NCBI GenBank assembly: GCA_016208685.1
Contig: JACQXM010000044.1
Coordinates: forward strand, 5,349-69,348
Length of the DNA: 64,000 nucleotides
From: Planctomycetota bacterium
GTDB taxonomy: Bacteria > Planctomycetota > Phycisphaerae > UBA1845
Direction: 5' to 3'
The notes beneath the pieces were generated by a model. That model was not told the DNA's origin, ran no database searches, and saw nothing but the letters and a program-made list of their open reading frames with translations. The position numbers and the translations under genes were made by a program. Position 1 is the first letter of the stretch. Each line of letters opens with the position of its first letter. Below are positions 1-64,000 of the stretch, in pieces.

Positions 1-2003
1 AACGTGAACTCGTTCTGGTCGAACTCGTCGCCGTTGGTTGAATCCCACGCGTACTGGAAACCCAGGTAGGGTGTCAGGAAGCGGGCCGGAAAGTCGGGAT
101 CATCCTGCCGCAGGTAGGCATCCCCCTTGGCGCCCCAGGGTTCGATGCCGGCGTTTTCGTATCTGGGAGTCATGTCCAGTAGTTTGTAGCTTTGCAGGAT
201 GCCGAGGGCGAAGTACTCGCCGTCACGGTCGAAACGGCGATCGAAGAGCGGCTCGCGGTAATCGCGCAGCGTGACTGCGAAGTAGACGTTGGTCTCAGCG
301 CGGCGCTGGTCCCAGAAAAACCGCAGGTTGGGGGTCAGGGACTGCGTTTCCACGAAGGCAGCGCGCCCCAGCAGGGTGTAGTCGTAATCGTACTGGAGGC
401 GCAAGTGCATCGGGCCGAAGCTTTCCCCTTCAGGCACCAGCTCATACTGCAAGGCCACGCTGGCGCCGTACTGCTGCTCGTCGAACTCGTCCACGTCGGC
501 GTGCCAGAGCTGTGACACCCGCCCCTGGAAGCCGAGCGTGAGCTTCTCGCTGAGGTCCCTGGTGTAGTCGACGATCAGTCCGGCGGTGAACCCGAAGTCG
601 CGGGTGCGCGAAATGTCCCGCGGCAGGTCCGTGCGCTCGCCGAGCAGCACCACGTTGGTGTCGCGGTGCGCTCCGGTAAAGAGCGTCAGTTGCAAGTCGT
701 TGCGCAGTTGAACGGCCCCCACCTGCGGTTCCGCCAGCCGGGCAATGAGGACCCGCTGTTTGGCGACCAGTTCCGGCAGGCGGCCTTCGCTCCGCGAGCG
801 GACCTCGGGCGGTGCGTCGGGTTTGGCAGCGGGGTTCAGGTCGTAGCGCGCGGCCTCGGCCAGCCGGCTCTCGGCCTCGCGCAACACCGCCTGCCGGCGC
901 CCCAGGTCGCTCTCGCGGCTGGCGCGCGAGGTGATGATCAGGCCCAGGTAGAACGAGGCGTAGCTGCGCCAGGTTTTCTCAATGTTGGGGTCGTCGGCGA
1001 GATCCTGCATGATGCGCTGGGCCTCGGCCATGATCTTCTCGGCCTGCGCCAGCAGCGTCTCATCCAGTTCGGGCACTTCAGTGTCGGCGCGGCGGGGGAC
1101 GGCCTGCCGGTAGCGGACGACACCCAGGAAGAACTTGGTGCGCACCTCGTCCTCGCGCGAAGCAAAGCCGCCGCGGATCAGTTCCTGGAGGATGTTGGCC
1201 ACCTGCCGCAGCGCCTCGGCGGCGTCGGCCCGCAAGGCGTCCACGGGAGCCCGCGCCTGGGATTCCTCGAGCTCCCCGCGGCGGACCCGCAGCGCCTCGT
1301 CCTCGTCGCTGCTGGCGACCTTCGACCGTGCCAGGACTTCCATCAGGCGAACCACGACTTCCGGCTTGTCGAGCACGCGAAGCAGCGCCGTAAGGTCGGT
1401 GGACATAGCGACATAATGGCCGCGCTCCGCTTCGCTGCGGGCGCGGACCTGGGCGCGCTTTTCGGCGATGCTGCCCCGCAACTCGTCGTCGGATCGCTTT
1501 TCCTCCTCGCAGCGGCGGAGAAAGCTCTCTCGCTGTTTGAGCGTCAGCTCCGCGATGAGCCGTTCCGCGGGCTCCAGGGAGGCGTCCTGCGCCGTCGTCC
1601 GGAGCGCCTCGACCTCACCACGGATGCGTTCCAGGACCTCCGGACTGCCTCGTGCCTTCAGGACCTCGTCGTCGGCGTCTGCTATGTCCTGGAGCTCGAC
1701 CACGCGCACGTACCGTTCCACCAGCGCCAAGCCGCCGTGGCAAAGCGAATGGAAGAGCAGCGCCGCGGGGTTGGCCGGCTCGCGCTGGAGCACCGAGGAA
1801 AAAAGATCGAGTGCGGCGCGGTAGTCTTCGCCCGCCGCCTTGGGGGAAGCCGACGCACCGACCGCCCGAAGATACAGCTCGATGCCTTTGTTGAGATCAA
1901 CGAGGCTGTCCGGCGTTGGGGGGGCAGGCTGTTGCGCTGGAGTTGCCGCTCCCAGAAGGCCGAAGGCAAGGGCTACGCTGATGAAAGCTGGGCGTTGGTT
2001 CAT
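1..2003 (-). CDS. TPR-repeat plus C-terminal outer-membrane beta-barrel protein (SLAM/DUF560-like architecture); runs off the left edge
   Basis: Absent from the ORF track because it has no stop in the window. Manual translation from ATG 2003 gives the signal peptide MNQRPAFISVALAFGLLGAATPA, helical TPR-like segments (KFFLGVVRYRQ, SYASFYLGLI), then amphipathic beta strands (LQLTLFTGAHRDTNV, FGFTAGLIVDY, YGASVALQYEL, LRLQYDYDYTLL). Confidence 0.7.
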   Translation of the reverse strand, partial: MNQRPAFISVALAFGLLGAATPAQQPAPPTPDSLVDLNKGIELYLRAVGASASPKAAGEDYRAALDLFSSVLQREPANPAALLFHSLCHGGLALVERYVRVVELQDIADADDEVLKARGSPEVLERIRGEVEALRTTAQDASLEPAERLIAELTLKQRESFLRRCEEEKRSDDELRGSIAEKRAQVRARSEAERGHYVAMSTDLTALLRVLDKPEVVVRLMEVLARSKVASSDEDEALRVRRGELEESQARAPVDALRADAAEALRQVANILQELIRGGFASREDEVRTKFFLGVVRYRQAVPRRADTEVPELDETLLAQAEKIMAEAQRIMQDLADDPNIEKTWRSYASFYLGLIITSRASRESDLGRRQAVLREAESRLAEAARYDLNPAAKPDAPPEVRSRSEGRLPELVAKQRVLIARLAEPQVGAVQLRNDLQLTLFTGAHRDTNVVLLGERTDLPRDISRTRDFGFTAGLIVDYTRDLSEKLTLGFQGRVSQLWHADVDEFDEQQYGASVALQYELVPEGESFGPMHLRLQYDYDYTLLGRAAFVETQSLTPNLRFFWDQRRAETNVYFAVTLRDYREPLFDRRFDRDGEYFALGILQSYKLLDMTPRYENAGIEPWGAKGDAYLRQDDPDFPARFLTPYLGFQYAWDSTNGDEFDQNEFT

Positions 2004-2134
2004 GTCACCCGTTGCGAGACAGCGCTCCGCCGGGAAGGGGATCAAACGCTCGCAGGCGCGCCCCCCGGCCGCGGACGCCCGGCTCCGCAGTTAGCCTCGA
2101 CCCTGTCGGCGCCGCCTGCCGGCACCGAAAGGAA

Positions 2135-2344
2135 TCAGTTATCCTGCCCATTCGTGCCGGGGATGACCGTGGCCTGCACGATCTGCGCCCCGGTGTTGAC
2201 CGTGGCGCGTATCAGGGCCGAAAACACGAAGTCCTTGAACTGCAACGTCGTGATGCCGCAGGGACCCGCGAACAGCGTCCCGCCGCACAGCACGAGGCCC
2301 ACGGCCCAGCGACGGCAACGCTTGCCCGTCATTAACGGTTTCAT
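2135..2344 (-). CDS. Small secreted/lipoprotein-like peptide (69 aa)
   Basis: GAGGGAG RBS upstream; basic N-terminus, hydrophobic stretch, then Cys (KRCRRWAVGLVLCGGTLFAGPC). Confidence 0.65.
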   Translation of the reverse strand: MKPLMTGKRCRRWAVGLVLCGGTLFAGPCGITTLQFKDFVFSALIRATVNTGAQIVQATVIPGTNGQDN

Positions 2345-2383
2345 AGTACGCTCCCTCTGCTTGGCGCGGCGGCTATGCGCCGG

Positions 2384-2560
2384 CTAGAACGAAGCCACCA
2401 GGTTCTCCAGCAGGAAGATGGCGGCATCCGACGCCAGCGACAGACCGAACTGGAACGGTATGTCCGGGTCGGTGAGCTGACAGCCGGCTGCCTGGAGTGC
2501 CAACGCGCCTCCGCAGAACCAGTACACCCACCGCCGCACGCGGTGCATCCTCGCTTGCAT
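2384..2560 (-). CDS. Small lipoprotein-like peptide (58 aa)
   Basis: Manual translation MQARMHRVRRWVYWFCGGALALQAAGCQLTDPDIPFQFGLSLASDAAIFLLENLVASF*. It has a lipobox-like AAGC and a GAGGCAGGTG RBS-like sequence; it is too short to appear in the ORF track. Confidence 0.65.
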   Translation of the reverse strand: MQARMHRVRRWVYWFCGGALALQAAGCQLTDPDIPFQFGLSLASDAAIFLLENLVASF

Positions 2561-2766
2561 GTAGTCACCTGCCTCACAAGAAGACCGCAGTTCTTGGATT
2601 GCTCATGGCCGTGATTCGAGAGCAATCGACCGGTATTCAACGACTCGCCGCCGCCGGTGTCAAGTGTATTTTCGCTCCCCAGCCGCGTTTACGTTTGTGC
2701 GGGGCGGCAGCAACTCGCGGATGGGAGCGACGGGCGGTGACGCTCGCTGCCGCGCCGCGTGCCTGC

Positions 2767-3387
2767 TCAGTCGCCGGTCTGGGTGGCAACGATGCCGGCG
2801 ATTTCCCGCCGCATCACCTCAAGCGCCTGTCCGCGATGGCTGATGCGATTCTTCAGCTCCGGCGGCATCTGCGCAGCGGTCAGGCCGAGATGCGGTACCA
2901 GGAAATGCGGATCGTACCCGAACCCGTTGCTGCCCAGGGGTTCGTCGATAATCGTCCCTTCGACGCTTCCGACGGCGACGGCCAGCACGTCGCCGCAGTC
3001 GGCGAGCGCCAGTACGCAGCGGAACCGCGCCGTTCGCGCCCCGGGCGCGACGCCGTGCAGCTCGCGCACCAGCCGCCCGTTGTTCGCCGCGTCGTCCGCG
3101 TGAGCCCCCGCGTACCGCGCCGAGTGGACTCCGGGCGCGCCGTGCAGCGCGTCCACTTCCAGACCGGAATCGTCGGCCAGCGCCCAACACTGCAGGAGAC
3201 GGGAATAGTAGGTCGCCTTGAGCCGCGCATTGCCCTCGAAGGTGTCGGCGTTCTCCACGGGCTTTGGGCAGGGCGGGTAATCGGCGAGCGTGGTCCAGCG
3301 AACCGGCAGCCCCTCCAGGACGGCGCGCATCTCGCGCGCTTTCCCGGTGTTGGAAGTGGCGATGACGATGGTACGCGGCTCGGTCAT
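2767..3387 (-). CDS. rdgB: Non-canonical purine NTP pyrophosphatase (Ham1/RdgB)
   Basis: Motifs ATSNTGKARE, ETF-like ENADTFEGNARLKA, ALADDSGLEVDAL, PGVHSARY, GFGYDPHF, KNRISHRGQA. Confidence 0.95.
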   Translation of the reverse strand: MTEPRTIVIATSNTGKAREMRAVLEGLPVRWTTLADYPPCPKPVENADTFEGNARLKATYYSRLLQCWALADDSGLEVDALHGAPGVHSARYAGAHADDAANNGRLVRELHGVAPGARTARFRCVLALADCGDVLAVAVGSVEGTIIDEPLGSNGFGYDPHFLVPHLGLTAAQMPPELKNRISHRGQALEVMRREIAGIVATQTGD

Positions 3388-3437
3388 GCGGTATTTCCTG
3401 GGCCTGGCCCGATGAACGCTCACGGCGCGGCTGGCGC

Positions 3438-4319
3438 TTACCGGCGGATTCGCTCCCCGTCGCGCGGGATATGCACCAGCCGCGACGGAACCGGCATGCG
3501 TTCGCCCTTCTCGGCGTCGGATGTGTAAACCTGCCCGCGGTACACAGCGCCGTTGAGGCGATTGTACTTCATCAGCTCGTCCGATTGCTGCAAGGCAAGC
3601 ACCTGCGGGCTGTAGCTCGGAAGCTTGCCGGGTTGCTCGATGACGGCGTCGGCGCCAAACAAACCGACGGTCACCATGCTGGCGGCCGGCGTGTGGTAGT
3701 AGTAGGCCTCGAAACCCCTCTCCCGGAGCATGGCGCAGTACTCCGCCGCTGCCTGTTTGTACTCCCAGAATTCGTCGGTGGGTTCAAAGACCGCCACCTG
3801 GAGCGAGTAGACCCCATCCGCCCGGTCTAGCCGCCAGGCGGGATTGCCGGCGTCCGGGGTGGGCATGCGTACGGTAAGCGCCCGCAGGAAGTAGTATTCC
3901 CCCGGCCCGGAACCGAGCTCTTTGATCAGCCGCAGGTCTTCGGTCAACTGCCTGGGCGTGTTGCGCTTACCTGTCTTGGGGTCGGTACGGCGGTAGTACG
4001 TGCCGTAATAGAGGCGTGCCACGCCCTCGGCCTCGTCGCGGACAAACACATCCCGGGCGCGCACACCGGGAGTTTGTTTCAGCGTCTCCGCGACCTGGGT
4101 GATGTGGTCCATCCGTTGCGGGCCCTGCATTTCGAGGCAGAGGATGGTCCAAGGCGCGCCCGTGGGACGGAACAGTCGGGAGCGCCGAGGCGCGTCGGGA
4201 TCGACGCGGCCTCCGGGAGCGCAGCCGAGCGGCAAGGTCGAGACCACAATCGTGGCCGCTCCGAGGATGACCAGGACCTTCGTTGGACGGACATGCCCAT
4301 TGCCGTGCTTCTCGTTCAT
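3438..4319 (-). CDS. Lipoprotein with SPOR-like domains
   Basis: Lipobox LPLGC after a hydrophobic segment; YSLQVAVF...AAAEYCAMLRERGFEAYY...VTVGLF resembles a SPOR fold. The ATG lies 6 nt after a TACCAT -10-like hexamer. Confidence 0.65.
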   Translation of the reverse strand: MNEKHGNGHVRPTKVLVILGAATIVVSTLPLGCAPGGRVDPDAPRRSRLFRPTGAPWTILCLEMQGPQRMDHITQVAETLKQTPGVRARDVFVRDEAEGVARLYYGTYYRRTDPKTGKRNTPRQLTEDLRLIKELGSGPGEYYFLRALTVRMPTPDAGNPAWRLDRADGVYSLQVAVFEPTDEFWEYKQAAAEYCAMLRERGFEAYYYHTPAASMVTVGLFGADAVIEQPGKLPSYSPQVLALQQSDELMKYNRLNGAVYRGQVYTSDAEKGERMPVPSRLVHIPRDGERIRR

Positions 4320-4356
4320 GCCGGTATGGTAGGGGCGGATGCGCGATTGGTCAGCC

Positions 4357-6495
4357 TCAGGGCGTTGGTTGCCCGAAGCGCTGGAACAGGGCCGCGGTGT
4401 CATGCAGGTCCAGGTTGTTGTCGCCGTCGAAGTCGAAGACAGCGCAACCGGCGCCGCCGGGAGGCATGGCGGGGCCGGAAAGGCACCGGGCAAGTTGCCC
4501 AAAGTCGCCGAGGTCCACCAGACCGTTGCCGTTGTAATCGCCGGTCGCGGACGCGCACAGAATGGCCCGCACATGGAACTCGTCGATTGCCGCCTCAGTG
4601 AGCGAATCATCGTCGACGTCCGCGGTCGAGAACCGCACGCGAATCGAGTCCCCCGAAAACTGCGGCACCTGGCTCAAGCGGAAGCGCCGCTGCACCCAGG
4701 TCGGTTCGTGCGCGACGGTTTCAACCACGGCCCAGGTGTTACCCCCGTCGCCCGAAATGGACACGGTCAGGAAATCCGCATTGCCGTCACCGCTGGAGTG
4801 GAACCACCGCGCGTAGCTGACTTCGGCGTCGGCGGTGGGGATCGTGAACACGGGGGAAAGCAACTCCATTGGCCCGCCGTCGACATCACTCGTCCAGACG
4901 GCCCCGCCCAAATACTGCCCCGTGACGAAGCATTTCGTACCCGCTTGCGGTGAGAAGTCGTAACCGGGTTGGAGTGGTATGTTTCCAGCGGCGAACGTCG
5001 CCACTGGCGCGACTCGCGTCCAGGCGCCGGGAAGCTCGCCGGTGGGGTCGATGACTACGTCCCAGCCGAGATCCACTTCGAAGTCGTCGTCAAATACCGC
5101 GCTAGTGTTCAGGGCGTATGCCGTGAAGGTCTCCATCGGGGCGTTTGCGGGGTGACGGATTGTGGCACCCAGGTGGCCGTCGGCGGAGAAGTAGCAGGCG
5201 ATGGCCGTGTCGCAGGGCGTGGCCGGCAGGAACCCCCGGTACACAGACTCACCGACGGGGGCGAGCGGCTGCATCACTGTGTTGTTAGCTGAATCGATGA
5301 CCGTCAGCCACGCACCGGCCACCTGCTGCGCGCCTGCGGCGACCCGTACGGCCACCGGGATAGGCACGCCCGCAGCGATCTCCTCCGGCCATGCCTCGAC
5401 CGGCTCGATGCGCAACGGCGGCAGCGGTGTCGTTTGCAGAGCCCGGGCGACGTTCAGTCGCCCAGCGCCCCATTGCGGGTCCGGCCCCGCCGGCCCGCGG
5501 TCGTCAGCGGAATCCAGCAGAATCCGGCGAGCCTCGACAGCGCTCAGCTGCGGTGCGTACGAACGAACGAGCGCCGCAGCGCCACCTACCAGCGCCGCCG
5601 GCGCCCACCACGCCTGGTCGGCGGTGGCGTATCCGCCGCCCACCTCCGTGGCGAGGATCGACGCACCGGGGGCCGAGAGGTCCACTTCCGGCCCGTAATT
5701 CGAGTAGCCGGCAAGGAGGTCCTGATGGTCGGTTGCGGTTACGGCGATGCACGGCTCGACCGCCGCCGGGTACGCGACTTCGTTGGAGGCGTCGTGGCCG
5801 GCCGGTCCCACGACCAGCACATCGTTCGCCGCGGCGTAATCGATCGCCTCGGCCAGCACCGCCGGGGACCCGTAGAATCGAACCAGCACGGCGATCACAT
5901 CGGCGTCGTGATCGACGGCCCAGCGGATGCCGTCGGCGGCGTTCTGCGCCGTGCCGGCGCATCCGTCGAGCACGCGCACCGGCAGTAGCCGCACCTCGCC
6001 CGCCAGGCCTGCCATCCCCACACCGTTGTCGGCCAGGGCGGCGATCAGCCCCGCGGCGCGGGTGCCGACTCCGCAATCATCGAGCGTGTTGAATGGATCG
6101 CCTGTCGTCGCCCGGCCGACAAGCACCCTACCGGCGTACTCCGCGTGCGCGTCGATGCCCGAGCTCACGATGGCCACCGTAACGGACGAGCTCCCAGCAT
6201 GGATGGCCCAGGCGGCCTGAGCGTTGATGTCCGCGCCGACGGTGCCGGCTGTCCCGTTGATCACCTGCCCGGTGTTTGTGAGGTACCACTGCTGGGCAAA
6301 GAGCGGATCGTCAGGCACGGCCGCCGCGCGAGAGCCAATGGCGAACACGGCGTGATACGATGCCCACGCGAGAATCGCGCCCGTGGCGAAAACGGTGCGC
6401 GGGGGCCTCGTTCGGCAGCGACGCTGAGCAAGCGTGCGCGTGAGAGTAGCTGGCAGGAACAACGGTGTAGTGATCAGGTGAACAGGCCGGCACAT
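4357..6495 (-). CDS. S8 subtilase-fold secreted protein with substituted catalytic residues, a jelly-roll domain and a C-terminal dockerin-like EF-hand
   Basis: PDDPLFAQQWYL, ADINAQAAW, YPAA, SNYGPEVDLSAPG and WGAGRLNVARAL are typical S8 segments; C-terminal GDYNGNGLVDLGD and DFDGDNNLDLHD. Start codon uncertain. Confidence 0.85.
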   Translation of the reverse strand: MCRPVHLITTPLFLPATLTRTLAQRRCRTRPPRTVFATGAILAWASYHAVFAIGSRAAAVPDDPLFAQQWYLTNTGQVINGTAGTVGADINAQAAWAIHAGSSSVTVAIVSSGIDAHAEYAGRVLVGRATTGDPFNTLDDCGVGTRAAGLIAALADNGVGMAGLAGEVRLLPVRVLDGCAGTAQNAADGIRWAVDHDADVIAVLVRFYGSPAVLAEAIDYAAANDVLVVGPAGHDASNEVAYPAAVEPCIAVTATDHQDLLAGYSNYGPEVDLSAPGASILATEVGGGYATADQAWWAPAALVGGAAALVRSYAPQLSAVEARRILLDSADDRGPAGPDPQWGAGRLNVARALQTTPLPPLRIEPVEAWPEEIAAGVPIPVAVRVAAGAQQVAGAWLTVIDSANNTVMQPLAPVGESVYRGFLPATPCDTAIACYFSADGHLGATIRHPANAPMETFTAYALNTSAVFDDDFEVDLGWDVVIDPTGELPGAWTRVAPVATFAAGNIPLQPGYDFSPQAGTKCFVTGQYLGGAVWTSDVDGGPMELLSPVFTIPTADAEVSYARWFHSSGDGNADFLTVSISGDGGNTWAVVETVAHEPTWVQRRFRLSQVPQFSGDSIRVRFSTADVDDDSLTEAAIDEFHVRAILCASATGDYNGNGLVDLGDFGQLARCLSGPAMPPGGAGCAVFDFDGDNNLDLHDTAALFQRFGQPTP

Positions 6496-6706
6496 TGGTG
6501 GTCCTCGAATTCGGTACGGCGCATGGTCGCCGAGTAGGGGTCGTCGCGAATCGTTTTTCCCCCTCCGGAGGCAGGAGAGCATACAGGTTTGCCACCGACA
6601 CTGCAACCCCCGGCGGAGCAGGCGAGCATCACCTGACGCTTCCGTCGAGGTTGTCATCGCTGCGATCGACGCGCCTTGGCGGTCCAAGAAAAGTTCCGTT
6701 CTTCGC

Positions 6707-6752
6707 TTGACGATGGTTGCGGAGCGTGCTATGATGTTGGTTGATCGCTCAA
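6707..6752 (+). promoter_or_regulatory. Sigma70-type promoter plus probable TetR operator
   Basis: TTGACG (6707-6712), 17 nt spacer, TATGAT (6730-6735) with an extended TG; near-palindrome TTGATCGCTCAA at 6741-6752 just downstream. Confidence 0.75.
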
Positions 6753-6772
6753 GTAAGGAGGCGTTCCCGACC

Positions 6773-7438
6773 ATGGGAGGGAGTAACGAGCGAACAGACC
6801 AGGCTTCGACGCGCGACCGGTTGGTGGAGGCCGCCCGGCAGCTATTCCTGGTTAAGGGTTACGAGGCGACCGGCGTGGCGGAGATTCTCCGTGAGGCGGG
6901 GGTGAACAGCGGCAGCCTGTACTACTTCTTCCGCAGCAAGGAAGCGTTGCTGCTGGCCGTGCTGGAGACGTACAAGCGGTTGCTCGCGCCGGAGGTGCTC
7001 GACCCGGTGTTTGCCGCAGAGCGCGATCCGATTGCACGGGTGTTCGGAGTGCTGGAGGGCTATCGCCAGATGCTCACGCTGACGCAATGCAGGATGGGCT
7101 GCCCGATCGGAAACCTGGCGCTGGAGATGAGTGAGAAGTCGGAGCCGGTCCGCGTGGGCATCGCCGAGAACTTCGACGGCTGGAAGCGGGCGATCGAGCA
7201 ATGCCTCATCGACGCCGGAAGTCGGCTTCCGCAGGGTGTGAATCGCAGTTCTTTGGCGACGTTCATTCTGACGGTGATGGAGGGCGGCGTGATGCAGGCG
7301 CGTGCCCACCGCAGCCTGGCGCCGTTTGAGGAATCGGTGCGCCTCTTGCGGGACTACATCGACCGGCTGATGCAGGCGGCGGCATCGGCAAGCGCCGGTG
7401 AGGGTACCGGTGCCTCCAAAGGTGAATTGGGTACATAA
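6773..7438 (+). CDS. TetR/AcrR-family transcriptional regulator (NemR/LmrA-like)
   Basis: HTH TRDRLVEAARQLF...GYEATGVAEIL...GSLYYFFRSKEAL; GCPIGNLALE; AAGGAGG RBS. Confidence 0.92.
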   Translation: MGGSNERTDQASTRDRLVEAARQLFLVKGYEATGVAEILREAGVNSGSLYYFFRSKEALLLAVLETYKRLLAPEVLDPVFAAERDPIARVFGVLEGYRQMLTLTQCRMGCPIGNLALEMSEKSEPVRVGIAENFDGWKRAIEQCLIDAGSRLPQGVNRSSLATFILTVMEGGVMQARAHRSLAPFEESVRLLRDYIDRLMQAAASASAGEGTGASKGELGT

Positions 7439-7450
7439 GCGGAGGAATCC

Positions 7451-7878
7451 ATGTTTTCGATCGGTCTTCAGGGCGTTAATTACTGGGCGGTGCTGGTGGC
7501 CGGATTCGGCACATTCATGCTGGGCGGAGTGTGGTACACCGCGCTGTTTGGGAGGCGGTGGGTCGCCCTCCACGGCTTCACCGAGGCGCAGGTCAAGGAG
7601 ATGCAAGCCAGGCGGCCGCCGGCCGTGTTCTTCGGCGGGATGTTCGCCTGCTACCTCGTCGTGGCGCTCGTACTCGCCGCGGTGTTCGCTTCGGCGCGCG
7701 TTGAGTCGGCCGCCACCGGCGCGGCATTTGGTCTTCTGCTCTGGTTGGGAGTTGCGGCGGCCATACGCATGAGGACCACCTCGCGTTAAATAAGCCTCTC
7801 GGCGTCTATGCCATCGACGCTTCATTTCAGTTGATCTTCCTGGTGATGATGGGCGCCATTCTCGGGGGGTGGCGGTAG
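7451..7878 (+). pseudogene. DUF1761-family membrane protein with a 1-nt frameshift near 7770 (pseudogene or sequencing error)
   Basis: N-part VNYWAVLVAG...LGGVWYTALFGRRW stops at 7789. The typical C-terminus (DHLALNKPLGVYAIDASFQLIFLVMMGAILGGWR*) continues in another frame to TAG 7878. Confidence 0.75.
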
Positions 7879-7970
7879 GCACAAGGGCTGGCGTGGCGCA
7901 GTGCGAGTACGGGTTGCAGTCCCTGGAACGACGTTCCACAAGGATAGACAAGCCATTGGGAGCAAACGAG

Positions 7971-9557
7971 ATGACGAGAGCAAGGGGCCGTTGGGCGGCG
8001 AAGGCAGCGTTGTGCGGAGCAATCATGTCATGCAGCGTGGAGGCGCAGCCGGGCGCGGTGAAACCCGATTCCGGGGCGGCGGCGAACGGCGGCGCCGCGT
8101 CCGCCCCAGCGGGCACGCCGATTTCCGGTGAGCGGGCCATCCGACTGGAGACCGTCGTGGACGCCCCGAGGACCGCCGTCTGGCGGGCGTGGACGACAGC
8201 GGCGGGCATTGAGTCGTTCTTCGCCTCCAAAGCGCGCGTGGACCTGGCGATCGACGGCGTTTTCGAGGTGCTCTTCAGTCCCGACGCCCCTGAGGGTTCG
8301 CGCGGCGCGGAGGGGTGCAGGATCTTAAGCTACTTGCCCTACGAGATGTTGTCGTTCGACTGGAGTGCGCCGCCGAGCATTCCCAGCCTGCGGAACTCCG
8401 GTGCTCGCACACACGTCATCCTGCGCTTTCGCGACGCCGAGGAAGGCAAGACGGCGGTCAGCTTCGTGCAACTGGGCTTCGGAACCGGGGAGGATTGGGA
8501 CGCCTACTACGCCTATTTCACCAATGCCTGGCCCCGAGTCATGAAGAACCTGGCTGCCAACGCGGCACGGTATTCGGCCTTACCGTTGCCGCGCGAACCG
8601 GAAGCGGCGCCGCTACGACACGAAGTAGAAGTCGACGCCGCTCCCGACCGCGTGTGGGAGGCGCTGACGACCAAACAGGGCATGGAGTCGTGGATGGTGG
8701 CCCATGCCGACGTCGATTGGCGCGTGGGCGGCAAGATCCGCACCAACTACGATCCGCAAGGCGTGCTCGGCGACCCTGGCACCATCGAAAACACCATCCT
8801 CGCGTACGAACCGCTGCGGATGTACTCCATCAAGGCGACTAGGGCGCCGGAGAACTTCCCCTTCAAGCGGGCCATCGACGGCATGTGGTCGGTTTTGGAG
8901 CTGGCGCCGCTGGAATCAGGCCGGACGCGCGTCACGCTCACCGGGTTGGGGTTCGGGAACGACGAGGAGTCGCAGGCGATGCGCTCCTTTTTTGAACGCG
9001 GCAATGCCCTGACGCTCGAGAAGCTGCGTTCAAAGTTCGCCCCGGGTGGTACCCAGCGAGCCGCCGCCGTAGGAGAGGGCGAGGCCGTGTCCGGGCCCCT
9101 TGCTTCGCTGGCTCGCCTCGTCGGTGCCTGGCACATGGACGGCACCTGGGAAGACCCCAGCAAGGGCAGCATCCGGGTGGAGAACGAGTGGGGGCTGAAC
9201 CACCGCGTGCTAAAGACCAAGTCCTTCCGGGTCAGCGAGTCGGGTGAGCAATTGGTCTACGAAACGTTCTCCTTCTGGCATCCGCAGAAGAAGCAGATCG
9301 TGTTTTACAGCATCTCCGCCGGCGGGACGGTTTACGACGGCGTCATCGCGGCGGAAGGCGACACTCTGACCTACACCTGGGCGGGATACGCCGCCGACTC
9401 GGTCACGGATTATCGCCAGACGCTCCGCTTCCCCGACGACGGCACTTACATTTGGACCGTGTTCGTGAAGGATACGGAGGAGTGGAAGCAGATCAAAGAG
9501 GGCGTGTTGCGTCGCGAGGCGCCGACGCGGCGCGCCGACGGCGCACCCGGACGGTAG
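7971..9557 (+). CDS. Secreted protein with two SRPBCC/AHSA1 domains and a C-terminal lipocalin-like beta domain
   Basis: Two copies of the AHSA1 pattern (VDAPRTAVWRAWTT; VDAAPDRVWEALTT); C-terminal LARLVGAW...; N-terminal signal-like segment. Confidence 0.8.
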   Translation: MTRARGRWAAKAALCGAIMSCSVEAQPGAVKPDSGAAANGGAASAPAGTPISGERAIRLETVVDAPRTAVWRAWTTAAGIESFFASKARVDLAIDGVFEVLFSPDAPEGSRGAEGCRILSYLPYEMLSFDWSAPPSIPSLRNSGARTHVILRFRDAEEGKTAVSFVQLGFGTGEDWDAYYAYFTNAWPRVMKNLAANAARYSALPLPREPEAAPLRHEVEVDAAPDRVWEALTTKQGMESWMVAHADVDWRVGGKIRTNYDPQGVLGDPGTIENTILAYEPLRMYSIKATRAPENFPFKRAIDGMWSVLELAPLESGRTRVTLTGLGFGNDEESQAMRSFFERGNALTLEKLRSKFAPGGTQRAAAVGEGEAVSGPLASLARLVGAWHMDGTWEDPSKGSIRVENEWGLNHRVLKTKSFRVSESGEQLVYETFSFWHPQKKQIVFYSISAGGTVYDGVIAAEGDTLTYTWAGYAADSVTDYRQTLRFPDDGTYIWTVFVKDTEEWKQIKEGVLRREAPTRRADGAPGR

Positions 9558-9632
9558 ATCGGCCCCGGAATCAGCGTTTTTGACTTGGCCGCGGCGCGGC
9601 AGCACGCCGCATCGGGCTGAGCCGCACCGTAG

Positions 9633-10292
9633 CTACCTCTGCCCCGTTTCGTCATGCGGCGTGGCGAGAGCATGTTCCAGGAGGGTCCGGAGCGCCTGGC
9701 GGGCGCGGTGCAGCCTGGTCTTCACGTTCCCCGGCGTGGTATTGAGGATCTCCGCGGTTTGCTCCGTGTCCAGTTCCTCGATGTCGCGAAGCATCACGAC
9801 GGCCCGGTAGTCGTCGGGCAAGGACTCGATGCACTCACGGACCTGGCGCCGCAGCTCGTCGGCACCCATGGTGTCCGTAGTGGGTTCCGTCCAGGACCGC
9901 ACCGAGCGGGCGTGGTGGCCGGTCTGGTCGAACTGCGGCAGCAACTCGTCGATGGGCACGGTCGGTCGTTTCCGTTGCGCCCGGAGCCTCATCAGGCAGG
10001 CGTTGACCACAATCCGGTGCAGCCAGGTGGACAGGCTCGATTGTCCCTGGAACGAGGGGATAGCGCGAATAAGGGAGATATATGCGTCTTGGACGGCATC
10101 GGCGGCATCCTCATCGCGGCGCAGGAAGCGCCGTGCCACGGCCAGCATGCGGCTATGGGTGAGCCGGACGAATTCGGCGTACGCCTGCTCGTCGCCGCAC
10201 CGCAGCCCGTCCAGCAGCGTTCGTTCGCCGGCCGCGCCTTGCGCATCGATCTCCGGTGGCTTTGAGGTGTGAACTACGCCCAACATGCTCAT
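9633..10292 (-). CDS. ECF sigma factor
   Basis: Region 2 DAADAVQDAY...FQGQSSLSTWLHRIVVNACLMRLR; region 4 LPDDYRAVVMLRDIEEL...TAEIL...NVKTRLHRARQALR. Confidence 0.93.
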   Translation of the reverse strand: MSMLGVVHTSKPPEIDAQGAAGERTLLDGLRCGDEQAYAEFVRLTHSRMLAVARRFLRRDEDAADAVQDAYISLIRAIPSFQGQSSLSTWLHRIVVNACLMRLRAQRKRPTVPIDELLPQFDQTGHHARSVRSWTEPTTDTMGADELRRQVRECIESLPDDYRAVVMLRDIEELDTEQTAEILNTTPGNVKTRLHRARQALRTLLEHALATPHDETGQR

Positions 10293-10555
10293 GACGCCTG
10301 CCCTTCCATTCTCAGGAGCTCGCGGACAAAGTTGGAACACTTCCCGATGGTGACACCGCTGCGGAGGAGTTCGCGAAGCAGTTCCGCACCGGCGTGATCG
10401 ACGAACCTGATCTGCGCGAGGTCGAGCTGGAGCGGACCGGTAAGTCGTACCGCCTCGGCCTCCTCGCGGAGCATTCCTACCCATGGACCCTGTAGCTTGC
10501 CGTCCAGCCTCAAGGTTGTGATTCCGTTCGTTTGTTCCTGCGTGAGCCTCAGCAT
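10289..10555 (-). CDS. Small STAS-like domain protein
   Basis: LRLDGKLQGPWV...LDLAQIRFVDHAG; AAGGAGG RBS; 4-nt overlap with the ECF sigma start. Confidence 0.8.
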   Translation of the reverse strand: MLRLTQEQTNGITTLRLDGKLQGPWVGMLREEAEAVRLTGPLQLDLAQIRFVDHAGAELLRELLRSGVTIGKCSNFVRELLRMEGQAS

Positions 10556-10590
10556 CGCAGCCAATCCTCCTTCTCGTGTGGACCCGTTGG

Positions 10591-10657
10591 GCAAGCGATG
10601 TGCTAGAAGGCCCGGCGCGCCACGAGTTTTTTAACCATTTGGCAATACATAAGTTAC
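10591..10657 (-). promoter_or_regulatory. Possible sigma54 -24/-12 element with an adjacent AT-rich IHF-like tract
   Basis: The minus strand reads TAGCAC-ATCGC-TTGC (correct spacing, but AG instead of the conserved GG); AT-rich tract at ~10627-10657; lies directly downstream of a sigma54 activator gene. Confidence 0.35.
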
Positions 10658-10730
10658 GACGTCCGCAGAATCGCGCAGGCCGGGCTGAGGTCACGAGCAA
10701 TCGTGGCGCGCCACGGGCGGTCGTGGGCGG

Positions 10731-12614
10731 TTACGAGGAATCGTGGGATGGTCGGGCGATACCGAGCTTCTTGAGTCGGCTGCGGAGGGTGTTGGGGTGC
10801 AGGTTGAGAAGCCCCGCGGCGCCGCGGGGACCGTCGATAACCCAGTTGGTTTGTTTGAGGACGGACAGGATGTGCTCACGCTCGATGTCTTCCAGGCTCA
10901 GGCGCGGGGCGCCGCGGGCGGCGGCCGCAGCACCAGGGGGAGCCGGCGCGCTGCCGGGATCGATCTCAAGGGTAGGCTCCGTCGCCAGGATCACGGCGCG
11001 CTCGAGGAGGTTCTCCATCTCGCGAACGTTCCCCGGCCAGGGGTAGGCCATGAAGCGCTCCATCGTGGAGCGGCTCACGCCCTCGATGGTCTTGCCCACG
11101 CGCGCGGCGTACCTGCCGATCAGGAACTGCGTAAGCAGGGGGATGTCCTCACGTCGTTCGCGCACCGGCGGAACGTGCAGCGGGAACACGTTGAGGCGGT
11201 AATAAAGGTCTTCGCGGAAGGAGCGGCTGGCGACCGCCTGTTCCAGGTTGCGGTTGGTGGCGGCGATCACCCGCACGTCGGCGCGGATGGGGGTGTTTCC
11301 GCCTACGCGCTCGAACTCCCGCTCCTGGAGCACACGGAGGAGCTTGGCCTGGACGTCGATAGGCACTTCCCCGATTTCGTCGAGGAAGATGGTGCCGCCG
11401 TGGGCGAGTTCGAAGCGCCCCACGCGTTTGGCAATGGCGCCGCTGAAGGCGCCTTTCTCGTGCCCGAACAGCTCCGATTCCACCAGGCTGGTGGGCAGGG
11501 CGGCGCAGTTAAGCTTGATGAGCGGTTTGTCGCGCCGCTGGCTGGCGGAGTGGATGGCGCGGGCGACGAGTTCCTTTCCGGTGCCGGTTTCGCCGGTGAT
11601 GAGCACCGAGGCGTCCGTGGGCGCGACGCGGTTGACCTTCTCCAGCACCGCGAGCAGGGCCGGGCTGCGGCCCACGATCTCGTCGAAGTTGTGTACCGAT
11701 TTGATCTCCTCCTGCAAGTAGAGGTTCTGCGCCTGGAGCCGGGCCCGCTCCTGTTCCGCCAGCACGCGGTCGGTGATGTCGACGAACATGGTGCGCGTGA
11801 ACTTGCCGCTGCGGTCCGGCTTGGACCACCATTGAATCCAGATGGGGCGGCCGTCGTCCTTGCGGCGCAGCTCGAGCACCACGCCGCTGGTGTCGGTGCC
11901 GCGACCGACAGAGGCAAAGGCTTCGCGCACGCGGCGCTGCGCCTCGGGCGTGTCGGGGATGAAGGACATGCCCACGGTTCCCGGCACCTGTTCCGGGGGG
12001 ATGCCCAGAATGCGCATGGCGGCGCGGTTGGCGCCGATGAAGCGCGACTCCAGGTCCTCCTGCACGTACGCGATGGGCGCTTCGTCGTACAGGTCGCGAT
12101 AGCGCTCCTCGCTCTCCCGCAGCATTTTGTCGATGCGCAGACGTTCGAGTTCGGCGGCGGCGCGGGCCGCGAAGATCTGGAAGATGGAGAGTCGGCGCCG
12201 CTCGGCGGGCATCGGGCGGTTGTCGAAGGCGGCGAGGTGCCCCAGCGTCAGACCCTCGCGGTTGCGCAGGGGAATGCCGAGATAGCTCTCGATGCCCCAC
12301 TCGACGAGCGGCCTGTCCTCGGGAAACTCACGGGCGACGCCGCTGGGGTAGTGGCACAGGTCGCCGGCGATGACACGTTCGCACGGCGTGCCGCGGAGGT
12401 CCCACGAGATGTTGTCGGCAATGCGGCCTGCGAACCAGAAGGCGAGGGTGCGGGCGTGGGTGCCGCCGTCGAATTCCGCCACGAAGGCGAATTGGGTGTC
12501 GACGGCGCTCGCCAGGTGGCGAACCAGCGACTCGAAGAAGGCGGTGCCGGTCTCGGCGGCCGTACCCTCGACGATGGCGCGCAGCGCGGCCAACTCGTCG
12601 TCTCTGCTCACCAT
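10731..12614 (-). CDS. Sigma54-dependent enhancer-binding protein (GAF-PAS-AAA+-Fis HTH; FhlA/HyfR-like)
   Basis: Walker [24 protein letters not shown] (GAFTGA variant), [34 protein letters not shown]-terminal [23 protein letters not shown]. Confidence 0.95.
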
Positions 12615-12854
12615 CGTTCCGCCGGGCGAATCAGCGTTCATTCAAAAGACTTTCCGGCCTGCGGGCGCGCGCCTCGTTTGCGAGCCGCGAAGCTTCCTTC
12701 CGAGCAAACGGACTACGGGGCCTCCCGCCTCCGCGCCGCGGGGAGATTCGCAGCCGGGCATGAAGGGGTTAGCATACTACTTGTTCCTCACGGCGATGGG
12801 AAACAAACCCCCGGGGAGCAAGAACGAGCTGCGCCCGCCGGTTCGGTGGGCCAT

Positions 12855-12879
12855 GTAACTGTCCGCGGCGGCGGGCATC
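12855..12879 (+). promoter_or_regulatory. Candidate ECF promoter GTAAC-N15-GCATC (copy 1)
   Basis: Intergenic, upstream of GH63; the same motif occurs at 18428, 24187 and 33444. Confidence 0.6.
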
Positions 12880-13151
12880 CAAGTGGCGTCTTGCGTCTTG
12901 TAGAACTGACTGAAGCGTGCCTTCGCCCCCAGCGCAGCGCGCTGCGCCGGTCGCCGGGCCGCGATCGGGACAGCTGTGACCGTTCTCGGCAACCGACGCG
13001 CCAGTGCGGCATGCGTGGCAAGCCCCCGCACCGGGCGCCCGGAAGATCCGAAACGCCGTCGGAGTTCCGAAAACGTCGGGCGGGCGTACGGGCGGCAGCG
13101 TTCACTGCCACCCGACCCTGCCGGCGCTCCGACGCCACCGCGAGGAAGGGT

Positions 13152-15899
13152 ATGACATTACAACCGGAACTCGTTCGTCTCGAAGAGTGCCGCGCCGGCA
13201 CGCAACCGTGGAAACGCTGGGGGCCCTACCTGGCCGAGCGGCAATGGGGAACCGTTCGCGAGGACTATAGTGCGCAGGGGGCGGCGTGGGAGTATTTTTC
13301 CCACGACCATGCCCGGAGCCGCGCCTACCGCTGGGGCGAGGACGGGCTGGCCGGAGTCAGCGACGAGCAGCAGCATCTGTGCCTGGCGCTGGCACTGTGG
13401 AACGGCCGTGACCCCATCCTCAAGGAACGCCTGTTCGGTCTTACCAACGGGGAAGGCAACCATGGCGAGGACGTCAAGGAGCTGTATTACTACCTTGACG
13501 CCACCCCCACCCACTCTTACCTGAAGATGCTCTACAAGTACCCGCAAGCGGCGTTCCCCTATGCGCAACTGGTCGAGGAAAACCGGCGTCGTGGCAGGCA
13601 CGAGCCGGAATTCGAGCTCATCGACACGGGGATCTTTGACGAGGACCGCTATTTCGACGTTTATGTCGAGTATGCCAAGGCGGGGCCGAACGATCTTCTC
13701 ATGCTGGTTACGGCGCACAACCGCGGTCCGGACGCCGCGACGCTTCACGTCCTGCCGCAACTGTGGTTCCGCAACACGTGGTCGTGGGTGAGCGAATCGG
13801 CGCGGCCACGGCTGGGTCTTGACGGCGCGAACCGGGTGACCGCCGACCATCCCCGCCTCGGCCGCTACTTCGCACACGCCGAGGGAAGCCCCGCGTGGCT
13901 GTTCTGCGAAAACGAAACCAACGTACGCCGGCTGTGGGGCGTACAGGGCCGTTCGCACTTTGTTAAGGACGGAATTCACGAGTGCGTGGTCAGCGGTCGA
14001 AGTGACTCCGTCAACCCCGGCGGCGTCGGCACCAAGAGCGCGGCACATTACGTGCTGAACCTGGGCGCGGGAGAGTCGGGCCAGGTTCGCCTGCGCCTGG
14101 CGGATCGCGAGCTTGCCAGACCCTTCGTCGACTTCGGGGCGGTCATGAACGCCCGCCGGGAAGAGGCCGACGAATTCTTCGGCGGGTTGCAGGACGGCAT
14201 TGGCAGCGAGGACGCGCGTCGCGTGCAGCGCCAGGCCCTGGCGGGGATGATCTGGAGCAAGCAGTTCTACCACTACGACGTGCCGCAGTGGCTGGCAGGC
14301 GACCTCGGTCAACCGCCGCCGCCGCAGCAGCGTCAGGGAGGCCGCAACCGGGACTGGGAGCATCTCAACAATGCCGACATCATTTCCATGCCGGATACCT
14401 GGGAATATCCCTGGTATGCGGCGTGGGATTTGGCGTTTCATTGCATCCCATTGGCCATGATGGATGCGGACTTCGCCAAGCAGCAGTTGGTACTGCTGAC
14501 GCGGGAATGGTACATGCATCCCAACGGGCAGTTCCCGGCCTACGAGTGGAACTTCGGCGATGTCAATCCGCCGGTCCACGCCTGGGCGACGTGGCGCGTT
14601 TTTCAGATGGACCGCAAGCAGCGGCGGCGCACCGATGCCGGGGACCCCGGTGATCTGGCATTCCTGGAACGCGTGTTCCACAAGCTGATGCTCAACTTCA
14701 CCTGGTGGGTGAATCGCAAGGACGCTCAAGGGCGCAACATCTTCCAGGGCGGCTTTCTGGGGTTGGACAACATCGGCGTTTTTGATCGCAGCGCGCCGCT
14801 GCCCACCGGAGGGTACATCAACCAGTCGGATGGCACGAGCTGGATGGCGATGTATTCGCTGAACCTCATGCGCATGGCGTTGGAGCTGGCACTGCACAAC
14901 CGCGTGTACGAGGATATCGCGACCAAGTTTTTCGAGCACTTTCTACATATCGCGGCCGCGATGACCAACATGGGCGGCGAAGGGGTTGGACTGTGGAACG
15001 AGGAGGACCAGTTTTTCTACGATGAGCTGATCCTACCCGACGGACGGATGGTGCCTTTGAAGGTGCGCAGCATGGTCGGGCTGATCCCGCTCTTCGCGGT
15101 CGAGACGCTCGAGCCCGAACTGCTGGCTCGCGTACCGGAGTTCAGCGCCAGGCTGGAGTGGTTTTTGAACTACCGCCCGGACCTGGCGCAACTGGTATCG
15201 CGCTGGAATGAACCGGGGCGCGGGGAGCGGAGGCTGCTCTCGCTCCTGCGCGGTCATCGAATGAAGCGGCTGTTGCAACGCATGTTGGATGAGCATCAGT
15301 TCCTCGCGCCGCACGGCGTTCGCGCCGTGTCCAAAGAGCATGAGCAACACCCCTTTGTCTTCTCGTGCGGCGGAGTGGAGTTTCCCGTCAGCTATGTGCC
15401 CGGAGAGTCGACGACGGGCGCGTTCGGAGGAAACTCGAACTGGAGGGGACCGATCTGGTTTCCGCTCAACTACCTTATCGTGGAATCGCTTCAGAAGTTT
15501 CATCATTATTACGGCGACGACTTCAAGGTGGAATGTCCGACAGGGTCGGGAAGAAAGACGACCCTCACCGGCGTTGCGGACGAGTTGGCGCGTCGGCTCA
15601 GCAGCCTGTTTCTGCGCGACGGCAGCGGCTGTCGGCCGGTGTTCGGGAGCCGCACCAAGTTCCAGAATGATCCGCATTTCCGCGACCACTTGCTTTTCTA
15701 CGAGTATTTCCACGGCGATACCGGTTCGGGCGTGGGTGCGTCGCACCAGACGGGTTGGACGGGGCTGGTCGCCAAGCTGCTGCGACCTCGCAGCCGCGGG
15801 AAACCCGGCTCTCAGGAGGACGGGAAGACCGTGCGGGGAGCGCGTCCGCGAAATGAGGCGAAGGGTAAGGGAAAGCGTCGAGAGCCGGTGGAGTCCTGA
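13152..15899 (+). CDS. MGH1-like glycoside hydrolase family 63 (glucosidase / mannosylglycerate hydrolase-like)
   Basis: [86 protein letters not shown]. The real start is ATG 13152; the upstream part of the 10743 ORF is a shadow. Confidence 0.92.
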
Positions 15900-15903
15900 G
15901 GCC

Positions 15904-16764
15904 ATGAAAACCATGTTCGAAAACGAAGTTCTGCCCGACGTCGTGATGCCCGCGTGTCCGATCCTGAAGATCCTCAAGGGTCAGAAAGCGATCGTCACCG
16001 GGGCCAGTTCGGGCATCGGCAAGGCCATCGCCATCGCCCTGGGGCACGCGGGCGCCGACGTGGTGGTGAACTACGTCGCGGGGGAGGAGGCGGCGCTCGC
16101 CGTGGTCGAGGAGATCCAGCGCTGCGGGAGTCGTGCCTACGCCCACAAAGCCGACGTCTCTCGCGAGGACGAGGTTCGCGACCTCTTCGAGCGCATGGCG
16201 GGGCAGTTGGGGGCCGTGGACATACTGGTAAACAACGCTGGTCTGCAACAGGACGCCCCGTTCGACGAAATGACGCTCCAGCAGTGGAACAAGGTGATCG
16301 CCGTGAACCTGACCGGTCAATTCCTGTGCGCCCGGGAGGCGGTTCGCGCCTTCAAGCGTCAGGGGGTGCGCAAGAACGTCTCCTGCGCCGCGGGCAAGAT
16401 CATCTGCATCAGCTCCGTGCACGAGGTGATCCCCTGGGCGGGCCATGTGAACTATGCGGCATCGAAAGGCGGAGTCATGCTGATGATGAAGAGCATCGCC
16501 CAGGAAGTCGCGCCCTACCGCATTCGCGTCAACAGCCTGGCACCGGGCGCCATCCGCACGCCGATCAACATGGCGGCATGGGGGACGCCGGAGGCCTACC
16601 GTGAACTGCTCAAGCTCATCCCCTACAAGCGCATCGGCGAACCGGAGGAGATCGGCCGGGCCGCGGTGTGGCTGGCCTCGGACGACTCCGATTACGTGCA
16701 CGGAGTGACGCTGTTCGTTGACGGAGGCATGACGCTCTATCCCGGCTTCGAAACCGGAGGTTGA
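15904..16764 (+). CDS. Glucose 1-dehydrogenase-like SDR oxidoreductase
   Basis: TGASSGIG, NNAG, SSVHEVIPW, YAASK, PGAIRTPIN. Confidence 0.9.
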   Translation: MKTMFENEVLPDVVMPACPILKILKGQKAIVTGASSGIGKAIAIALGHAGADVVVNYVAGEEAALAVVEEIQRCGSRAYAHKADVSREDEVRDLFERMAGQLGAVDILVNNAGLQQDAPFDEMTLQQWNKVIAVNLTGQFLCAREAVRAFKRQGVRKNVSCAAGKIICISSVHEVIPWAGHVNYAASKGGVMLMMKSIAQEVAPYRIRVNSLAPGAIRTPINMAAWGTPEAYRELLKLIPYKRIGEPEEIGRAAVWLASDDSDYVHGVTLFVDGGMTLYPGFETGG

Positions 16765-16815
16765 GGCGTCGAACGCCGACCCTAGCAGCTGGCCGCCAAA
16801 CTCCGGGGCCACGGT

Positions 16816-16864
16816 GTGGCACGGGCGTCTTGCCCGTGACCACATGGGCCGTACGCCCATGCCA
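16816..16864. repeat. REP-like doublet of palindromes
   Basis: GTGGCACGGGC-GTCTT-GCCCGTG followed by the inverted relative CATGGGC-CGTAC-GCCCATGCCA; intergenic. Confidence 0.6.
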
Positions 16865-16915
16865 AGAACGTTGCCACAGTCAGGTGCCGGAGTAGCGCGG
16901 AGCTCCAGGGTGTAT

Positions 16916-17767
16916 ATGCGACAGGAAGACGGGTTTCATTGGCCGGAGTACCTGATGGAGGCCGCCGGGCTCGGGCTGTTCATGGTCTCGGCCGGCGCCT
17001 TCGGCACGCTGCTCGAGGCGGCGGATTCCCCCTTGCGACAGGCGATCGCCGATCCCCTGGCGCGGCGCGCGTTGATGGGCTTGTCGATGGGGATGACCGC
17101 CATGACGCTGGTCTATTCCCCGTGGGGTAAGCAGTCCGGAGCGCACCTGAACCCGGCCGTGACGCTTACGTTCCTGCGGCTGGGAAAGGTGCGACCCTGC
17201 GACGCGGTGTTCTACGTGGCGGCGCAGCTTGCGGGCGGTACGCTGGGCGTGCTGGCGGTGTTGGCGGTGCTGGGACGGCGTTTCGCCGCGCCGCCGGTGT
17301 CCTATGTAGCGACGCTGCCGGGAGCGTACGGGCCCTACGCGGCGTTTGCGGCCGAGGTCATGATCACGGGGCTGCTGATGGGGGTGGTGCTGTGGGCGAG
17401 CAACACGCCGCGATGGGCGCGATTCACCGGCGTGTTTGCCGGCGCGCTCGTGGCGTTCTACATCACGGTGGAGGCTCCGATTTCGGGGATGAGCATGAAC
17501 CCCGCCCGGAGTTTCGCCTCCGCGGCGCCGGGGGCGATGTGGGATTGGTTGTGGATCTACTTGGTGGCGCCGCCGCTGGGAGCGCTGCTAGCGGCACAGT
17601 TATTCCTGATGGTTCGGGGTCCATCCGCCGTCTCCTGCGCCAAACTTCATCATCACAACCGCAAGCGGTGCATCTTCTGCATGACCCGTCCGACCCGGGA
17701 ACCTGACGTCCACCCGGCGGTCGCGTCGCGCACGGCGATCATGACCAGGTCCGGCATCATTGTCTGA
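16916..17767 (+). CDS. MIP/aquaporin family channel
   Basis: SGAHLNPAVT and SMNPARS (two NPA motifs), six hydrophobic helices, C-terminal CAKLHHHNRKRCIFC tail. Confidence 0.92.
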   Translation: MRQEDGFHWPEYLMEAAGLGLFMVSAGAFGTLLEAADSPLRQAIADPLARRALMGLSMGMTAMTLVYSPWGKQSGAHLNPAVTLTFLRLGKVRPCDAVFYVAAQLAGGTLGVLAVLAVLGRRFAAPPVSYVATLPGAYGPYAAFAAEVMITGLLMGVVLWASNTPRWARFTGVFAGALVAFYITVEAPISGMSMNPARSFASAAPGAMWDWLWIYLVAPPLGALLAAQLFLMVRGPSAVSCAKLHHHNRKRCIFCMTRPTREPDVHPAVASRTAIMTRSGIIV

Positions 17768-17780
17768 AGTGCCCGGCAGG

Positions 17781-18431
17781 ATGCCCGACCTGGCGGAGGC
17801 CGTAGAACGCATCGTCACAGCGCGGACGGCGGCGCCCGGTGACCGGGCGGTGCTGGTCGCGGTGAGCGGCGTCGACGCGTGCGGAAAAGGGTTCGTCACC
17901 GACCGCCTTGTGGATCGGTTGGCGGCGCTGGGGCTGAAGGCGGCGCCGATCCACGCCGACGGCTGGCTGCACCTGCCGCAGCGCCGCTTCAGCCGGATCG
18001 ATCCGGCGCGACACTTCTACCACCACGCCTTCCGCTTTGCGGAGATGTTCTCGCAGCTGGTGACACCGCTGTGCGCGCGGCGCTCGATCGACCTGGAGGC
18101 CGACTACACGGAAGAGACGGCCACAAGCTATAGACGGCACCGTTACACCTACCACGATGTGGACGTTGTCCTGCTGGAGGCGATCTTCCTGTTCAAACGC
18201 GAGTGGACCTCGCGATACGACGTCGCACTGTGGGTGGACTGCACCTTCGAAACGGCGCTGGAGCGGGCCCTGGCGCGCGGGCAGGAAGGGTTGGACGCCC
18301 AGGCCACGGTGCGCGCCTACGAGACCATCTACTTTCCGGCGCAGCGGATTCACCGGCTCGAAGACCAGCCCCTCCGGACGGCCCATGGAATCATCAGCAA
18401 CGACCCACGCCTGACCCCCCTCAGGCCGTAA
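17781..18431 (+). CDS. Uridine kinase-like P-loop kinase
   Basis: VAVSGVDACGKG P-loop, IHADGW, VVLLEAIFL, TALERALAR. Confidence 0.75.
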   Translation: MPDLAEAVERIVTARTAAPGDRAVLVAVSGVDACGKGFVTDRLVDRLAALGLKAAPIHADGWLHLPQRRFSRIDPARHFYHHAFRFAEMFSQLVTPLCARRSIDLEADYTEETATSYRRHRYTYHDVDVVLLEAIFLFKREWTSRYDVALWVDCTFETALERALARGQEGLDAQATVRAYETIYFPAQRIHRLEDQPLRTAHGIISNDPRLTPLRP

Positions 18432-18453
18432 CCTCCGCGCCGGTGCGGGCATC
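18428..18453 (+). promoter_or_regulatory. Candidate ECF promoter GTAAC-N16-GCATC (copy 2)
   Basis: About 50 nt upstream of the GMC start codon. Confidence 0.65.
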
Positions 18454-18505
18454 GAATTGTAGAACCGCCCCCACGGGGGTGCCGGCGCCGCGTCAGGAGC
18501 GTGTC

Positions 18506-20077
18506 ATGACCGTGAATGGCCGATACGACGTCATCATCATCGGAACCGGCGCGGGCGGCGGGACGCTGGCACGCCGGCTCGCACCTTCGGGGAAGAAGAT
18601 TCTGCTTCTGGAACGCGGCGACTATGTGCCGCGCGAGAAGGACAACTGGAACGCGCGGGCGGTCAATGTCGAGGGCAAGTACCAGACCCGGGAGGTTTGG
18701 CGGGACAAGAACGGCAAGGAGCTGCACCCGCACACCAACTACGCCGTCGGCGGGAACACCAAGTTCTACGGGGCGGCGTTGTTCCGCCTGCGGAAGGAGG
18801 ACTTCGGCGAGCTCCGCCATCACGGCGGGGTCTCGCCCGCCTGGCCCATCGGCTACGACGAGCTCGAACCCTACTACACACAGGCGGAGCAGATGTACCA
18901 CGTTCACGGAGCGCGTGGCGAGGATCCCACCGAACCACCGGCCGGCGCCCCGTACCCGCATCCGCCCGTCAGCCATGAGCCGCGCATCGAGCAACTGGCC
19001 GAGGACCTTCGTGCCCTGGGGCTTCGCCCCTTCCATGTGCCCCTGGGCATCATGCTCGACGAGCGTCATCCGCGCACCAGCAAGTGCATTCGCTGCGAGA
19101 CCTGCGACGGCTTCCCCTGCCTGCTCCAGGCCAAGTCGGACGCGCAGGTGTGCGGCGTAGATCCGGCGCTCGAGTACGCCAATGTATCCTTGCTCACCGG
19201 CGCCATCGTGCGGCGTTTGGAAACCAGTGCCGGCGGACGCGAGGTCACCGAGGTGGTCGTGGAGCGAAACGGCGGGGAGGAGCGCTATGGCGCGGACATC
19301 GTCGTTGTCTCGTGCGGCGCGATTAACTCCGCCGCTCTCCTGCTTCGCTCGCGATGCGAGCGGCACCCCCACGGCCTGGCCAACGGCTCCGGTGTGGTGG
19401 GCCGGCACTACATGGGGCACATCAACTCAGTCCAGATGGCCATCTCCAAATGTCCCAATCCGACGGTCTTCCAGAAGACGCTGGGGATCAACGACTTTTA
19501 CCTGGGTTCGCCCGACTGGGACTTTCCGCTGGGGCACATCTCCTTTGTGGGGAAGCTGGACGGCGTGACGCTGCGCGCCGGGGCTCCTGCCCTGACACCG
19601 GGCTGGACGCTGGAGTTCATGGCCAGACACTCGCTCGACTTCTGGCTCACCTCGGAGGACCTGCCGGACCCCAATAACCGTGTGACGTTGGACCGCGAAG
19701 GCAACATCGTGCTCAGCTACACGCCCAACAACGAAGAAGGCCACCGGCGGTTGATTGCCACCCTCAAGGGCCTGATCCGACAGACCACGCGCTGCGGCCT
19801 TCATGGGCACAACTGCCACGAGGGCCTGTTCGCACGGAGCCTGTTCGTGGGCCAACGCATTCCGCTGGCCGGCGTGGCGCACCAGTGCGGCACCATCCGC
19901 TTCGGCCGCGATTCGAGAACCTCGGCGCTGGATGAAAACTGCAAGGCGCATGAGGTGGACAACCTCTACGTCGTCGACGCCAGTTTCTTCGCCTCGAGCG
20001 GCGCCGTGAACCCGGCGCTGACCATCATGGCCAACGCCCTGCGCGTCGGCGATCACCTGCTGCAGCGTCTGGGGTAG
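18506..20077 (+). CDS. GMC-family FAD oxidoreductase
   Basis: YDVIIIGTGAGGG, LLLERG, CIRCETCDGFPC, AHQCGT, DNLYVVDASFF..SGAVNPALTIMANALRV. Confidence 0.93.
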   Translation: MTVNGRYDVIIIGTGAGGGTLARRLAPSGKKILLLERGDYVPREKDNWNARAVNVEGKYQTREVWRDKNGKELHPHTNYAVGGNTKFYGAALFRLRKEDFGELRHHGGVSPAWPIGYDELEPYYTQAEQMYHVHGARGEDPTEPPAGAPYPHPPVSHEPRIEQLAEDLRALGLRPFHVPLGIMLDERHPRTSKCIRCETCDGFPCLLQAKSDAQVCGVDPALEYANVSLLTGAIVRRLETSAGGREVTEVVVERNGGEERYGADIVVVSCGAINSAALLLRSRCERHPHGLANGSGVVGRHYMGHINSVQMAISKCPNPTVFQKTLGINDFYLGSPDWDFPLGHISFVGKLDGVTLRAGAPALTPGWTLEFMARHSLDFWLTSEDLPDPNNRVTLDREGNIVLSYTPNNEEGHRRLIATLKGLIRQTTRCGLHGHNCHEGLFARSLFVGQRIPLAGVAHQCGTIRFGRDSRTSALDENCKAHEVDNLYVVDASFFASSGAVNPALTIMANALRVGDHLLQRLG

Positions 20078-20082
20078 TGTTG

Positions 20083-21123
20083 ATGCGATTCCGACGAGTT
20101 TGGCTGCTCCTGCTCCTACTGCCGGTGCCCGCGGTGCCGCGGCATGTCGCGGCCGAGACGCCCGCAAGCGGCGACTGCGGCACGGCGCTCGCCGTTCAGG
20201 CCGTCAGTGCCGTCGGGGTCACGGTCGCGGATATGGACCGGGCCCTCGCCTTCTACACCGGCGTCCTGGAGTTCGAAAAGACGTCGGATATCGAGGTGTC
20301 CGGCGACGACTACGAACGCCTCCTGGGCGTGTTCGGTCTCCGCGTGCGGATCGTGGGGTTGGCGCTGGGCGAGGAATCGATGGAGCTTCTCCACTTTCTG
20401 GCGCCGCGTGGTCGTCCCGTGCCCGCCGATTCGCGCGGCAACGATGAGTGGTTTCAGCACGTGGCCATCATCGTCAGTGACATGGATCGCGCCTACGAAC
20501 ACCTGCGGCGCCACAAAGTGGAGCACGCCTCGAGCGGACCGCAGACACTCCCGCAGTGGAACCAGAAAGCGGGAGGAATACGAGCCTTCTACTTCCGCGA
20601 TCCTGACGGGCATTTCCTCGAGATTCTGTGGTTCCCGCCGGGGAAAGGCGATCCAAAGTGGCAGCGATCGTCCGACCGGCTGTTCCGGGGCATCGATCAT
20701 ACGGCCATTGTCGTGAAGAACACGGATGCCAGTCTGCGGCTTTACCGTGACGCGCTCGGGATGCGCGTGGCGGGGGAAAGCGAGAACTTCGGCACCGAGC
20801 AGGAACATCTGAACAACGTGTTCGGAGCACGGCTGAGAATCACCACGCTTCGCGCCGGGTCCGGTCCGGGAATCGAGCTGCTGGAGTACCTGGCGCCGCG
20901 CGATGGCCGCGCCGTGCCGGGGGACACCCGGTGCAATGATCTGTGGCACTGGCACGTTCGCCTCCGGCCGGTGACGGCGATTTCGCCGATGATCGCGCCG
21001 GGCCACGAGGGGCGTGCGGTTTCACCGGGCGTTGCGGAGCTGGGGGGCGGAGGCTGGAACCTTTCCCGTGGCCTGATGTTCCGCGACCCGGACGGCCACG
21101 CGTTGATGCTGGCGGAGCCATGA
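20083..21123 (+). CDS. Secreted tandem VOC/glyoxalase-family protein
   Basis: Signal peptide; TVADMDRALAFY, QHVAIIV, YFRDPDGHFLE, DHTAIVV, FRDPDGH. Confidence 0.85.
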   Translation: MRFRRVWLLLLLLPVPAVPRHVAAETPASGDCGTALAVQAVSAVGVTVADMDRALAFYTGVLEFEKTSDIEVSGDDYERLLGVFGLRVRIVGLALGEESMELLHFLAPRGRPVPADSRGNDEWFQHVAIIVSDMDRAYEHLRRHKVEHASSGPQTLPQWNQKAGGIRAFYFRDPDGHFLEILWFPPGKGDPKWQRSSDRLFRGIDHTAIVVKNTDASLRLYRDALGMRVAGESENFGTEQEHLNNVFGARLRITTLRAGSGPGIELLEYLAPRDGRAVPGDTRCNDLWHWHVRLRPVTAISPMIAPGHEGRAVSPGVAELGGGGWNLSRGLMFRDPDGHALMLAEP

Positions 21124-21873
21124 ATGAACGGGAACCTGTCGGATCTTGCGGGTCGTGTCGTGATGGTCTCCGGGGCGGCGGGGAACCTCGGCGCTGCGGT
21201 CGTCGCCGCGTTCCGCGCCTGCGGCGCGAGGCTGGTGCTGCTGGATCGCGCGGAGGATCGATTGTCGGCGATGTACCCGGAACTCGCCGCGTCGGAAAAG
21301 CACCTGCTGCTGGGCGGGGTAGACTTGGCCAGCGCGCCGTCCGTGCGCAATGCGGTGGAACGCGCGGTAGCTTACTTCGGCACCGTTGACGTGCTGGTCA
21401 ACACCGTGGGCGGCTTCCGCGGCGGCAAGCCGCTGCACGAAACCGGAGCCGACGAGTGGGATGTGATGTTCGAGCTCAATGTCAGGACCGCGCTGAACGC
21501 CTGCCGGGCGGTGGGGCCGGTCATGATCCGGCAAAAGGTCGGATGGATCGTGAATGTCGCCAGTCGGGCGGCGCTTGCCGGCGCGCCGAACCTGGCGGCA
21601 TACTGCGCCGCCAAGGCCGCCATCGTTCGGGTGACGGAAAGCCTGGCCGCGGAGCTGCAACCGCACGGCGTGACCGCCAACTGCGTTCTGCCCGGCACGC
21701 TGGATACGCCGCAGAACCGTGAAGCGATGCCGAACGCCGACGCTCGGGATTGGGCGCGGGTCGAGGAGGTGGCAGGCGTTATCGTTCTGCTTTCGACCAA
21801 CGCGGCGCGTGCCATTCGCGGCGCGGCGATACCGGTCGGCGGGTACCCCGTGGGGGCGGCACGCGCGACTTGA
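21124..21873 (+). CDS. SDR-family oxidoreductase
   Basis: SGAAGNLG, YCAAK, PGTLDTPQNR. Confidence 0.88.
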   Translation: MNGNLSDLAGRVVMVSGAAGNLGAAVVAAFRACGARLVLLDRAEDRLSAMYPELAASEKHLLLGGVDLASAPSVRNAVERAVAYFGTVDVLVNTVGGFRGGKPLHETGADEWDVMFELNVRTALNACRAVGPVMIRQKVGWIVNVASRAALAGAPNLAAYCAAKAAIVRVTESLAAELQPHGVTANCVLPGTLDTPQNREAMPNADARDWARVEEVAGVIVLLSTNAARAIRGAAIPVGGYPVGAARAT

Positions 21874-21920
21874 TACCATGCGCGATGTCACCGGCGCGGT
21901 GTGCGCGCCTGGAGCGAGGC

Positions 21921-22142
21921 ATGGTCGTAGCAGAGGCGGTCGTGATCCTGCTGGCGGTCTACGCGCTCCTGGGATTGCTGTTCGCTGTGGCATTCGTCAC
22001 TTGCGGCGTTCAGCGTCTTGATCCCGCCGCGCGCCCCGCGCCGTGGGGCTTTCGCCTATTGATTCTTCCCGGCAGTGCGGCCCTGTGGCCGTTGCTTTTG
22101 TTGCGGTGGTGGGGCAGCACCAAGGGCGGGGCCTCGTCATGA
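21921..22142 (+). CDS. Small membrane protein
   Basis: Two hydrophobic helices, G.QRLDP...WGFRLLILPG...LWPLL; ATGA-coupled to the next gene. Confidence 0.7.
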   Translation: MVVAEAVVILLAVYALLGLLFAVAFVTCGVQRLDPAARPAPWGFRLLILPGSAALWPLLLLRWWGSTKGGASS

Positions 22143-22288
22143 CGCGCGCGCACCGCCGATGGCATTGGTACGCCTGGCTTGTCCTGGCGCCGCTGATCGC
22201 CGCGGGCATGTTCGCGGCGCTGGCGGGGCGCGGCGTCCCGCCTGTTCAACCCGCCCCGGCGAGCGCGGATGCCCGCGCGAGGGAGTAG
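22139..22288 (+). CDS. Small single-pass membrane protein (49 aa)
   Basis: MTRAHRRWHWYAWLVLAPLIAAGMFAALAGR; ATGA overlap upstream and a 3-nt gap downstream. Confidence 0.6.
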   Translation: MTRAHRRWHWYAWLVLAPLIAAGMFAALAGRGVPPVQPAPASADARARE

Positions 22289-22291
22289 CCC

Positions 22292-23362
22292 ATGAGCGCC
22301 GGCTACGTCGCGGTGCAATGGAACCCGTATAAGCGGCGCTACGACGCGTTCGTCTGCGGCGCCGTGGTACTCTATCTGGGGATGTTCGGTTTCGTCGGGA
22401 AACTGCTGTTCCGCGGCGAACATGCGCTCAGCGACGAAGTCCTGGCATTACGAGCCTTGGGGAGCTGCGCCTTTCTGATGCTCAGCGTGGTGCTGTGCAT
22501 CGGCCCGGCGGCGCGGCTGGATCGGCGGCTTCTGCCCATCCTCTACAACCGCCGCCACCTGGGCGTTGCGACGTTCCTGGTGGCGGCGCTGCACGGCGCG
22601 CTGGCGCTCGGCTACTACCACGGCTTCGGCCGCATCAATCCCCTGCTCTCGTTGCTCACCACCAACACCAGCTTCACCTCCCTGCGGGCCTTTCCTTTCC
22701 AGCTACCGGGCGCCGCGGCGCTGCTGATTCTCTTCCTCATGGCGGCCACCAGCCATGATTTCTGGAATCGCAACCTCTCTGCCCGGCTGTGGAAGTGGTT
22801 GCACATGTTGGTCTACCCGGCGTACGGGCTGGTTGTCATGCACGTGGCACTCGGCGCCTTGCAGGCACAGCGAACCTGGTGGCTGGCGGCGCTGGTGTGC
22901 GCCTGCGCGGCCACGGTGACGACCCTGCACCTGGTCGCCGGTTCGCGCGAACGGGCCGCGGATCGCGGCCGGACATCGATGATCGAAGCGGATGCCACCG
23001 CCTGGCTCGAGGTTGGCCGGGTCGATGAGATCCCCCCCGATCGGGCGCGGATCGCGTGTGCCCCCGGGGGCGAACGCATCGCCGTGTTTCGTTACGACGG
23101 ACGGATTTCCGCGATCAGCAACGTCTGCGCGCATCAGGGAGGACCGCTGGGCGAGGGCAAGGTGGTGGACGGCTGCGTGACATGTCCTTGGCATGGCTGG
23201 CAGTACCGCCCAGCCGACGGGCAGGCTCCGCCGCCCTTCACGGAACGAGTGGCGACCTTCCGTGTGCGCGTGGACGGTCGGCGGGTGTTGGTGGATCCGA
23301 ATGCACTTCCGCCGGGAACGCCGGTTGAACCGGCGTTTGTCGAGGAGTCCTGCGATGCCTGA
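22292..23362 (+). CDS. Ferric reductase-like (MsrQ-type) transmembrane domain fused to a Rieske 2Fe-2S domain
   Basis: NRRHLGV, ATSHD, WKWLHMLVY (heme-His helices); Rieske CAHQGGPL...CPWHGW. Confidence 0.9.
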   Translation: MSAGYVAVQWNPYKRRYDAFVCGAVVLYLGMFGFVGKLLFRGEHALSDEVLALRALGSCAFLMLSVVLCIGPAARLDRRLLPILYNRRHLGVATFLVAALHGALALGYYHGFGRINPLLSLLTTNTSFTSLRAFPFQLPGAAALLILFLMAATSHDFWNRNLSARLWKWLHMLVYPAYGLVVMHVALGALQAQRTWWLAALVCACAATVTTLHLVAGSRERAADRGRTSMIEADATAWLEVGRVDEIPPDRARIACAPGGERIAVFRYDGRISAISNVCAHQGGPLGEGKVVDGCVTCPWHGWQYRPADGQAPPPFTERVATFRVRVDGRRVLVDPNALPPGTPVEPAFVEESCDA

Positions 23363-24164
23363 AGCGCCGCGAACGGGCCTCTGCCGGTCGTCCGACGAAC
23401 GGCGCGACGAGTTCTATGTCGGGTACCTGCCCGTTCCCCCGGGGCATCTGTTCTATCTGCGGCTTCTCATGCCGCTGCTGCTGTGGTTGGCGGTGGGCGT
23501 GGCGGCCGTTGTCAGCGGCTCACATTCGGACCCGGGAGCGGGCGTATGGGACACCGGCCGGCCGCAGGTACTCGAAGGCTTGTTGGACGTCGCCCCGTAT
23601 CCGCTGCTGCGCGTGCCCAGCGCCAAGCTCGGCGAGCCATTCACCACGTACCTGCTCGTCGAAACGGGCAAGTTCGGGGCGGGACGGCGCGCCGCGCCGC
23701 ATGACGGTCGGTTGGTTCGGGTCAGTGGCTGGCTGATCCAGCGCGACGGCAGGCGGATGATCGAGCTCGAACCCGGCGACGGCGCGATCGAACCCTTGGA
23801 ATCGGCCTCTGCGTCCGACCTGGATCGACTCCGACGCCCGGCGGCGGAACCGCGGGGACGTGTCCGCCTCCGCGGCGAGATCGTGGATTCCAAGTGCTAT
23901 CTGGGCGTGATGAAACCGGGCGAGGGGAAGACACACAAAGAATGTGCCACGCTATGCATATCCGCCGGCATCCCTCCCATGCTTGTGACACGCGACGCCT
24001 CGGGAACGCGGAGCTACTTTCTGTTGGTGCGGCCCGACGGCGATGCGCAGGATGCGCGCATCCTCCCGCTGGTGGCCGATCCCGTGGAGGTTTCGGGCAC
24101 GCTGGACCGGGTCGGCGACCTGAACATCCTGCGAGCCGATCCCGCCGACATTCAGCGCCTGTAA
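23355..24164 (+). CDS. Membrane-anchored hypothetical protein with a Cys/His metal-binding motif
   Basis: EFYVGYL, one TM helix, GEIVDSKCYLGVMKPGEGKTHKECATLCISAGIPP. Confidence 0.75.
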   Translation: MPEAPRTGLCRSSDERRDEFYVGYLPVPPGHLFYLRLLMPLLLWLAVGVAAVVSGSHSDPGAGVWDTGRPQVLEGLLDVAPYPLLRVPSAKLGEPFTTYLLVETGKFGAGRRAAPHDGRLVRVSGWLIQRDGRRMIELEPGDGAIEPLESASASDLDRLRRPAAEPRGRVRLRGEIVDSKCYLGVMKPGEGKTHKECATLCISAGIPPMLVTRDASGTRSYFLLVRPDGDAQDARILPLVADPVEVSGTLDRVGDLNILRADPADIQRL

Positions 24165-24186
24165 CCCCGTCGGACCACGGCGGCGC

Positions 24187-24212
24187 GTAACCGTCGCCTG
24201 CCGCCGGGCATC
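24187..24212 (+). promoter_or_regulatory. Candidate ECF promoter GTAAC-N16-GCATC (copy 3)
   Basis: Intergenic, upstream of DoxX; shares GGGCATCCAAG with copy 1. Confidence 0.65.
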
Positions 24213-24282
24213 CAAGCGGCGGTGGGGCCGAGCGCGCCCCCAAGGTGTGAGCTCTCTTTTGGTCTGGTTTGCAGGTGCGGGC

Positions 24283-24762
24283 ATGACGATCGCGACTACT
24301 GTTCCAACGGGCGCCGTTCAACCGATGAAGAACGACATCGGCGGACGGCGCCGGGCAGCGAGCTGGGTGTTGCAGGGAATCGTGGCGGTAGTTCTCTTCC
24401 AGACGTTGTTCTTCAAGTTCACCGCCGCGGAGGAATCGGTGTACATCTTCTCGACGCTGGGCATGGAGCCCTGGGGTCGGATCGGCTCAGGAGTCGTGGA
24501 ATTGATCGCCTGTGCTCTGATCCTGGCGCCGCGCACTGTTGCGTGGGGCGCGCTGCTGGCGCTGGGCGTCATCAGCGGCGCGATCGTCAGTCACCTTACG
24601 AAACTGGGTGTCGTCGTACAGAACGACGGCGGGCTGCTCTTCGTGCTGGCGCTGACGGTGTTCGGCTGCTCCACCGCCATCCTTGCGCTAAGGCGCGCTG
24701 AGCTGGGGGCGATCTGGCGCAAGGTCCATGCCTGCCCCAAGAACGCCTCCGGAAAGGGATAA
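24283..24762 (+). CDS. DoxX-family membrane protein
   Basis: QTLFFKF...ESVYIF..LGMEPWGRIGSG..E...GAIVSHL..LG. Confidence 0.85.
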   Translation: MTIATTVPTGAVQPMKNDIGGRRRAASWVLQGIVAVVLFQTLFFKFTAAEESVYIFSTLGMEPWGRIGSGVVELIACALILAPRTVAWGALLALGVISGAIVSHLTKLGVVVQNDGGLLFVLALTVFGCSTAILALRRAELGAIWRKVHACPKNASGKG

Positions 24763-24768
24763 TCGCGT

Positions 24769-25362
24769 ATGATCTGCGTCAATGAGCTGTCGTCCTTTCC
24801 GACTCGTCCCACCTGCGGAGCGGACGCCGGGCCCGCCGCGTTCGCGATCCTGGTGGACGTGCTGCGCGAGCTTGCGGAGTTCATCGCCGGCCTGGGCGAC
24901 GTGGAATACACCACCCGTTCGCCGCTTGCGGGCGGGAGTACCATCGGGGCTCACGTGCGACACAGCCTGGACCACGTACGCCTCTTCCTGGCGGGGATCG
25001 AGGAGGGAACCATCGACTACGACCGGCGCGACCGTGCTACCGCCGTCGAACGCCAGCGCCACAGCGCCTTCGACATGATCGGGCAATTGGAGAGGCAACT
25101 GCGCGAGTGCCCGAACGCCATCCTCGAGCGCGCGATCCGCGTGCGCGGCGTACTCACGGCTGACGGGCCGCCCGTCGAGGCCGGCTCCAGCGTAGGCCGC
25201 GAACTGATGTTCGTGCTCAGCCACACCATCCACCACAACGCCATGATCGCGGCGGCCGCCCGGCGCCTCGGCGCCGCGGTTCCTCCGCGGTTCGGCGTCG
25301 CGCCTGCCACGCAGGCGTTCCTGAGCCGCAGCGCATGTGCACCGTCACCATCGTCCCGATAG
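24769..25362 (+). CDS. DinB-family protein
   Basis: TIGAHVRH, DYDRRDR, REL.F..SHTIHHNAMI, FGVAPAT. Confidence 0.85.
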   Translation: MICVNELSSFPTRPTCGADAGPAAFAILVDVLRELAEFIAGLGDVEYTTRSPLAGGSTIGAHVRHSLDHVRLFLAGIEEGTIDYDRRDRATAVERQRHSAFDMIGQLERQLRECPNAILERAIRVRGVLTADGPPVEAGSSVGRELMFVLSHTIHHNAMIAAAARRLGAAVPPRFGVAPATQAFLSRSACAPSPSSR

Positions 25363-26129
25363 GCCCGCGTGGCGCGAACCGGGCCGAGCCGGTCGGTCGA
25401 GGTTTTCGGCTGGCCTGCAATCGGGACGAGAGCCGCGCGCGGCCGGCGGCATTGCCGCCGGTCACGCGCCTGTTTGGCGCGCGTCGCGCCGTACTCCCCA
25501 TCGATCCGGTCTCGGGGGGAACATGGGTCGCCGCCAACGACGCCGGTCTGGTGCTTACGCTCCTGAACGTGTACCCCACCACGCCCGGAACGCGGACCCT
25601 GCCCGTGGGGGAGCGCTCGCTGCGCAGCCGCGGTACCATCATCCCGCCGCTACTGGAGCTCGGCGACGCGGACTCGGCGGCGCGCGAGGCGCAGGCCCTG
25701 CTGCCGGAGGAATTCCCGCCGTTCCGCCTGCTGCTGGTGGACGGCCGGCACGTTCACGAGGGGCGCAGCGACGGCCGCGGAATGGCGTGGTCCGTAACGC
25801 CGATGGGCGAGCAGGCACTGCTGTTTACCAGCTCAGGACTGGGGGACGAGGTGGTGGAGGCACCGCGACGACGGCTGTTCAACGAGATGTTTCGCGCGGA
25901 AGCCGATTGGGTTGCGCAGCAGGATGAGTTCCATCGTCATTCCTGGCCGGACCATCCCGAACTCAGCGTATGCATGCGCCGCGCCGAGGCCTGCACCGTG
26001 GGCCATACTGTGGTCGAAGTCACTGACCTGCTTGTGGCACTGTCGCACCGGCCGGGGGCCCCGGATCAGCCCGGCGGACCGCAGACCCTGACGCTGGACC
26101 GGAGGCGGGGGAGCGCGTGTTCTTCCTGA
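25335..26129 (+). CDS. NRDE / TANGO2-family protein (Ntn-hydrolase-like, N-terminal Cys)
   Basis: MCT N-terminus, NRDE motif, GGTW, LLN, SRG. Confidence 0.88.
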   Translation: MCTVTIVPIGPRGANRAEPVGRGFRLACNRDESRARPAALPPVTRLFGARRAVLPIDPVSGGTWVAANDAGLVLTLLNVYPTTPGTRTLPVGERSLRSRGTIIPPLLELGDADSAAREAQALLPEEFPPFRLLLVDGRHVHEGRSDGRGMAWSVTPMGEQALLFTSSGLGDEVVEAPRRRLFNEMFRAEADWVAQQDEFHRHSWPDHPELSVCMRRAEACTVGHTVVEVTDLLVALSHRPGAPDQPGGPQTLTLDRRRGSACSS

Positions 26130-27715
26130 CCATCGTTCTGGCGACGTTCGCCTCCGAGGACCTGACCTGCCTGGCGGTGGGGCTTCTGATGGCGCGCGGC
26201 GCAGTCGGCCCATTTACCGGGTTGGCGGCCTGCTACACCGGCATCCTGGTCGGCGATCTAGGACTGTGGCTCATCGGCCGGTTCGCCGCCGGCACGGTTC
26301 TGCGCTGGCGCCCCCTCGCGCGCCGACTCCCGCGGCATCGGCTCGATTCGCTAGGCCGGCGGTACCGAAAGCACGGCTGGAAGGCCATTCTCTTTTCGCG
26401 GTTCCTCCCCGGAGCCCGCGTGCCCATGTACGTCGGCGCGGGGATGATCGACGGTTCGCCGCTGCGCTTCGCGCTGTGGTCGGCCGCGGCGTGCGCGATA
26501 TGGACGCCGGTGTTGGTTGGGTCGGTGGCCTGGGGCGGTGAGCCGATCGTGGCGCGGCTGGAACGCTGGCTGGGCAACGGGTGGCTTGGAGTGGCTGCTG
26601 CCGCCCTGCTGTTGGCCGCAGTCGTTCGCACGGCGACACGCGTTGTGACACTGGAAGGACGGGCCCGGCTGCAAGCCGCCGTCAGTCGCCTCTGGCGCTG
26701 GGAATTCTGGCCGGCATGGCTCTTTTATGTTCCGCTGCTGCCCTGGATTGCGTATCTGGCACTGCGGCACCGCGGCGTTATGACGATCACGGCCGCCAAC
26801 CCCGGCATTCCGCATGGCGGAATCGTGGGCGAATCCAAGTACGACATTCTGCGGCGGCTTCCCCCGGAATGGGTCGTACCCACGCAACGCCTCGATCCTG
26901 GTCCGCTGGAGCAACGGCTGGCGGACGTGCGGCAGTTCGTAGATGTGCCGGGACGGGGCTTTCCCGTCATCCTCAAGCCCGACGTGGGCGAGCGCGGCGC
27001 CGGGCTGAGGCTGGCGAAGTGCTGGAATGAGGCTGCGATGTACCTAGCCGAGGTCCCGGACGCACTCCTGGTTCAGGCGTATCATCCCGGCCCCTTCGAG
27101 GCGGGCGTGTTCTACTACCGCTTTCCCGAGGAAACGCACGGCCGGATCTTCTCGATCACCGAGAAGCAGTTCCCCACGCTCACCGGTGACGGAAGGACGA
27201 CCGTCGAGGCGTTGATCTGGCGCCATCCGCGCTATCGCATGCAGGCAGCGAAGTTCCTGGCGCGGCTGAACGGAAGATCGCAGCAGGTCCTCGCCGCCGG
27301 GGACACCATGCGGCTGGCCATCGCAGGGAACCACTGTCAGGGCACCATGTTCCGTGACGGCGGTCGTTGGATCACTCCCAGGATCGAGCGGCGCCTGGAT
27401 GAGATCGCGCGGGCGTTCGACGGCTTCTTCTTCGGGCGGTTTGACATCCGCTTCGCCGAGCTTAACGAGTTCCTCGCCGGGCGCAACTTCGCCATCGTCG
27501 AACTCAACGGCGCGTCGTCCGAGTCAACGAACCTCTACGACCCGGCGCATTCGCTGTGGTCAGCCTATGCGATACTGTACCGGCAGTGGCGCCTCCTCTT
27601 TCAGATCGGCGCTGCCAACCTTGCGCTGGGGCGACGGACCTCGTCGGCGCGGGAGCTGGTCGCGGCGCTGTCCGCTCATTACCGCCATCGCACCGTCAGT
27701 TCGCTTGCCGAATGA
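26117..27715 (+). CDS. DedA/VTT membrane domain fused to an ATP-grasp (D-Ala-D-Ala ligase-like) domain
   Basis: SEDL...GD...SRFLPGAR (VTT); WEFWP, ANPGI..GG..GESK, FPVILKPDVGERG, GNHCQG, GRFDIR, VELNG (ATP-grasp). Confidence 0.85.
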   Translation: MFFLTIVLATFASEDLTCLAVGLLMARGAVGPFTGLAACYTGILVGDLGLWLIGRFAAGTVLRWRPLARRLPRHRLDSLGRRYRKHGWKAILFSRFLPGARVPMYVGAGMIDGSPLRFALWSAAACAIWTPVLVGSVAWGGEPIVARLERWLGNGWLGVAAAALLLAAVVRTATRVVTLEGRARLQAAVSRLWRWEFWPAWLFYVPLLPWIAYLALRHRGVMTITAANPGIPHGGIVGESKYDILRRLPPEWVVPTQRLDPGPLEQRLADVRQFVDVPGRGFPVILKPDVGERGAGLRLAKCWNEAAMYLAEVPDALLVQAYHPGPFEAGVFYYRFPEETHGRIFSITEKQFPTLTGDGRTTVEALIWRHPRYRMQAAKFLARLNGRSQQVLAAGDTMRLAIAGNHCQGTMFRDGGRWITPRIERRLDEIARAFDGFFFGRFDIRFAELNEFLAGRNFAIVELNGASSESTNLYDPAHSLWSAYAILYRQWRLLFQIGAANLALGRRTSSARELVAALSAHYRHRTVSSLAE

Positions 27716-27844
27716 GCTACGGGGCGATGGTCTCACCGGCTTGAGCTACACCAGCGAGCGTTTTTCGGTGTCGGGGACGCCGTGCCGCGACCGTGAGGGG
27801 GCGGGCAGGATGGTGCGGGGCGGCGCCGGCTCGCGCTCAGCCGG

Positions 27845-29707
27845 TCAGGGTTTGTGGGCACTTTCACACGGGGCAGTAACGGCCAGTGCGTTCCTGTGAC
27901 ACGCCAGGAAGGCCGCCGCGGCCTGGCGGCCGAAAAAGCGATCCAGGATCGGCCGCTGTACCTGCGTTAAGTCCACGACCATGAGTGCGTCGAGCACGCC
28001 GCCGAACGCCGGATCGATGTTGAACCCCAGCACTTTGGCATCAAGCTTCAGGTACTGTCGGAGGAGAATCGGCACGCCACGCTCCTGCTTCTCGATCTCT
28101 CGCACCAAATCGTCGACCTGCTCGATGTCGCGCGCCGTGCGCGACGCGAACGCCGGTTCCTCGCGTGCTGTCCAGCGCCGCGGGACGGGCGTCCGCGGAT
28201 GCACCAGCCGCGCCAGATCGGCGTCCACGCGGTTGACTTCCAGGAAGCAGCGCAGCAGGTCACGAGTGGTGGAAGTGTAATCGGCGCTGATGCTCACCAC
28301 GCCGAAGAGCCTCCGGCACTCCGGCCGACCGGTAACGACGGCGGCAATCCCTTTCCACAGCGCCAGAAGTGCCGCGTAAGACTTCTGGTACTCGTCGGTC
28401 ACGAACGACCGCCCCAGCTCCATCGCCGGTCCGAGTTGCTTGAGCAGCGGCCGCTCGAAGCGGAAGAGCGTGTTGGTATAGAGCGCCTCGACTCCGCGGC
28501 AGGGAACGATGTCCTCCGTGAAGCCCAGCCGGTAGGCGCCCACGATGCGGCACCGGCGGCGGTCCCAGGCGAACAGATGCAGGTAGTAGGTGTCGAACCG
28601 GTCGAGATCGGTGGCCCCGCCGGTTCCTTCGCCCACGGCACGGAACGTAACCTCGCGCAGCCGCCCGATCTCGCGGAGCAGCCGCGGGATGCGGTCCGCG
28701 TAGGCAACGAATACCTCGAACTCGCCGCATCCGCTCACGCGAGCCGAAGGCGGGAGTGATGCGACCTCCCGCGCCAGGGCATCCGGTGACGCCGGCCCGA
28801 TGACCGGCTGTAGGGGTTGTGCACGATCCCGAGTGTTGATCGTCTCTCGCCCCCCGGCGTCCCCATCGCGAGTGCCGAGCAGGAGAGTGCGGAGCCGGAG
28901 GTGTTCCACCGTCTGGCGTGCGTCCCCCAACGCGGCCAGGCGTTCCGCGCTTACCGGAGAACCGATGCGAACGGCAACCCGTGTGCCGCGGGCACGGAGC
29001 AGCTCGCGCGGCAGCAGCGCCGTGCGAAGTCGGGGGTGTATCAACCCGGCGAGCTGAAACCACAGGCTGTTACGTCCGGCGATGAACACCGGGAGTACCG
29101 CGGCGCCTGATCGTCGTGCCAGGCGTGCCACCGTCGGACTCCACGCCGGCTCCACGATTCTGGCGCGGCGCAGGCGAAAATGGGCGACTTCGCCCGCGGG
29201 AAAGACAATCAGCACACCGCCGGAAACAAGCCAGTTCATTGCCGCGCGGAGCGGGCCCACGTTGCGTCGCGCAGCATCGGGACCGCCGAAGGGATCCACG
29301 AAGATCGTGTGGGCACGAACCTCGGGAATCCGATGCAACATCGAGTTGGCAAGTACTTTGACGTCCGGGCGCACGTGCCCGATGAGGCTCTCCAGGATGA
29401 GTCCCTCCACGGCGCCGAACGGATGATTCGCGACTACCACCAGCGGACCCTGGCGCGGGATCAGCGCCAGTTCGGCGCCGGCGACCCGTGTTTCGATCGC
29501 CAACTCGGCCAGGGCCCGGTCGCAGAAACGCCCCGCGGTACTTGCCGCGCTGGAGGAGTAAGTCGCGTACATCCGGTTCAGGCACGAAAGCCCCAGAAGC
29601 CTTTCGAGGACATGCGTGGGAAACGCCAGCAGCGGCTTCAGCAGCGAGGCTGCGCATTGCGCGTCCAACGAAAACGGTTTGCTGCAAGGTTCGCACGCAC
29701 TCATCAC
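27845..29707 (-). CDS. Acyltransferase plus GNAT N-acyltransferase fusion (OlsF-like aminolipid synthase)
   Basis: VVANHPFGAVEG and FPAGEV (PlsC-like); EIGRLRE.TFR.VGEGTG...DLDRFD.YY.HL, ELGRSFV...Q, P.LLRQYLKL (OlsB-like GNAT). Confidence 0.85.
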   Translation of the reverse strand: MMSACEPCSKPFSLDAQCAASLLKPLLAFPTHVLERLLGLSCLNRMYATYSSSAASTAGRFCDRALAELAIETRVAGAELALIPRQGPLVVVANHPFGAVEGLILESLIGHVRPDVKVLANSMLHRIPEVRAHTIFVDPFGGPDAARRNVGPLRAAMNWLVSGGVLIVFPAGEVAHFRLRRARIVEPAWSPTVARLARRSGAAVLPVFIAGRNSLWFQLAGLIHPRLRTALLPRELLRARGTRVAVRIGSPVSAERLAALGDARQTVEHLRLRTLLLGTRDGDAGGRETINTRDRAQPLQPVIGPASPDALAREVASLPPSARVSGCGEFEVFVAYADRIPRLLREIGRLREVTFRAVGEGTGGATDLDRFDTYYLHLFAWDRRRCRIVGAYRLGFTEDIVPCRGVEALYTNTLFRFERPLLKQLGPAMELGRSFVTDEYQKSYAALLALWKGIAAVVTGRPECRRLFGVVSISADYTSTTRDLLRCFLEVNRVDADLARLVHPRTPVPRRWTAREEPAFASRTARDIEQVDDLVREIEKQERGVPILLRQYLKLDAKVLGFNIDPAFGGVLDALMVVDLTQVQRPILDRFFGRQAAAAFLACHRNALAVTAPCESAHKP

Positions 29708-29758
29708 GGGTATACCCGAAGGGAACTCAGCGACCCGCGGCGGGCGGTTGCCCGGCGG

Positions 29759-32362
29759 TCACTCGCCGGTTGCGTTTCTGATTCCGGTTTTCGTCGCGAT
29801 TCTAAGAACCCTCGTGGCCGCGGTGATGTACAAGACCGATCCGTCGTCGCCCCAGGCGCAGTTGGAGGTTGCCGTGCCGGTGACGATAGTGCCCAGGTGC
29901 GACCCATTCGGGTCAAAGACGTACACGCCCCCCGGCCCGGCGCAAAAGAGGTTGCCGCGCCGATCCACCTTCAGGCCGTCCGGCGCCCCAGCACGATCAA
30001 CAACCCAGGGTCTTGCCGATGCGAACACCTGTCCCTGTCCCAACGATCCGTCGCCGGATACGGGGAACGCCATCCAGACGGGGTTCTCCCGGTCGGCGTT
30101 GGAAACGTACAATGTGCCGCCGTCGGGCGAGAACGCCAGCCCGTTGGGCGCCTTGAGTTCCCGGGTCAGGAGCGTCAGCCCGCCGCCGGGACGAAGCCGA
30201 TAGACGCCGCTGTAGTCCAGTTCCTTGGCGGGGTCGTCGAACGTCCGGGGTAGGCCGAAGGGCGGATCGGTAAACAGCACGTCGCCGCCAGCGGCAACCA
30301 CGCAGTCGTTAGGACTGTTCAATCGTTTGCCTTGGAACAAGTCGGCGAGGACGGTTCGCGTTCCGTCCTGCTCCAGCCGTGTGAGTCGGCGGTTGCCGTG
30401 TTCGCATAGGATGAGTCGCCCGTGCGAGTCCAGCGCCAAGCCGTTCGATCCCGGCTCCCGTCCCGCGAACCGAGCCTCCCCGGAGTAGCCGCTGTTGGTG
30501 AGGAACAACCTCGCGCCGGCGCCTTCCTTCCAGCGATAAACGCTGTTGCGCGGGATGTCAGAGAAGTAGAGGCACTGCTGTTCGGTGTCCCATGTCGGAC
30601 CTTCCAGCCAGGTGTACCCGTCCGCCACCACCTCGAGCTTCGCGTCGCGTGCGAAAATCGCATCCCAGCGGGGATCGAAGCGCTCGAGCTCGCCGATGGC
30701 GGCGGCCTCCCTGCGCGAGGCGCCATCGTGGCCGCCGATCGGCAGGCGCATCCGGTAGACGCTGGTGCGCGCCGTCATGTAGAGCGTTCGTGCGTCGTCG
30801 CCGCCCCAGGCGAAGTTGGAGGGCAATTCTCCGAGTTCGAGCGTGCCCAGGTGAGTTCCGTCCGCGGAGATAATCCAGACGCCGCCCGGGCCGGACACGA
30901 AGAGATTCCCCAGACCATCGACCTCAAGGCCGTCGAGCGCCTCCTCTCCCTTCGCGGCGGTCATGTCGAAAAACACGATCCCGTCCTGCAAATCGCCGTC
31001 CGGCTGGACCGCATAGCGCATGACAATCTTCCGTTCGGGGTCCCAATTGGTGATGTACAGGAACTTCTCATCCCGTGAGAAGGCCAGCCCGTTGGGGCCG
31101 TTCAGGTCGCTGCTCACCAACCTCAGTTGGCCGTTTCTCAGGCAATACACGCCGGTATGTGCGAGTTCGCGCCGGGGGTCTTCATGTAACCGCGGCAACC
31201 CGAACGGCGGATCGGTAAAATACAATGCTCCGTCAGAACGATAGACGAGGTCGTTCGGACTGTTAAGCCGCCGGCCTTCAAAGCGGTCGGCCAGGATGGT
31301 GAGACGCCCGTTGTGTTCGATGCGCACCACGCGCCGGTTGCCATGCTCGCAAACGGTCAGCCGCCCTTGTCCATCCAGGGCCAGTCCGTTGGAGCCGGGT
31401 TGAGTGAACTGTGATATGTCCACTCCGCTGTAGCCGCTCTTGGTGCGGAAGACGAACGTCTCCCCATCCTGCGTGAGGCGATAGATCACGTTGCGGTTCG
31501 GGTCGCTGAAGAGAAGGTATCCCTCGTCGATGGGCTTGCCGCCGGCGCCGGCGACACGCGCCGGGACCCACACCGGCCCCTCCGCGAAGGTCAGCCCCTC
31601 GGCCACCTGCTCTACAACCGTCCGGCGCGGAACCACGGTCTCGACGGCCTCGCTTACCGGCGTCAGCTCGTGCGGCACCGCACGCACCGCCGCGTAACGG
31701 TCGGGCTGGTAGAAGTCGAGCGTTGCCGAGCGGACCCAGACGTAGTTGGCCGGCGGGTCCGAGAGCGGACCGTTCGCGGCAAACACGGCGAGTTGTACCT
31801 GCCGTCCCGGTTCCAGATCCCGACCCACCACGACCCGGTTGGGGGCGTTCCACCCCGCCGCCATCGGCCCACCCGCCTGGCCGATGATCTGCGGTTGCCG
31901 CCCATCGACCCAGACCTCAGCGTAGTCATCCAGGACGATTTCGAATACCGCGGTCGATCCCCGCGTGTCGAACCCCGCGACGCGCTCCGGAATGTTGAGG
32001 CGAAGGCGATACCAGCCGAAACACAGTCGCCCGGTAGAGCGGCGATCCTGGAGGGCCGTTGGGGCGACCGCATCCCAGGCGGCATCATCGAAGTCCGCGG
32101 CTCCAGCGTGCGGTTCGATGTCGTGGGTCCGATTCGGCGCGCCGCTGGGCTTCAGATCCGGACCTGCGCTGCGGTGATCGACAGCGACGATCTCAGCGTC
32201 ATGGTAGCGCCACTCGGCTCGAACGACCGCCGCTCCCTCGGACGTCATCAAGTCTACGACTGCGTCAGGATTATGCGGCGGAACGGGCGGTCGCGCGAAA
32301 AGGGTTCCGCCGCCGAGGAGCAGCAAAACGCTGGTGGCACCCCTGGACCATCGTGACGTCAT
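29759..32362 (-). CDS. Secreted protein: galactose-binding-like N-domain plus two SMP-30/gluconolactonase beta-propellers
   Basis: Two sets of EGP.W, FSD, GSNGL, LNSPND, FTDPPFG, PNGLAFS, DGL.VD, SN.AWG. Confidence 0.9.
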   Translation of the reverse strand: MTSRWSRGATSVLLLLGGGTLFARPPVPPHNPDAVVDLMTSEGAAVVRAEWRYHDAEIVAVDHRSAGPDLKPSGAPNRTHDIEPHAGAADFDDAAWDAVAPTALQDRRSTGRLCFGWYRLRLNIPERVAGFDTRGSTAVFEIVLDDYAEVWVDGRQPQIIGQAGGPMAAGWNAPNRVVVGRDLEPGRQVQLAVFAANGPLSDPPANYVWVRSATLDFYQPDRYAAVRAVPHELTPVSEAVETVVPRRTVVEQVAEGLTFAEGPVWVPARVAGAGGKPIDEGYLLFSDPNRNVIYRLTQDGETFVFRTKSGYSGVDISQFTQPGSNGLALDGQGRLTVCEHGNRRVVRIEHNGRLTILADRFEGRRLNSPNDLVYRSDGALYFTDPPFGLPRLHEDPRRELAHTGVYCLRNGQLRLVSSDLNGPNGLAFSRDEKFLYITNWDPERKIVMRYAVQPDGDLQDGIVFFDMTAAKGEEALDGLEVDGLGNLFVSGPGGVWIISADGTHLGTLELGELPSNFAWGGDDARTLYMTARTSVYRMRLPIGGHDGASRREAAAIGELERFDPRWDAIFARDAKLEVVADGYTWLEGPTWDTEQQCLYFSDIPRNSVYRWKEGAGARLFLTNSGYSGEARFAGREPGSNGLALDSHGRLILCEHGNRRLTRLEQDGTRTVLADLFQGKRLNSPNDCVVAAGGDVLFTDPPFGLPRTFDDPAKELDYSGVYRLRPGGGLTLLTRELKAPNGLAFSPDGGTLYVSNADRENPVWMAFPVSGDGSLGQGQVFASARPWVVDRAGAPDGLKVDRRGNLFCAGPGGVYVFDPNGSHLGTIVTGTATSNCAWGDDGSVLYITAATRVLRIATKTGIRNATGE

Positions 32363-32435
32363 TTTGAACTCTCCGCACTGGCGCCCGTACGGCAAGGGCG
32401 CTGGACTGAATCGCCATGATGCCGTGTGATCGCCG

Positions 32436-33380
32436 TCAACGGACTTTCACCACGTAGTAAGTCATCGGCGCCTGCACTTCGCGGAACCAGTGCGGCGTGC
32501 CCTTGGGAACCACGACGACATCGCCGGCGGCGAGCTTCCTCGCTTCGCCGCCGTCAATCGCCGGGGCGCGGATTTCGTCGTCGGCGCTCTCACCTGCGGG
32601 CTCGATCAACCGCCCGCCGGTAACGAGTGTTGCCGACCCGCTGAGCACGTGGAGGATGTCAGTATCGCGGGTGTGCACCTCGGCCAGGCCCGGAGCGTCG
32701 CGGCGGCTGGCATGGACCATGTAGTTACGTCTTCCTCCGCTGACCAGGACTGCACCCTTGGCGAAGGCATCGCTCACTCGCGCTGCCTCGATATGCGTGA
32801 CCGAATCAAACTCGGCGGTCGGCGAGCCTTCCGCCGCCACCACGGCGGCAGCGGCAATCAGCGCCAGGTCCTCGTCCTGTTGAGCGCTGGCGGCACCACT
32901 TACCCCAACGGCGCCGACAGTTTCACCTTCCACGACGATGGGCACACCGCCTTGCAGCGGCGTGAAGTCCTCGAGCGCTACCATCGGCGTTCGCCCCTCG
33001 CGAATGAGGTTCTCGAAGACGCTGGTGGGCTTCCGGAACAGGGCCGCAGTTCGCGCTTTGCCGGCGGAAATGCGCGCCGCCGCGGCAAACGTGCCGTCGA
33101 GGCGTTCGATGCAGATCACGTTGCCGCCCTCGTCGACGACCGCCACGGCGGCGCCGGGCGCGCCGAGGCGCTTTGCCTCGTCCATCGCCGCGTCTGCCGC
33201 CAAACGGGCTCCCAGCAGCGTGAGCGACTTCTTTGCCGTGATCCCCATTGGCCCGGCACCGTCAGCCGGCCGGGCCGTTGTTGTCTCACCCGCAACCGCC
33301 GACTCGAGAGCAACGAGTGCCGCGGCAAGGGTGTAGGTCCACCGGCGGCGGCGCGCGATACGCATGACTGTGCGTGCCAT
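32436..33380 (-). CDS. GlcG/HbpS heme-binding domain fused to a C-terminal cupin
   Basis: AVAVVDEGG...ERLDG...GKARTA..F, GGVPI...VGAVGVSG....QDE; cupin EVHTRDTD...GDVVVVPKGTPHWF. Confidence 0.88.
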   Translation of the reverse strand: MARTVMRIARRRRWTYTLAAALVALESAVAGETTTARPADGAGPMGITAKKSLTLLGARLAADAAMDEAKRLGAPGAAVAVVDEGGNVICIERLDGTFAAAARISAGKARTAALFRKPTSVFENLIREGRTPMVALEDFTPLQGGVPIVVEGETVGAVGVSGAASAQQDEDLALIAAAAVVAAEGSPTAEFDSVTHIEAARVSDAFAKGAVLVSGGRRNYMVHASRRDAPGLAEVHTRDTDILHVLSGSATLVTGGRLIEPAGESADDEIRAPAIDGGEARKLAAGDVVVVPKGTPHWFREVQAPMTYYVVKVR

Positions 33381-33443
33381 GAAGAACTCCGTTCCCGGAC
33401 TGTTTCGGGGCCTGCGCACCGTGCGTCAGGCACTGCGGTGTAC

Positions 33444-33468
33444 GATGCAGGCCGCCGCGCCAGGTTAC
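33444..33468 (-). promoter_or_regulatory. Candidate ECF promoter GTAAC-N15-GCATC (copy 4, minus strand)
   Basis: About 65 nt upstream of the GlcG-cupin start, correctly oriented. Confidence 0.65.
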
Positions 33469-33933
33469 ACACCGGGGCCTTGCGCAGGCGACGCATGTCG
33501 GGATCGGGGCCGCCGGGCCGTCGCATCCCGCCGGTAAACCCCCGGGGCGCGGCGCCACCTCCGGCACCGCGTCGCGCCCGCTCCGCACGAGCGTGACAGG
33601 CGCGATGGTGCTTGCGGAAGTAGTGTCCGTGGGGCTGCCGACGACGATACTGCACTCGCCTCCCGCAGCAGCTCGCGCTGGAATCGGCACGTGCGGCAGG
33701 CCTCGGCCGGGGCGGCCATCCGCATCCCCGGGCCCTGGAACGCACACCGCCGGCTAGGGTGATATAGGAAAGCAGGTTCCTTATCATCCGAGTCCGGCCT
33801 CGAGGTGGACTTGCGGCTTATGCCTATATGGTGATAGACTTATGGCTTGCCGCTCCGGGCCGCAAGGCCGGGGGGCGGCGGCCTGATGCCGGCGCCGGCA
33901 GCATCACATGCCTTTGCGGAGGGAGGTCGTCGA

Positions 33934-36900
33934 ATGGCCCTGCATGCAAGCCGCAGCGCGGCGATCATGGCTGGTGTCTTGCTCTCGGCCGGCTACTGGG
34001 ACGGAGCCGTCGGCGAAGCGCCGGCCGGGCCATTCGCGGCGGACCCTAGCCTCCTTCGGGACCCGGCGGCTCACCTCTATGTGCTGGCGATGACCCATGT
34101 GGAAGGTGACTTCGGCGAACCCGAAGGCGACCCCGGGTGCCCTGCCGCGCTCTACTACCAGACGCTTCCGCTGCCCCCGTTGGGTCAGCCGGCCCCGGGA
34201 CCGGCGTTCGCCATCGACATACGCGGCACGGAATTGCTGCGCGAGATTCTCCAGAACTACCACGATTCGTACGGCTCGGAACCACGTCTTTTCATCGAGC
34301 CAGCGGGTGAGTTCTGGCAGACGGAGGCCGGCGTCACGTACGGCAGAAGGCTGTTCCAGACTTACGATTACGCCGCCCTGGGGTACGAGTTTGGAATCCA
34401 GGGACACGCGATCCAGTACTCCGGCGCCAACTTCTGCTGGTACAACAGCGCGCACACCGCCGAGGGCGTACAGCGCAAGCTCAGCGACCTCCACCTCGCG
34501 GCGCAAGGGGTGCTCCATAACGGCCAACCCGTGAACCACGGGCAGACGTTCACGGGTGGCTGGAAGCCGGAGCAGCAGGCGCTGGGCGCCGCCGCGGCGG
34601 AGTACCTCCTCGATCACGCCGCGCACGGGCTGGGCTACCGCATCTCCTTCGAGGACCACGATGGTCACATCGAAGATGAGCCTGCGGGGATCAACAACGC
34701 CCGACCTTCGTACTATGTCTATCGCGCCGACTACGGCGACGGGGTGCAGATGACCAAGATCGATTTCAACGGCAGCGTCACCGTCGCCTGCGCCGGCGGC
34801 ACGCCGCGCTGCGAAACGCCGGCGGAAGCCATCGCCCGTTTCGACACCACCGTGGCCGCCAAGAACGCTGACGGCGATCCGAGCCACATCTACTTCTTTG
34901 CCTTCACGATCCACTCCGACGGCGTCTGGGCCGATGTCAACCGTGCGGCTATCGGCCAGCCGATGATCGGTGAGGGAGCGGGGCTGCTCGCCCTGATGGA
35001 TGCCATCGAGCAGCGAAAGAACGCCGGCGTGCAGATTGAGTTCGTTACGCCGAGCGCGCTGGCGGCGATCTTCGCGGCCGCCAATCCCCCGGACACGAGC
35101 TACGTGACGGAATCCGTCGAGACCTGGGTCACGGCGCCAAACGGCAACCAGCTATACATGCGGGTTGTGCAGCCGGTACCCGGGTTGTATCCAGGCCAAC
35201 GCTTCCCCGCCCTGATCGCCATCCCCGGCGGAACGGGCCCCGGGGCACCGCTCGCGGACAGCCCGGCGTATCGGAACTTCGCGGGCGGGGGTTTCGTCGT
35301 CGTGGTCTTCAATCCCGAGGGGCGCGGAAACGGGGCGCCGGGAAACCTGGTGAGTCAGGGGGTGGAGGATTGCAACGGCTTCGTTCACCAGGACGACCTG
35401 AAAGCCGTGGTGGAACATACTGCCGGGCGTTCGAACGTCGACCCCTCCAACATCGGCGTGGAAACCGCGTCGTTCGGCATCGCCATCGGCGCCGGGGCGC
35501 TGGGGCGCTACCCCTCTTTGCCAGTTAAGTACCTTGTCGATCAGGAAGGTCCGCATGACAACCGCGTCATCACGTTCTACGACGTGGGACCGGAGCGTCA
35601 GGTCTGCGGTCATTGGAGTACGGTCACCGACCCTTCACCCGGGAACATCGCTTTCTGGGCCGAGCGCGAGGCCGTCCGCCACATCGGAGGCTTCCGAGGC
35701 TTGTATCTGCGCATGCAGGCTGAGATCGACCACGCTCAGGGCCCGGGTTACTTCCGCCACACCATCGAAATGAACAACGCGGCCACGCATTCAGCTTACG
35801 GGGGTGCAGGGTCAGCTTGCTGGACGCGCGTGAACGGCGCCGACCTTGGGAATCCCATCAACACGGTGTATCCGCCGAATGATCCTAATCAGTACCCAGA
35901 TTGGGTCACAGGGCGTCTGGCGGACCATCCAGGGTTGAACCTGACGTACGACCGTGAGATGGCGCTTCTCTCCTGCCCGGCGTCGATTCCGGCCGTCTCG
36001 GCCGGCGGCCTGGTGTTCATGGCCGGCCTGATGGTCGCGTCCGCCGCCGTTCTATGCCGGCGGCGGCGGATTCTCGTTCCGGGCCTGACAGTCCTGTTTC
36101 TCGCATTCGCCTCGACGACTGAACGGGCGCGGGCGGCACCCATTCACGTGCTCATCGACCTGCACGCAGACCCCATGTTCGGGACGCCCGTCATTCAGCA
36201 ACAGGTTTTCCAGGACTGGGTGGACGCAACGAACTGGGCTCTGGACACGGCGGACACATACAGCGCCAAGGTGTCGTTCCTGTGCGGCGGTGACTTCGCG
36301 GAATGGGTACTCGAGGACCCCGCCCGGGGTTATCCTCTGTTGCAACGCCTGTACGCCAGCGGAGGGCAGATCGGAACCCATTCGCACGACCAGGTTCGAT
36401 TCGCGACCCACGACTGGCGCTCACTGCCTCCCAATCCGACGCCGCCGCAGGCGCTCCAGCTCTGGAACGACCACGTGGGGCTGGTGAACGCGGCGATCAC
36501 GGCGGCTCTGGGGATTTCCGGCGGTCCGCAGCTCGCGCTGGTGAACTGTGGCCGCGGCAGCCATGTTCCCTCCGACGACGCCTTCCGGCTGCAACTGATG
36601 TCCGACTTCGGGTTCACGATGCATCAGCAGGGACCGGACGAGGAGTTCTACTCCTACTTCCGCCACTACCCCATGAACCCCTATCGTCCCTCGGGCGCCG
36701 GCATGCTTGAGCACGATCCGGGCGGTCCGGTGGTGTTGTCGCCCTTCGGTCCGGTGTTGGGTCGTAATGACGTCCATTTCGGCATCAGCCAGGACATGCG
36801 TGTGCCGGCATGGCAGGCGCGCTTCCTCCTCGAGATACTCAACTGGCTCCATGACGTTCACGTTGCCGGGACGCAGCGGGTGTGGGTGACGGGTTGGGGT

Positions 36901-37926
36901 TCGCACAGCGCCGACATGATGGTCGGTACACCTACCCGCGCTGCGTTCCCCGTCACGCTGAACTGGCTTGCAGCACACTTCATCGGCCAGCCCGTCGGCG
37001 GGTACATCGCGGCGCAGTTCTCCGGCGTGCCCGCGGCACGAAACGCCTACCTTGCGTGGGAGGCCGCACACCCCGGCGAGGCGTCGTTCACGTATGCCGC
37101 AAACGCTACGGATTGGAGTCAGTACCCGTATCTCGCCCCCACGGCGCGCTACCTGAGCGAAGCCTGGTACGAGGAGGCAATGCCCTCGTCGGGAACGGTG
37201 CGCTGGCATCGTCTGACCGCGTCCGCGTCGGCCGGTGGGCCGTACTCGCTGTACGTGGCCTATACCACGGATGGGATCGCCACCACTGTCGATCTCTCGG
37301 CGTCGCTGGGCGCCGGCGAGATCGCGGCCGTGGTTCCCGCGTCCGGCGCCGCCCGCCGCCACGCGACCGCCTCGGTTGCCGTCGGAACCACAGGCGTGAT
37401 CCTCGTACCAGTGGACAAACTGATGTCGTTTGCGGGGACGGGGGACTTCGAGCCGGATGGCGACGTCGACGGCGCCGACGCCGTGGACTTCGCCCAGTGT
37501 TTCACCGGACCTGGGGGCGCGCTGGCACCGGGGTGCGAACCCGGAGATTTCGACGACGATTCCGACGTGGACTGCGCCGACTGGGATGGCCTTGTCCTCG
37601 TTTGGACGGCCCCGGAACCGCCGCCTGCATTTGACACTTGCGCCGCCGCGATTCCCGCGCTGTCCGTGTGGGGAGTGGTCGCAATGTCACTGTTGCTGGC
37701 GGTTTGCGGTGGCTGCGTAATTCGCGCCGGGCCGAGATGCCCGGCCACCGGTCGTGTGAAACCCGATCGCTCCAAGGCGGGATCGTGCCCCGACACCGGT
37801 GCGACTGACTCCGATCAGAGCTCGCGCTGCTTACGGCACTCTGCGGGCGTTGCACCGCGGGCGGCCCCGTGCTTCCCGACCGCACGCTTTCGGGTCGTTC
37901 AGAGGCCACTCGTCATCGATCGCTGA
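33934..37926 (+). CDS. Large secreted multidomain protein: deacetylase-like barrel, alpha/beta hydrolase, internal IPTL-CTERM plus signal-like segment, second deacetylase-like domain, dockerin-like EF-hands, terminal IPTL-CTERM
   Basis: GGAGG RBS; THVEGD/GIQGH; IGVETASFG nucleophile elbow; IPAVSAGGLVFMAGLMV...RRRR; IDLHAD/IGTHSH; GDFEPDGDVDGAD; IPALSVWGVVAMSLLL. Confidence 0.8.
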   Translation: MALHASRSAAIMAGVLLSAGYWDGAVGEAPAGPFAADPSLLRDPAAHLYVLAMTHVEGDFGEPEGDPGCPAALYYQTLPLPPLGQPAPGPAFAIDIRGTELLREILQNYHDSYGSEPRLFIEPAGEFWQTEAGVTYGRRLFQTYDYAALGYEFGIQGHAIQYSGANFCWYNSAHTAEGVQRKLSDLHLAAQGVLHNGQPVNHGQTFTGGWKPEQQALGAAAAEYLLDHAAHGLGYRISFEDHDGHIEDEPAGINNARPSYYVYRADYGDGVQMTKIDFNGSVTVACAGGTPRCETPAEAIARFDTTVAAKNADGDPSHIYFFAFTIHSDGVWADVNRAAIGQPMIGEGAGLLALMDAIEQRKNAGVQIEFVTPSALAAIFAAANPPDTSYVTESVETWVTAPNGNQLYMRVVQPVPGLYPGQRFPALIAIPGGTGPGAPLADSPAYRNFAGGGFVVVVFNPEGRGNGAPGNLVSQGVEDCNGFVHQDDLKAVVEHTAGRSNVDPSNIGVETASFGIAIGAGALGRYPSLPVKYLVDQEGPHDNRVITFYDVGPERQVCGHWSTVTDPSPGNIAFWAEREAVRHIGGFRGLYLRMQAEIDHAQGPGYFRHTIEMNNAATHSAYGGAGSACWTRVNGADLGNPINTVYPPNDPNQYPDWVTGRLADHPGLNLTYDREMALLSCPASIPAVSAGGLVFMAGLMVASAAVLCRRRRILVPGLTVLFLAFASTTERARAAPIHVLIDLHADPMFGTPVIQQQVFQDWVDATNWALDTADTYSAKVSFLCGGDFAEWVLEDPARGYPLLQRLYASGGQIGTHSHDQVRFATHDWRSLPPNPTPPQALQLWNDHVGLVNAAITAALGISGGPQLALVNCGRGSHVPSDDAFRLQLMSDFGFTMHQQGPDEEFYSYFRHYPMNPYRPSGAGMLEHDPGGPVVLSPFGPVLGRNDVHFGISQDMRVPAWQARFLLEILNWLHDVHVAGTQRVWVTGWGSHSADMMVGTPTRAAFPVTLNWLAAHFIGQPVGGYIAAQFSGVPAARNAYLAWEAAHPGEASFTYAANATDWSQYPYLAPTARYLSEAWYEEAMPSSGTVRWHRLTASASAGGPYSLYVAYTTDGIATTVDLSASLGAGEIAAVVPASGAARRHATASVAVGTTGVILVPVDKLMSFAGTGDFEPDGDVDGADAVDFAQCFTGPGGALAPGCEPGDFDDDSDVDCADWDGLVLVWTAPEPPPAFDTCAAAIPALSVWGVVAMSLLLAVCGGCVIRAGPRCPATGRVKPDRSKAGSCPDTGATDSDQSSRCLRHSAGVAPRAAPCFPTARFRVVQRPLVIDR

Positions 37927-39584
37927 TAGCCGGCGATATCGCGCAGGTCGATCGCAGAATCCAGGTTGAAGTCGAACACCGCGCAACTGGCGCCGCTGAG
38001 GGCAAGCGGCCCAGTCAGACAGCCCGGGAAGCCGTCGAAGTCAAGGCGGTCCACGTCACCGTCACGATCGGCGTCTCCGGCCCACACGTGGAGCGACACG
38101 GCGCGGTAGTCATTCGTGCACCGGATACCGGCCTCAAGCAGCTCGCTCATCGACAGGTCGAGATACCGGCGGAAGGTGCTTGAGGGATTGTCCGGGTCCT
38201 GGGTGTTGGTGTAGTTCCCCGCCCCATACCCATTGGCGATCACCTGCGGCATGAGGATGTTCTTGACGGACCAGACGTCGAGGGCGATCGGGTCGCGCGA
38301 GGCAACGAGCTGGTTGCGCCAACTGGCGGAACTGTACGAAGCTCCAGGCCCCTGGCCGGGACGCGCCAGGATCCAGATGCAGTCCAGGATGGTCAGGTCG
38401 GGAAGGCGCACTTCCGCCATGACGCTTCCCATCCCGCCCCAACCCACCGAGGTGTGCGAGCCGGTACTGAGAGCGCCTGTCACCACGCCCATGTGGTTTT
38501 TGACGCTTCCCGTGACGGCGTAGATGACATGCGTCTTGAGCACCGGCATGTTGATGACTACGAGCCGCTGCGCGTCGTACGTCGACGTCTCCAGGGACCA
38601 GACTCCGTGCTTATAGCTGATGCAGGTGCCGGCCGCGGAACGGAATTTCGGGTACGAGACGCGCACGCCCGTTTGCGAATCGGGCAGCGGGCTTACGATG
38701 TAGCCGTTCGCCAGGTCCCCGGCCGCATACTCTCCCACCGAGGTGTTGCGCAGGACATCCCATAGACTCGTGGAGACATTCCATCCCTCGGCAGCAAAGT
38801 CGGCCACCACGTCCCTCGGAGATTGCTGCACGTCCTCGGCGTTGTTCTCCAGGCGATCCAGATCGCCCCCGCTCTGACCGTTGTCGGCGACGACCACCTC
38901 GCCCACGAAGCCGTCAGGGTGCTCCACGATCTGTCGGATGACACCGCGGAGTACGTCGGTGTTCGTCCCCCCGCGTCGGGACCACTGTGCATTGACTTTG
39001 ATAAGCACAACGCTGTCGCGGGCGATCAGCCCCGCGGGGCCGGACGTGAGACCCTCCGTGGCGGAACGATGCCACTTAAGACCGCGCAGACCCATGAGTG
39101 TCACCAGGTCATCGATTCCGCCAAACCGACCCGGTGCGATCCCGCGTGAGTCGCGTATGAAGTACACGTCCGGATGATGGTCGGCGGGAGGCGCGGACAC
39201 TTGCGCCTCGATAGCCGGCGGCGGGCGGAAGGCGAGCAGGGCGGCGAGTGCCGCCAGGAACAGGATGGCGCCGATCGTCGTCGGCGGGAATCGACGAAGC
39301 CGTTGAACCGTCCACGTGCGTGTCCCCATGACCACCGCCGCGACTGGTGCCCCCAGCGAGCCGATCGCCAAGCCCAGTGCTGCCTGCTGGCATGGGTAGT
39401 TCAGCCGACTCGGCCGACCTCCGCTGCGCAGGAGAAGCCAGAGCAGGGCCAGGCCTCCACCGACGGCGCCAAAAGCTAGCGTGGCGATGCCGCGGGCCGC
39501 CCGGTTGTGGGAACTGCCGCATCCCCTGGCCCGGGCATGGGCGGTCCGTGGGGATTCGGGGCAAGGTCCTCGGTTCACATGCAT
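37899..39584 (-). CDS. DUF362-domain membrane-anchored protein with a C-terminal dockerin-like module
   Basis: VLIKVN, TNTDVLRGVI, INMPVLKTH...TGSVKNHMG, L.ILDCI, AS.DPIALD; GDADRDGDVDRLD. Confidence 0.8.
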   Translation of the reverse strand: MHVNRGPCPESPRTAHARARGCGSSHNRAARGIATLAFGAVGGGLALLWLLLRSGGRPSRLNYPCQQAALGLAIGSLGAPVAAVVMGTRTWTVQRLRRFPPTTIGAILFLAALAALLAFRPPPAIEAQVSAPPADHHPDVYFIRDSRGIAPGRFGGIDDLVTLMGLRGLKWHRSATEGLTSGPAGLIARDSVVLIKVNAQWSRRGGTNTDVLRGVIRQIVEHPDGFVGEVVVADNGQSGGDLDRLENNAEDVQQSPRDVVADFAAEGWNVSTSLWDVLRNTSVGEYAAGDLANGYIVSPLPDSQTGVRVSYPKFRSAAGTCISYKHGVWSLETSTYDAQRLVVINMPVLKTHVIYAVTGSVKNHMGVVTGALSTGSHTSVGWGGMGSVMAEVRLPDLTILDCIWILARPGQGPGASYSSASWRNQLVASRDPIALDVWSVKNILMPQVIANGYGAGNYTNTQDPDNPSSTFRRYLDLSMSELLEAGIRCTNDYRAVSLHVWAGDADRDGDVDRLDFDGFPGCLTGPLALSGASCAVFDFNLDSAIDLRDIAGYQRSMTSGL

Positions 39585-39881
39585 CACGAACTCTCCAACG
39601 CCGGGCGGAACGTAGCCCGCCGTGCAGGTGGCCTGTGGCACCTGCGCAGCGTGGGTTCAAGCCCCACCCGCAGCGCTCGCCGGTAGCCCGGCGGCGGGGT
39701 GGCGTTCGGCGCGGGCGCGGGCATCCCGCCCGTGCGCCGAACCCGCGGAGAGCAGCACGAGACCCGGAGGCCCCCCGCCCGCCGGTTCAGTTATTAGTGT
39801 ATCTATTTATCGAACGGGCATCAAGGCGAATTTGACTTGGACGTGCACCGGCGTTGTGGCGCGGGGGCAAGGGATTCGGAT

Positions 39882-40613
39882 CTACACTGGCGCGACGTGG
39901 CCGAGAACATAAATCACCCACGGCGCGATGGTCGTTTCGCTGACCCATTCGTAAGGCTCATCCGTCCGTCCCAGGGGACGGTGCACCTCATGCACGGCAA
40001 GCCCGCAGCGCTCGTACACCTCACGGTAGGCCTCGTCCGGCCACAGAATGTCGACCGCCGGACGCCGATCTTCCAGCGCCGTCACCACGATCCGCACCTC
40101 GTCGCCGCACCGAGCTTGCCGGTTTGCGGGGAAGTCCCGCGTGGAAAAGGAGGCCCACTCGTTGCGGTAGATGTCGGGTGAGGAAACCAGGTTCACGATC
40201 CGGCCCTCAGGGCCAAGCACACGCCGCAGCCCACGGAACAGCATTACTTTCTTCTCCCGGCCGGGGACGTTGTCGAACGTGAACGCCGACAGAATCAGGT
40301 CGAAGCCGCCATCGGGAAGCGCCCCCAGATCGCCGTCGTCGACCAGGCGGTAGTCACCGGCCGGATCGATGGAACGGGCCCGGCGGACCATCTCGCCTGC
40401 GATATCCACGCCCACCGTGCGCAGGCCGAGTCGGGCAAGAAACCTTGTGGAGCGGCCGGTGCCGCAGCCGAAATCGAGCGCCCTCCCGCCGCGGACAGCT
40501 CGCCTGATGATGCCGGGCAAATCGCGAAACGCCAGGTAGTAGGTCCCGGGAAACTCGAGTTTGGCGTACGCGGCCGCGTAGTCCTCGTCGTCGTAGCAGT
40601 TGCGGAAGTCCAT
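39882..40613 (-). CDS. Class I SAM-dependent methyltransferase
   Basis: ALDFGCGTGRS, GVDIAGEM, FDLILSAF, LRRVLGPEG. Confidence 0.9.
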   Translation of the reverse strand: MDFRNCYDDEDYAAAYAKLEFPGTYYLAFRDLPGIIRRAVRGGRALDFGCGTGRSTRFLARLGLRTVGVDIAGEMVRRARSIDPAGDYRLVDDGDLGALPDGGFDLILSAFTFDNVPGREKKVMLFRGLRRVLGPEGRIVNLVSSPDIYRNEWASFSTRDFPANRQARCGDEVRIVVTALEDRRPAVDILWPDEAYREVYERCGLAVHEVHRPLGRTDEPYEWVSETTIAPWVIYVLGHVAPV

Positions 40614-40888
40614 GCATGCACCCTCGGTGTTTGTCGGCATTATCCACGATGCGCGGCCCGGCACCAACAACGGCCTGCCTCGCGCGCCCGGCGGGGGCAT
40701 CCCGCCAATGCCGGCGTGGCGCAGTCTCCAACGTGCCGGCAAGTACGCCGCCGGGGTCCCGCCGGTCCTCGGCTCACATCGGAACGGGCGCTCACGCGAT
40801 GCAACGACTGCGCCCGCGCCGATGCCCGCGGTCGAAGTTCGCAAGGAATATCAAGACGACGGACCGTCTGCGAGTCATAATGCAGTGT

Positions 40889-41800
40889 ATGAACACTGAA
40901 CCGCGGCCGGCCACGCTCAGCGACTACCAGGCGAGGATCCTACGCGTGCTGGTGCACATTCAGAACCACCTCGACGACGACCTGCCGCTGGACTTGCTGG
41001 CGGAGATCGCCTGCTTCTCTCCCTTTCACTTTCATCGCGTGTTCAAGGGCATGGTGGGTGAGGGAGTGGCGGAGCACGTCCGCCGTTTGCGTCTGGAGCG
41101 CGCCGCGCACCAGCTGCGTTTCGGTGACGAGCCGATCGTGCGCGTGGCGCTGGTCGCGGGGTTTCAAAGTCATGAAGCCTTCACCCGGGCGTTCGCGGCC
41201 ATGTTCGGCGAACCGCCGTCGGCATTCCGCGACCGACATCGCGCGATTGCCTACCCGACGGCAGTCAGTGGCGTTCACTATACCGCCGACGGTCGGTCGT
41301 TTGCGTTTAGCCCGGTGGGCAGAAAAGGAGTAAGTGCCATGGAAGTCGAGATCGAGCGTTTTCCCGCGTGTCGAGTCGCCTTCGTGCGCCACCTCGGACC
41401 GTACTCGGAGGTGGGCGCCGCCTGGGGGCGGCTGTTCGCCTGGGCGGGGCCCCGGCGGCTGGTCGGACCCTCCTTACGCTACTTCGGGTTGTGTTACGAT
41501 GACCCGGCGGTGACGGCGCCCGAGAGGATTCGGTACGACGCGTGCCTGGTCGTCCCGCCCGCAACGGAAGGCGACGGCGATATCGGAGTGCAGGACGTCG
41601 CGGGCGGCGAGTACGCCACCACCGTCCACGTCGGGCCGTATGAATCGCTGGGGCAGGCCTACGAAGGGCTTTGCGGGGGCTGGCTGCCGCAATCCGGCCG
41701 CGAGCTGGGCGAGCCACCGTGCATGGAGTTCTACCTGAACGATCCGCGCACGACTCCCCCCGACCAGCTTCGGACGAAGGTCTGCATGCGATTGGCGTAG
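40889..41800 (+). CDS. AraC-family regulator with a GyrI-like effector domain
   Basis: LAEIACFSPFHFHRVF, RLRLERAA, GFQSHEAFTRAF; GyrI RH.GPY, YDDP, RYDAC, EFYLNDP. Confidence 0.92.
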   Translation: MNTEPRPATLSDYQARILRVLVHIQNHLDDDLPLDLLAEIACFSPFHFHRVFKGMVGEGVAEHVRRLRLERAAHQLRFGDEPIVRVALVAGFQSHEAFTRAFAAMFGEPPSAFRDRHRAIAYPTAVSGVHYTADGRSFAFSPVGRKGVSAMEVEIERFPACRVAFVRHLGPYSEVGAAWGRLFAWAGPRRLVGPSLRYFGLCYDDPAVTAPERIRYDACLVVPPATEGDGDIGVQDVAGGEYATTVHVGPYESLGQAYEGLCGGWLPQSGRELGEPPCMEFYLNDPRTTPPDQLRTKVCMRLA

Positions 41801-41919
41801 AGGCCGCGCCGGTCGTGGCACGGTCTGCGCGCGCCCCGATGCGGCGTGGATGACGGTTGCGCCTTCAGGGTTCGACGACCCGAAGCACCGCGTCAGACCG
41901 CGATGGAGAGGAGATCACC

Positions 41920-42423
41920 ATGAGCACTGCACGTACGTGGCACCCGGGCAAGGGTGGAACATGGCGCGCGAAACTCGACCAGCACCATCCCAACCACGGC
42001 AGGGTCATGCCGGTTCCGCGCTCCATGCGGAAGGCCTGGGGAACGGGCACCATCCTGATTCCACGTCCCCGCGACGTCGACACCATCATGCGCAGCGTGC
42101 GCAAGGGGCGCTTGATCACCGTGGCGCAGATCCGGCAACGCCTTGCCAGGGCTGCGGGCGCTGATGGTGCTTGCCCGCTGACCACGGGCATTTTCGTACG
42201 GGTGGTCGCCGAGGCTGCGGAAGAGGACGCCCGCGACGGGCGCAGGCGAATCACTCCCTACTGGCGTACGGTGAAGGACGGCGGGAAGCTGAACGAGAAG
42301 TACCCCGGTGGTGCGGAGGCGCAGGCGAGGCGGCTCCGCGAGGAGGGGTTCGAGATCGAGCGCAACCGCCGCGGGCAGCCCGCGCGGGTTAAGGACTACG
42401 AGAGCTACCTGGTGGCGGGTTAG
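41920..42423 (+). CDS. MGMT-family DNA-binding protein (alkyltransferase-like)
   Basis: V.KG.LIT, CPLTTG, TPYWRTV (in place of PCHR), QARRLREEG; GAGGAG RBS. Confidence 0.8.
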   Translation: MSTARTWHPGKGGTWRAKLDQHHPNHGRVMPVPRSMRKAWGTGTILIPRPRDVDTIMRSVRKGRLITVAQIRQRLARAAGADGACPLTTGIFVRVVAEAAEEDARDGRRRITPYWRTVKDGGKLNEKYPGGAEAQARRLREEGFEIERNRRGQPARVKDYESYLVAG

Positions 42424-42482
42424 CTGACAGGCCGGCGGGTCCCAGACCGGTCCCGCCCTGATGATGCCCGACGGACAGCAAT

Positions 42483-44333
42483 ATGCGACTCTTCGCTCCA
42501 CCGACGGCCTTGGGAGCCGTGTTGCGTGCCGGTTTGGTCGGGCTGGCGACGTTCGCGCTGTTCTGGGCGTCGCGCGAGTTCAAACGGATTCCACGCGTCG
42601 ATGACGGGCGGGAGGCGGCGTTGGCCGTCCCCGCACTGCCCGACGTTGATGAGGCTGCCCTGGTGCGCTTCGTGGCTGACAAAGTCCGGTCGCCGGATGC
42701 CCGACCTACACCCCACCCCGGGAGCCTCGGGATCGGGAGCCCGTTTGCAGTGTACGTGTGTCTGCGTCGCGAGGGCCAGCGCCTCGCCGAGGCGTGGGGC
42801 GAGGAGAACGCGGCCGGGTCCGGATTGTCCGTGGCCCTGGATCGCGCCCTGGCCGAGCTTTCCGCGAGCGATCGAGGGGCAGTGGACTGCGTGGAGCTCG
42901 ATCTGTGTTACAACCGGCGACAGGTCCGGCGTGGAGCCGAGGCACCGGAGCTGGACGAAATCCACCGCGGCGTGCTGGGGATCGAGGTCAGCCGCCGGGG
43001 AGAAAGCGTGCGGTTCGCGCCCACGACCATGCTGGCGCGCAACATGAGTTTCGAGGGCGTGGCGGGATCAGAGGCCGGGAACAACGCCGATGTCGAGGCG
43101 GTCAGCGTCTTCGACGCCCAACAGTTCCTGGTCCGCCTGACCGAGCCACCGCACGCGATCGCCATGTTTCGCGGGAACCGGCTGGTGACTACCGACGAGC
43201 TTTCGGAGGGTTTCGCGCAGCGCCTGGTGAATCTCATGGAGGCCTGGATGGTGCGGCAACTGCGGCCGGATGGTCGGATGGTCTACAAATACTGGCCGAG
43301 TCGGGGAGAAGAGTCCACCGCCAACAACGCCATCCGGCAGTTCATGGCGACCCTGTGTCTTCAGCGTATCGCGGCGCGGCGCGGTGACGAGGAACTGTCG
43401 GCGCGCGTGGCCGCCAATCTCGTCTACAACCTCAACCAGTTCTACCGCGAGGACGGGGCGCTGGGTTTCATCGACGAGAACGGGGCGCGGAAGCTCGGCG
43501 CCGCGGCCCTGGCGGCGATGGCGATCATGCGAAGCCCGCAGCGCGGCGAGCACCGCGAGGCGGAGCTGCGGCTCTGCCGGCTGGTCGACGGATTGCACCG
43601 CGGCGACGGTTCGTTTCAAACCTACCACGGCGAACCCCAGCGCGACGAGAACCAGAACTTCTATCCCGGCGAGGCGCTGCTGCTTTGGGCGGAGATGCTC
43701 GCGGAGGCGCCGTCGGCGGAACGGCGCGAGCGGTTCCTGCGCTCCTTCCGCTACTACCGTGCGTGGCACCGGCGGAACCGCAACCCCGCCTTCGTACCCT
43801 GGCACACGCTGGCGTATGCCCGAGAATGGCGGCGGACCAACGATGACGACCTGCTCCAGGCGGTCTTCGAGATGAACGACTGGCTGCTGGGGATGCAGCA
43901 GTGGGAGTCCGCGGAGTACCCGGACGTGGCGGGGCGGTTCTATGACCCTCGGCATCCCGCGTACGGCCCGCCGCACGCTTCGTCGACCGGCGTGTACATG
44001 GAAGGGCTGGCGGCGGCCTATGCCCTGGCGCGGCAGGTGCGGGACGACGCGCGGGCGGAACGCTACCACATGGCCCTGCTCCGCGCTCTTCGCAACGTGG
44101 CACAGCTTCAATTCGCTGATGACGTCGACCTGTTTTATGTGTCGCGACCGGACCCGGTCCTCGGCGGCCTGCGCACCGAGGTATACAACAACGAGATTCG
44201 CGTGGATAACGTCCAGCACGTGCTCATGGCGTGCTTGGACCTTCTGCAAGTGTTCGGCCCGGAGGATTATCGTCTGTCCGCAGGGTCTGCGGGGCAGGCG
44301 GCGGGCGGCGAAGGTAGAGCTCGCGAAGATTGA
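42483..44333 (+). CDS. Membrane-anchored protein with an AMMECR1-like N-domain and an alpha/alpha-toroid-like C-domain
   Basis: VYVCLR, RGVLGI; DGRMVYKY, N.IRQ, KLG.AAL, FYPGEALL, GGLR...IRVDNVQH. Confidence 0.65.
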   Translation: MRLFAPPTALGAVLRAGLVGLATFALFWASREFKRIPRVDDGREAALAVPALPDVDEAALVRFVADKVRSPDARPTPHPGSLGIGSPFAVYVCLRREGQRLAEAWGEENAAGSGLSVALDRALAELSASDRGAVDCVELDLCYNRRQVRRGAEAPELDEIHRGVLGIEVSRRGESVRFAPTTMLARNMSFEGVAGSEAGNNADVEAVSVFDAQQFLVRLTEPPHAIAMFRGNRLVTTDELSEGFAQRLVNLMEAWMVRQLRPDGRMVYKYWPSRGEESTANNAIRQFMATLCLQRIAARRGDEELSARVAANLVYNLNQFYREDGALGFIDENGARKLGAAALAAMAIMRSPQRGEHREAELRLCRLVDGLHRGDGSFQTYHGEPQRDENQNFYPGEALLLWAEMLAEAPSAERRERFLRSFRYYRAWHRRNRNPAFVPWHTLAYAREWRRTNDDDLLQAVFEMNDWLLGMQQWESAEYPDVAGRFYDPRHPAYGPPHASSTGVYMEGLAAAYALARQVRDDARAERYHMALLRALRNVAQLQFADDVDLFYVSRPDPVLGGLRTEVYNNEIRVDNVQHVLMACLDLLQVFGPEDYRLSAGSAGQAAGGEGRARED

Positions 44334-45804
44334 GGGCGAGAAACAACAGGAAGTAGAGCGCCAGGGCCACGGAGAGCTGCGCCGTGGCCGCGTACCGTGA
44401 AGTGTCAAGTTGCTGGTGCCACTGCGATAGCACCTCGAGGAGGAACAGGAGCGCCAATCCCACGCGGTGACTGGCGCGTTCCAGATGGCTGCTGTGCAGC
44501 ACCACCAGCAGCAGGCGCATGATGTAGTAATAGTAGGAAACGATGGCGGCGAAGAAGAACAGCGGAATGCCCAGCAGCAGCGCCTCGCAGTCGTCCCGGC
44601 GCCGCGCCAGGACCCAGACCAGGTACGCCACCGCGGCGGCGAGGCCGTAGCGATAGGGCTTGAGTTCCTCGGCGAGCCGTTTCTTGGCGGTCCAGCGCCG
44701 GCCGGAATGGGAGTCGGCCTCACGCAGCTCTCCCCGATACGCCAGCGCGATTCCCAGTCCCACGCGCTGTGAACTTAGATTGACGCTTCGCTGGTGCGTC
44801 GCGAGCTTGCGCCAGGAGTCCTGGAAGGGCTGGACCCCGTCACGAAGCAGCACCACCTCGCACAGAGCCGCGGCGGCAAGCAAGCAGGCGGCGACGAATT
44901 TGGCCGGCGGCGCCGCCGAGGGCTCGCGCCGGATCCACCCCGCCGCCCGCACGACCATCCCAAAGAGACAGACCAGCGGAAAGACGCGGATGCACGCTGC
45001 GTATCCCCAGACCACGCCGCCCAGGACCGGGTAGCCGCGCTTCAGGAGGCAAAGGGCCATGGTTGCGGCGGCGATCCAGTCCATGCGCAGCAGCGATTGA
45101 CCGTACGGCGGCCAGCGACCGCTGAAGCTGGTGGTCAGGAAGAGGACGGCGAACAACGCCGGCACCGTTCCAACCGCCCAGCGAACCGCCAGCACAGCCG
45201 CCGCCAGCGCCAGCGTATCCAGGACGGTGACGTACCGGAGCCCTTCCACGGGGACACGGTTGGAGATACAGGCATGAAACAACCGTGCCACAGGTGTGGC
45301 ATTGTACCCCCGGTCGCCGAAGAGAATCCGCCATTCCGGAACCGGGATCAGCACGGCAAAGCAGCGTACATCGTGCTGGAACGCCTTCCAGCGCTCCGCC
45401 GTGAACCGGGCGCGAATCTCGGTGCCCGCTGCCTTTGCCTGGTCGACGGAAACAAGGATTTGCGTGGCATGGTCGCGGTACTCACGAATGCCGATGCGCG
45501 TGAAGTACCGCTGGTCCTCGTCGTCGGCGGCCAGCAGCGCCGGATAAAGTTCCCAGTAGCCCAGTTCGTCGTAGTACTTCGACCCCATGTAGTAATGTAG
45601 ACAGTCATAGCCGTTGATCCGACCGAACACTTCGTGGGGATCCAGGCGAAAGTAATTGGCGACTGCAGCCAGCGTGAGGAACCACAGAATGCGTCGGAGC
45701 GGCGCGCGAAGGGCAGTCGGTCGTACGGCGCCTACCGCCGCCACCAGCGCGGTTGCCGCCGCCAGGATCAGTTTGACGAGTTCTCCCGTCGATTGATCGT
45801 ACAT
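44224..45804 (-). CDS. Multi-pass membrane GT-C (GT87/DUF2029-like) glycosyltransferase
   Basis: D..HYYMGSKY..ELGY..LY, GYNATP, IRVFP, many TM helices. Confidence 0.65.
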   Translation of the reverse strand: MYDQSTGELVKLILAAATALVAAVGAVRPTALRAPLRRILWFLTLAAVANYFRLDPHEVFGRINGYDCLHYYMGSKYYDELGYWELYPALLAADDEDQRYFTRIGIREYRDHATQILVSVDQAKAAGTEIRARFTAERWKAFQHDVRCFAVLIPVPEWRILFGDRGYNATPVARLFHACISNRVPVEGLRYVTVLDTLALAAAVLAVRWAVGTVPALFAVLFLTTSFSGRWPPYGQSLLRMDWIAAATMALCLLKRGYPVLGGVVWGYAACIRVFPLVCLFGMVVRAAGWIRREPSAAPPAKFVAACLLAAAALCEVVLLRDGVQPFQDSWRKLATHQRSVNLSSQRVGLGIALAYRGELREADSHSGRRWTAKKRLAEELKPYRYGLAAAVAYLVWVLARRRDDCEALLLGIPLFFFAAIVSYYYYIMRLLLVVLHSSHLERASHRVGLALLFLLEVLSQWHQQLDTSRYAATAQLSVALALYFLLFLALNLRELYLRRPPPAPQTLRTDDNPPGRTLAEGPSTP

Positions 45805-45876
45805 AGTTGGTGTACCAACCGGGCGACCCGCAGCGCTTCCGCCATGGCGCCATCGTCAACCGTAGGGTCGCGGGAA

Positions 45877-47382
45877 TCAGAATCGGATTCCCGACGCCTG
45901 ACAACCCGCATACCAGACTGCCGCCGCGACGGCGCACCAGCGCAACCCGTTCCCGAGGCACCAGAGGCGGCCGCGCGGTTCGCTTGACGCCGCGTTCGGC
46001 CCCGGCGATCCCTCCGCCGGCTCGACAGTTGCGGGTGCCGTCCCCGCGGCGGTGTCGGGAGCATTCGGCCCCGACGCACTCCCCGGTCGGCGGCGGTCAA
46101 CGATCACCATCGCCAGAATGCCCGCGTAGAGCAGCATCAAGGCAAACCAGGACTGCCGCAGCAGACGGATCACGCTCCAGGGCAATACGTCGTAAAGCAG
46201 ATTGTACGAAGTCGATGAATGGTAGCCGCCGGCTGGAGCCATCATCACCCCGTTCGCCAAGAGTGCCATCGCCAGCGCCAGCGGCACGAGGGCGCGGCCC
46301 AGCCGCTGACCGATTGCCGGCTTCCGGAAGCTGTCAATCAGTGCGAATAGGGGAAAGGGCAGGAAGGTCAGCGTGTAACGGTACGACCGATTGGGGAAGA
46401 CGTTCGCGGCGATCAGCAAGGCGGAGTACACCAGCGCCTCGGTTGATTGACCGGCAAGGTTGCGGTGTCGGAGCGCGAGCAGGAATGGCACGAGCAGGAG
46501 CGCCACATTGACGATGACGGCGGCGATGCCCACGGCTGCCGGGTCGGCCTCGCTGCCCGCCAGCATGAGGAGCACCGACAAGGTGGAGTGATTGTCGGGG
46601 TCGCCTTCCCGCACCCGCGTGTGGTAGCTGAGGATGAGGCGGAGGTAATCAGCGTACAGGGTCGGACCGCCGGTGCAGAGGATGAGAACGGTCGCGAAGC
46701 CGAGGGTCCAGAGCACGATTGCCAGTCGTCGGCGCGCGGCCCAATACAGGAGCAGAAACGCCGGATAGAGCTTGAGGAGCGCCGCCACGGCGAGCAGGAA
46801 ACCCGCGGTGACCGGGTCGCGACGGCGAGTTCCGAGGTAATAACCGAGGACGAGAAGACCTATGACCGGCGAGTGTGCATTGCCCCGTTCGTACTCGAAG
46901 TGGAAGGGGCAGGTGAGGAGTCCCAGGGCCACGGCATACGCATAGTGCACTCCGGTGAACCGGAACAGTCTGCCCAGCGTCCACACGGTGACGCCGTAGG
47001 CGCCGGCGAGGATGAGGACGTGCAGGCGGTAGGCGTCACCGACGGACATGCCGGCCAGTGGGCGGTACAGGACGGCGGCAAGCGGAGGATAGACGTAGGT
47101 CTGCGCCCGCGGATTCGCGATCTCGTCGGACCGCCCGTGGTACAGACTTTCACCGCGGGCCAAGTTGCTGGCACCGAGCCAGGTGCCGGCAAAGTCCTGT
47201 CCGGCGAGCGGTGCCTGCCCCGACCCGGGGAACCGGGCCACGTCGAAGTTCATGTTGTAGTGGTCCACGGCAATCACGCCGTGGAAAAGCTGAAAGGCGC
47301 CCAGTAGGATGACGAACACCAGGAGGAACAGTGCGCCCACGTCGGCGGCGGCGGGCTGTGATGGCGCGCGACGGTCCAGCAT
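45877..47382 (-). CDS. GT87/DUF2029 membrane glycosyltransferase
   Basis: QDF...W...LY, YVYPPL, ERGN, LKLYP, NHS. Confidence 0.8.
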   Translation of the reverse strand: MLDRRAPSQPAAADVGALFLLVFVILLGAFQLFHGVIAVDHYNMNFDVARFPGSGQAPLAGQDFAGTWLGASNLARGESLYHGRSDEIANPRAQTYVYPPLAAVLYRPLAGMSVGDAYRLHVLILAGAYGVTVWTLGRLFRFTGVHYAYAVALGLLTCPFHFEYERGNAHSPVIGLLVLGYYLGTRRRDPVTAGFLLAVAALLKLYPAFLLLYWAARRRLAIVLWTLGFATVLILCTGGPTLYADYLRLILSYHTRVREGDPDNHSTLSVLLMLAGSEADPAAVGIAAVIVNVALLLVPFLLALRHRNLAGQSTEALVYSALLIAANVFPNRSYRYTLTFLPFPLFALIDSFRKPAIGQRLGRALVPLALAMALLANGVMMAPAGGYHSSTSYNLLYDVLPWSVIRLLRQSWFALMLLYAGILAMVIVDRRRPGSASGPNAPDTAAGTAPATVEPAEGSPGPNAASSEPRGRLWCLGNGLRWCAVAAAVWYAGCQASGIRF

Positions 47383-47560
47383 TGGGATCACGGATACGAC
47401 TGAGGCGAGTATAGTGCCGCGCCACACCGAATTCCAAGTCGAATTGCCGGAAGATTCGCCGCTGGGGAACGGCGCCCGCGGGGGCGCACGCGGCGGTCCG
47501 TGCGAAGGAGGTCTCGTTACGCCCCGGCGCCGCCGCGAAGCGGCACCGCGACGCCTAAGC

Positions 47561-50446
47561 GTGTTACGGTTCGTCGTGAGTGTGATTGCGATTGGCGCGG
47601 CGGGCAGCGTCGTGTCTGCCGAACCGCTGCGCGCCGCGGCCTGTCCCCTCCGGCTTGAACCACCCACCGTCGACGGCGTCCTCAGCGACGACGTCTGGCA
47701 TGATCTCGACGAGCACGGCGGGTTCGTCGTGACCGGCGAGCGATCGCCCCACTACGGCTTTCGCGCCACCGCTCCGCGGGGCGACACGACCTTCCGCATC
47801 TTTCGAGGCCCGGACACGGTCTATCTCGGCGTCATAGCCCGCAGCCCCGCGGATCAGGACGGCGCGCGGAGTGCCGATGCCGAGGTGCCGGCCGGGTTGT
47901 ATAGCGACTGCATTCGCGTGTTCTGGACGGCCAGTGGCGGGGGTGAGGAGATCCTGGTGCTGGAGGTCGATCGCACCGGCCGTGCCAGCATTGCGGAGCC
48001 GGGACGCGCGGCGATGCCCTACGCGGGGCCGGTGGGCGTCCAACGTGACGAGGGATTCTGGTCAGCGGAGATCGGCCTTCCGGTAGAGAGGTTCGGCCTG
48101 ACCGTCGAGGGCCAGGTGGTATCCTGGAACGTGGCGCGCTTTCGCATGGAGGGCGGCGGCCCGCCGGAGCTGAGCTACTGGATGGAATTCGAGGGCGTCT
48201 CGGATGCGCCGTGCCGGCGGAGTCTGTTGTTCATCGGGTCGCCGCCGGCACTGCCGACGGCATACGAGGTGAAGGCCCTCCCCCAAGCCGCGGCGATCGA
48301 TGCGACGCTGGACCTCGTCGCGCGGGGTGGTGCTTCGGAGCTCGATGTGACAATGTCGGTCGGCGAGCACCCCCACGCCGATTCCGCCGAAGCGCGGGTT
48401 CGCCTGGGCTCCGAGGGTCGAGGCTCGGTGCTGTCGCGGTTGGCCGTGGGCAAGTCCGGCCCGACGGAACTGCGGTTTATCATCTCCGCGCCGGGAGGCG
48501 CTGGGACCTACACCTTCTCGCGACCGTTTTTCGGTTGGGACTGGCGGCAGCTCGGCGGAAGGCTGGACGCACTGAAGGCGCAATGCACGCAGATCGCAAA
48601 CCACGCGGAAACGCTCCCGCCCATCACTACTGAGGAAGCGAGCGTCTGGTTCTACGCGGACTGGCTTGCGTACCAGTTCGAGCACGCCACGTTCTCGCCG
48701 GAACGGCTGAGTGCGTGGCTTGACGAGGCCGAGCAACTGGCCGCGGGTACGATGCACCTTCGCGATCGTCCCGGCTTGCAGAATCGCGCCGTCTGGTCGG
48801 AACTCGACCAGAGCCTGCAACCGTACACGCTCTGGGTGCCGCGTAGTTACACACCGGACCGAGCGTGGCCGGTGGTCGTCGTCTTGCATGGGGGGATGCC
48901 GGATGATGGTTCGTGGAGCGCCCCCTATTGGGAGAACGAGCGCTCGCCCTATCAGGCGATCCGTACACTTGACGGGCATCACGTGGGTCGCTGGCTGACC
49001 GTTGACCTGCGGGATGAGTTCATTCTGTTGGCGCCGCGGGCTCGGCGCGGGGGATGTCAGCCATGGTGGGACGCTTACGAGGGACCCGCCGAGGACGACG
49101 TCCTGGCAGCGATTGACGACGCCGCCCGCACGCACCACATCGACCGCGATCGCATTCACGTTATGGGGTTATCACTGGGCGGTTGGGGCGCCACGTCCCT
49201 GGCGACCAAGATGCCCGGACGCTGGGCGTCGGCGGTGGCCAACTGCGTGGGCTGGAAGGAGTTCCGACACCGCAACCCGAATTGGGCCGATTGGCCGGCG
49301 CATCGCCAGTTCGTCGCCATGCGCTACAACCCCGTGGACCTGGCCGAGTCGCTGACCCATGTGCCGTTTTTCTTTCAGCTCAGCGAGAAGGACCAGAGCG
49401 CGGCGCTCGGACGGCCCCTGGCGACGCGGTTGCAACAGATCGGTGCGCACCATTTATTCTGGGAACGGCTGGGCGGTCAGCACTGCGACACGTTCGAGTG
49501 GGGGCCGCAGACCATCCGGCACTGGCTTACGACGCATACCCGCGCGGCTCTCCCGCGTCGCGTCCGGCACAAGACCGCGACGCTCCGACACGGGAGTTGT
49601 CACTGGCTTACGGTGCAGCAGTTCGAGACGCCGGGAGCGTTCGCGTCGGTGGACGCCTGGGTCGCGGAGGATGGATCCATCGAGGTCCACAGCCAGAACG
49701 TGGCACGACTCTCCTTGTCGCTTGGCGATGCACTTGTTGCGCCCGGCGAGCGTGTGGCCGTACGATGGAATCACGCGACAGTGTTCGATGGGGCGCTACC
49801 GCCCGACGGGGTCATTACCACGGGCCCCCACGGCGCCGTCACTGCTTCCGAAGGTGAAAAATCGCCGCGCCGGGAGGGGCCGATCGCCGATGCGGTTATG
49901 CAACCGTTCATGCTCGTCGTCGGGACCGAAGGGACCCCGGTGGCTGGGGCCGCGAATCGCCAGGCGGCGGAGCGATTCGGCGCGCTGTGGTTCAAGGCGC
50001 AGGGCGTGCTACCTCGGCACAAAACGGACGCCGAGGTCACGCCGTCCGATGTCGCGCGTTTCAATCTCATCTGCTTCGGCGGACCGGATAGCAACCGCAT
50101 GGTACGCGAGGCGGCCGCGTCACTGCCCTTCCGGTTCCTCGACGACGGCTTCGCGTTCGGGGAGCAGGAGTTCCGCGGACCGTCGCTTGGCCTGCGCGCC
50201 GTGTACCCCAACCCGACGAACCCGCAGCGGCTTTTGCAGATCAACGCGGGGAGTCCGGAGGCCATGAAGCGCCTCGCCGACATCACGGTCGACTTCGATT
50301 TCGTGGTCTTCGACGCGGATGTCGCGGGCAAGGGAATTCAGCAGGTTCCTGAGTTGCGTGCCTGCGGCTGGTTCGATCAACACTGGCGATTCGACGCCCG
50401 ACATCTGCACGCGGGCGGGCGGCGGCGGTCGGGCGAGGAGCGGTGA
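47561..50446 (+). CDS. Secreted CBM9-like plus alpha/beta-hydrolase (esterase/S9-like) protein
   Basis: PTVDGVLSDDVW, WSAEIGLP (CBM9-like); QPYTLWVP.SY....WPVVVVLHG, IDRDRIHVMGLSLGG (GxSxG), GGQH. Start codon uncertain. Confidence 0.75.
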   Translation: MLRFVVSVIAIGAAGSVVSAEPLRAAACPLRLEPPTVDGVLSDDVWHDLDEHGGFVVTGERSPHYGFRATAPRGDTTFRIFRGPDTVYLGVIARSPADQDGARSADAEVPAGLYSDCIRVFWTASGGGEEILVLEVDRTGRASIAEPGRAAMPYAGPVGVQRDEGFWSAEIGLPVERFGLTVEGQVVSWNVARFRMEGGGPPELSYWMEFEGVSDAPCRRSLLFIGSPPALPTAYEVKALPQAAAIDATLDLVARGGASELDVTMSVGEHPHADSAEARVRLGSEGRGSVLSRLAVGKSGPTELRFIISAPGGAGTYTFSRPFFGWDWRQLGGRLDALKAQCTQIANHAETLPPITTEEASVWFYADWLAYQFEHATFSPERLSAWLDEAEQLAAGTMHLRDRPGLQNRAVWSELDQSLQPYTLWVPRSYTPDRAWPVVVVLHGGMPDDGSWSAPYWENERSPYQAIRTLDGHHVGRWLTVDLRDEFILLAPRARRGGCQPWWDAYEGPAEDDVLAAIDDAARTHHIDRDRIHVMGLSLGGWGATSLATKMPGRWASAVANCVGWKEFRHRNPNWADWPAHRQFVAMRYNPVDLAESLTHVPFFFQLSEKDQSAALGRPLATRLQQIGAHHLFWERLGGQHCDTFEWGPQTIRHWLTTHTRAALPRRVRHKTATLRHGSCHWLTVQQFETPGAFASVDAWVAEDGSIEVHSQNVARLSLSLGDALVAPGERVAVRWNHATVFDGALPPDGVITTGPHGAVTASEGEKSPRREGPIADAVMQPFMLVVGTEGTPVAGAANRQAAERFGALWFKAQGVLPRHKTDAEVTPSDVARFNLICFGGPDSNRMVREAAASLPFRFLDDGFAFGEQEFRGPSLGLRAVYPNPTNPQRLLQINAGSPEAMKRLADITVDFDFVVFDADVAGKGIQQVPELRACGWFDQHWRFDARHLHAGGRRRSGEER

Positions 50447-50453
50447 AGACGGG

Positions 50454-52580
50454 TCACGGCGGCGCCGCGGGTTGGGCGGGCTCACCCAGCAGGGATAGGA
50501 ACGAGACCGAGTATTCCCCCTGGCTCCCCTCCGGTTGAATGCGCAGCGCCCTCGCCCGGCGCAAAAAGTCGGCGGGCGTCGCACGACGCCGCAGGCCGAA
50601 GTGTTCTACCGGTAAGACCGTCCAGGGATTGCCGAATGTCTTTCCGTCCTCAGAGAACTCGACGCGGTACTGGTCGTCGCTGTCGGCCTGGATCACCATG
50701 CGTCGGATCAATGTGACGTCCGACAGCGTGATGGTGACCGCACTGCGCCGGTCCACAAGCTGGACCGCGTACCGCGGGTCGTTCCACCGCGCGCCTTCCG
50801 GTTTGCTCGCCGGATCGAGGATGCTCTGCGGGTTGCCAAAGGAGGGCGTGTAGTTGCAGGTGACGATGCCGTTTACGGCCGGCAGCTTCTCCCCGTCCGG
50901 CACCAGGCGCACATTCCGATGGAACAGGGAACCGAAGGCATAGCTGCCGATGCGGCCCAGCCGGCTCGAGGAAAGCAGGGGGCCGGCCGTCAATAGACGA
51001 ACCTCTTCGTACCGGCGCTCGTCGGCGGGGTCGCGCCAATTCACACTGCGGGCCATTTCAGCGGCGTCGGCGATGAGCGACTCGTCCATGGCCGACACCC
51101 GCCGCTGCCAGTCTGGAAGCTGGCTGAGGGATCCGCGGGCGCGGAAGTACTCTCGCGGCACATCGTGGTGGATATGACCCACGCGGGAACCCGGCGCCGC
51201 CGGGCACCGCGCCGTATAGGCATCTGTCAGGCCGTAGGGGTCCAGGAAGCTCACTCCCGGCCCAGCCTGGTACGGGGCAATGCCGGCGGCCTCGTAGGTA
51301 ACCACGATAGGGCCAAAGCGACGGGCGTACTCTCGCAGCGCCAGGGCCCATTCGCGCCGGTTGGACATGTGCAGGTGGTTGTGTGCGAGCTCCGCCTGCT
51401 GCTGTAGCCGTTCGCGGAGAATGCCGGCGGGAGTAGTCTTCGTCGCTTGGTCCTGGTTGCCGAAGTCCACGGCGAATTGGACGGGCAATCCCGCGCCCAC
51501 GGCGGCAACCAGCAGGGCGATAGCGGGCTCGCGACTCAGGCGACGGCTCATGCCATAGGCGGCGACCGCCACGGCGCACACGATGGCGGGCGTCAGAAAC
51601 CGACCACGCACGTAGTCGCCCCCGACAAGCACGACGTAAGCAATGTGAAACCACGGAGCCAGGGCCAGGGCCAGCATGGCTTCCCGGTGCCCATCGCCGG
51701 AGGCCGGCCAGGCACGTGCGGTTACCAGGGCGATGATGAGACACAGCCCGACGATGGCCGCGTGCCCGGGATCAAACGCCACGAAGTCCAGCACATACGC
51801 CAGCCCTTGACGCGCCGTTTCGCCGGCAGACCGGAACCCCACTTTGGCGTAGGCCGTGTTGGGCAGCGGCGTGCCGTAGTAAACCAGGGCGAACGAGTAC
51901 CACAGACCTGCGGGCGTCAACGCCGCCGCGGTCCGCAGCCAGAGCTGGAGCTTGCGCGGCGCCGAAAGGAGCCGTCGGACGAGGAGTGCGCCAACGGGAA
52001 CACAGAAGAACAACAGGTCCAGGCGGTTGGTGAGGATCAGTCCGGCAAAGAACGCGGAGGTCGGCACGGTGCGTGCCTTATCTCCAACTTCGCCGACCAG
52101 CCCGGCCACCAGGCAGAGAATCAGCAGATGGGTAAGTGCATTCTCCAGGCCGGAGGTCTGGTAATCGAGCATGCTTGGACAGGTGAACCATGCAACCAGG
52201 GCGAATGCCAGAAGGAGGCTTCCCTGTGGACTGCCATGGAGCACCCGCCAGAGGACGAGAACCAGGAGCGCCGTGAGCACGGCACCGAGGATGATCGCCG
52301 CCCAGTACAGATCGCAGAATAATCCGCCCACGACCAGCACCGCGAACCAGAGCGGATGCGTAAAGCCCGGGACGCGCTCACCAGCGTTGTACACCGGTCC
52401 GTAGCCGGCGAGGAAGTTTTCGGCATAGCGGAAGGTGATGTATGCGTCTTCGGTGACCCATGCGTGCGAAAGCACCAGGCAAACGGCGATCGCCGCGGCG
52501 CCGAACCCCACGGCGCGGCGTGTTGCCATTGCCTCCGGCGAGGCGTCGGTCTGTGGTGGCATTTCGAAGGTCGGAAGCAT
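50454..52580 (-). CDS. GT-C membrane glycosyltransferase (AftB-like) with a C-terminal discoidin-like domain
   Basis: EDAYITFRYA.N...G.GPVYN.GERV.GFTHPLW, SGLE, RLD, YYG.PLPNTAYAK, GGDY..GRF; C-terminal IQADSDDQYRVEFSEDG. Confidence 0.8.
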   Translation of the reverse strand: MLPTFEMPPQTDASPEAMATRRAVGFGAAAIAVCLVLSHAWVTEDAYITFRYAENFLAGYGPVYNAGERVPGFTHPLWFAVLVVGGLFCDLYWAAIILGAVLTALLVLVLWRVLHGSPQGSLLLAFALVAWFTCPSMLDYQTSGLENALTHLLILCLVAGLVGEVGDKARTVPTSAFFAGLILTNRLDLLFFCVPVGALLVRRLLSAPRKLQLWLRTAAALTPAGLWYSFALVYYGTPLPNTAYAKVGFRSAGETARQGLAYVLDFVAFDPGHAAIVGLCLIIALVTARAWPASGDGHREAMLALALAPWFHIAYVVLVGGDYVRGRFLTPAIVCAVAVAAYGMSRRLSREPAIALLVAAVGAGLPVQFAVDFGNQDQATKTTPAGILRERLQQQAELAHNHLHMSNRREWALALREYARRFGPIVVTYEAAGIAPYQAGPGVSFLDPYGLTDAYTARCPAAPGSRVGHIHHDVPREYFRARGSLSQLPDWQRRVSAMDESLIADAAEMARSVNWRDPADERRYEEVRLLTAGPLLSSSRLGRIGSYAFGSLFHRNVRLVPDGEKLPAVNGIVTCNYTPSFGNPQSILDPASKPEGARWNDPRYAVQLVDRRSAVTITLSDVTLIRRMVIQADSDDQYRVEFSEDGKTFGNPWTVLPVEHFGLRRRATPADFLRRARALRIQPEGSQGEYSVSFLSLLGEPAQPAAPP

Positions 52581-52658
52581 GTAGCAGAACCGTCAAGCTG
52601 GGTAGATCGAATTAGGTAGCCTGGTGTACCGTCTCGTTGAGAGTTCACCGTATCCAGC

Positions 52659-52676
52659 CGCGGGCTTCAGCCCGCG
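52659..52676. repeat. REP-like hairpin
   Basis: CGCGGGC-TTCA-GCCCGCG, intergenic. Confidence 0.45.
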
Positions 52677-53222
52677 CGGCCCCACGAAGGCCGAAAGTCC
52701 GCTACGAGAGCGGTCCACGGACAGTCAGGTAATTGCGAGGTACCAGACTAGTGGCGTCGCCCCGGCTGTCAACGGGTTCTCGGCGCGGCTGATTGTGCCT
52801 TTGGAGCGTGTGGCCAGTGTTCTTGCCCGCGATTGAGACCGAAGCGGCAAAGCGATCGCGGACACTGCCGCGGCACCGGCCCTCACTGTGGGCGCGGTTC
52901 TGGCCTCGTGCGATTCTTCACAAAGTAGAGATCGGGGGCACGCCGCGCGGGCTCGGAAAAAAAAGACGGTATGTATGAGAAAAACCGCCCGTGTCGTGCC
53001 AACAGTCGATGGCGGCGCGCGCATGGGCGCAGAACGAGGCCGCCGCCGGCCGGCGTTGGCGCCCGATCTCTTACCCGTGCGCCGCCGGCGCCAGTACGTG
53101 GTGTCTCGGAGAGGCAGGCGGGGCCGTTCGTCTCTCCCGGGCACGGGCCTTCGTTGGGTTCGGGGCGGTCCGGGCCCGGGTCGAACCTCGGCACGCAGCG
53201 AGTCATGGCGAGGGAAGCGGTT

Positions 53223-56200
53223 ATGTCCATCGGCAAACGAGAGCTCGGGTTTGCAAGTCTGGCGTGGCTGGTGGCGGTCTGTCTGGTTTTGACCGTTGGG
53301 GTCATCGGCCTGATGGGCCCGCAGAGCGGGAGCGGCCGGCCGGCGCGTGAATCGGGCGAGGCCCGACAAAAGGCCCGGGCGACCTCGGAGCCCTTCACGG
53401 AGCCGCTGGTGAACAAGGTCGGCGACTGGTACTTCGAAAACGTGCGCGCCGATTCCGACCCCGACTTCCAGGCGGTGCTGATGTTTCAGCCTCCGGGCCG
53501 TCGTCGCATCGATCGGGTGGCGTTCCCCGCCGTGCTGGCGATTCCGGAAAGCGGGGACCTGGAGAACGGCTGGGACGCCGCACGGTTGTTCGCTTTCGTA
53601 GGGGCGGGCCTGGCCGACGCCTTGCGGTCGTTGGATGTGGAAGAGCGCTACGACCTGTCCTCGCTGGCGGCGCACCCGGAGTTAGGCGCTACCCTGGCGT
53701 CCCTGCGAAGCGGAGAGGGCTTGGAGGGTCGGGGTGAGTGGCAGGTGCTGACCAACTCCCTCCTGCCGCACCTATCGCGGTTTCCCCCTGACGGCATGGC
53801 CGCGGATTTTGACGGCAACGGCGTGGTGAGCGGCTGGGAGTTTGACGCCATCGCGGCGGTGGTCCGGGAGTCGGGCGCGCCGCCGTGGTACGAATCGGCG
53901 GAGGACGAGTTCAGTTTCGCCAGCACGCCGAACGGCCTGCTGCTCTGGCGGCAGCGGGAGCCGGAGGCCGGTGACGACCTAAAGACCATCGCCCTGTGGT
54001 ATGCGTATCGCGAGCGGCTGTTCTACACCTATCACGGCGACGACATTCGCCTGGCGCTGACGGATTTCGAATCGCGCTGGCCGGAGGATTTCGCGGTGCT
54101 GGCGCGGGAGGACGGTCGGCTCCAGGAGCTCTATGCCGCGGGGGTGGAGGCGGAGCAGGCGGCGAATCAGAAATCGGTCGGGTATTGGGAAGCGGCCCAG
54201 GGGAGCCTCTATGAACCAGAGGGGAGCGTAGTCTCGCCGGACGAGCCTCGCCAGATCCCGATGCTGCTCGGCGATTTCGACGGCGACGGGCATGTCACGG
54301 AGGGCGACTTCAGGTACCCGGACGATGGAGCCATGCCGTCGGTCTTCCGCGCGAACCAGGCGGGTCTGCTGGCGCTCGTCATTCAGATCGCCGATGTGAA
54401 CCGCTTCGGCTCGGAAAAGGCCGGTCCTCGCGATGCGCAGTGCGGGGATGGGGACGGTGACGGCGACGGCGATGGCGACGGCGATGGCGATGGCGATGGC
54501 GACGGTGACGGAGACGGTGACGGAGATGGCGACGGTGATGGGGACGGGGATGGGGATGGGGACGGGGATGGGGATGGCGATGGGGATGGTGACGGTGACG
54601 GTGACGGCGATGGCGATGGCGACGGGGATGGAGATGGTGATGGCGATGGGGACGGCAGTGGCTGCTTCGTTAGCGGAACGGTCGTCTCGACGCCCGAGGG
54701 GTTCGTCCATATTGAGGAGTTGACCCCGGACACCCAGGTTCTGAGTCTGCACTTTCGCGGCGCTGCCGAGACACCGCGCATGGTGACGCAGGTGACGCGT
54801 GTGCTGGCCCGGGAGACGGTAGAGGTGCTGGTGGGGGGCGAGCTTTTCGAGAGCACCCCCGAGCACCCCTATTACGCGCGAGGCCGCGGATGGACGCCGG
54901 CGGGGCAGCTTCGGGGCGGGGTATCGGTGGCCACCGCCGATGGTTGGATTCCGGTGAGCCAGGTGCGGCGCACGCAGCGCAGCGAGTCGGTTGCGGTGTA
55001 TAATCTTCATGTGCGGGAGGATCAGAACTACTTCGTCGGCCGGCGGCAGGTGCTGGTGCATAACAAGAAGATTCCGCCTGTCGTGCTGGCGGCCCTCATG
55101 TCCGGAAATCTGCGATTGGCATCTGAATATGACGACGAGAAGTCGACGAGCGGCGACAGTTCGAGTCCGTTCCCACGCCGCAGGCTGCCGGCGCAGGCCT
55201 ATCAGCCGGTCTGGTACGAAGCCTACCTCACGGACCCGGACGGCTTCGTCGAACGCGCCACGCGCTCGGACGGAAAGTCGTTCATGCTGGGCGAGTGTGA
55301 CGATGGAAACGACTGCACCTCGGACGCATGTGTAGATGGCGCCTGTGAACACACCTGCGGCGGCACGTGCGCTGGTTGTGGGCCCGGGAAAGCTTGCCTG
55401 CCGCCGCCGGTCAACTTGAAGCTGGCCGGATGCATGTGCTCGATGTTGGCTTCGTTCACCATCCAGAATAAGACCGCCTGCCCCGGCGAGACGGTCCAAC
55501 TGAACGTAACCGGGAGCTGCGACGACGACAACTGTGGCGGCGGGACCATGACCCTGAGCATCACACGCCAGCCAACGGATGGAGCGGCGCGCTTCGTGGG
55601 AAGTAGCAGCATCCCTTGTGACGACGCCACCCATACGCGCATCGTCGAGGTCGACGTGGACCCGGAGGCGCCGCAGGGCGCGCTAACCTTCGAGATCACC
55701 GGCTACCCGCCGGACGGAAACGACATCGTCAAGACCGGGACGGTCACCGTGAGCGAGCGGGTGAATCTGAGCTTCGCGTACACGCCCTCGGCGGAAGAGA
55801 CCGACCCCGGCGGGTTGATCGTTCTGAATACCGACGACGACAACAACAACGGCACGATCGACATCTTCGACACCGGACCGGATCCCGAGTTGCTCCCGCT
55901 GGCAATTTGGGTCGACCCCGCCCTGGCCGGTACGGTGGAGCTGTCGTATGTGAGCGGCGCCGGGAAACTCAGGTTCTGGGATGATCCTGCACGCGTTACC
56001 GCGATTGCACTGCCCAAGACGTGGACCATCGCCTCCGACCTGCCGCGTACCATCTACGTGGAGGGTTTCATCGGAAGCGCGTCGATCGGTGATGTTGAAT
56101 TGAAGCTGCTGTACACCGGGCCGACGACACCGCCGAATCCGCCGTGCGAGGATCGGCTGAAATTGACGGTGGCGAAGGTACTCCTCAAGGCAATCACCTT

Positions 56201-57269
56201 CACGAGCGACCACGGGTTGATGCACGACAACAACAGCAACTACGGCCCGACCGGCCTGCTCTTCCCGGAACCGGAGTGGGATCCAACTCGCGCGCCGCCG
56301 CTGGACAACTGCCCGATCTCCCATACCAAAGACCAAAGCGTGGCGGTCAGCCTTACCCTGGATGTGCAGCCGGCGCTGCCTGCCTCAACGTTCAATAATG
56401 ATCTTCGCATGGAGTGTGTCGGGCCCTCGGGGCTCAACCAGGACGCCCAGGTTGGTCTGGCTTCCGGGCTTCAGAGTCTCGCGATGACCTCGCCGGATCC
56501 TCTGCCCGATCAGATCCAGCGGATCGAGTCACAGTTGACGTGGCGGTTCATGCGCGGAGGAGGACAGCTTTCCCGCACCCTGTCCGGCCCCCACACGGTC
56601 TACGTGACGATGGGCACTCCGCGTAACACCGGCGATTCGCGCTACAAGGTGACGCAGAAGCGCATGGAACGTGCGGTGGAGGAGGGAAGCGCTGCCGGCT
56701 CACTGAACCCCTTTACGATCATCCGAACAGTCATTCAGTCGCAGGGTGCCTATGACATTGACGCGCCGCAGAGCAACGCATGGCTCGTGCCGGACAACGG
56801 CGGTGACTGCCAGTCAATTGTGCGGTTCGCGATCAAGGTCGCCAACATGCTTGACGTTCCGGCAACCGTGGAGCACCGCAAGGTTTACGCGGTTGACGAC
56901 GATCCGGCAACACCCCCATACGAACCGGCGACCGCGATCGAAGTGGACGGCAACACGCATGACGGTTTGAATAGCGATCCACGTGGCGACCACCCCAACG
57001 GGTACTGGTGGCTTGCGCTGGTGGACGGCGACGGCGTATGCAACGCGTACGAAGCAACTGCGAAAGTGTCGGCGTGCGGAGACGTGCGTTATTTTGCCGG
57101 CGGCGTTCCGGGTGGGACGGGGTTTACCAACGCCGACGATGTGCTCAAGGTCTTCCACCCGGGATCGCTGTCCTGGATTTCGGCATCGCCGTGTGGCATC
57201 GAGGTCCTGATCTACTCGTACCCGCAGCCGCCGCAGATGTCGCTGCCCGACCCGCAGTGTGCGCCCTAG
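53223..57269 (+). CDS. 1348-aa exported protein: EF-hand-like N-region, (GD)35 linker, Hint autoprocessing domain, Cys-rich and Ig-like repeats, putative transglutaminase/papain-like C-terminal domain
   Basis: N-terminal hydrophobic segment; [10 protein letters not shown] and [10 protein letters not shown]; Hint CFVSGTVV...STPEHPYY...VYNLHV...NYFVG...VLVHN; [12 protein letters not shown]; NTDDDNNNG; GGDCQS. Confidence 0.85.
54444..54653 (+). repeat. Coding hexanucleotide repeat (GGN-GAY)x35 encoding (Gly-Asp)35
   Basis: 210 nt with synonymous third-position variation, directly before GSG-C of the Hint domain. Confidence 0.95.
54663..55064 (+). other. Hint (intein-like / pretoxin-HINT/BIL) domain, 134 aa
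   Basis: Cys1, block B TxxH (TPEH), block F VYNL.V, terminal HN; +1 residue is Lys. Confidence 0.92.
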
Positions 57270-57332
57270 TGCACGGTGAGGAAACCGCGGTTGCGTAGCA
57301 ACGTGATGTTATTAGCCTTAAGGAAACTCAAG

Positions 57333-58109
57333 ATGACGCGCACGAGCCAGACCATCGTCATCGTCACGGCGCTTGGTGCTCCCATTCTGCCCAGCGCGGT
57401 TGGCGCCGCGGAACCACGCCGCGTCGACGACGCCCATTTCGCGACCGTCGAGTACGGACGCTCGCAGCTTAAGGACCAGCCCGACGCCACGGCAGTGTTG
57501 ATTCCGTTCGCGCGGTTGGACGCCAGACTGCGCGCGCAGATGTACAATACGCTGGCGTTCATTCTTACCGAAGACGCGCATCCACAGGGAGCGGACAACA
57601 CGGATCAGCCGAGGATGCCGATTGTCGTTCGGGTACGCGCAGCGCGGGACCCCGATGACGATGACGTCATCGAATACGAGTGGACATACAACGACCAGAC
57701 CATTCGCGCCATAGCCAGTAGAAACGCGGTACGAATTGACATCGGGCTCGCGGAACTGGATCGGAACCCACGGTTCAGCGCCTATCCGCCGGCCTCCACG
57801 GCCCGCGCCCGAGCCCTGGTCGAATCGCTGATGCAGCTTCGAGGCGCCAATGCGTACGAACCGGGATTCGACGTGCGGCTGCCGTGGCCCGACGTACTGC
57901 GCGACGGCGTGCAATTCAGCTCCAACCCTGAACTGAACCTGCACCGACTGACCCGACTGCATGAACGGGTGGACGTTTTCGTAAAAGGGGGCGTCCTTTC
58001 CTTGCAATTCTACAAGAAGCCGGCGCAGTTGATGCAGTTCCAGGACGGTTCACAGTGGTTCGCGCCGGAGTTCCGCGCCGCCATCTGGGAGGATAGTGCG
58101 AAAGACTGA
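57333..58109 (+). CDS. Secreted hypothetical protein (partner/immunity-like 1)
   Basis: AAGGAA RBS; signal-like MTRTSQTIVIVTALGAPILPSAVGA; directly follows the Hint gene. Confidence 0.75.
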   Translation: MTRTSQTIVIVTALGAPILPSAVGAAEPRRVDDAHFATVEYGRSQLKDQPDATAVLIPFARLDARLRAQMYNTLAFILTEDAHPQGADNTDQPRMPIVVRVRAARDPDDDDVIEYEWTYNDQTIRAIASRNAVRIDIGLAELDRNPRFSAYPPASTARARALVESLMQLRGANAYEPGFDVRLPWPDVLRDGVQFSSNPELNLHRLTRLHERVDVFVKGGVLSLQFYKKPAQLMQFQDGSQWFAPEFRAAIWEDSAKD

Positions 58110-58200
58110 CGCGTGTCTACCTCGCCACCGTGGCCCTCCCCCCGGCGGTTGTCTAATACTGAACCGGAATGCGGGCGGCAGAAACTCTGAGTCATGGAGC

Positions 58201-59235
58201 ATGCTCCTGCCGCTGATCGGAGGGCTCCTCGCCTCTGTCGTCATGTCAGTCACTGAGGGCTTTGAAACCGGTCTGGTACGAAACGTACCTGGCAGACCCG
58301 GAAGGCTTCGTCGGGCGCGCCACGCGCTCGGACACGTTGGGCCTGTGTGCGTGGCCGTTCTTGCGATCGGTCCAGCCCGGGAGGCCATGCCTGCCGGCGG
58401 AGACATCGCCGGAGCCCGCGCCCCGCTTGCGATGGTGCGGGAGTTCACGTTGGCTCTGCCTGAGCCTACCCGCGCATACTTAGAGAGCGGCGCGATCGCG
58501 GACGCTTCGGACGCCTCGGAGGTGGACCCCTCGCTCATGGAATCAGCGCAGGAGTGTTCCGCGAAGTGGGTCGAGGCGATCATTCGGGCTGAGCATGTCC
58601 CGGACGACCTGCGGCGGCATATCGTCGGCGTGCGGAACGCCGTGAACGGGCGCGACGCCACGCGCGCCGACTTTGAACGCGGTGGCTTGCGATTCGTCGT
58701 GGTCCAGACCACGGACGGCCTAGTCGCCGTGATCCGTCCAGCAGGCGCCTCTACGGACGCCGGTAGCGTGACCGATCGGCTCCGCTTTCTTGGCGAACGG
58801 ATCAGCGCTACCTTGAACCATGCTCCTGCCATCCTCTACCTGGCGGATCGCGCGGAAGAGACGGAGGCAATGGCGGCGATCTCGCGGGGCGACCGTTTGC
58901 GGAATGAGAGAGGCGTTCCGCTGTCGGATGCCGAGCATTTGAGGATCGCCAAGCTTCCGCAACCCGAGCAGGCGGAGGTCATACAGAAGCTGACTCAGCA
59001 AGACGAGGAGGCACTCCGTCGGCTCGATCGCAGTCTTCCTGCAACGCTCGTCGGCGGGGCGCAGAACTACTGGTGGGGGCAGGTGCATGCGGCGTCGGAT
59101 GGTTTCACGGTGGTCGTATCCATCCAGAAGAGCCATGGTGGTGCGGCCCGCACGGTCGTGATCGAGGATTGGTTTCGAAAGCAGCGACTGGTTTCGCCGG
59201 GCGCCCGCGCCATGGCGCCGCTGCCTCCGCAATGA
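58201..59235 (+). CDS. Secreted hypothetical protein (partner/immunity-like 2), distantly paralogous to 57333..58109; 5' end chimeric
   Basis: Colinear motifs shared with the upstream gene (see findings); start uncertain (58201 or ~58388). Confidence 0.65.
   Translation: MLLPLIGGLLASVVMSVTEGFETGLVRNVPGRPGRLRRARHALGHVGPVCVAVLAIGPAREAMPAGGDIAGARAPLAMVREFTLALPEPTRAYLESGAIADASDASEVDPSLMESAQECSAKWVEAIIRAEHVPDDLRRHIVGVRNAVNGRDATRADFERGGLRFVVVQTTDGLVAVIRPAGASTDAGSVTDRLRFLGERISATLNHAPAILYLADRAEETEAMAAISRGDRLRNERGVPLSDAEHLRIAKLPQPEQAEVIQKLTQQDEEALRRLDRSLPATLVGGAQNYWWGQVHAASDGFTVVVSIQKSHGGAARTVVIEDWFRKQRLVSPGARAMAPLPPQ
58268..58333 (+). repeat. Diverged direct repeat of 55206..55271 (post-Hint segment)
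   Basis: 58/66 nt identical by manual alignment; PVWYETYLADPEGFVGRATRSD vs [22 protein letters not shown]. Confidence 0.9.
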
Positions 59236-60180
59236 GAACGGGCGCCGATCCGCTACGGTGGCGCCGGTGCGAGTCCTCGCGGACGGAAGGACGGCCGGGG
59301 CGTTGGACCAGCCTGCCGAGCTGGGACTGCGGAGTCGGATGGGGGTGGGCGAGCCGGGCGTGCTGATGGGCACGTCGTCACACGCATCGGCGTCCGAGTC
59401 GCCGACGCCGCCGACCACCCGGGCAGGCTCCTCTTGGTGCATCGTTCCATCGAAGGTATGCAGCAGGCGCCTGTGGTGCGGAGGGGGCACGGAAAGACCG
59501 CCAATGCCGCCGAAAGCACGATCGGCCCGATAGCCCAGGAGGGGGGCGCATGATCTACCTCCCCCGCGGCGGCGCTGGGCGTCGGCACTTCGTCATGCGA
59601 ACCTGAGTGACCACGTACGGTTCGACGCTGCCCGAACAGAGCCGCGACCGTACGGGAGCGGGCGGCAGCATGCCGGGCGGCGACAGTCCGCGCACCGTAG
59701 TCAGGCGGAACCGCCAACGAAGCGCTTTTCGAAAGCGCAACCCCGGGCTTGGCATGAGGCGACGACACCCCAACCCGCGCCGCAGTACCCATAATCATAG
59801 CGCGCCCGGCGCGCGGTTTTTCAGGCGGCGTCCAGGAAGTACGGCCCGGCGCGCCGGATGCTTGCGGCCCGGGCCGGCCCTTGGGGTCCCGCTGATAACG
59901 GAAGCCACTTAACTACATGTACGTTCGCACGATGGGGCGGCAGGCCGGGATCGGATCGCAAACACCCGGCGCCAGCAGAGGAGCGTGCCACGTCGGCGCG
60001 CCGGAGTCGCCGCCGTCGCCGGCGTAACCCCAGCCGCGGGACCGGCTTTCCCACCCGTCGATGGTACAATCTTCGGGACGGCGCGGGTTCTGGAAGCCGC
60101 TCCAGTGGTTTTGCATCGCACGGCCGACCGCCATGCCGCGATGCCTGGTGGGAGGGCCTTCGACGGGCCGGGAGAGACGA

Positions 60181-60828
60181 ATGGGGCGTGCCTGCACCAA
60201 CCCGGGCGATGAGGGCGTGCTGCCCGACGAGGCCATCATGCTCGATGCGCCGCGCGACGGGGAGGTCGTCGACCCTCTGGCATGGTACGACACGCCGGGG
60301 CCGTTCGAGCTGGAGATCGGCTGCGGCAAGGGCGGCTTTCTGCTGGCCCGCGCCCGGGCGCATCCCGAGCTTCGACTGCTGGGCATCGAGTGGGCCAACA
60401 AGTTCTACCGCTACGGTGCCAACCGCATGGCACGCTGGGGCCTGACCAACGTGCGGGTCATGCGCACCGATGCGCGGACGTTCGTGCTGCGGAGCCTGCC
60501 TCCGACGTGCCTGGCGGCGCTGCACCTTTACCACCCCGACCCGTGGCCCAAGAAGCGGCATCACAAGCGGCGGCTGGTTCAGGGGGATTTCGTGGCCGCG
60601 GCGGTGCGCGCTCTTGTCCCCGGCGCGCGGTGGTACGTGCAGTCCGACCACGAGGAGTATTTCGCCCAGATTCGTTCGCTTTTGAGCGCCCGGGCGGAGC
60701 TGCGCGAGCTGTCCGACGCCGAGTTCGACTGGCAGGGGGCCGAATGGGCGGCGGGCACCAACTACGAGATCAAGTACCGCCGGAAGGGACGGGCGATCTT
60801 TCGTGCGGCGTATGAACGCGCGCGGTAA
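60181..60828 (+). CDS. trmB: tRNA (guanine-N7)-methyltransferase
   Basis: ELEIGCGKG, LLGIE, HPDPWPKKRHHKRRL, SDHEEYF, TNYEIKY. Confidence 0.93.
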   Translation: MGRACTNPGDEGVLPDEAIMLDAPRDGEVVDPLAWYDTPGPFELEIGCGKGGFLLARARAHPELRLLGIEWANKFYRYGANRMARWGLTNVRVMRTDARTFVLRSLPPTCLAALHLYHPDPWPKKRHHKRRLVQGDFVAAAVRALVPGARWYVQSDHEEYFAQIRSLLSARAELRELSDAEFDWQGAEWAAGTNYEIKYRRKGRAIFRAAYERAR

Positions 60829-60857
60829 CGTGGCCGGCAGGGGCCCGGAATGGCGGC

Positions 60858-60939
60858 TGGTGCGAGAATCCCGTCTCGCACCAAGGCATCCCACGGCTCC
60901 GCCCGTTCGGCGGGTTGACCCTCCACCGGAGGGTCAACT
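60858..60939. terminator. Two strong hairpins downstream of trmB (terminator/REP-like)
   Basis: TGGTGCGAGA-ATCCCG-TCTCGCACCA and GTTGACCCTCC-ACC-GGAGGGTCAAC; no poly-T tail. Confidence 0.4.
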
Positions 60940-61755
60940 GCTCCCGCCTCACCCTCCGCTTTGCGGCCAGTGAGTTGTCCGGCGGTGGTAACTCGGTGGG
61001 CGGAGCGTAGCGTTGCGTGGCTGGCGGACCTACGGTGACCGTCGGCCGCCACGCTGTCGCGCTGAGCCGCCAACGAAGAGCCACCGAAGTTCTCAGTGGC
61101 GCGTTGATCTCCCCGAAGCCGCCGCACACGGGAAATCCTCTCGGATTCAATGGCAGTTTTGGCAGGGCTTTGACCCCCCGCAAAACGCGCAACCTAAAGT
61201 CCGAGCGGCGGTTACGTCATGGCAGGCCGCTGGGGTCCGACATGGGATTATGGGACGCTGCCGTATGCGTGTCAAGCATCGGCATCCGCACCAGGAAACG
61301 CGCGGTGAGAGCGCCCGTGCGCTCGCGTCAGGGCGGAACCTCCCAGCGGCCGGCGGGTCGTGATCGAGGCGCGACGGCCTCCCAAATCGCACCCCCGCGC
61401 CATCGCGCGGCGTACGCATGACGCGGCACGGCAGACCTTCCGGGCTCAGGGCACCGGCAAAACGGGCCGCGATGGACACGAAGCGAAACGCAGCGCGGCC
61501 GGCGCCCCATGAGTTTTGCCCCAGAAGGCGATCCGCGCGGGAGGGCAGCACGACCCCGTCGCGTCGTGCCCGCGACCACAAGCCGCCGCGGCGAGCCTGG
61601 CAACGCCGCCGGGCGCTGCTCGAAGGGCGTCCGTACAAAATCCGAACTTGGGCGCGGATTTTCCTTGACGCGCCCGGGGCGCGGGTACAATCGGACCAAA
61701 GAAGCAGCAACGGGCTTCAGGGAGGAAGCTCGCCACGGTCCAAGGACGGACGAAC

Positions 61756-62133
61756 ATGCGAATCTACAAGCTCACCAACTTTGTACTGGACCTGATCGCG
61801 GCTCTCGACTCCGGGAGGTGTCAGGATGTCACGCTCGAGGAGGTGCGGCAGCAGGTCGTCGACGGCACGGTTTTCGAATTCCTCAACCGCCGGCTCGAAT
61901 TCAACGGGGCGCTCAGCGTACTGGAACCCGTGGATCGCCTGGAGCTGCTGCTCGAGTGGGAGATGCTCCACGCCAGGATGGGACCGTACGTCTATCAGGG
62001 GCTGCGCAACGGACTGTGTGTGCTGCTCAATTACCTGCTGGAGGGCATCGCCCGCCGTGCCGAAACCCGAGATTACCGGCTGACGCCGGAGACCTGTGGG
62101 GCCGCGGTCGCCGGAGGTGAGGGGAATCGATAA
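61756..62133 (+). CDS. Hypothetical protein (125 aa)
   Basis: Normal globular composition, AAGGA RBS-like sequence, TTGACG...TACAAT promoter-like pair at 61665-61691. Confidence 0.65.
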   Translation: MRIYKLTNFVLDLIAALDSGRCQDVTLEEVRQQVVDGTVFEFLNRRLEFNGALSVLEPVDRLELLLEWEMLHARMGPYVYQGLRNGLCVLLNYLLEGIARRAETRDYRLTPETCGAAVAGGEGNR

Positions 62134-62218
62134 CACCAGAACGAACACCGTCGCGCCTTGGCGATGGTCGGACGATGGACCGTCCGGCCCGGCGCTACGC
62201 TCATGGAGGAGCCATCGC

Positions 62219-63550
62219 ATGCAGATCAAAACTATCCCCATCAAGCGCATCAACCCCGCGACCTACAACCCGCGCGTCGACCTCCAACCGGGCGACGCCG
62301 ACTACGACAAGCTACAGCGCAGTCTGGAGGAGTTCGGCTGCGTCGAACCCCTGGTCTGGAATCGGCGGACCGGCAACCTGGTGGGTGGGCATCAGCGGCT
62401 GAAGATCCTCGCGGCGCAGGGCGAAGCGCAGGTCGAGGTCTCGGTGGTCGACCTGCCGCTGCCCCGCGAGCAGGCGCTCAACCTGGCGCTCAACAAGATC
62501 GGCGGCGACTGGGACGAGCGCAAGCTCGCCGACCTGCTCACCGGCCTGGCGGAGATTCCGGAGTTCGACGTCGGGCTGACGGGCTTCGACTCCACCGAGA
62601 TCACCAACCTCCTCGACCGGCTCGAGGCCCTGGAGGCCGAGGATGACTTCGATCTCGCCGACGCCCTGGCGGCCGCAGACTGTCAAGAGCCTGTCACCCA
62701 GCCGGGGGAACTCCTCGAACTCGGACGACACCGTCTGCTCTGCGGCGACGCGGTCCAGCCCGACGACCTCGCCCGCCTGCTCGTCGGCGACAAGGCCGAC
62801 CTGGTGTTCACCGACCCGCCCTACAACGTGAACTACTACGGCGGGAACCGTCCCACGCCGCACAAGGCGCGGCCCAAGCGCAGCCGCTCCTGGAAGCGGA
62901 TCTACATGGACGACCTGAACCAGGACGAGTACGAGGCGTGGCTCGCTCGGATCATGCGCAACCTGCTTTCGGCGCTGGCTCCGGGCGCTGCCGTCTACGT
63001 CTGGAACGGCCACAAGCAATTTGGCCCCATGCACGCCTTGATGACAGAAGCCGGCGCGCACGTCTCTTGCGTTCTGGTGTGGGCCAAGGAGTCCTTCGCC
63101 ATCGGCTACGGCGATTACTCGCAGCAGACGGAGTTCTGTCTCTACGGCTGGAAGGCGCAACGCAAAGGTGGGGGCGAGAAGTCCGCGCATCGTTGGTATG
63201 GCCCAACGAACGAATCGACGCTCTGGCAGGTGCATCGCGATCGCACCCGCGAATATCGACACCCCACGCAGAAGCCCCTGGCCCTGGCGGAGCGTGCCCT
63301 GCGCAACAGCAGTCGGCGCGGGGAGACCGTCCTGGACCTGTTCCTCGGCTCGGGCAGTACGCTGATTGCCGCGGAGCGCCTGGAGCGCCGCTGCCTGGGG
63401 ATGGAGATCGATCCCCGCTACTGCGACGCCATCGTGCGCCGCTACCTGGCCTTCATGGGCGATCGCGCACCGAATCATCTGCTTGAGCGCTACCGCCTGC
63501 CCAGCGATGACGCGGCGAAGCAGGCACACCTCGCGGAGGCCACGGCATGA
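62219..63550 (+). CDS. ParB-like N-terminal domain plus DNA N6-A/N4-C methyltransferase (phage/mobile-element type)
   Basis: NPATYNPR, SLEEFG.VEPLVWN, VGGHQRL (ParB); HRLLCGD, TDPPYN, HPTQKP, VLDLFLGSGSTLIA, EIDPRYCD; GGAGGAG RBS. Confidence 0.92.
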   Translation: MQIKTIPIKRINPATYNPRVDLQPGDADYDKLQRSLEEFGCVEPLVWNRRTGNLVGGHQRLKILAAQGEAQVEVSVVDLPLPREQALNLALNKIGGDWDERKLADLLTGLAEIPEFDVGLTGFDSTEITNLLDRLEALEAEDDFDLADALAAADCQEPVTQPGELLELGRHRLLCGDAVQPDDLARLLVGDKADLVFTDPPYNVNYYGGNRPTPHKARPKRSRSWKRIYMDDLNQDEYEAWLARIMRNLLSALAPGAAVYVWNGHKQFGPMHALMTEAGAHVSCVLVWAKESFAIGYGDYSQQTEFCLYGWKAQRKGGGEKSAHRWYGPTNESTLWQVHRDRTREYRHPTQKPLALAERALRNSSRRGETVLDLFLGSGSTLIAAERLERRCLGMEIDPRYCDAIVRRYLAFMGDRAPNHLLERYRLPSDDAAKQAHLAEATA

Positions 63551-64000
63551 CCCCCGCAGCCCCCAACCCGCCAAACGAGGCTGGCCCCGACCCGGAGCCG
63601 GTGCTGGTGCTCATCAAGCAGATCAAGGAGAACCGGCTCGATCCCGCGCTGCTCTCCGCCGAGGACCGCCGCCGCTGCGTGGACGTGCTGGGCGCCGAAG
63701 GCTACAGCGTGCCGGAGATCGCCCAGATCCTCAAACGCGGCGAGCGCACCATCTACCGCGATCGCTTGGAACTGCGTGCCGCGCACGCCCTGGTGGTCCA
63801 TCCGCAGTTGGCGCTACAAATGGCGGGCGATCTCGTCCGGCAGGCGGAAGGCTCGATCGCCCGGTTGCGGCGCATCGCCCGCGAGCCGGCCGCCTCGGCG
63901 ATGGAGCGGAGCATGGCCGAGGCGGCGGCCTTCAAGGTCCATCTGGACCTGATCAGCAAGCTCCAGTCGATGGGCTACCTGCCGCGCATTCCCACCAACG
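63547..64000 (+). CDS. HTH-containing mobile-element protein (partial, runs off the right edge)
   Basis: ATGA overlap with the MTase stop; manual translation includes EGYSVPEIAQILKRGERTIYRD (HTH) and KLQSMGYLP. Confidence 0.7.
   Translation, partial: MTPAAPNPPNEAGPDPEPVLVLIKQIKENRLDPALLSAEDRRRCVDVLGAEGYSVPEIAQILKRGERTIYRDRLELRAAHALVVHPQLALQMAGDLVRQAEGSIARLRRIAREPAASAMERSMAEAAAFKVHLDLISKLQSMGYLPRIPTN

Follow-up and report, generated by a model that had tools for sequence, protein, structure and literature searches.

A 66-nt element downstream of a putative toxin gene in the window (the whole stretch of DNA analysed here, 64,000 nt) is most likely an untranslated orphan copy of that gene's junction motif, left behind by cassette exchange and not a working part of the locus. 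Our preferred reading, to which we give a probability of roughly 0.55, is that the element is the scar of a past toxin-module exchange at a locus of the PT-HINT polymorphic-toxin type, where an incoming cassette displaced an older one. The genome, a metagenome assembly of 77 contigs and 4.79 Mb from groundwater, represents an uncultured bacterium. The features on which the argument draws are listed here, all on the forward strand.

52971..57269, + strand: toxin gene, an open reading frame (ORF) of 1432 codons (ORF list, sequence reading)
54408..54691, + strand: Asp-Gly dipeptide repeat spacer before Hint (repeat families D1-D4)
54684..55064, + strand: PT-HINT self-cleaving domain, aa 572-698 (Pfam PF07591, E = 3.1e-7)
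55206..55271, + strand: copy 1 of the junction motif (aa 746-767), the final conserved segment within the fixed part (repeat comparison)
55296..57266, + strand: cargo, aa 776-1432, 657 aa in three parts (database relatives, alignment, model, paralogue)
57333..58109, + strand: partner 1, 258 aa, pI 5.5 (ORF list)
58217..58483, + strand: open stretch in the relic frame, 88 aa (ORF list: 58262-58483, 73 aa)
58268..58333, + strand: junction motif copy 2 (PVWYETYLADPEGFVGRATRSD), probable orphan relic (repeat, tblastn, genome search; contigs X1, X2 and X3)
58387..59235, + strand: partner 2, 282 aa, pI 5.8, no signal peptide (public gene call)

Two copies of the junction motif

The original prediction had reported a match of 58/66 nt and 18/22 amino acids within the window, and this was borne out. 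Copy 1 (55206-55271) and copy 2 (58268-58333), ~3 kb further downstream, form a direct repeat with 88% nucleotide identity and a shared reading frame; a deletion between them would remove 3,062 bp. Against a 1.8-kb target, tblastn stretches the match to 19/26 residues (QAYQPVW.. against RALKPVW..; E = 1e-9). When 58110-58400 was used as a DNA query against the whole genome, only the two copies of the repeat were recovered, the second with E = 6.3e-17, and the remaining matches were three of 23-27 nt with E of at least 0.1. Chance is far from explaining such a match, and the repeat is not of the dispersed kind.

A check of 58261-58350 for an assembly error had been recommended; contigs of three runs agree there and carry no indel. 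Over 54600-59400, independently assembled contigs from runs X1 and X2 are free of indels and have 0 and 1 substitutions, respectively (the one at 59271), and an X3 contig has 0 differences over 58081-58431. This evidence comes from four runs of a single study, X1 and X2 are possibly the source of the assembly, and contigs miss rare variants. Within those bounds, neither an indel variant at the locus nor a contig joining copy 1 to copy 2 was seen in any contig examined.

The 8 nt differences between the copies sit in 5 codons (P = 0.019 against random placement), with pS 0.25, pN 0.08 and pN/pS 0.32. This codon clustering and these rates, all statistics based on 8 differences, suggest that both copies diverged as coding sequence. 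The exact-match runs along the repeat are 15, 1, 5, 0, 1, 8, 10, 0 and 18 nt; the longest is below the roughly 20-30 bp that efficient RecA recombination needs in E. coli.

Homology is restricted to the fixed side of the toxin gene and stops near the boundary between the fixed part and the cargo. An abrupt stop after LGLC had been noted, and similarity does end just past the repeat, but the 'LG.C' extension itself (TGGGCGAGTGTG against TGGGCCTGTGTG, 10/12) is insignificant, being equalled by 453 of 5000 shuffles (p = 0.09). No significant similarity was found upstream of the motif by Smith-Waterman comparison with shuffles, or downstream of it by tblastn, MAFFT and shuffles of the 'LG.C' extension. 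The proposal that removing one A upstream of copy 2 would restore a parallel to the post-Hint sequence (MLLPLIGGLLASVV..) fared poorly: Smith-Waterman scores were no better than those of shuffles. When the post-Hint linker was aligned with the three frames of 58100-58267, the score was reached by 634, 686 and 914 of 2000 shuffles, and the best alignment in the one-A-removed frame differs from the one proposed. A 25-nt repeat, D8 (55382 against 58375, 80%), together with a PG.aCLP resemblance, was also considered; it was recovered by neither tblastn nor MAFFT and was dropped.

Reading frame and surroundings of copy 2

The relic frame is bounded by a TGA at 58214-58216 and a stop at 58481-58483. 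Ahead of the motif it contains no ATG or GTG, the sole candidate start being TTG 58262; copy 2 has the boundary motif of the full-length gene and no translation start, as expected of an orphan fragment. Past the motif the frame reads TLGLC and continues through 44 codons of unrelated sequence; the stop is reached after 49 codons, and no toxin domain follows the motif. Compared with 279 genomes, the relic ORF gave 35 weak matches (E = 3e-4 to 1e-2), all to its Pro/Arg-rich tail and none to the motif; these were set aside as compositional noise, being of low complexity and in many cases broken by internal stops.

ATG 58201 is in frame with partner 2, as originally noted, and one ORF (58096-59235) holds both; this is a plain fact about frames. 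The further claim, that the repeat is fused out of frame to partner 2, conflicts with the public gene call, which starts at ATG 58387, and with third-position GC, which follows the frame of the repeat. In the relic frame this value is 0.8-0.9 over 58262-58381, where the partner 2 frame has 0.3-0.7; from 58381 on, partner 2 has 0.7-1.0 in its own frame and is intact and coding-like. The high values that continue in the relic frame to 58441 were rejected as a coding signal beyond 58387, where they coincide with partner 2 first codon positions, and the coding signal of the relic frame was counted over 58262-58386 alone. The open partner 2 frame across the repeat is the kind of ORF extension that DNA with 66% GC typically shows, and not a fusion. 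Partner 2 is most likely a separate gene that starts at ATG 58387, which is preceded by GGGAGG and lies 38 nt beyond the junction Cys codon.

Distribution of the motif

The back-translated motif gave 0 matches in genome_contigs, metagenome_contigs and viral_contigs. With 2 mismatches allowed, 1 of 279 genomes of the order was matched, namely this genome (G000), through its own two copies. A protein search with the motif also returned no match, in a weak search that left even the window's own protein unrecovered, and the fixed part used as a metagenome query gave 602 pattern matches with 0 confirmed. It had been suggested that the motif be sought at the head of diverse cargo genes; the only matches are the two copies of this genome, and the motif does not have the distribution of a family-wide boundary motif heading diverse toxin domains. 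No second allele, donor or motif-bearing relative was found in any collection searched.

The toxin gene and its cargo

The toxin gene probably starts at GTG 53202 or ATG 53205, preceding a hydrophobic signal-anchor, and begins with an N-domain, followed by the Asp-Gly repeat spacer, PT-HINT, a linker that contains the junction motif, and the cargo. PT-HINT scores 31.2 bits for PF07591, whose gathering score is 27.7, and has its first Cys in GCFVSGT, a TPEHP block and the end VLVHN, with the terminal HN. By analogy, it would cut itself at the C-terminal Asn and free everything behind it. The linker from Hint to cargo is 77 residues long, and copy 1 ends 8 codons ahead of Cys776, where the cargo starts. 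Homology to the second cargo locus of the genome begins at this same Cys776, and among the 150 best stretches listed for the cargo, 0 begin before query residue 76 (aa 774), the motif being at query residues 48-69.

The cargo consists of a Cys-rich CDDGNDC module, an Ig-like middle, and a beta-sandwich with a transglutaminase-fold domain (56160-57266). It has 762 relatives at E ≤ 1e-3. Among 21 of these that were scanned, eCIS_core (PF13699) was found in 7, fused to the C-terminal domain, Tse3_N in 4 and OmpA in 3, and 6 had no family; the middle domain is also repeated in one 2941-aa protein ending in Toxin-deaminase. The cargo domain is found again on chassis of other trafficking or processing types, including a version with a Sec signal at the second locus (G000:C12), and behaves as a portable effector. 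It matches none of the toxin families in Pfam or NCBIfam.

A model of the transglutaminase-fold domain reached a pLDDT of 91.2, and its top Foldseek match was transglutaminase 3 (E = 2.2e-5). Over 259 aligned residues, VIA-align gave a Z of 9.2 for transglutaminase 3 and of 9.1 for factor XIII, at a sequence identity to animal-type transglutaminases of 8-10%, whilst LapG, a bacterial transglutaminase-like cysteine protease, matched the transglutaminase core alone (Z = 6.0); Foldseek and VIA-align agree in ranking transglutaminase 3 and factor XIII highest. The order of beta-sandwich and then transglutaminase core is that of the animal-type enzymes (TG3, factor XIII and TG2). Across 23 aligned sequences Cys217 of the domain never varies; its context is GDCQxIVRF, and an invariant Cys is a feature in common with the transglutaminase-type enzymes. 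The His and Asp of a Cys-His-Asp triad could not be assigned. The model thus predicts that the C-terminal domain has a transglutaminase fold and is a putative papain-like cysteine enzyme. Transglutaminase-fold toxin domains are among those listed in parts of Zhang et al. 2012 (PMC3482391).

Partner genes

Partner 1 has an N-terminal stretch that reads by eye like a signal peptide. It has one homologue outside the genome, P0003 (40% identity), and a paralogue (33-34% identity) directly behind the paralogous cargo at G000:C12; a sequence search found no relative in the PDB. We regard it as the candidate immunity protein, or inhibitor, that is cognate to the cargo.

Partner 2 is far more isolated. 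In a search of 5.8 billion proteins its sole match was itself, 60 related genomes gave no match, and no Pfam or NCBIfam family was assigned. Comparison with PDB sequences gave E of at least 0.5, the best score in Atlas (0.83) was in the chance range, and a single-sequence AlphaFold model (pLDDT 37.9) was not usable. Gene X of the second locus does not resemble it, and none of these results links it to immunity. The 825 nt behind it contain no convincing gene, and a promoter/terminator scan gave nothing useful.

A second locus and related genomes

The pair of cargo and partner 1 recurs at G000:C12 (tblastn: cargo 36-38% identity, partner 33%). There the partner gene is followed by stranded copies of toxin gene sequence, one of 341 nt (91.5%) and one of 194 nt (92.3%), of which the longer begins within 3 nt of the cargo start. 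Their divergence (pS 0.22 and 0.16; pN/pS 0.19 and 0.37) is similar to that of the junction repeat. This locus is an internal replicate of the stranded-fragment layout, with longer pieces.

The N-domain is common to 1 of 17 related loci, a homologue in G006 (29% identity; Hint 35%), which has a Gly-Ser/Gly-Thr spacer where the toxin has its Asp-Gly repeat and whose post-Hint part is unrelated to that of the toxin; no close allele was found, and the G006 locus contains no stranded repeats. With the query used, the toxin gene is absent from two same-genus genomes, and cargo and partner 1 are absent from these two genomes and also from G004 and G006. Synteny with G001, G006 and G004 was uninformative, trmB alone being common. 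Of 13 related Hint genes whose HN end can be recognised, 7 stop 2-4 codons past the Hint domain.

Origin of copy 2

Parts of Zhang et al. 2012 (PMC3482391) describe how a polymorphic toxin gene can acquire a new cassette, toxin and immunity gene together, through a single recombination at its 3' tip; strings of immunity genes are what such events leave behind. The orphan fragments described in sections of Poole et al. 2011 (PMC3150448) retain the junction motif, lack start signals and have immunity genes behind them. The displaced-cassette reading places our locus in this setting. A Sec-anchored protein with PT-HINT would cut itself and free linker and cargo, with a secreted partner gene adjoining. 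Onto this gene, a cassette of junction, cargo and partner 1 from a diverged allele would have recombined, and its arrival would have pushed the former junction, and whatever followed, downstream to leave 58268-58333. The sequence once behind the former junction would since have been lost, or would have been short, and partner 2 may have survived from the displaced module as its partner (immunity) gene. The original prediction, which saw the relic of a second cassette, is retained insofar as copy 2 behaves as an orphan junction, but its proposed deletion of a cargo behind copy 2 finds no support: the gap to ATG 58387 is 38 nt and no allele with a cargo at that place was found.

Another history, which we consider possible but distinctly less probable, is duplication in place. 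Here a Hint gene ending in the motif and a 49-codon tail (58334-58483) would have received cargo and partner 1 by an insertion that duplicated the junction, and partner 2 would be an old neighbour with no immunity link. Cargo-less Hint genes are indeed common among relatives, as the 7 of 13 that end shortly after Hint illustrate, the relic frame is open to its stop at 58481-58483, cargo and partner 1 look acquired, given their absence from the two same-genus genomes and from G004 and G006, and partner 2 has no toxin-locus signature. Such a duplication starts identical, however, whereas the 12% divergence, the pN/pS of 0.32 and the codon clustering suggest separate evolution of two alleles, each under selection. 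Moreover, the tail would overlap partner 2 by 97 nt, and the high relic-frame GC beyond 58387, which partner 2 first codon positions explain, does not speak for a conserved tail. A further reading, an unlikely one, makes partner 2 itself the orphan cargo, copy 2 and partner 2 having once been one frame (a toxin domain of ~300 aa) that a 1-nt indel within 58349-58386 split. Both frames are open over 58262-58483, so that a single indel would join them across the 38-nt gap; the orphan toxin domain in CDI loci directly follows the junction motif, in the examples given in parts of PMC3150448; and a decayed immunity gene could account for the 825 nt behind partner 2. Yet partner 2 has its own ATG behind GGGAGG and is called as a 282-aa gene, its coding signal is strong over 282 codons (though an unexpressed orphan could decay), the contigs contain no indel variant, and the searches detected neither a toxin family nor a fold or relative for it.

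The copies might also be a live recombination handle, kept so that the 3,062-bp deletion puts the module behind copy 2 in place of the cargo; such a role has been proposed for CDI, Rhs and Maf orphans. We think this more doubtful still. Given their direct orientation and shared frame at the fixed/cargo boundary, the copies would recombine to an in-frame product, and one orphan module in the portions of PMC3150448 used here was loaded by such a deletion, but the product at our locus would bear a 49-residue tail and no toxin domain, and partner 1 would be lost. The motif heads no other gene in the searched collections, the longest exact match of 18 nt is short for efficient RecA recombination, and no contig carries the joint, a weak point since contigs miss rare forms; the idea of a handle heading diverse cargos, also raised originally, is unsupported in view of the same observations. 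We give similarly little credence to a bolder version, in which the motif would be this lineage's private equivalent of VENN for Hint-released toxins, copy 2 and partner 2 a live silent module exchanging the cargo for a 49-residue Cys/Trp-rich tail with partner 2 as protector, and the relics at G000:C12 part of the same shuffling system. Chance similarity or an assembly artefact, for which one could cite the 77-contig metagenome assembly and the two of four runs that are possibly its source, has a negligible probability in view of the genome-wide E of 6.3e-17, the in-frame 18/22 residues and the identical X3 sequence over 58081-58431.

Relation to known systems

In those sections of Poole et al. 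2011 (PMC3150448) that deal with orphan cdiA-CT/cdiI and Rhs-CT/rhsI modules, the fragments lie downstream of the toxin's partner gene in the same orientation, have no start signal, keep the boundary motif, lose homology to the main gene at that motif and are followed by a small ORF; copy 2 shares each of these properties. Fragments described there can also be truncated or interrupted, like the pieces at G000:C12. Unlike those modules, copy 2 has no toxin domain behind the motif, and its retained homology is just 66 nt at 88%. Whereas VENN and PxxxxDPxGL are family-wide in that account, the junction motif is private to its locus, and the chassis is a Sec-anchored PT-HINT protein as opposed to two-partner secretion or Rhs.

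The Sec-exported PT-HINT polymorphic toxins, as presented in parts of Zhang et al. 2012 (PMC3482391), resemble the toxin gene in having HINT just before the variable C-terminal region, with partner genes next, and in having cargo domains that ride other chassis, here for example the relatives with eCIS_core (PF13699). The toxin gene departs from them in its long cargo (657 aa) with no Pfam or NCBIfam toxin family and in its 77-residue linker. The PVC metallopeptidase is called functionally equivalent to HINT in the same portions of that paper.

Significance

The relic itself is most likely an evolutionary scar, ordinary for such loci and unsurprising to a specialist. If the displaced-cassette reading holds, the leftover-module layout of CDI, Rhs and Maf loci would extend to PT-HINT toxins exported by Sec, here in an uncultured bacterium from groundwater, with two independent examples within one genome, and the boundary between the fixed and variable parts of the toxin would be placed within a few codons. 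What lies beside the relic may be worth more: the cargo belongs to a widespread uncharacterised effector family (762 relatives), often fused to eCIS cargo markers, and the conserved secreted partner 1, as an immunity candidate, is possibly also more useful than the relic.

A 66-nt repeat shared by the toxin gene and the DNA ahead of partner 2

The features of the locus are:

52971-57269, + strand: toxin ORF of 1432 codons (ORF list), with, in order, an N-domain, a long Asp-Gly repeat, a PT-HINT domain (aa 572-698) and then 734 residues
55206-55271: copy 1 of the repeat (aa 746-767 of the toxin)
57333-58109, + strand: partner 1, with a signal-peptide-like start, read by eye
58268-58333: copy 2 of the repeat
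58387-59235: partner 2

A repeat finder paired copy 1 with copy 2 as the two copies of a direct repeat, 66 nt long and 88% identical, bearing out the match claimed in the original prediction; read in the toxin-gene frame, each gives a 22-residue peptide, with four residues differing between the two. When the C-terminal part of the toxin was compared with 58100-59900 by tblastn, this was the sole meaningful match (19 of 26 identities, E 1e-9), the others among the matches listed having E values of at least 0.15. When 58110-58400 was searched as DNA against the complete 4.79-Mb assembly, it matched itself, copy 1 (E 6.3e-17) and three places over 23-27 nt (E at least 0.1), and the 73-codon ORF used as a protein query led only to the places of copy 1 and copy 2. 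Because both searches give these two places, the repeat is real, far beyond chance and not dispersed.

The region is present in four public sequencing runs, all from one groundwater study. Independently built contigs from two runs (X1 and X2) cover all of 54600-59400 with 0 inserted or missing letters, the single difference across this interval in the four runs being 59271 G>T in the X2 contig (depth 7.8). A 351-nt contig from a third run (X3) covers 58081-58431 without any difference. The suspected mis-assembly or indel at 58261-58350 was thus absent at the contig level within one study, with no sign of an indel at the TTTGAAACCG run in contigs of X1, X2 or X3; this support is limited because the assembly may itself have been built from X1 and X2, and a single study supplied all four runs.

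Copy 2 was also said to be fused out of frame to partner 2, with ATG 58201 in the partner 2 frame. This reading was not upheld: the partner 2 coding signal starts near 58381 and the protein collection holds a 282-aa gene from ATG 58387, so the ORF from 58096 or 58201 reads as an upstream extension, of a kind common in 66% GC DNA. Partner 2 itself gave no relatives, no family (Pfam, NCBIfam) and no usable model. The frame of copy 2 is closed upstream by TGA at 58214-58216, with no ATG or GTG ahead of the motif. Removing one A had been claimed to restore a parallel to the post-Hint sequence, but none of the three frames of 58100-58267 resembled the post-Hint linker above shuffles, so a one-base repair is unsupported. 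Downstream, the frame of copy 2 continues with TLGLC, then 44 unrelated codons before the stop. The claim that similarity ends after LGLC stands in that only unrelated codons follow, but the match of LG.C to MLGEC of copy 1, which would end the homology on Cys776, is not significant (p = 0.09).

The eight differences between the copies fall in five codons, and five or fewer were reached by random placement in only 1.9% of trials. Half of the differences are synonymous; the four replacements are mostly conservative (A/T, T/A, D/E, E/G), and pS is 0.25 and pN 0.08. In the repeat frame, third-position GC is 0.8-0.9 across 58262-58381, against 0.3-0.7 in the partner 2 frame. Given this codon clustering and third-position GC, the ancestor of copy 2 evolved as a coding sequence in the repeat frame.

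The motif lies on the fixed side of the toxin

The likely start of the toxin gene is 53202/53205, with a hydrophobic anchor following it. Its PT-HINT domain scored 31.2 bits against a Pfam gathering score of 27.7; the first Cys, the TPEHP block and the terminal HN are visible in the sequence. The Asp-Gly dipeptide repeat that spaces the Hint in the window (54408-54691) is pure, and the homologue in a related genome, G006 (L011/L030), has at the same spot a Gly-Ser/Gly-Thr repeat of >200 residues, of other composition.

An exhaustive HMMER search with the 734 post-Hint residues matched 762 proteins at E <= 1e-3. None of the best 150 of these starts before query residue 76 (aa 774), and the repeat occupies query residues 48-69, so copy 1 belongs to the fixed side, with the portable cargo starting about eight codons downstream.

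A check suggested earlier was whether the motif heads diverse cargo genes; in the collections searched it was not seen outside this genome. Back-translated motif patterns gave 0 matches in 185,579 species genomes, 0 in metagenome contigs and 0 in viral contigs, and, with two mismatches allowed, the pattern matched this genome alone among 279 of the order. A word-based protein search for the motif found nothing, a weak result as the window's own protein was missed too; the fixed part, searched against metagenomes, yielded no relative that could be confirmed. As far as searched, the motif is not a family-wide handle.

Of 61 related genomes, 17 carry Hint segments. Only G006 (1 of 17 related loci) has the N-domain in common; beyond the Hint its sequence differs and lacks the motif. 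In seven of the 13 related Hint genes whose end can be recognised, the reading frame closes 2-4 codons past HN; these genes would carry a C-terminal Hint without cargo. Their ends, each followed by the stop, read KPR, KQ, KTEW, KGP, KMR, KPYP and KSI (loci L012-L019, L031-L038, L045). At L034 and L045 the next frame opens with a CxxC...CPECG-type zinc-ribbon motif, then hydrophobic stretches, and the CxxC...CPECG motif is also found downstream of the Hint gene at L038.

Cargo and partner 1 form a two-gene unit

Among 21 cargo relatives scanned with Pfam, eCIS_core (PF13699) was found in seven, the Tse3 N-terminal domain in four, OmpA in three and Cys-rich Dicty_CTDC repeats in three; one, of 2941 aa, has a repeated middle domain and Toxin-deaminase at its end, and six had no family. 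A model of the last 369 cargo residues, built with 22 relatives, reached pLDDT 91.2. Its top Foldseek matches were transglutaminase 3, factor XIII and transglutaminase 2 (E 2e-5), with RhoGDI-like sandwiches matching the first half. Transglutaminase 3 and factor XIII also came first in a Foldseek-independent scan of 48,161 chains (Z 9.2 and 9.1, 259 aligned residues, rmsd 6.6-6.7), in which the bacterial protease LapG matched the core alone (Z 6.0). The alignment of this domain has one invariant Cys, which lies in GDCQxIVRF.

Partner 1 has a single outside homologue (40% identity) and, among 401 genomes of the phylum, occurs in this genome only, twice. The other occurrence is on contig C12, where it immediately follows a gene whose product shares 36-38% identity with the cargo, beginning at aa 776:

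L057 (C12 14000-33999) 8319-12959, minus strand: second cargo locus, with the partner 1 paralogue at 10158-11006

In the C12 cargo gene, a Sec signal and Cys-rich repeats stand where the window gene carries the Hint chassis. With cargo homology and partner 1 adjacent here too, cargo and partner 1 are a conserved two-gene unit on two different chassis. The C12 gene is split over two frames (ORFs 11733-14459 and 11057-11884 in L057 coordinates; break at about 11884-11900, minus strand), for which a frameshift mutation or else an error in the assembly would account.

Two relics accompany the C12 locus. Relic 1 (341 nt, 10118-9778), 40 nt after the partner gene, is a 91.5% copy of toxin-gene positions 12959-12619, starts within 3 nt of the start of cargo homology and keeps an open frame of 113 codons. 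Relic 2 (194 nt, 8510-8319) is a 92.3% copy of the next toxin segment (12604-12411). The 1.27-kb gap between them holds an unrelated signal-peptide, beta-propeller-like gene (8602-9549). Both relics diverged mostly at synonymous sites (pS 0.22 and 0.16, pN/pS 0.19 and 0.37), and copy 2 in the window has diverged to about the same degree.

Surroundings of the locus

Between partner 2 and trmB, 59236-60060 (825 nt) holds no convincing gene: the ORFs at 59258-59533 (+), 59607-59912 (+) and 59253-59798 (-) are low-complexity and their three-phase GC signal is inconsistent. This stretch could be decayed coding sequence. When 47000-64000 was compared with the regions around trmB in three related genomes (G001, G004 and G006), only trmB (60061-60828) was common, the toxin locus and its neighbours having no counterpart there. 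Neither of the two same-genus genomes yielded the Hint gene, the cargo or partner 1. By eye, the ORF at 62096-63550 looks like a DPPY-type DNA methyltransferase with a ParB-like domain fused at its N-terminus, and might hint at a mobile element beside the toxin locus.

Origin of copy 2

In the parts of PMC3482391 considered here, a single recombination at the 3' tip imports a toxin cassette and its immunity gene, leaving earlier partners behind; HINT is placed just ahead of the toxin domain and treated as equivalent to the PVC metallopeptidase. Orphan cdiA-CT fragments, in the corresponding parts of PMC3150448, are without start signals and retain the boundary motif, immediately past which homology ends; immunity genes follow them, and some are truncated or interrupted. 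The window layout matches these descriptions. However, compared with polymorphic toxin loci as described in those parts, no toxin domain lies behind the copy 2 motif, the motif is private to this locus, and the window holds only 66 nt of homology.

The reading we favour, at a probability of roughly 0.55, takes copy 2 for an evolutionary scar at the PT-HINT toxin's fixed/variable joint, left where recombination would have brought together toxin alleles of a related lineage. The main rival, an in-place duplication with partner 2 as an unrelated neighbour, is unlikely though worth keeping in view; the coding-type divergence is better fitted by recombined alleles from a related lineage than by a recent duplication in place. 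We regard a frameshifted orphan toxin as improbable. A live recombination handle is more doubtful still: no contig connects the two copies, although contigs are blind to rare variants, and, by the requirements of RecA, 66 nt with a longest exact run of 18 nt makes a poor recombination substrate. An assembly artefact is scarcely credible against the indel-free contigs of three runs.

What modest import the locus has rests chiefly with the transglutaminase-fold effectors, an uncharacterised family, and with their conserved partner.
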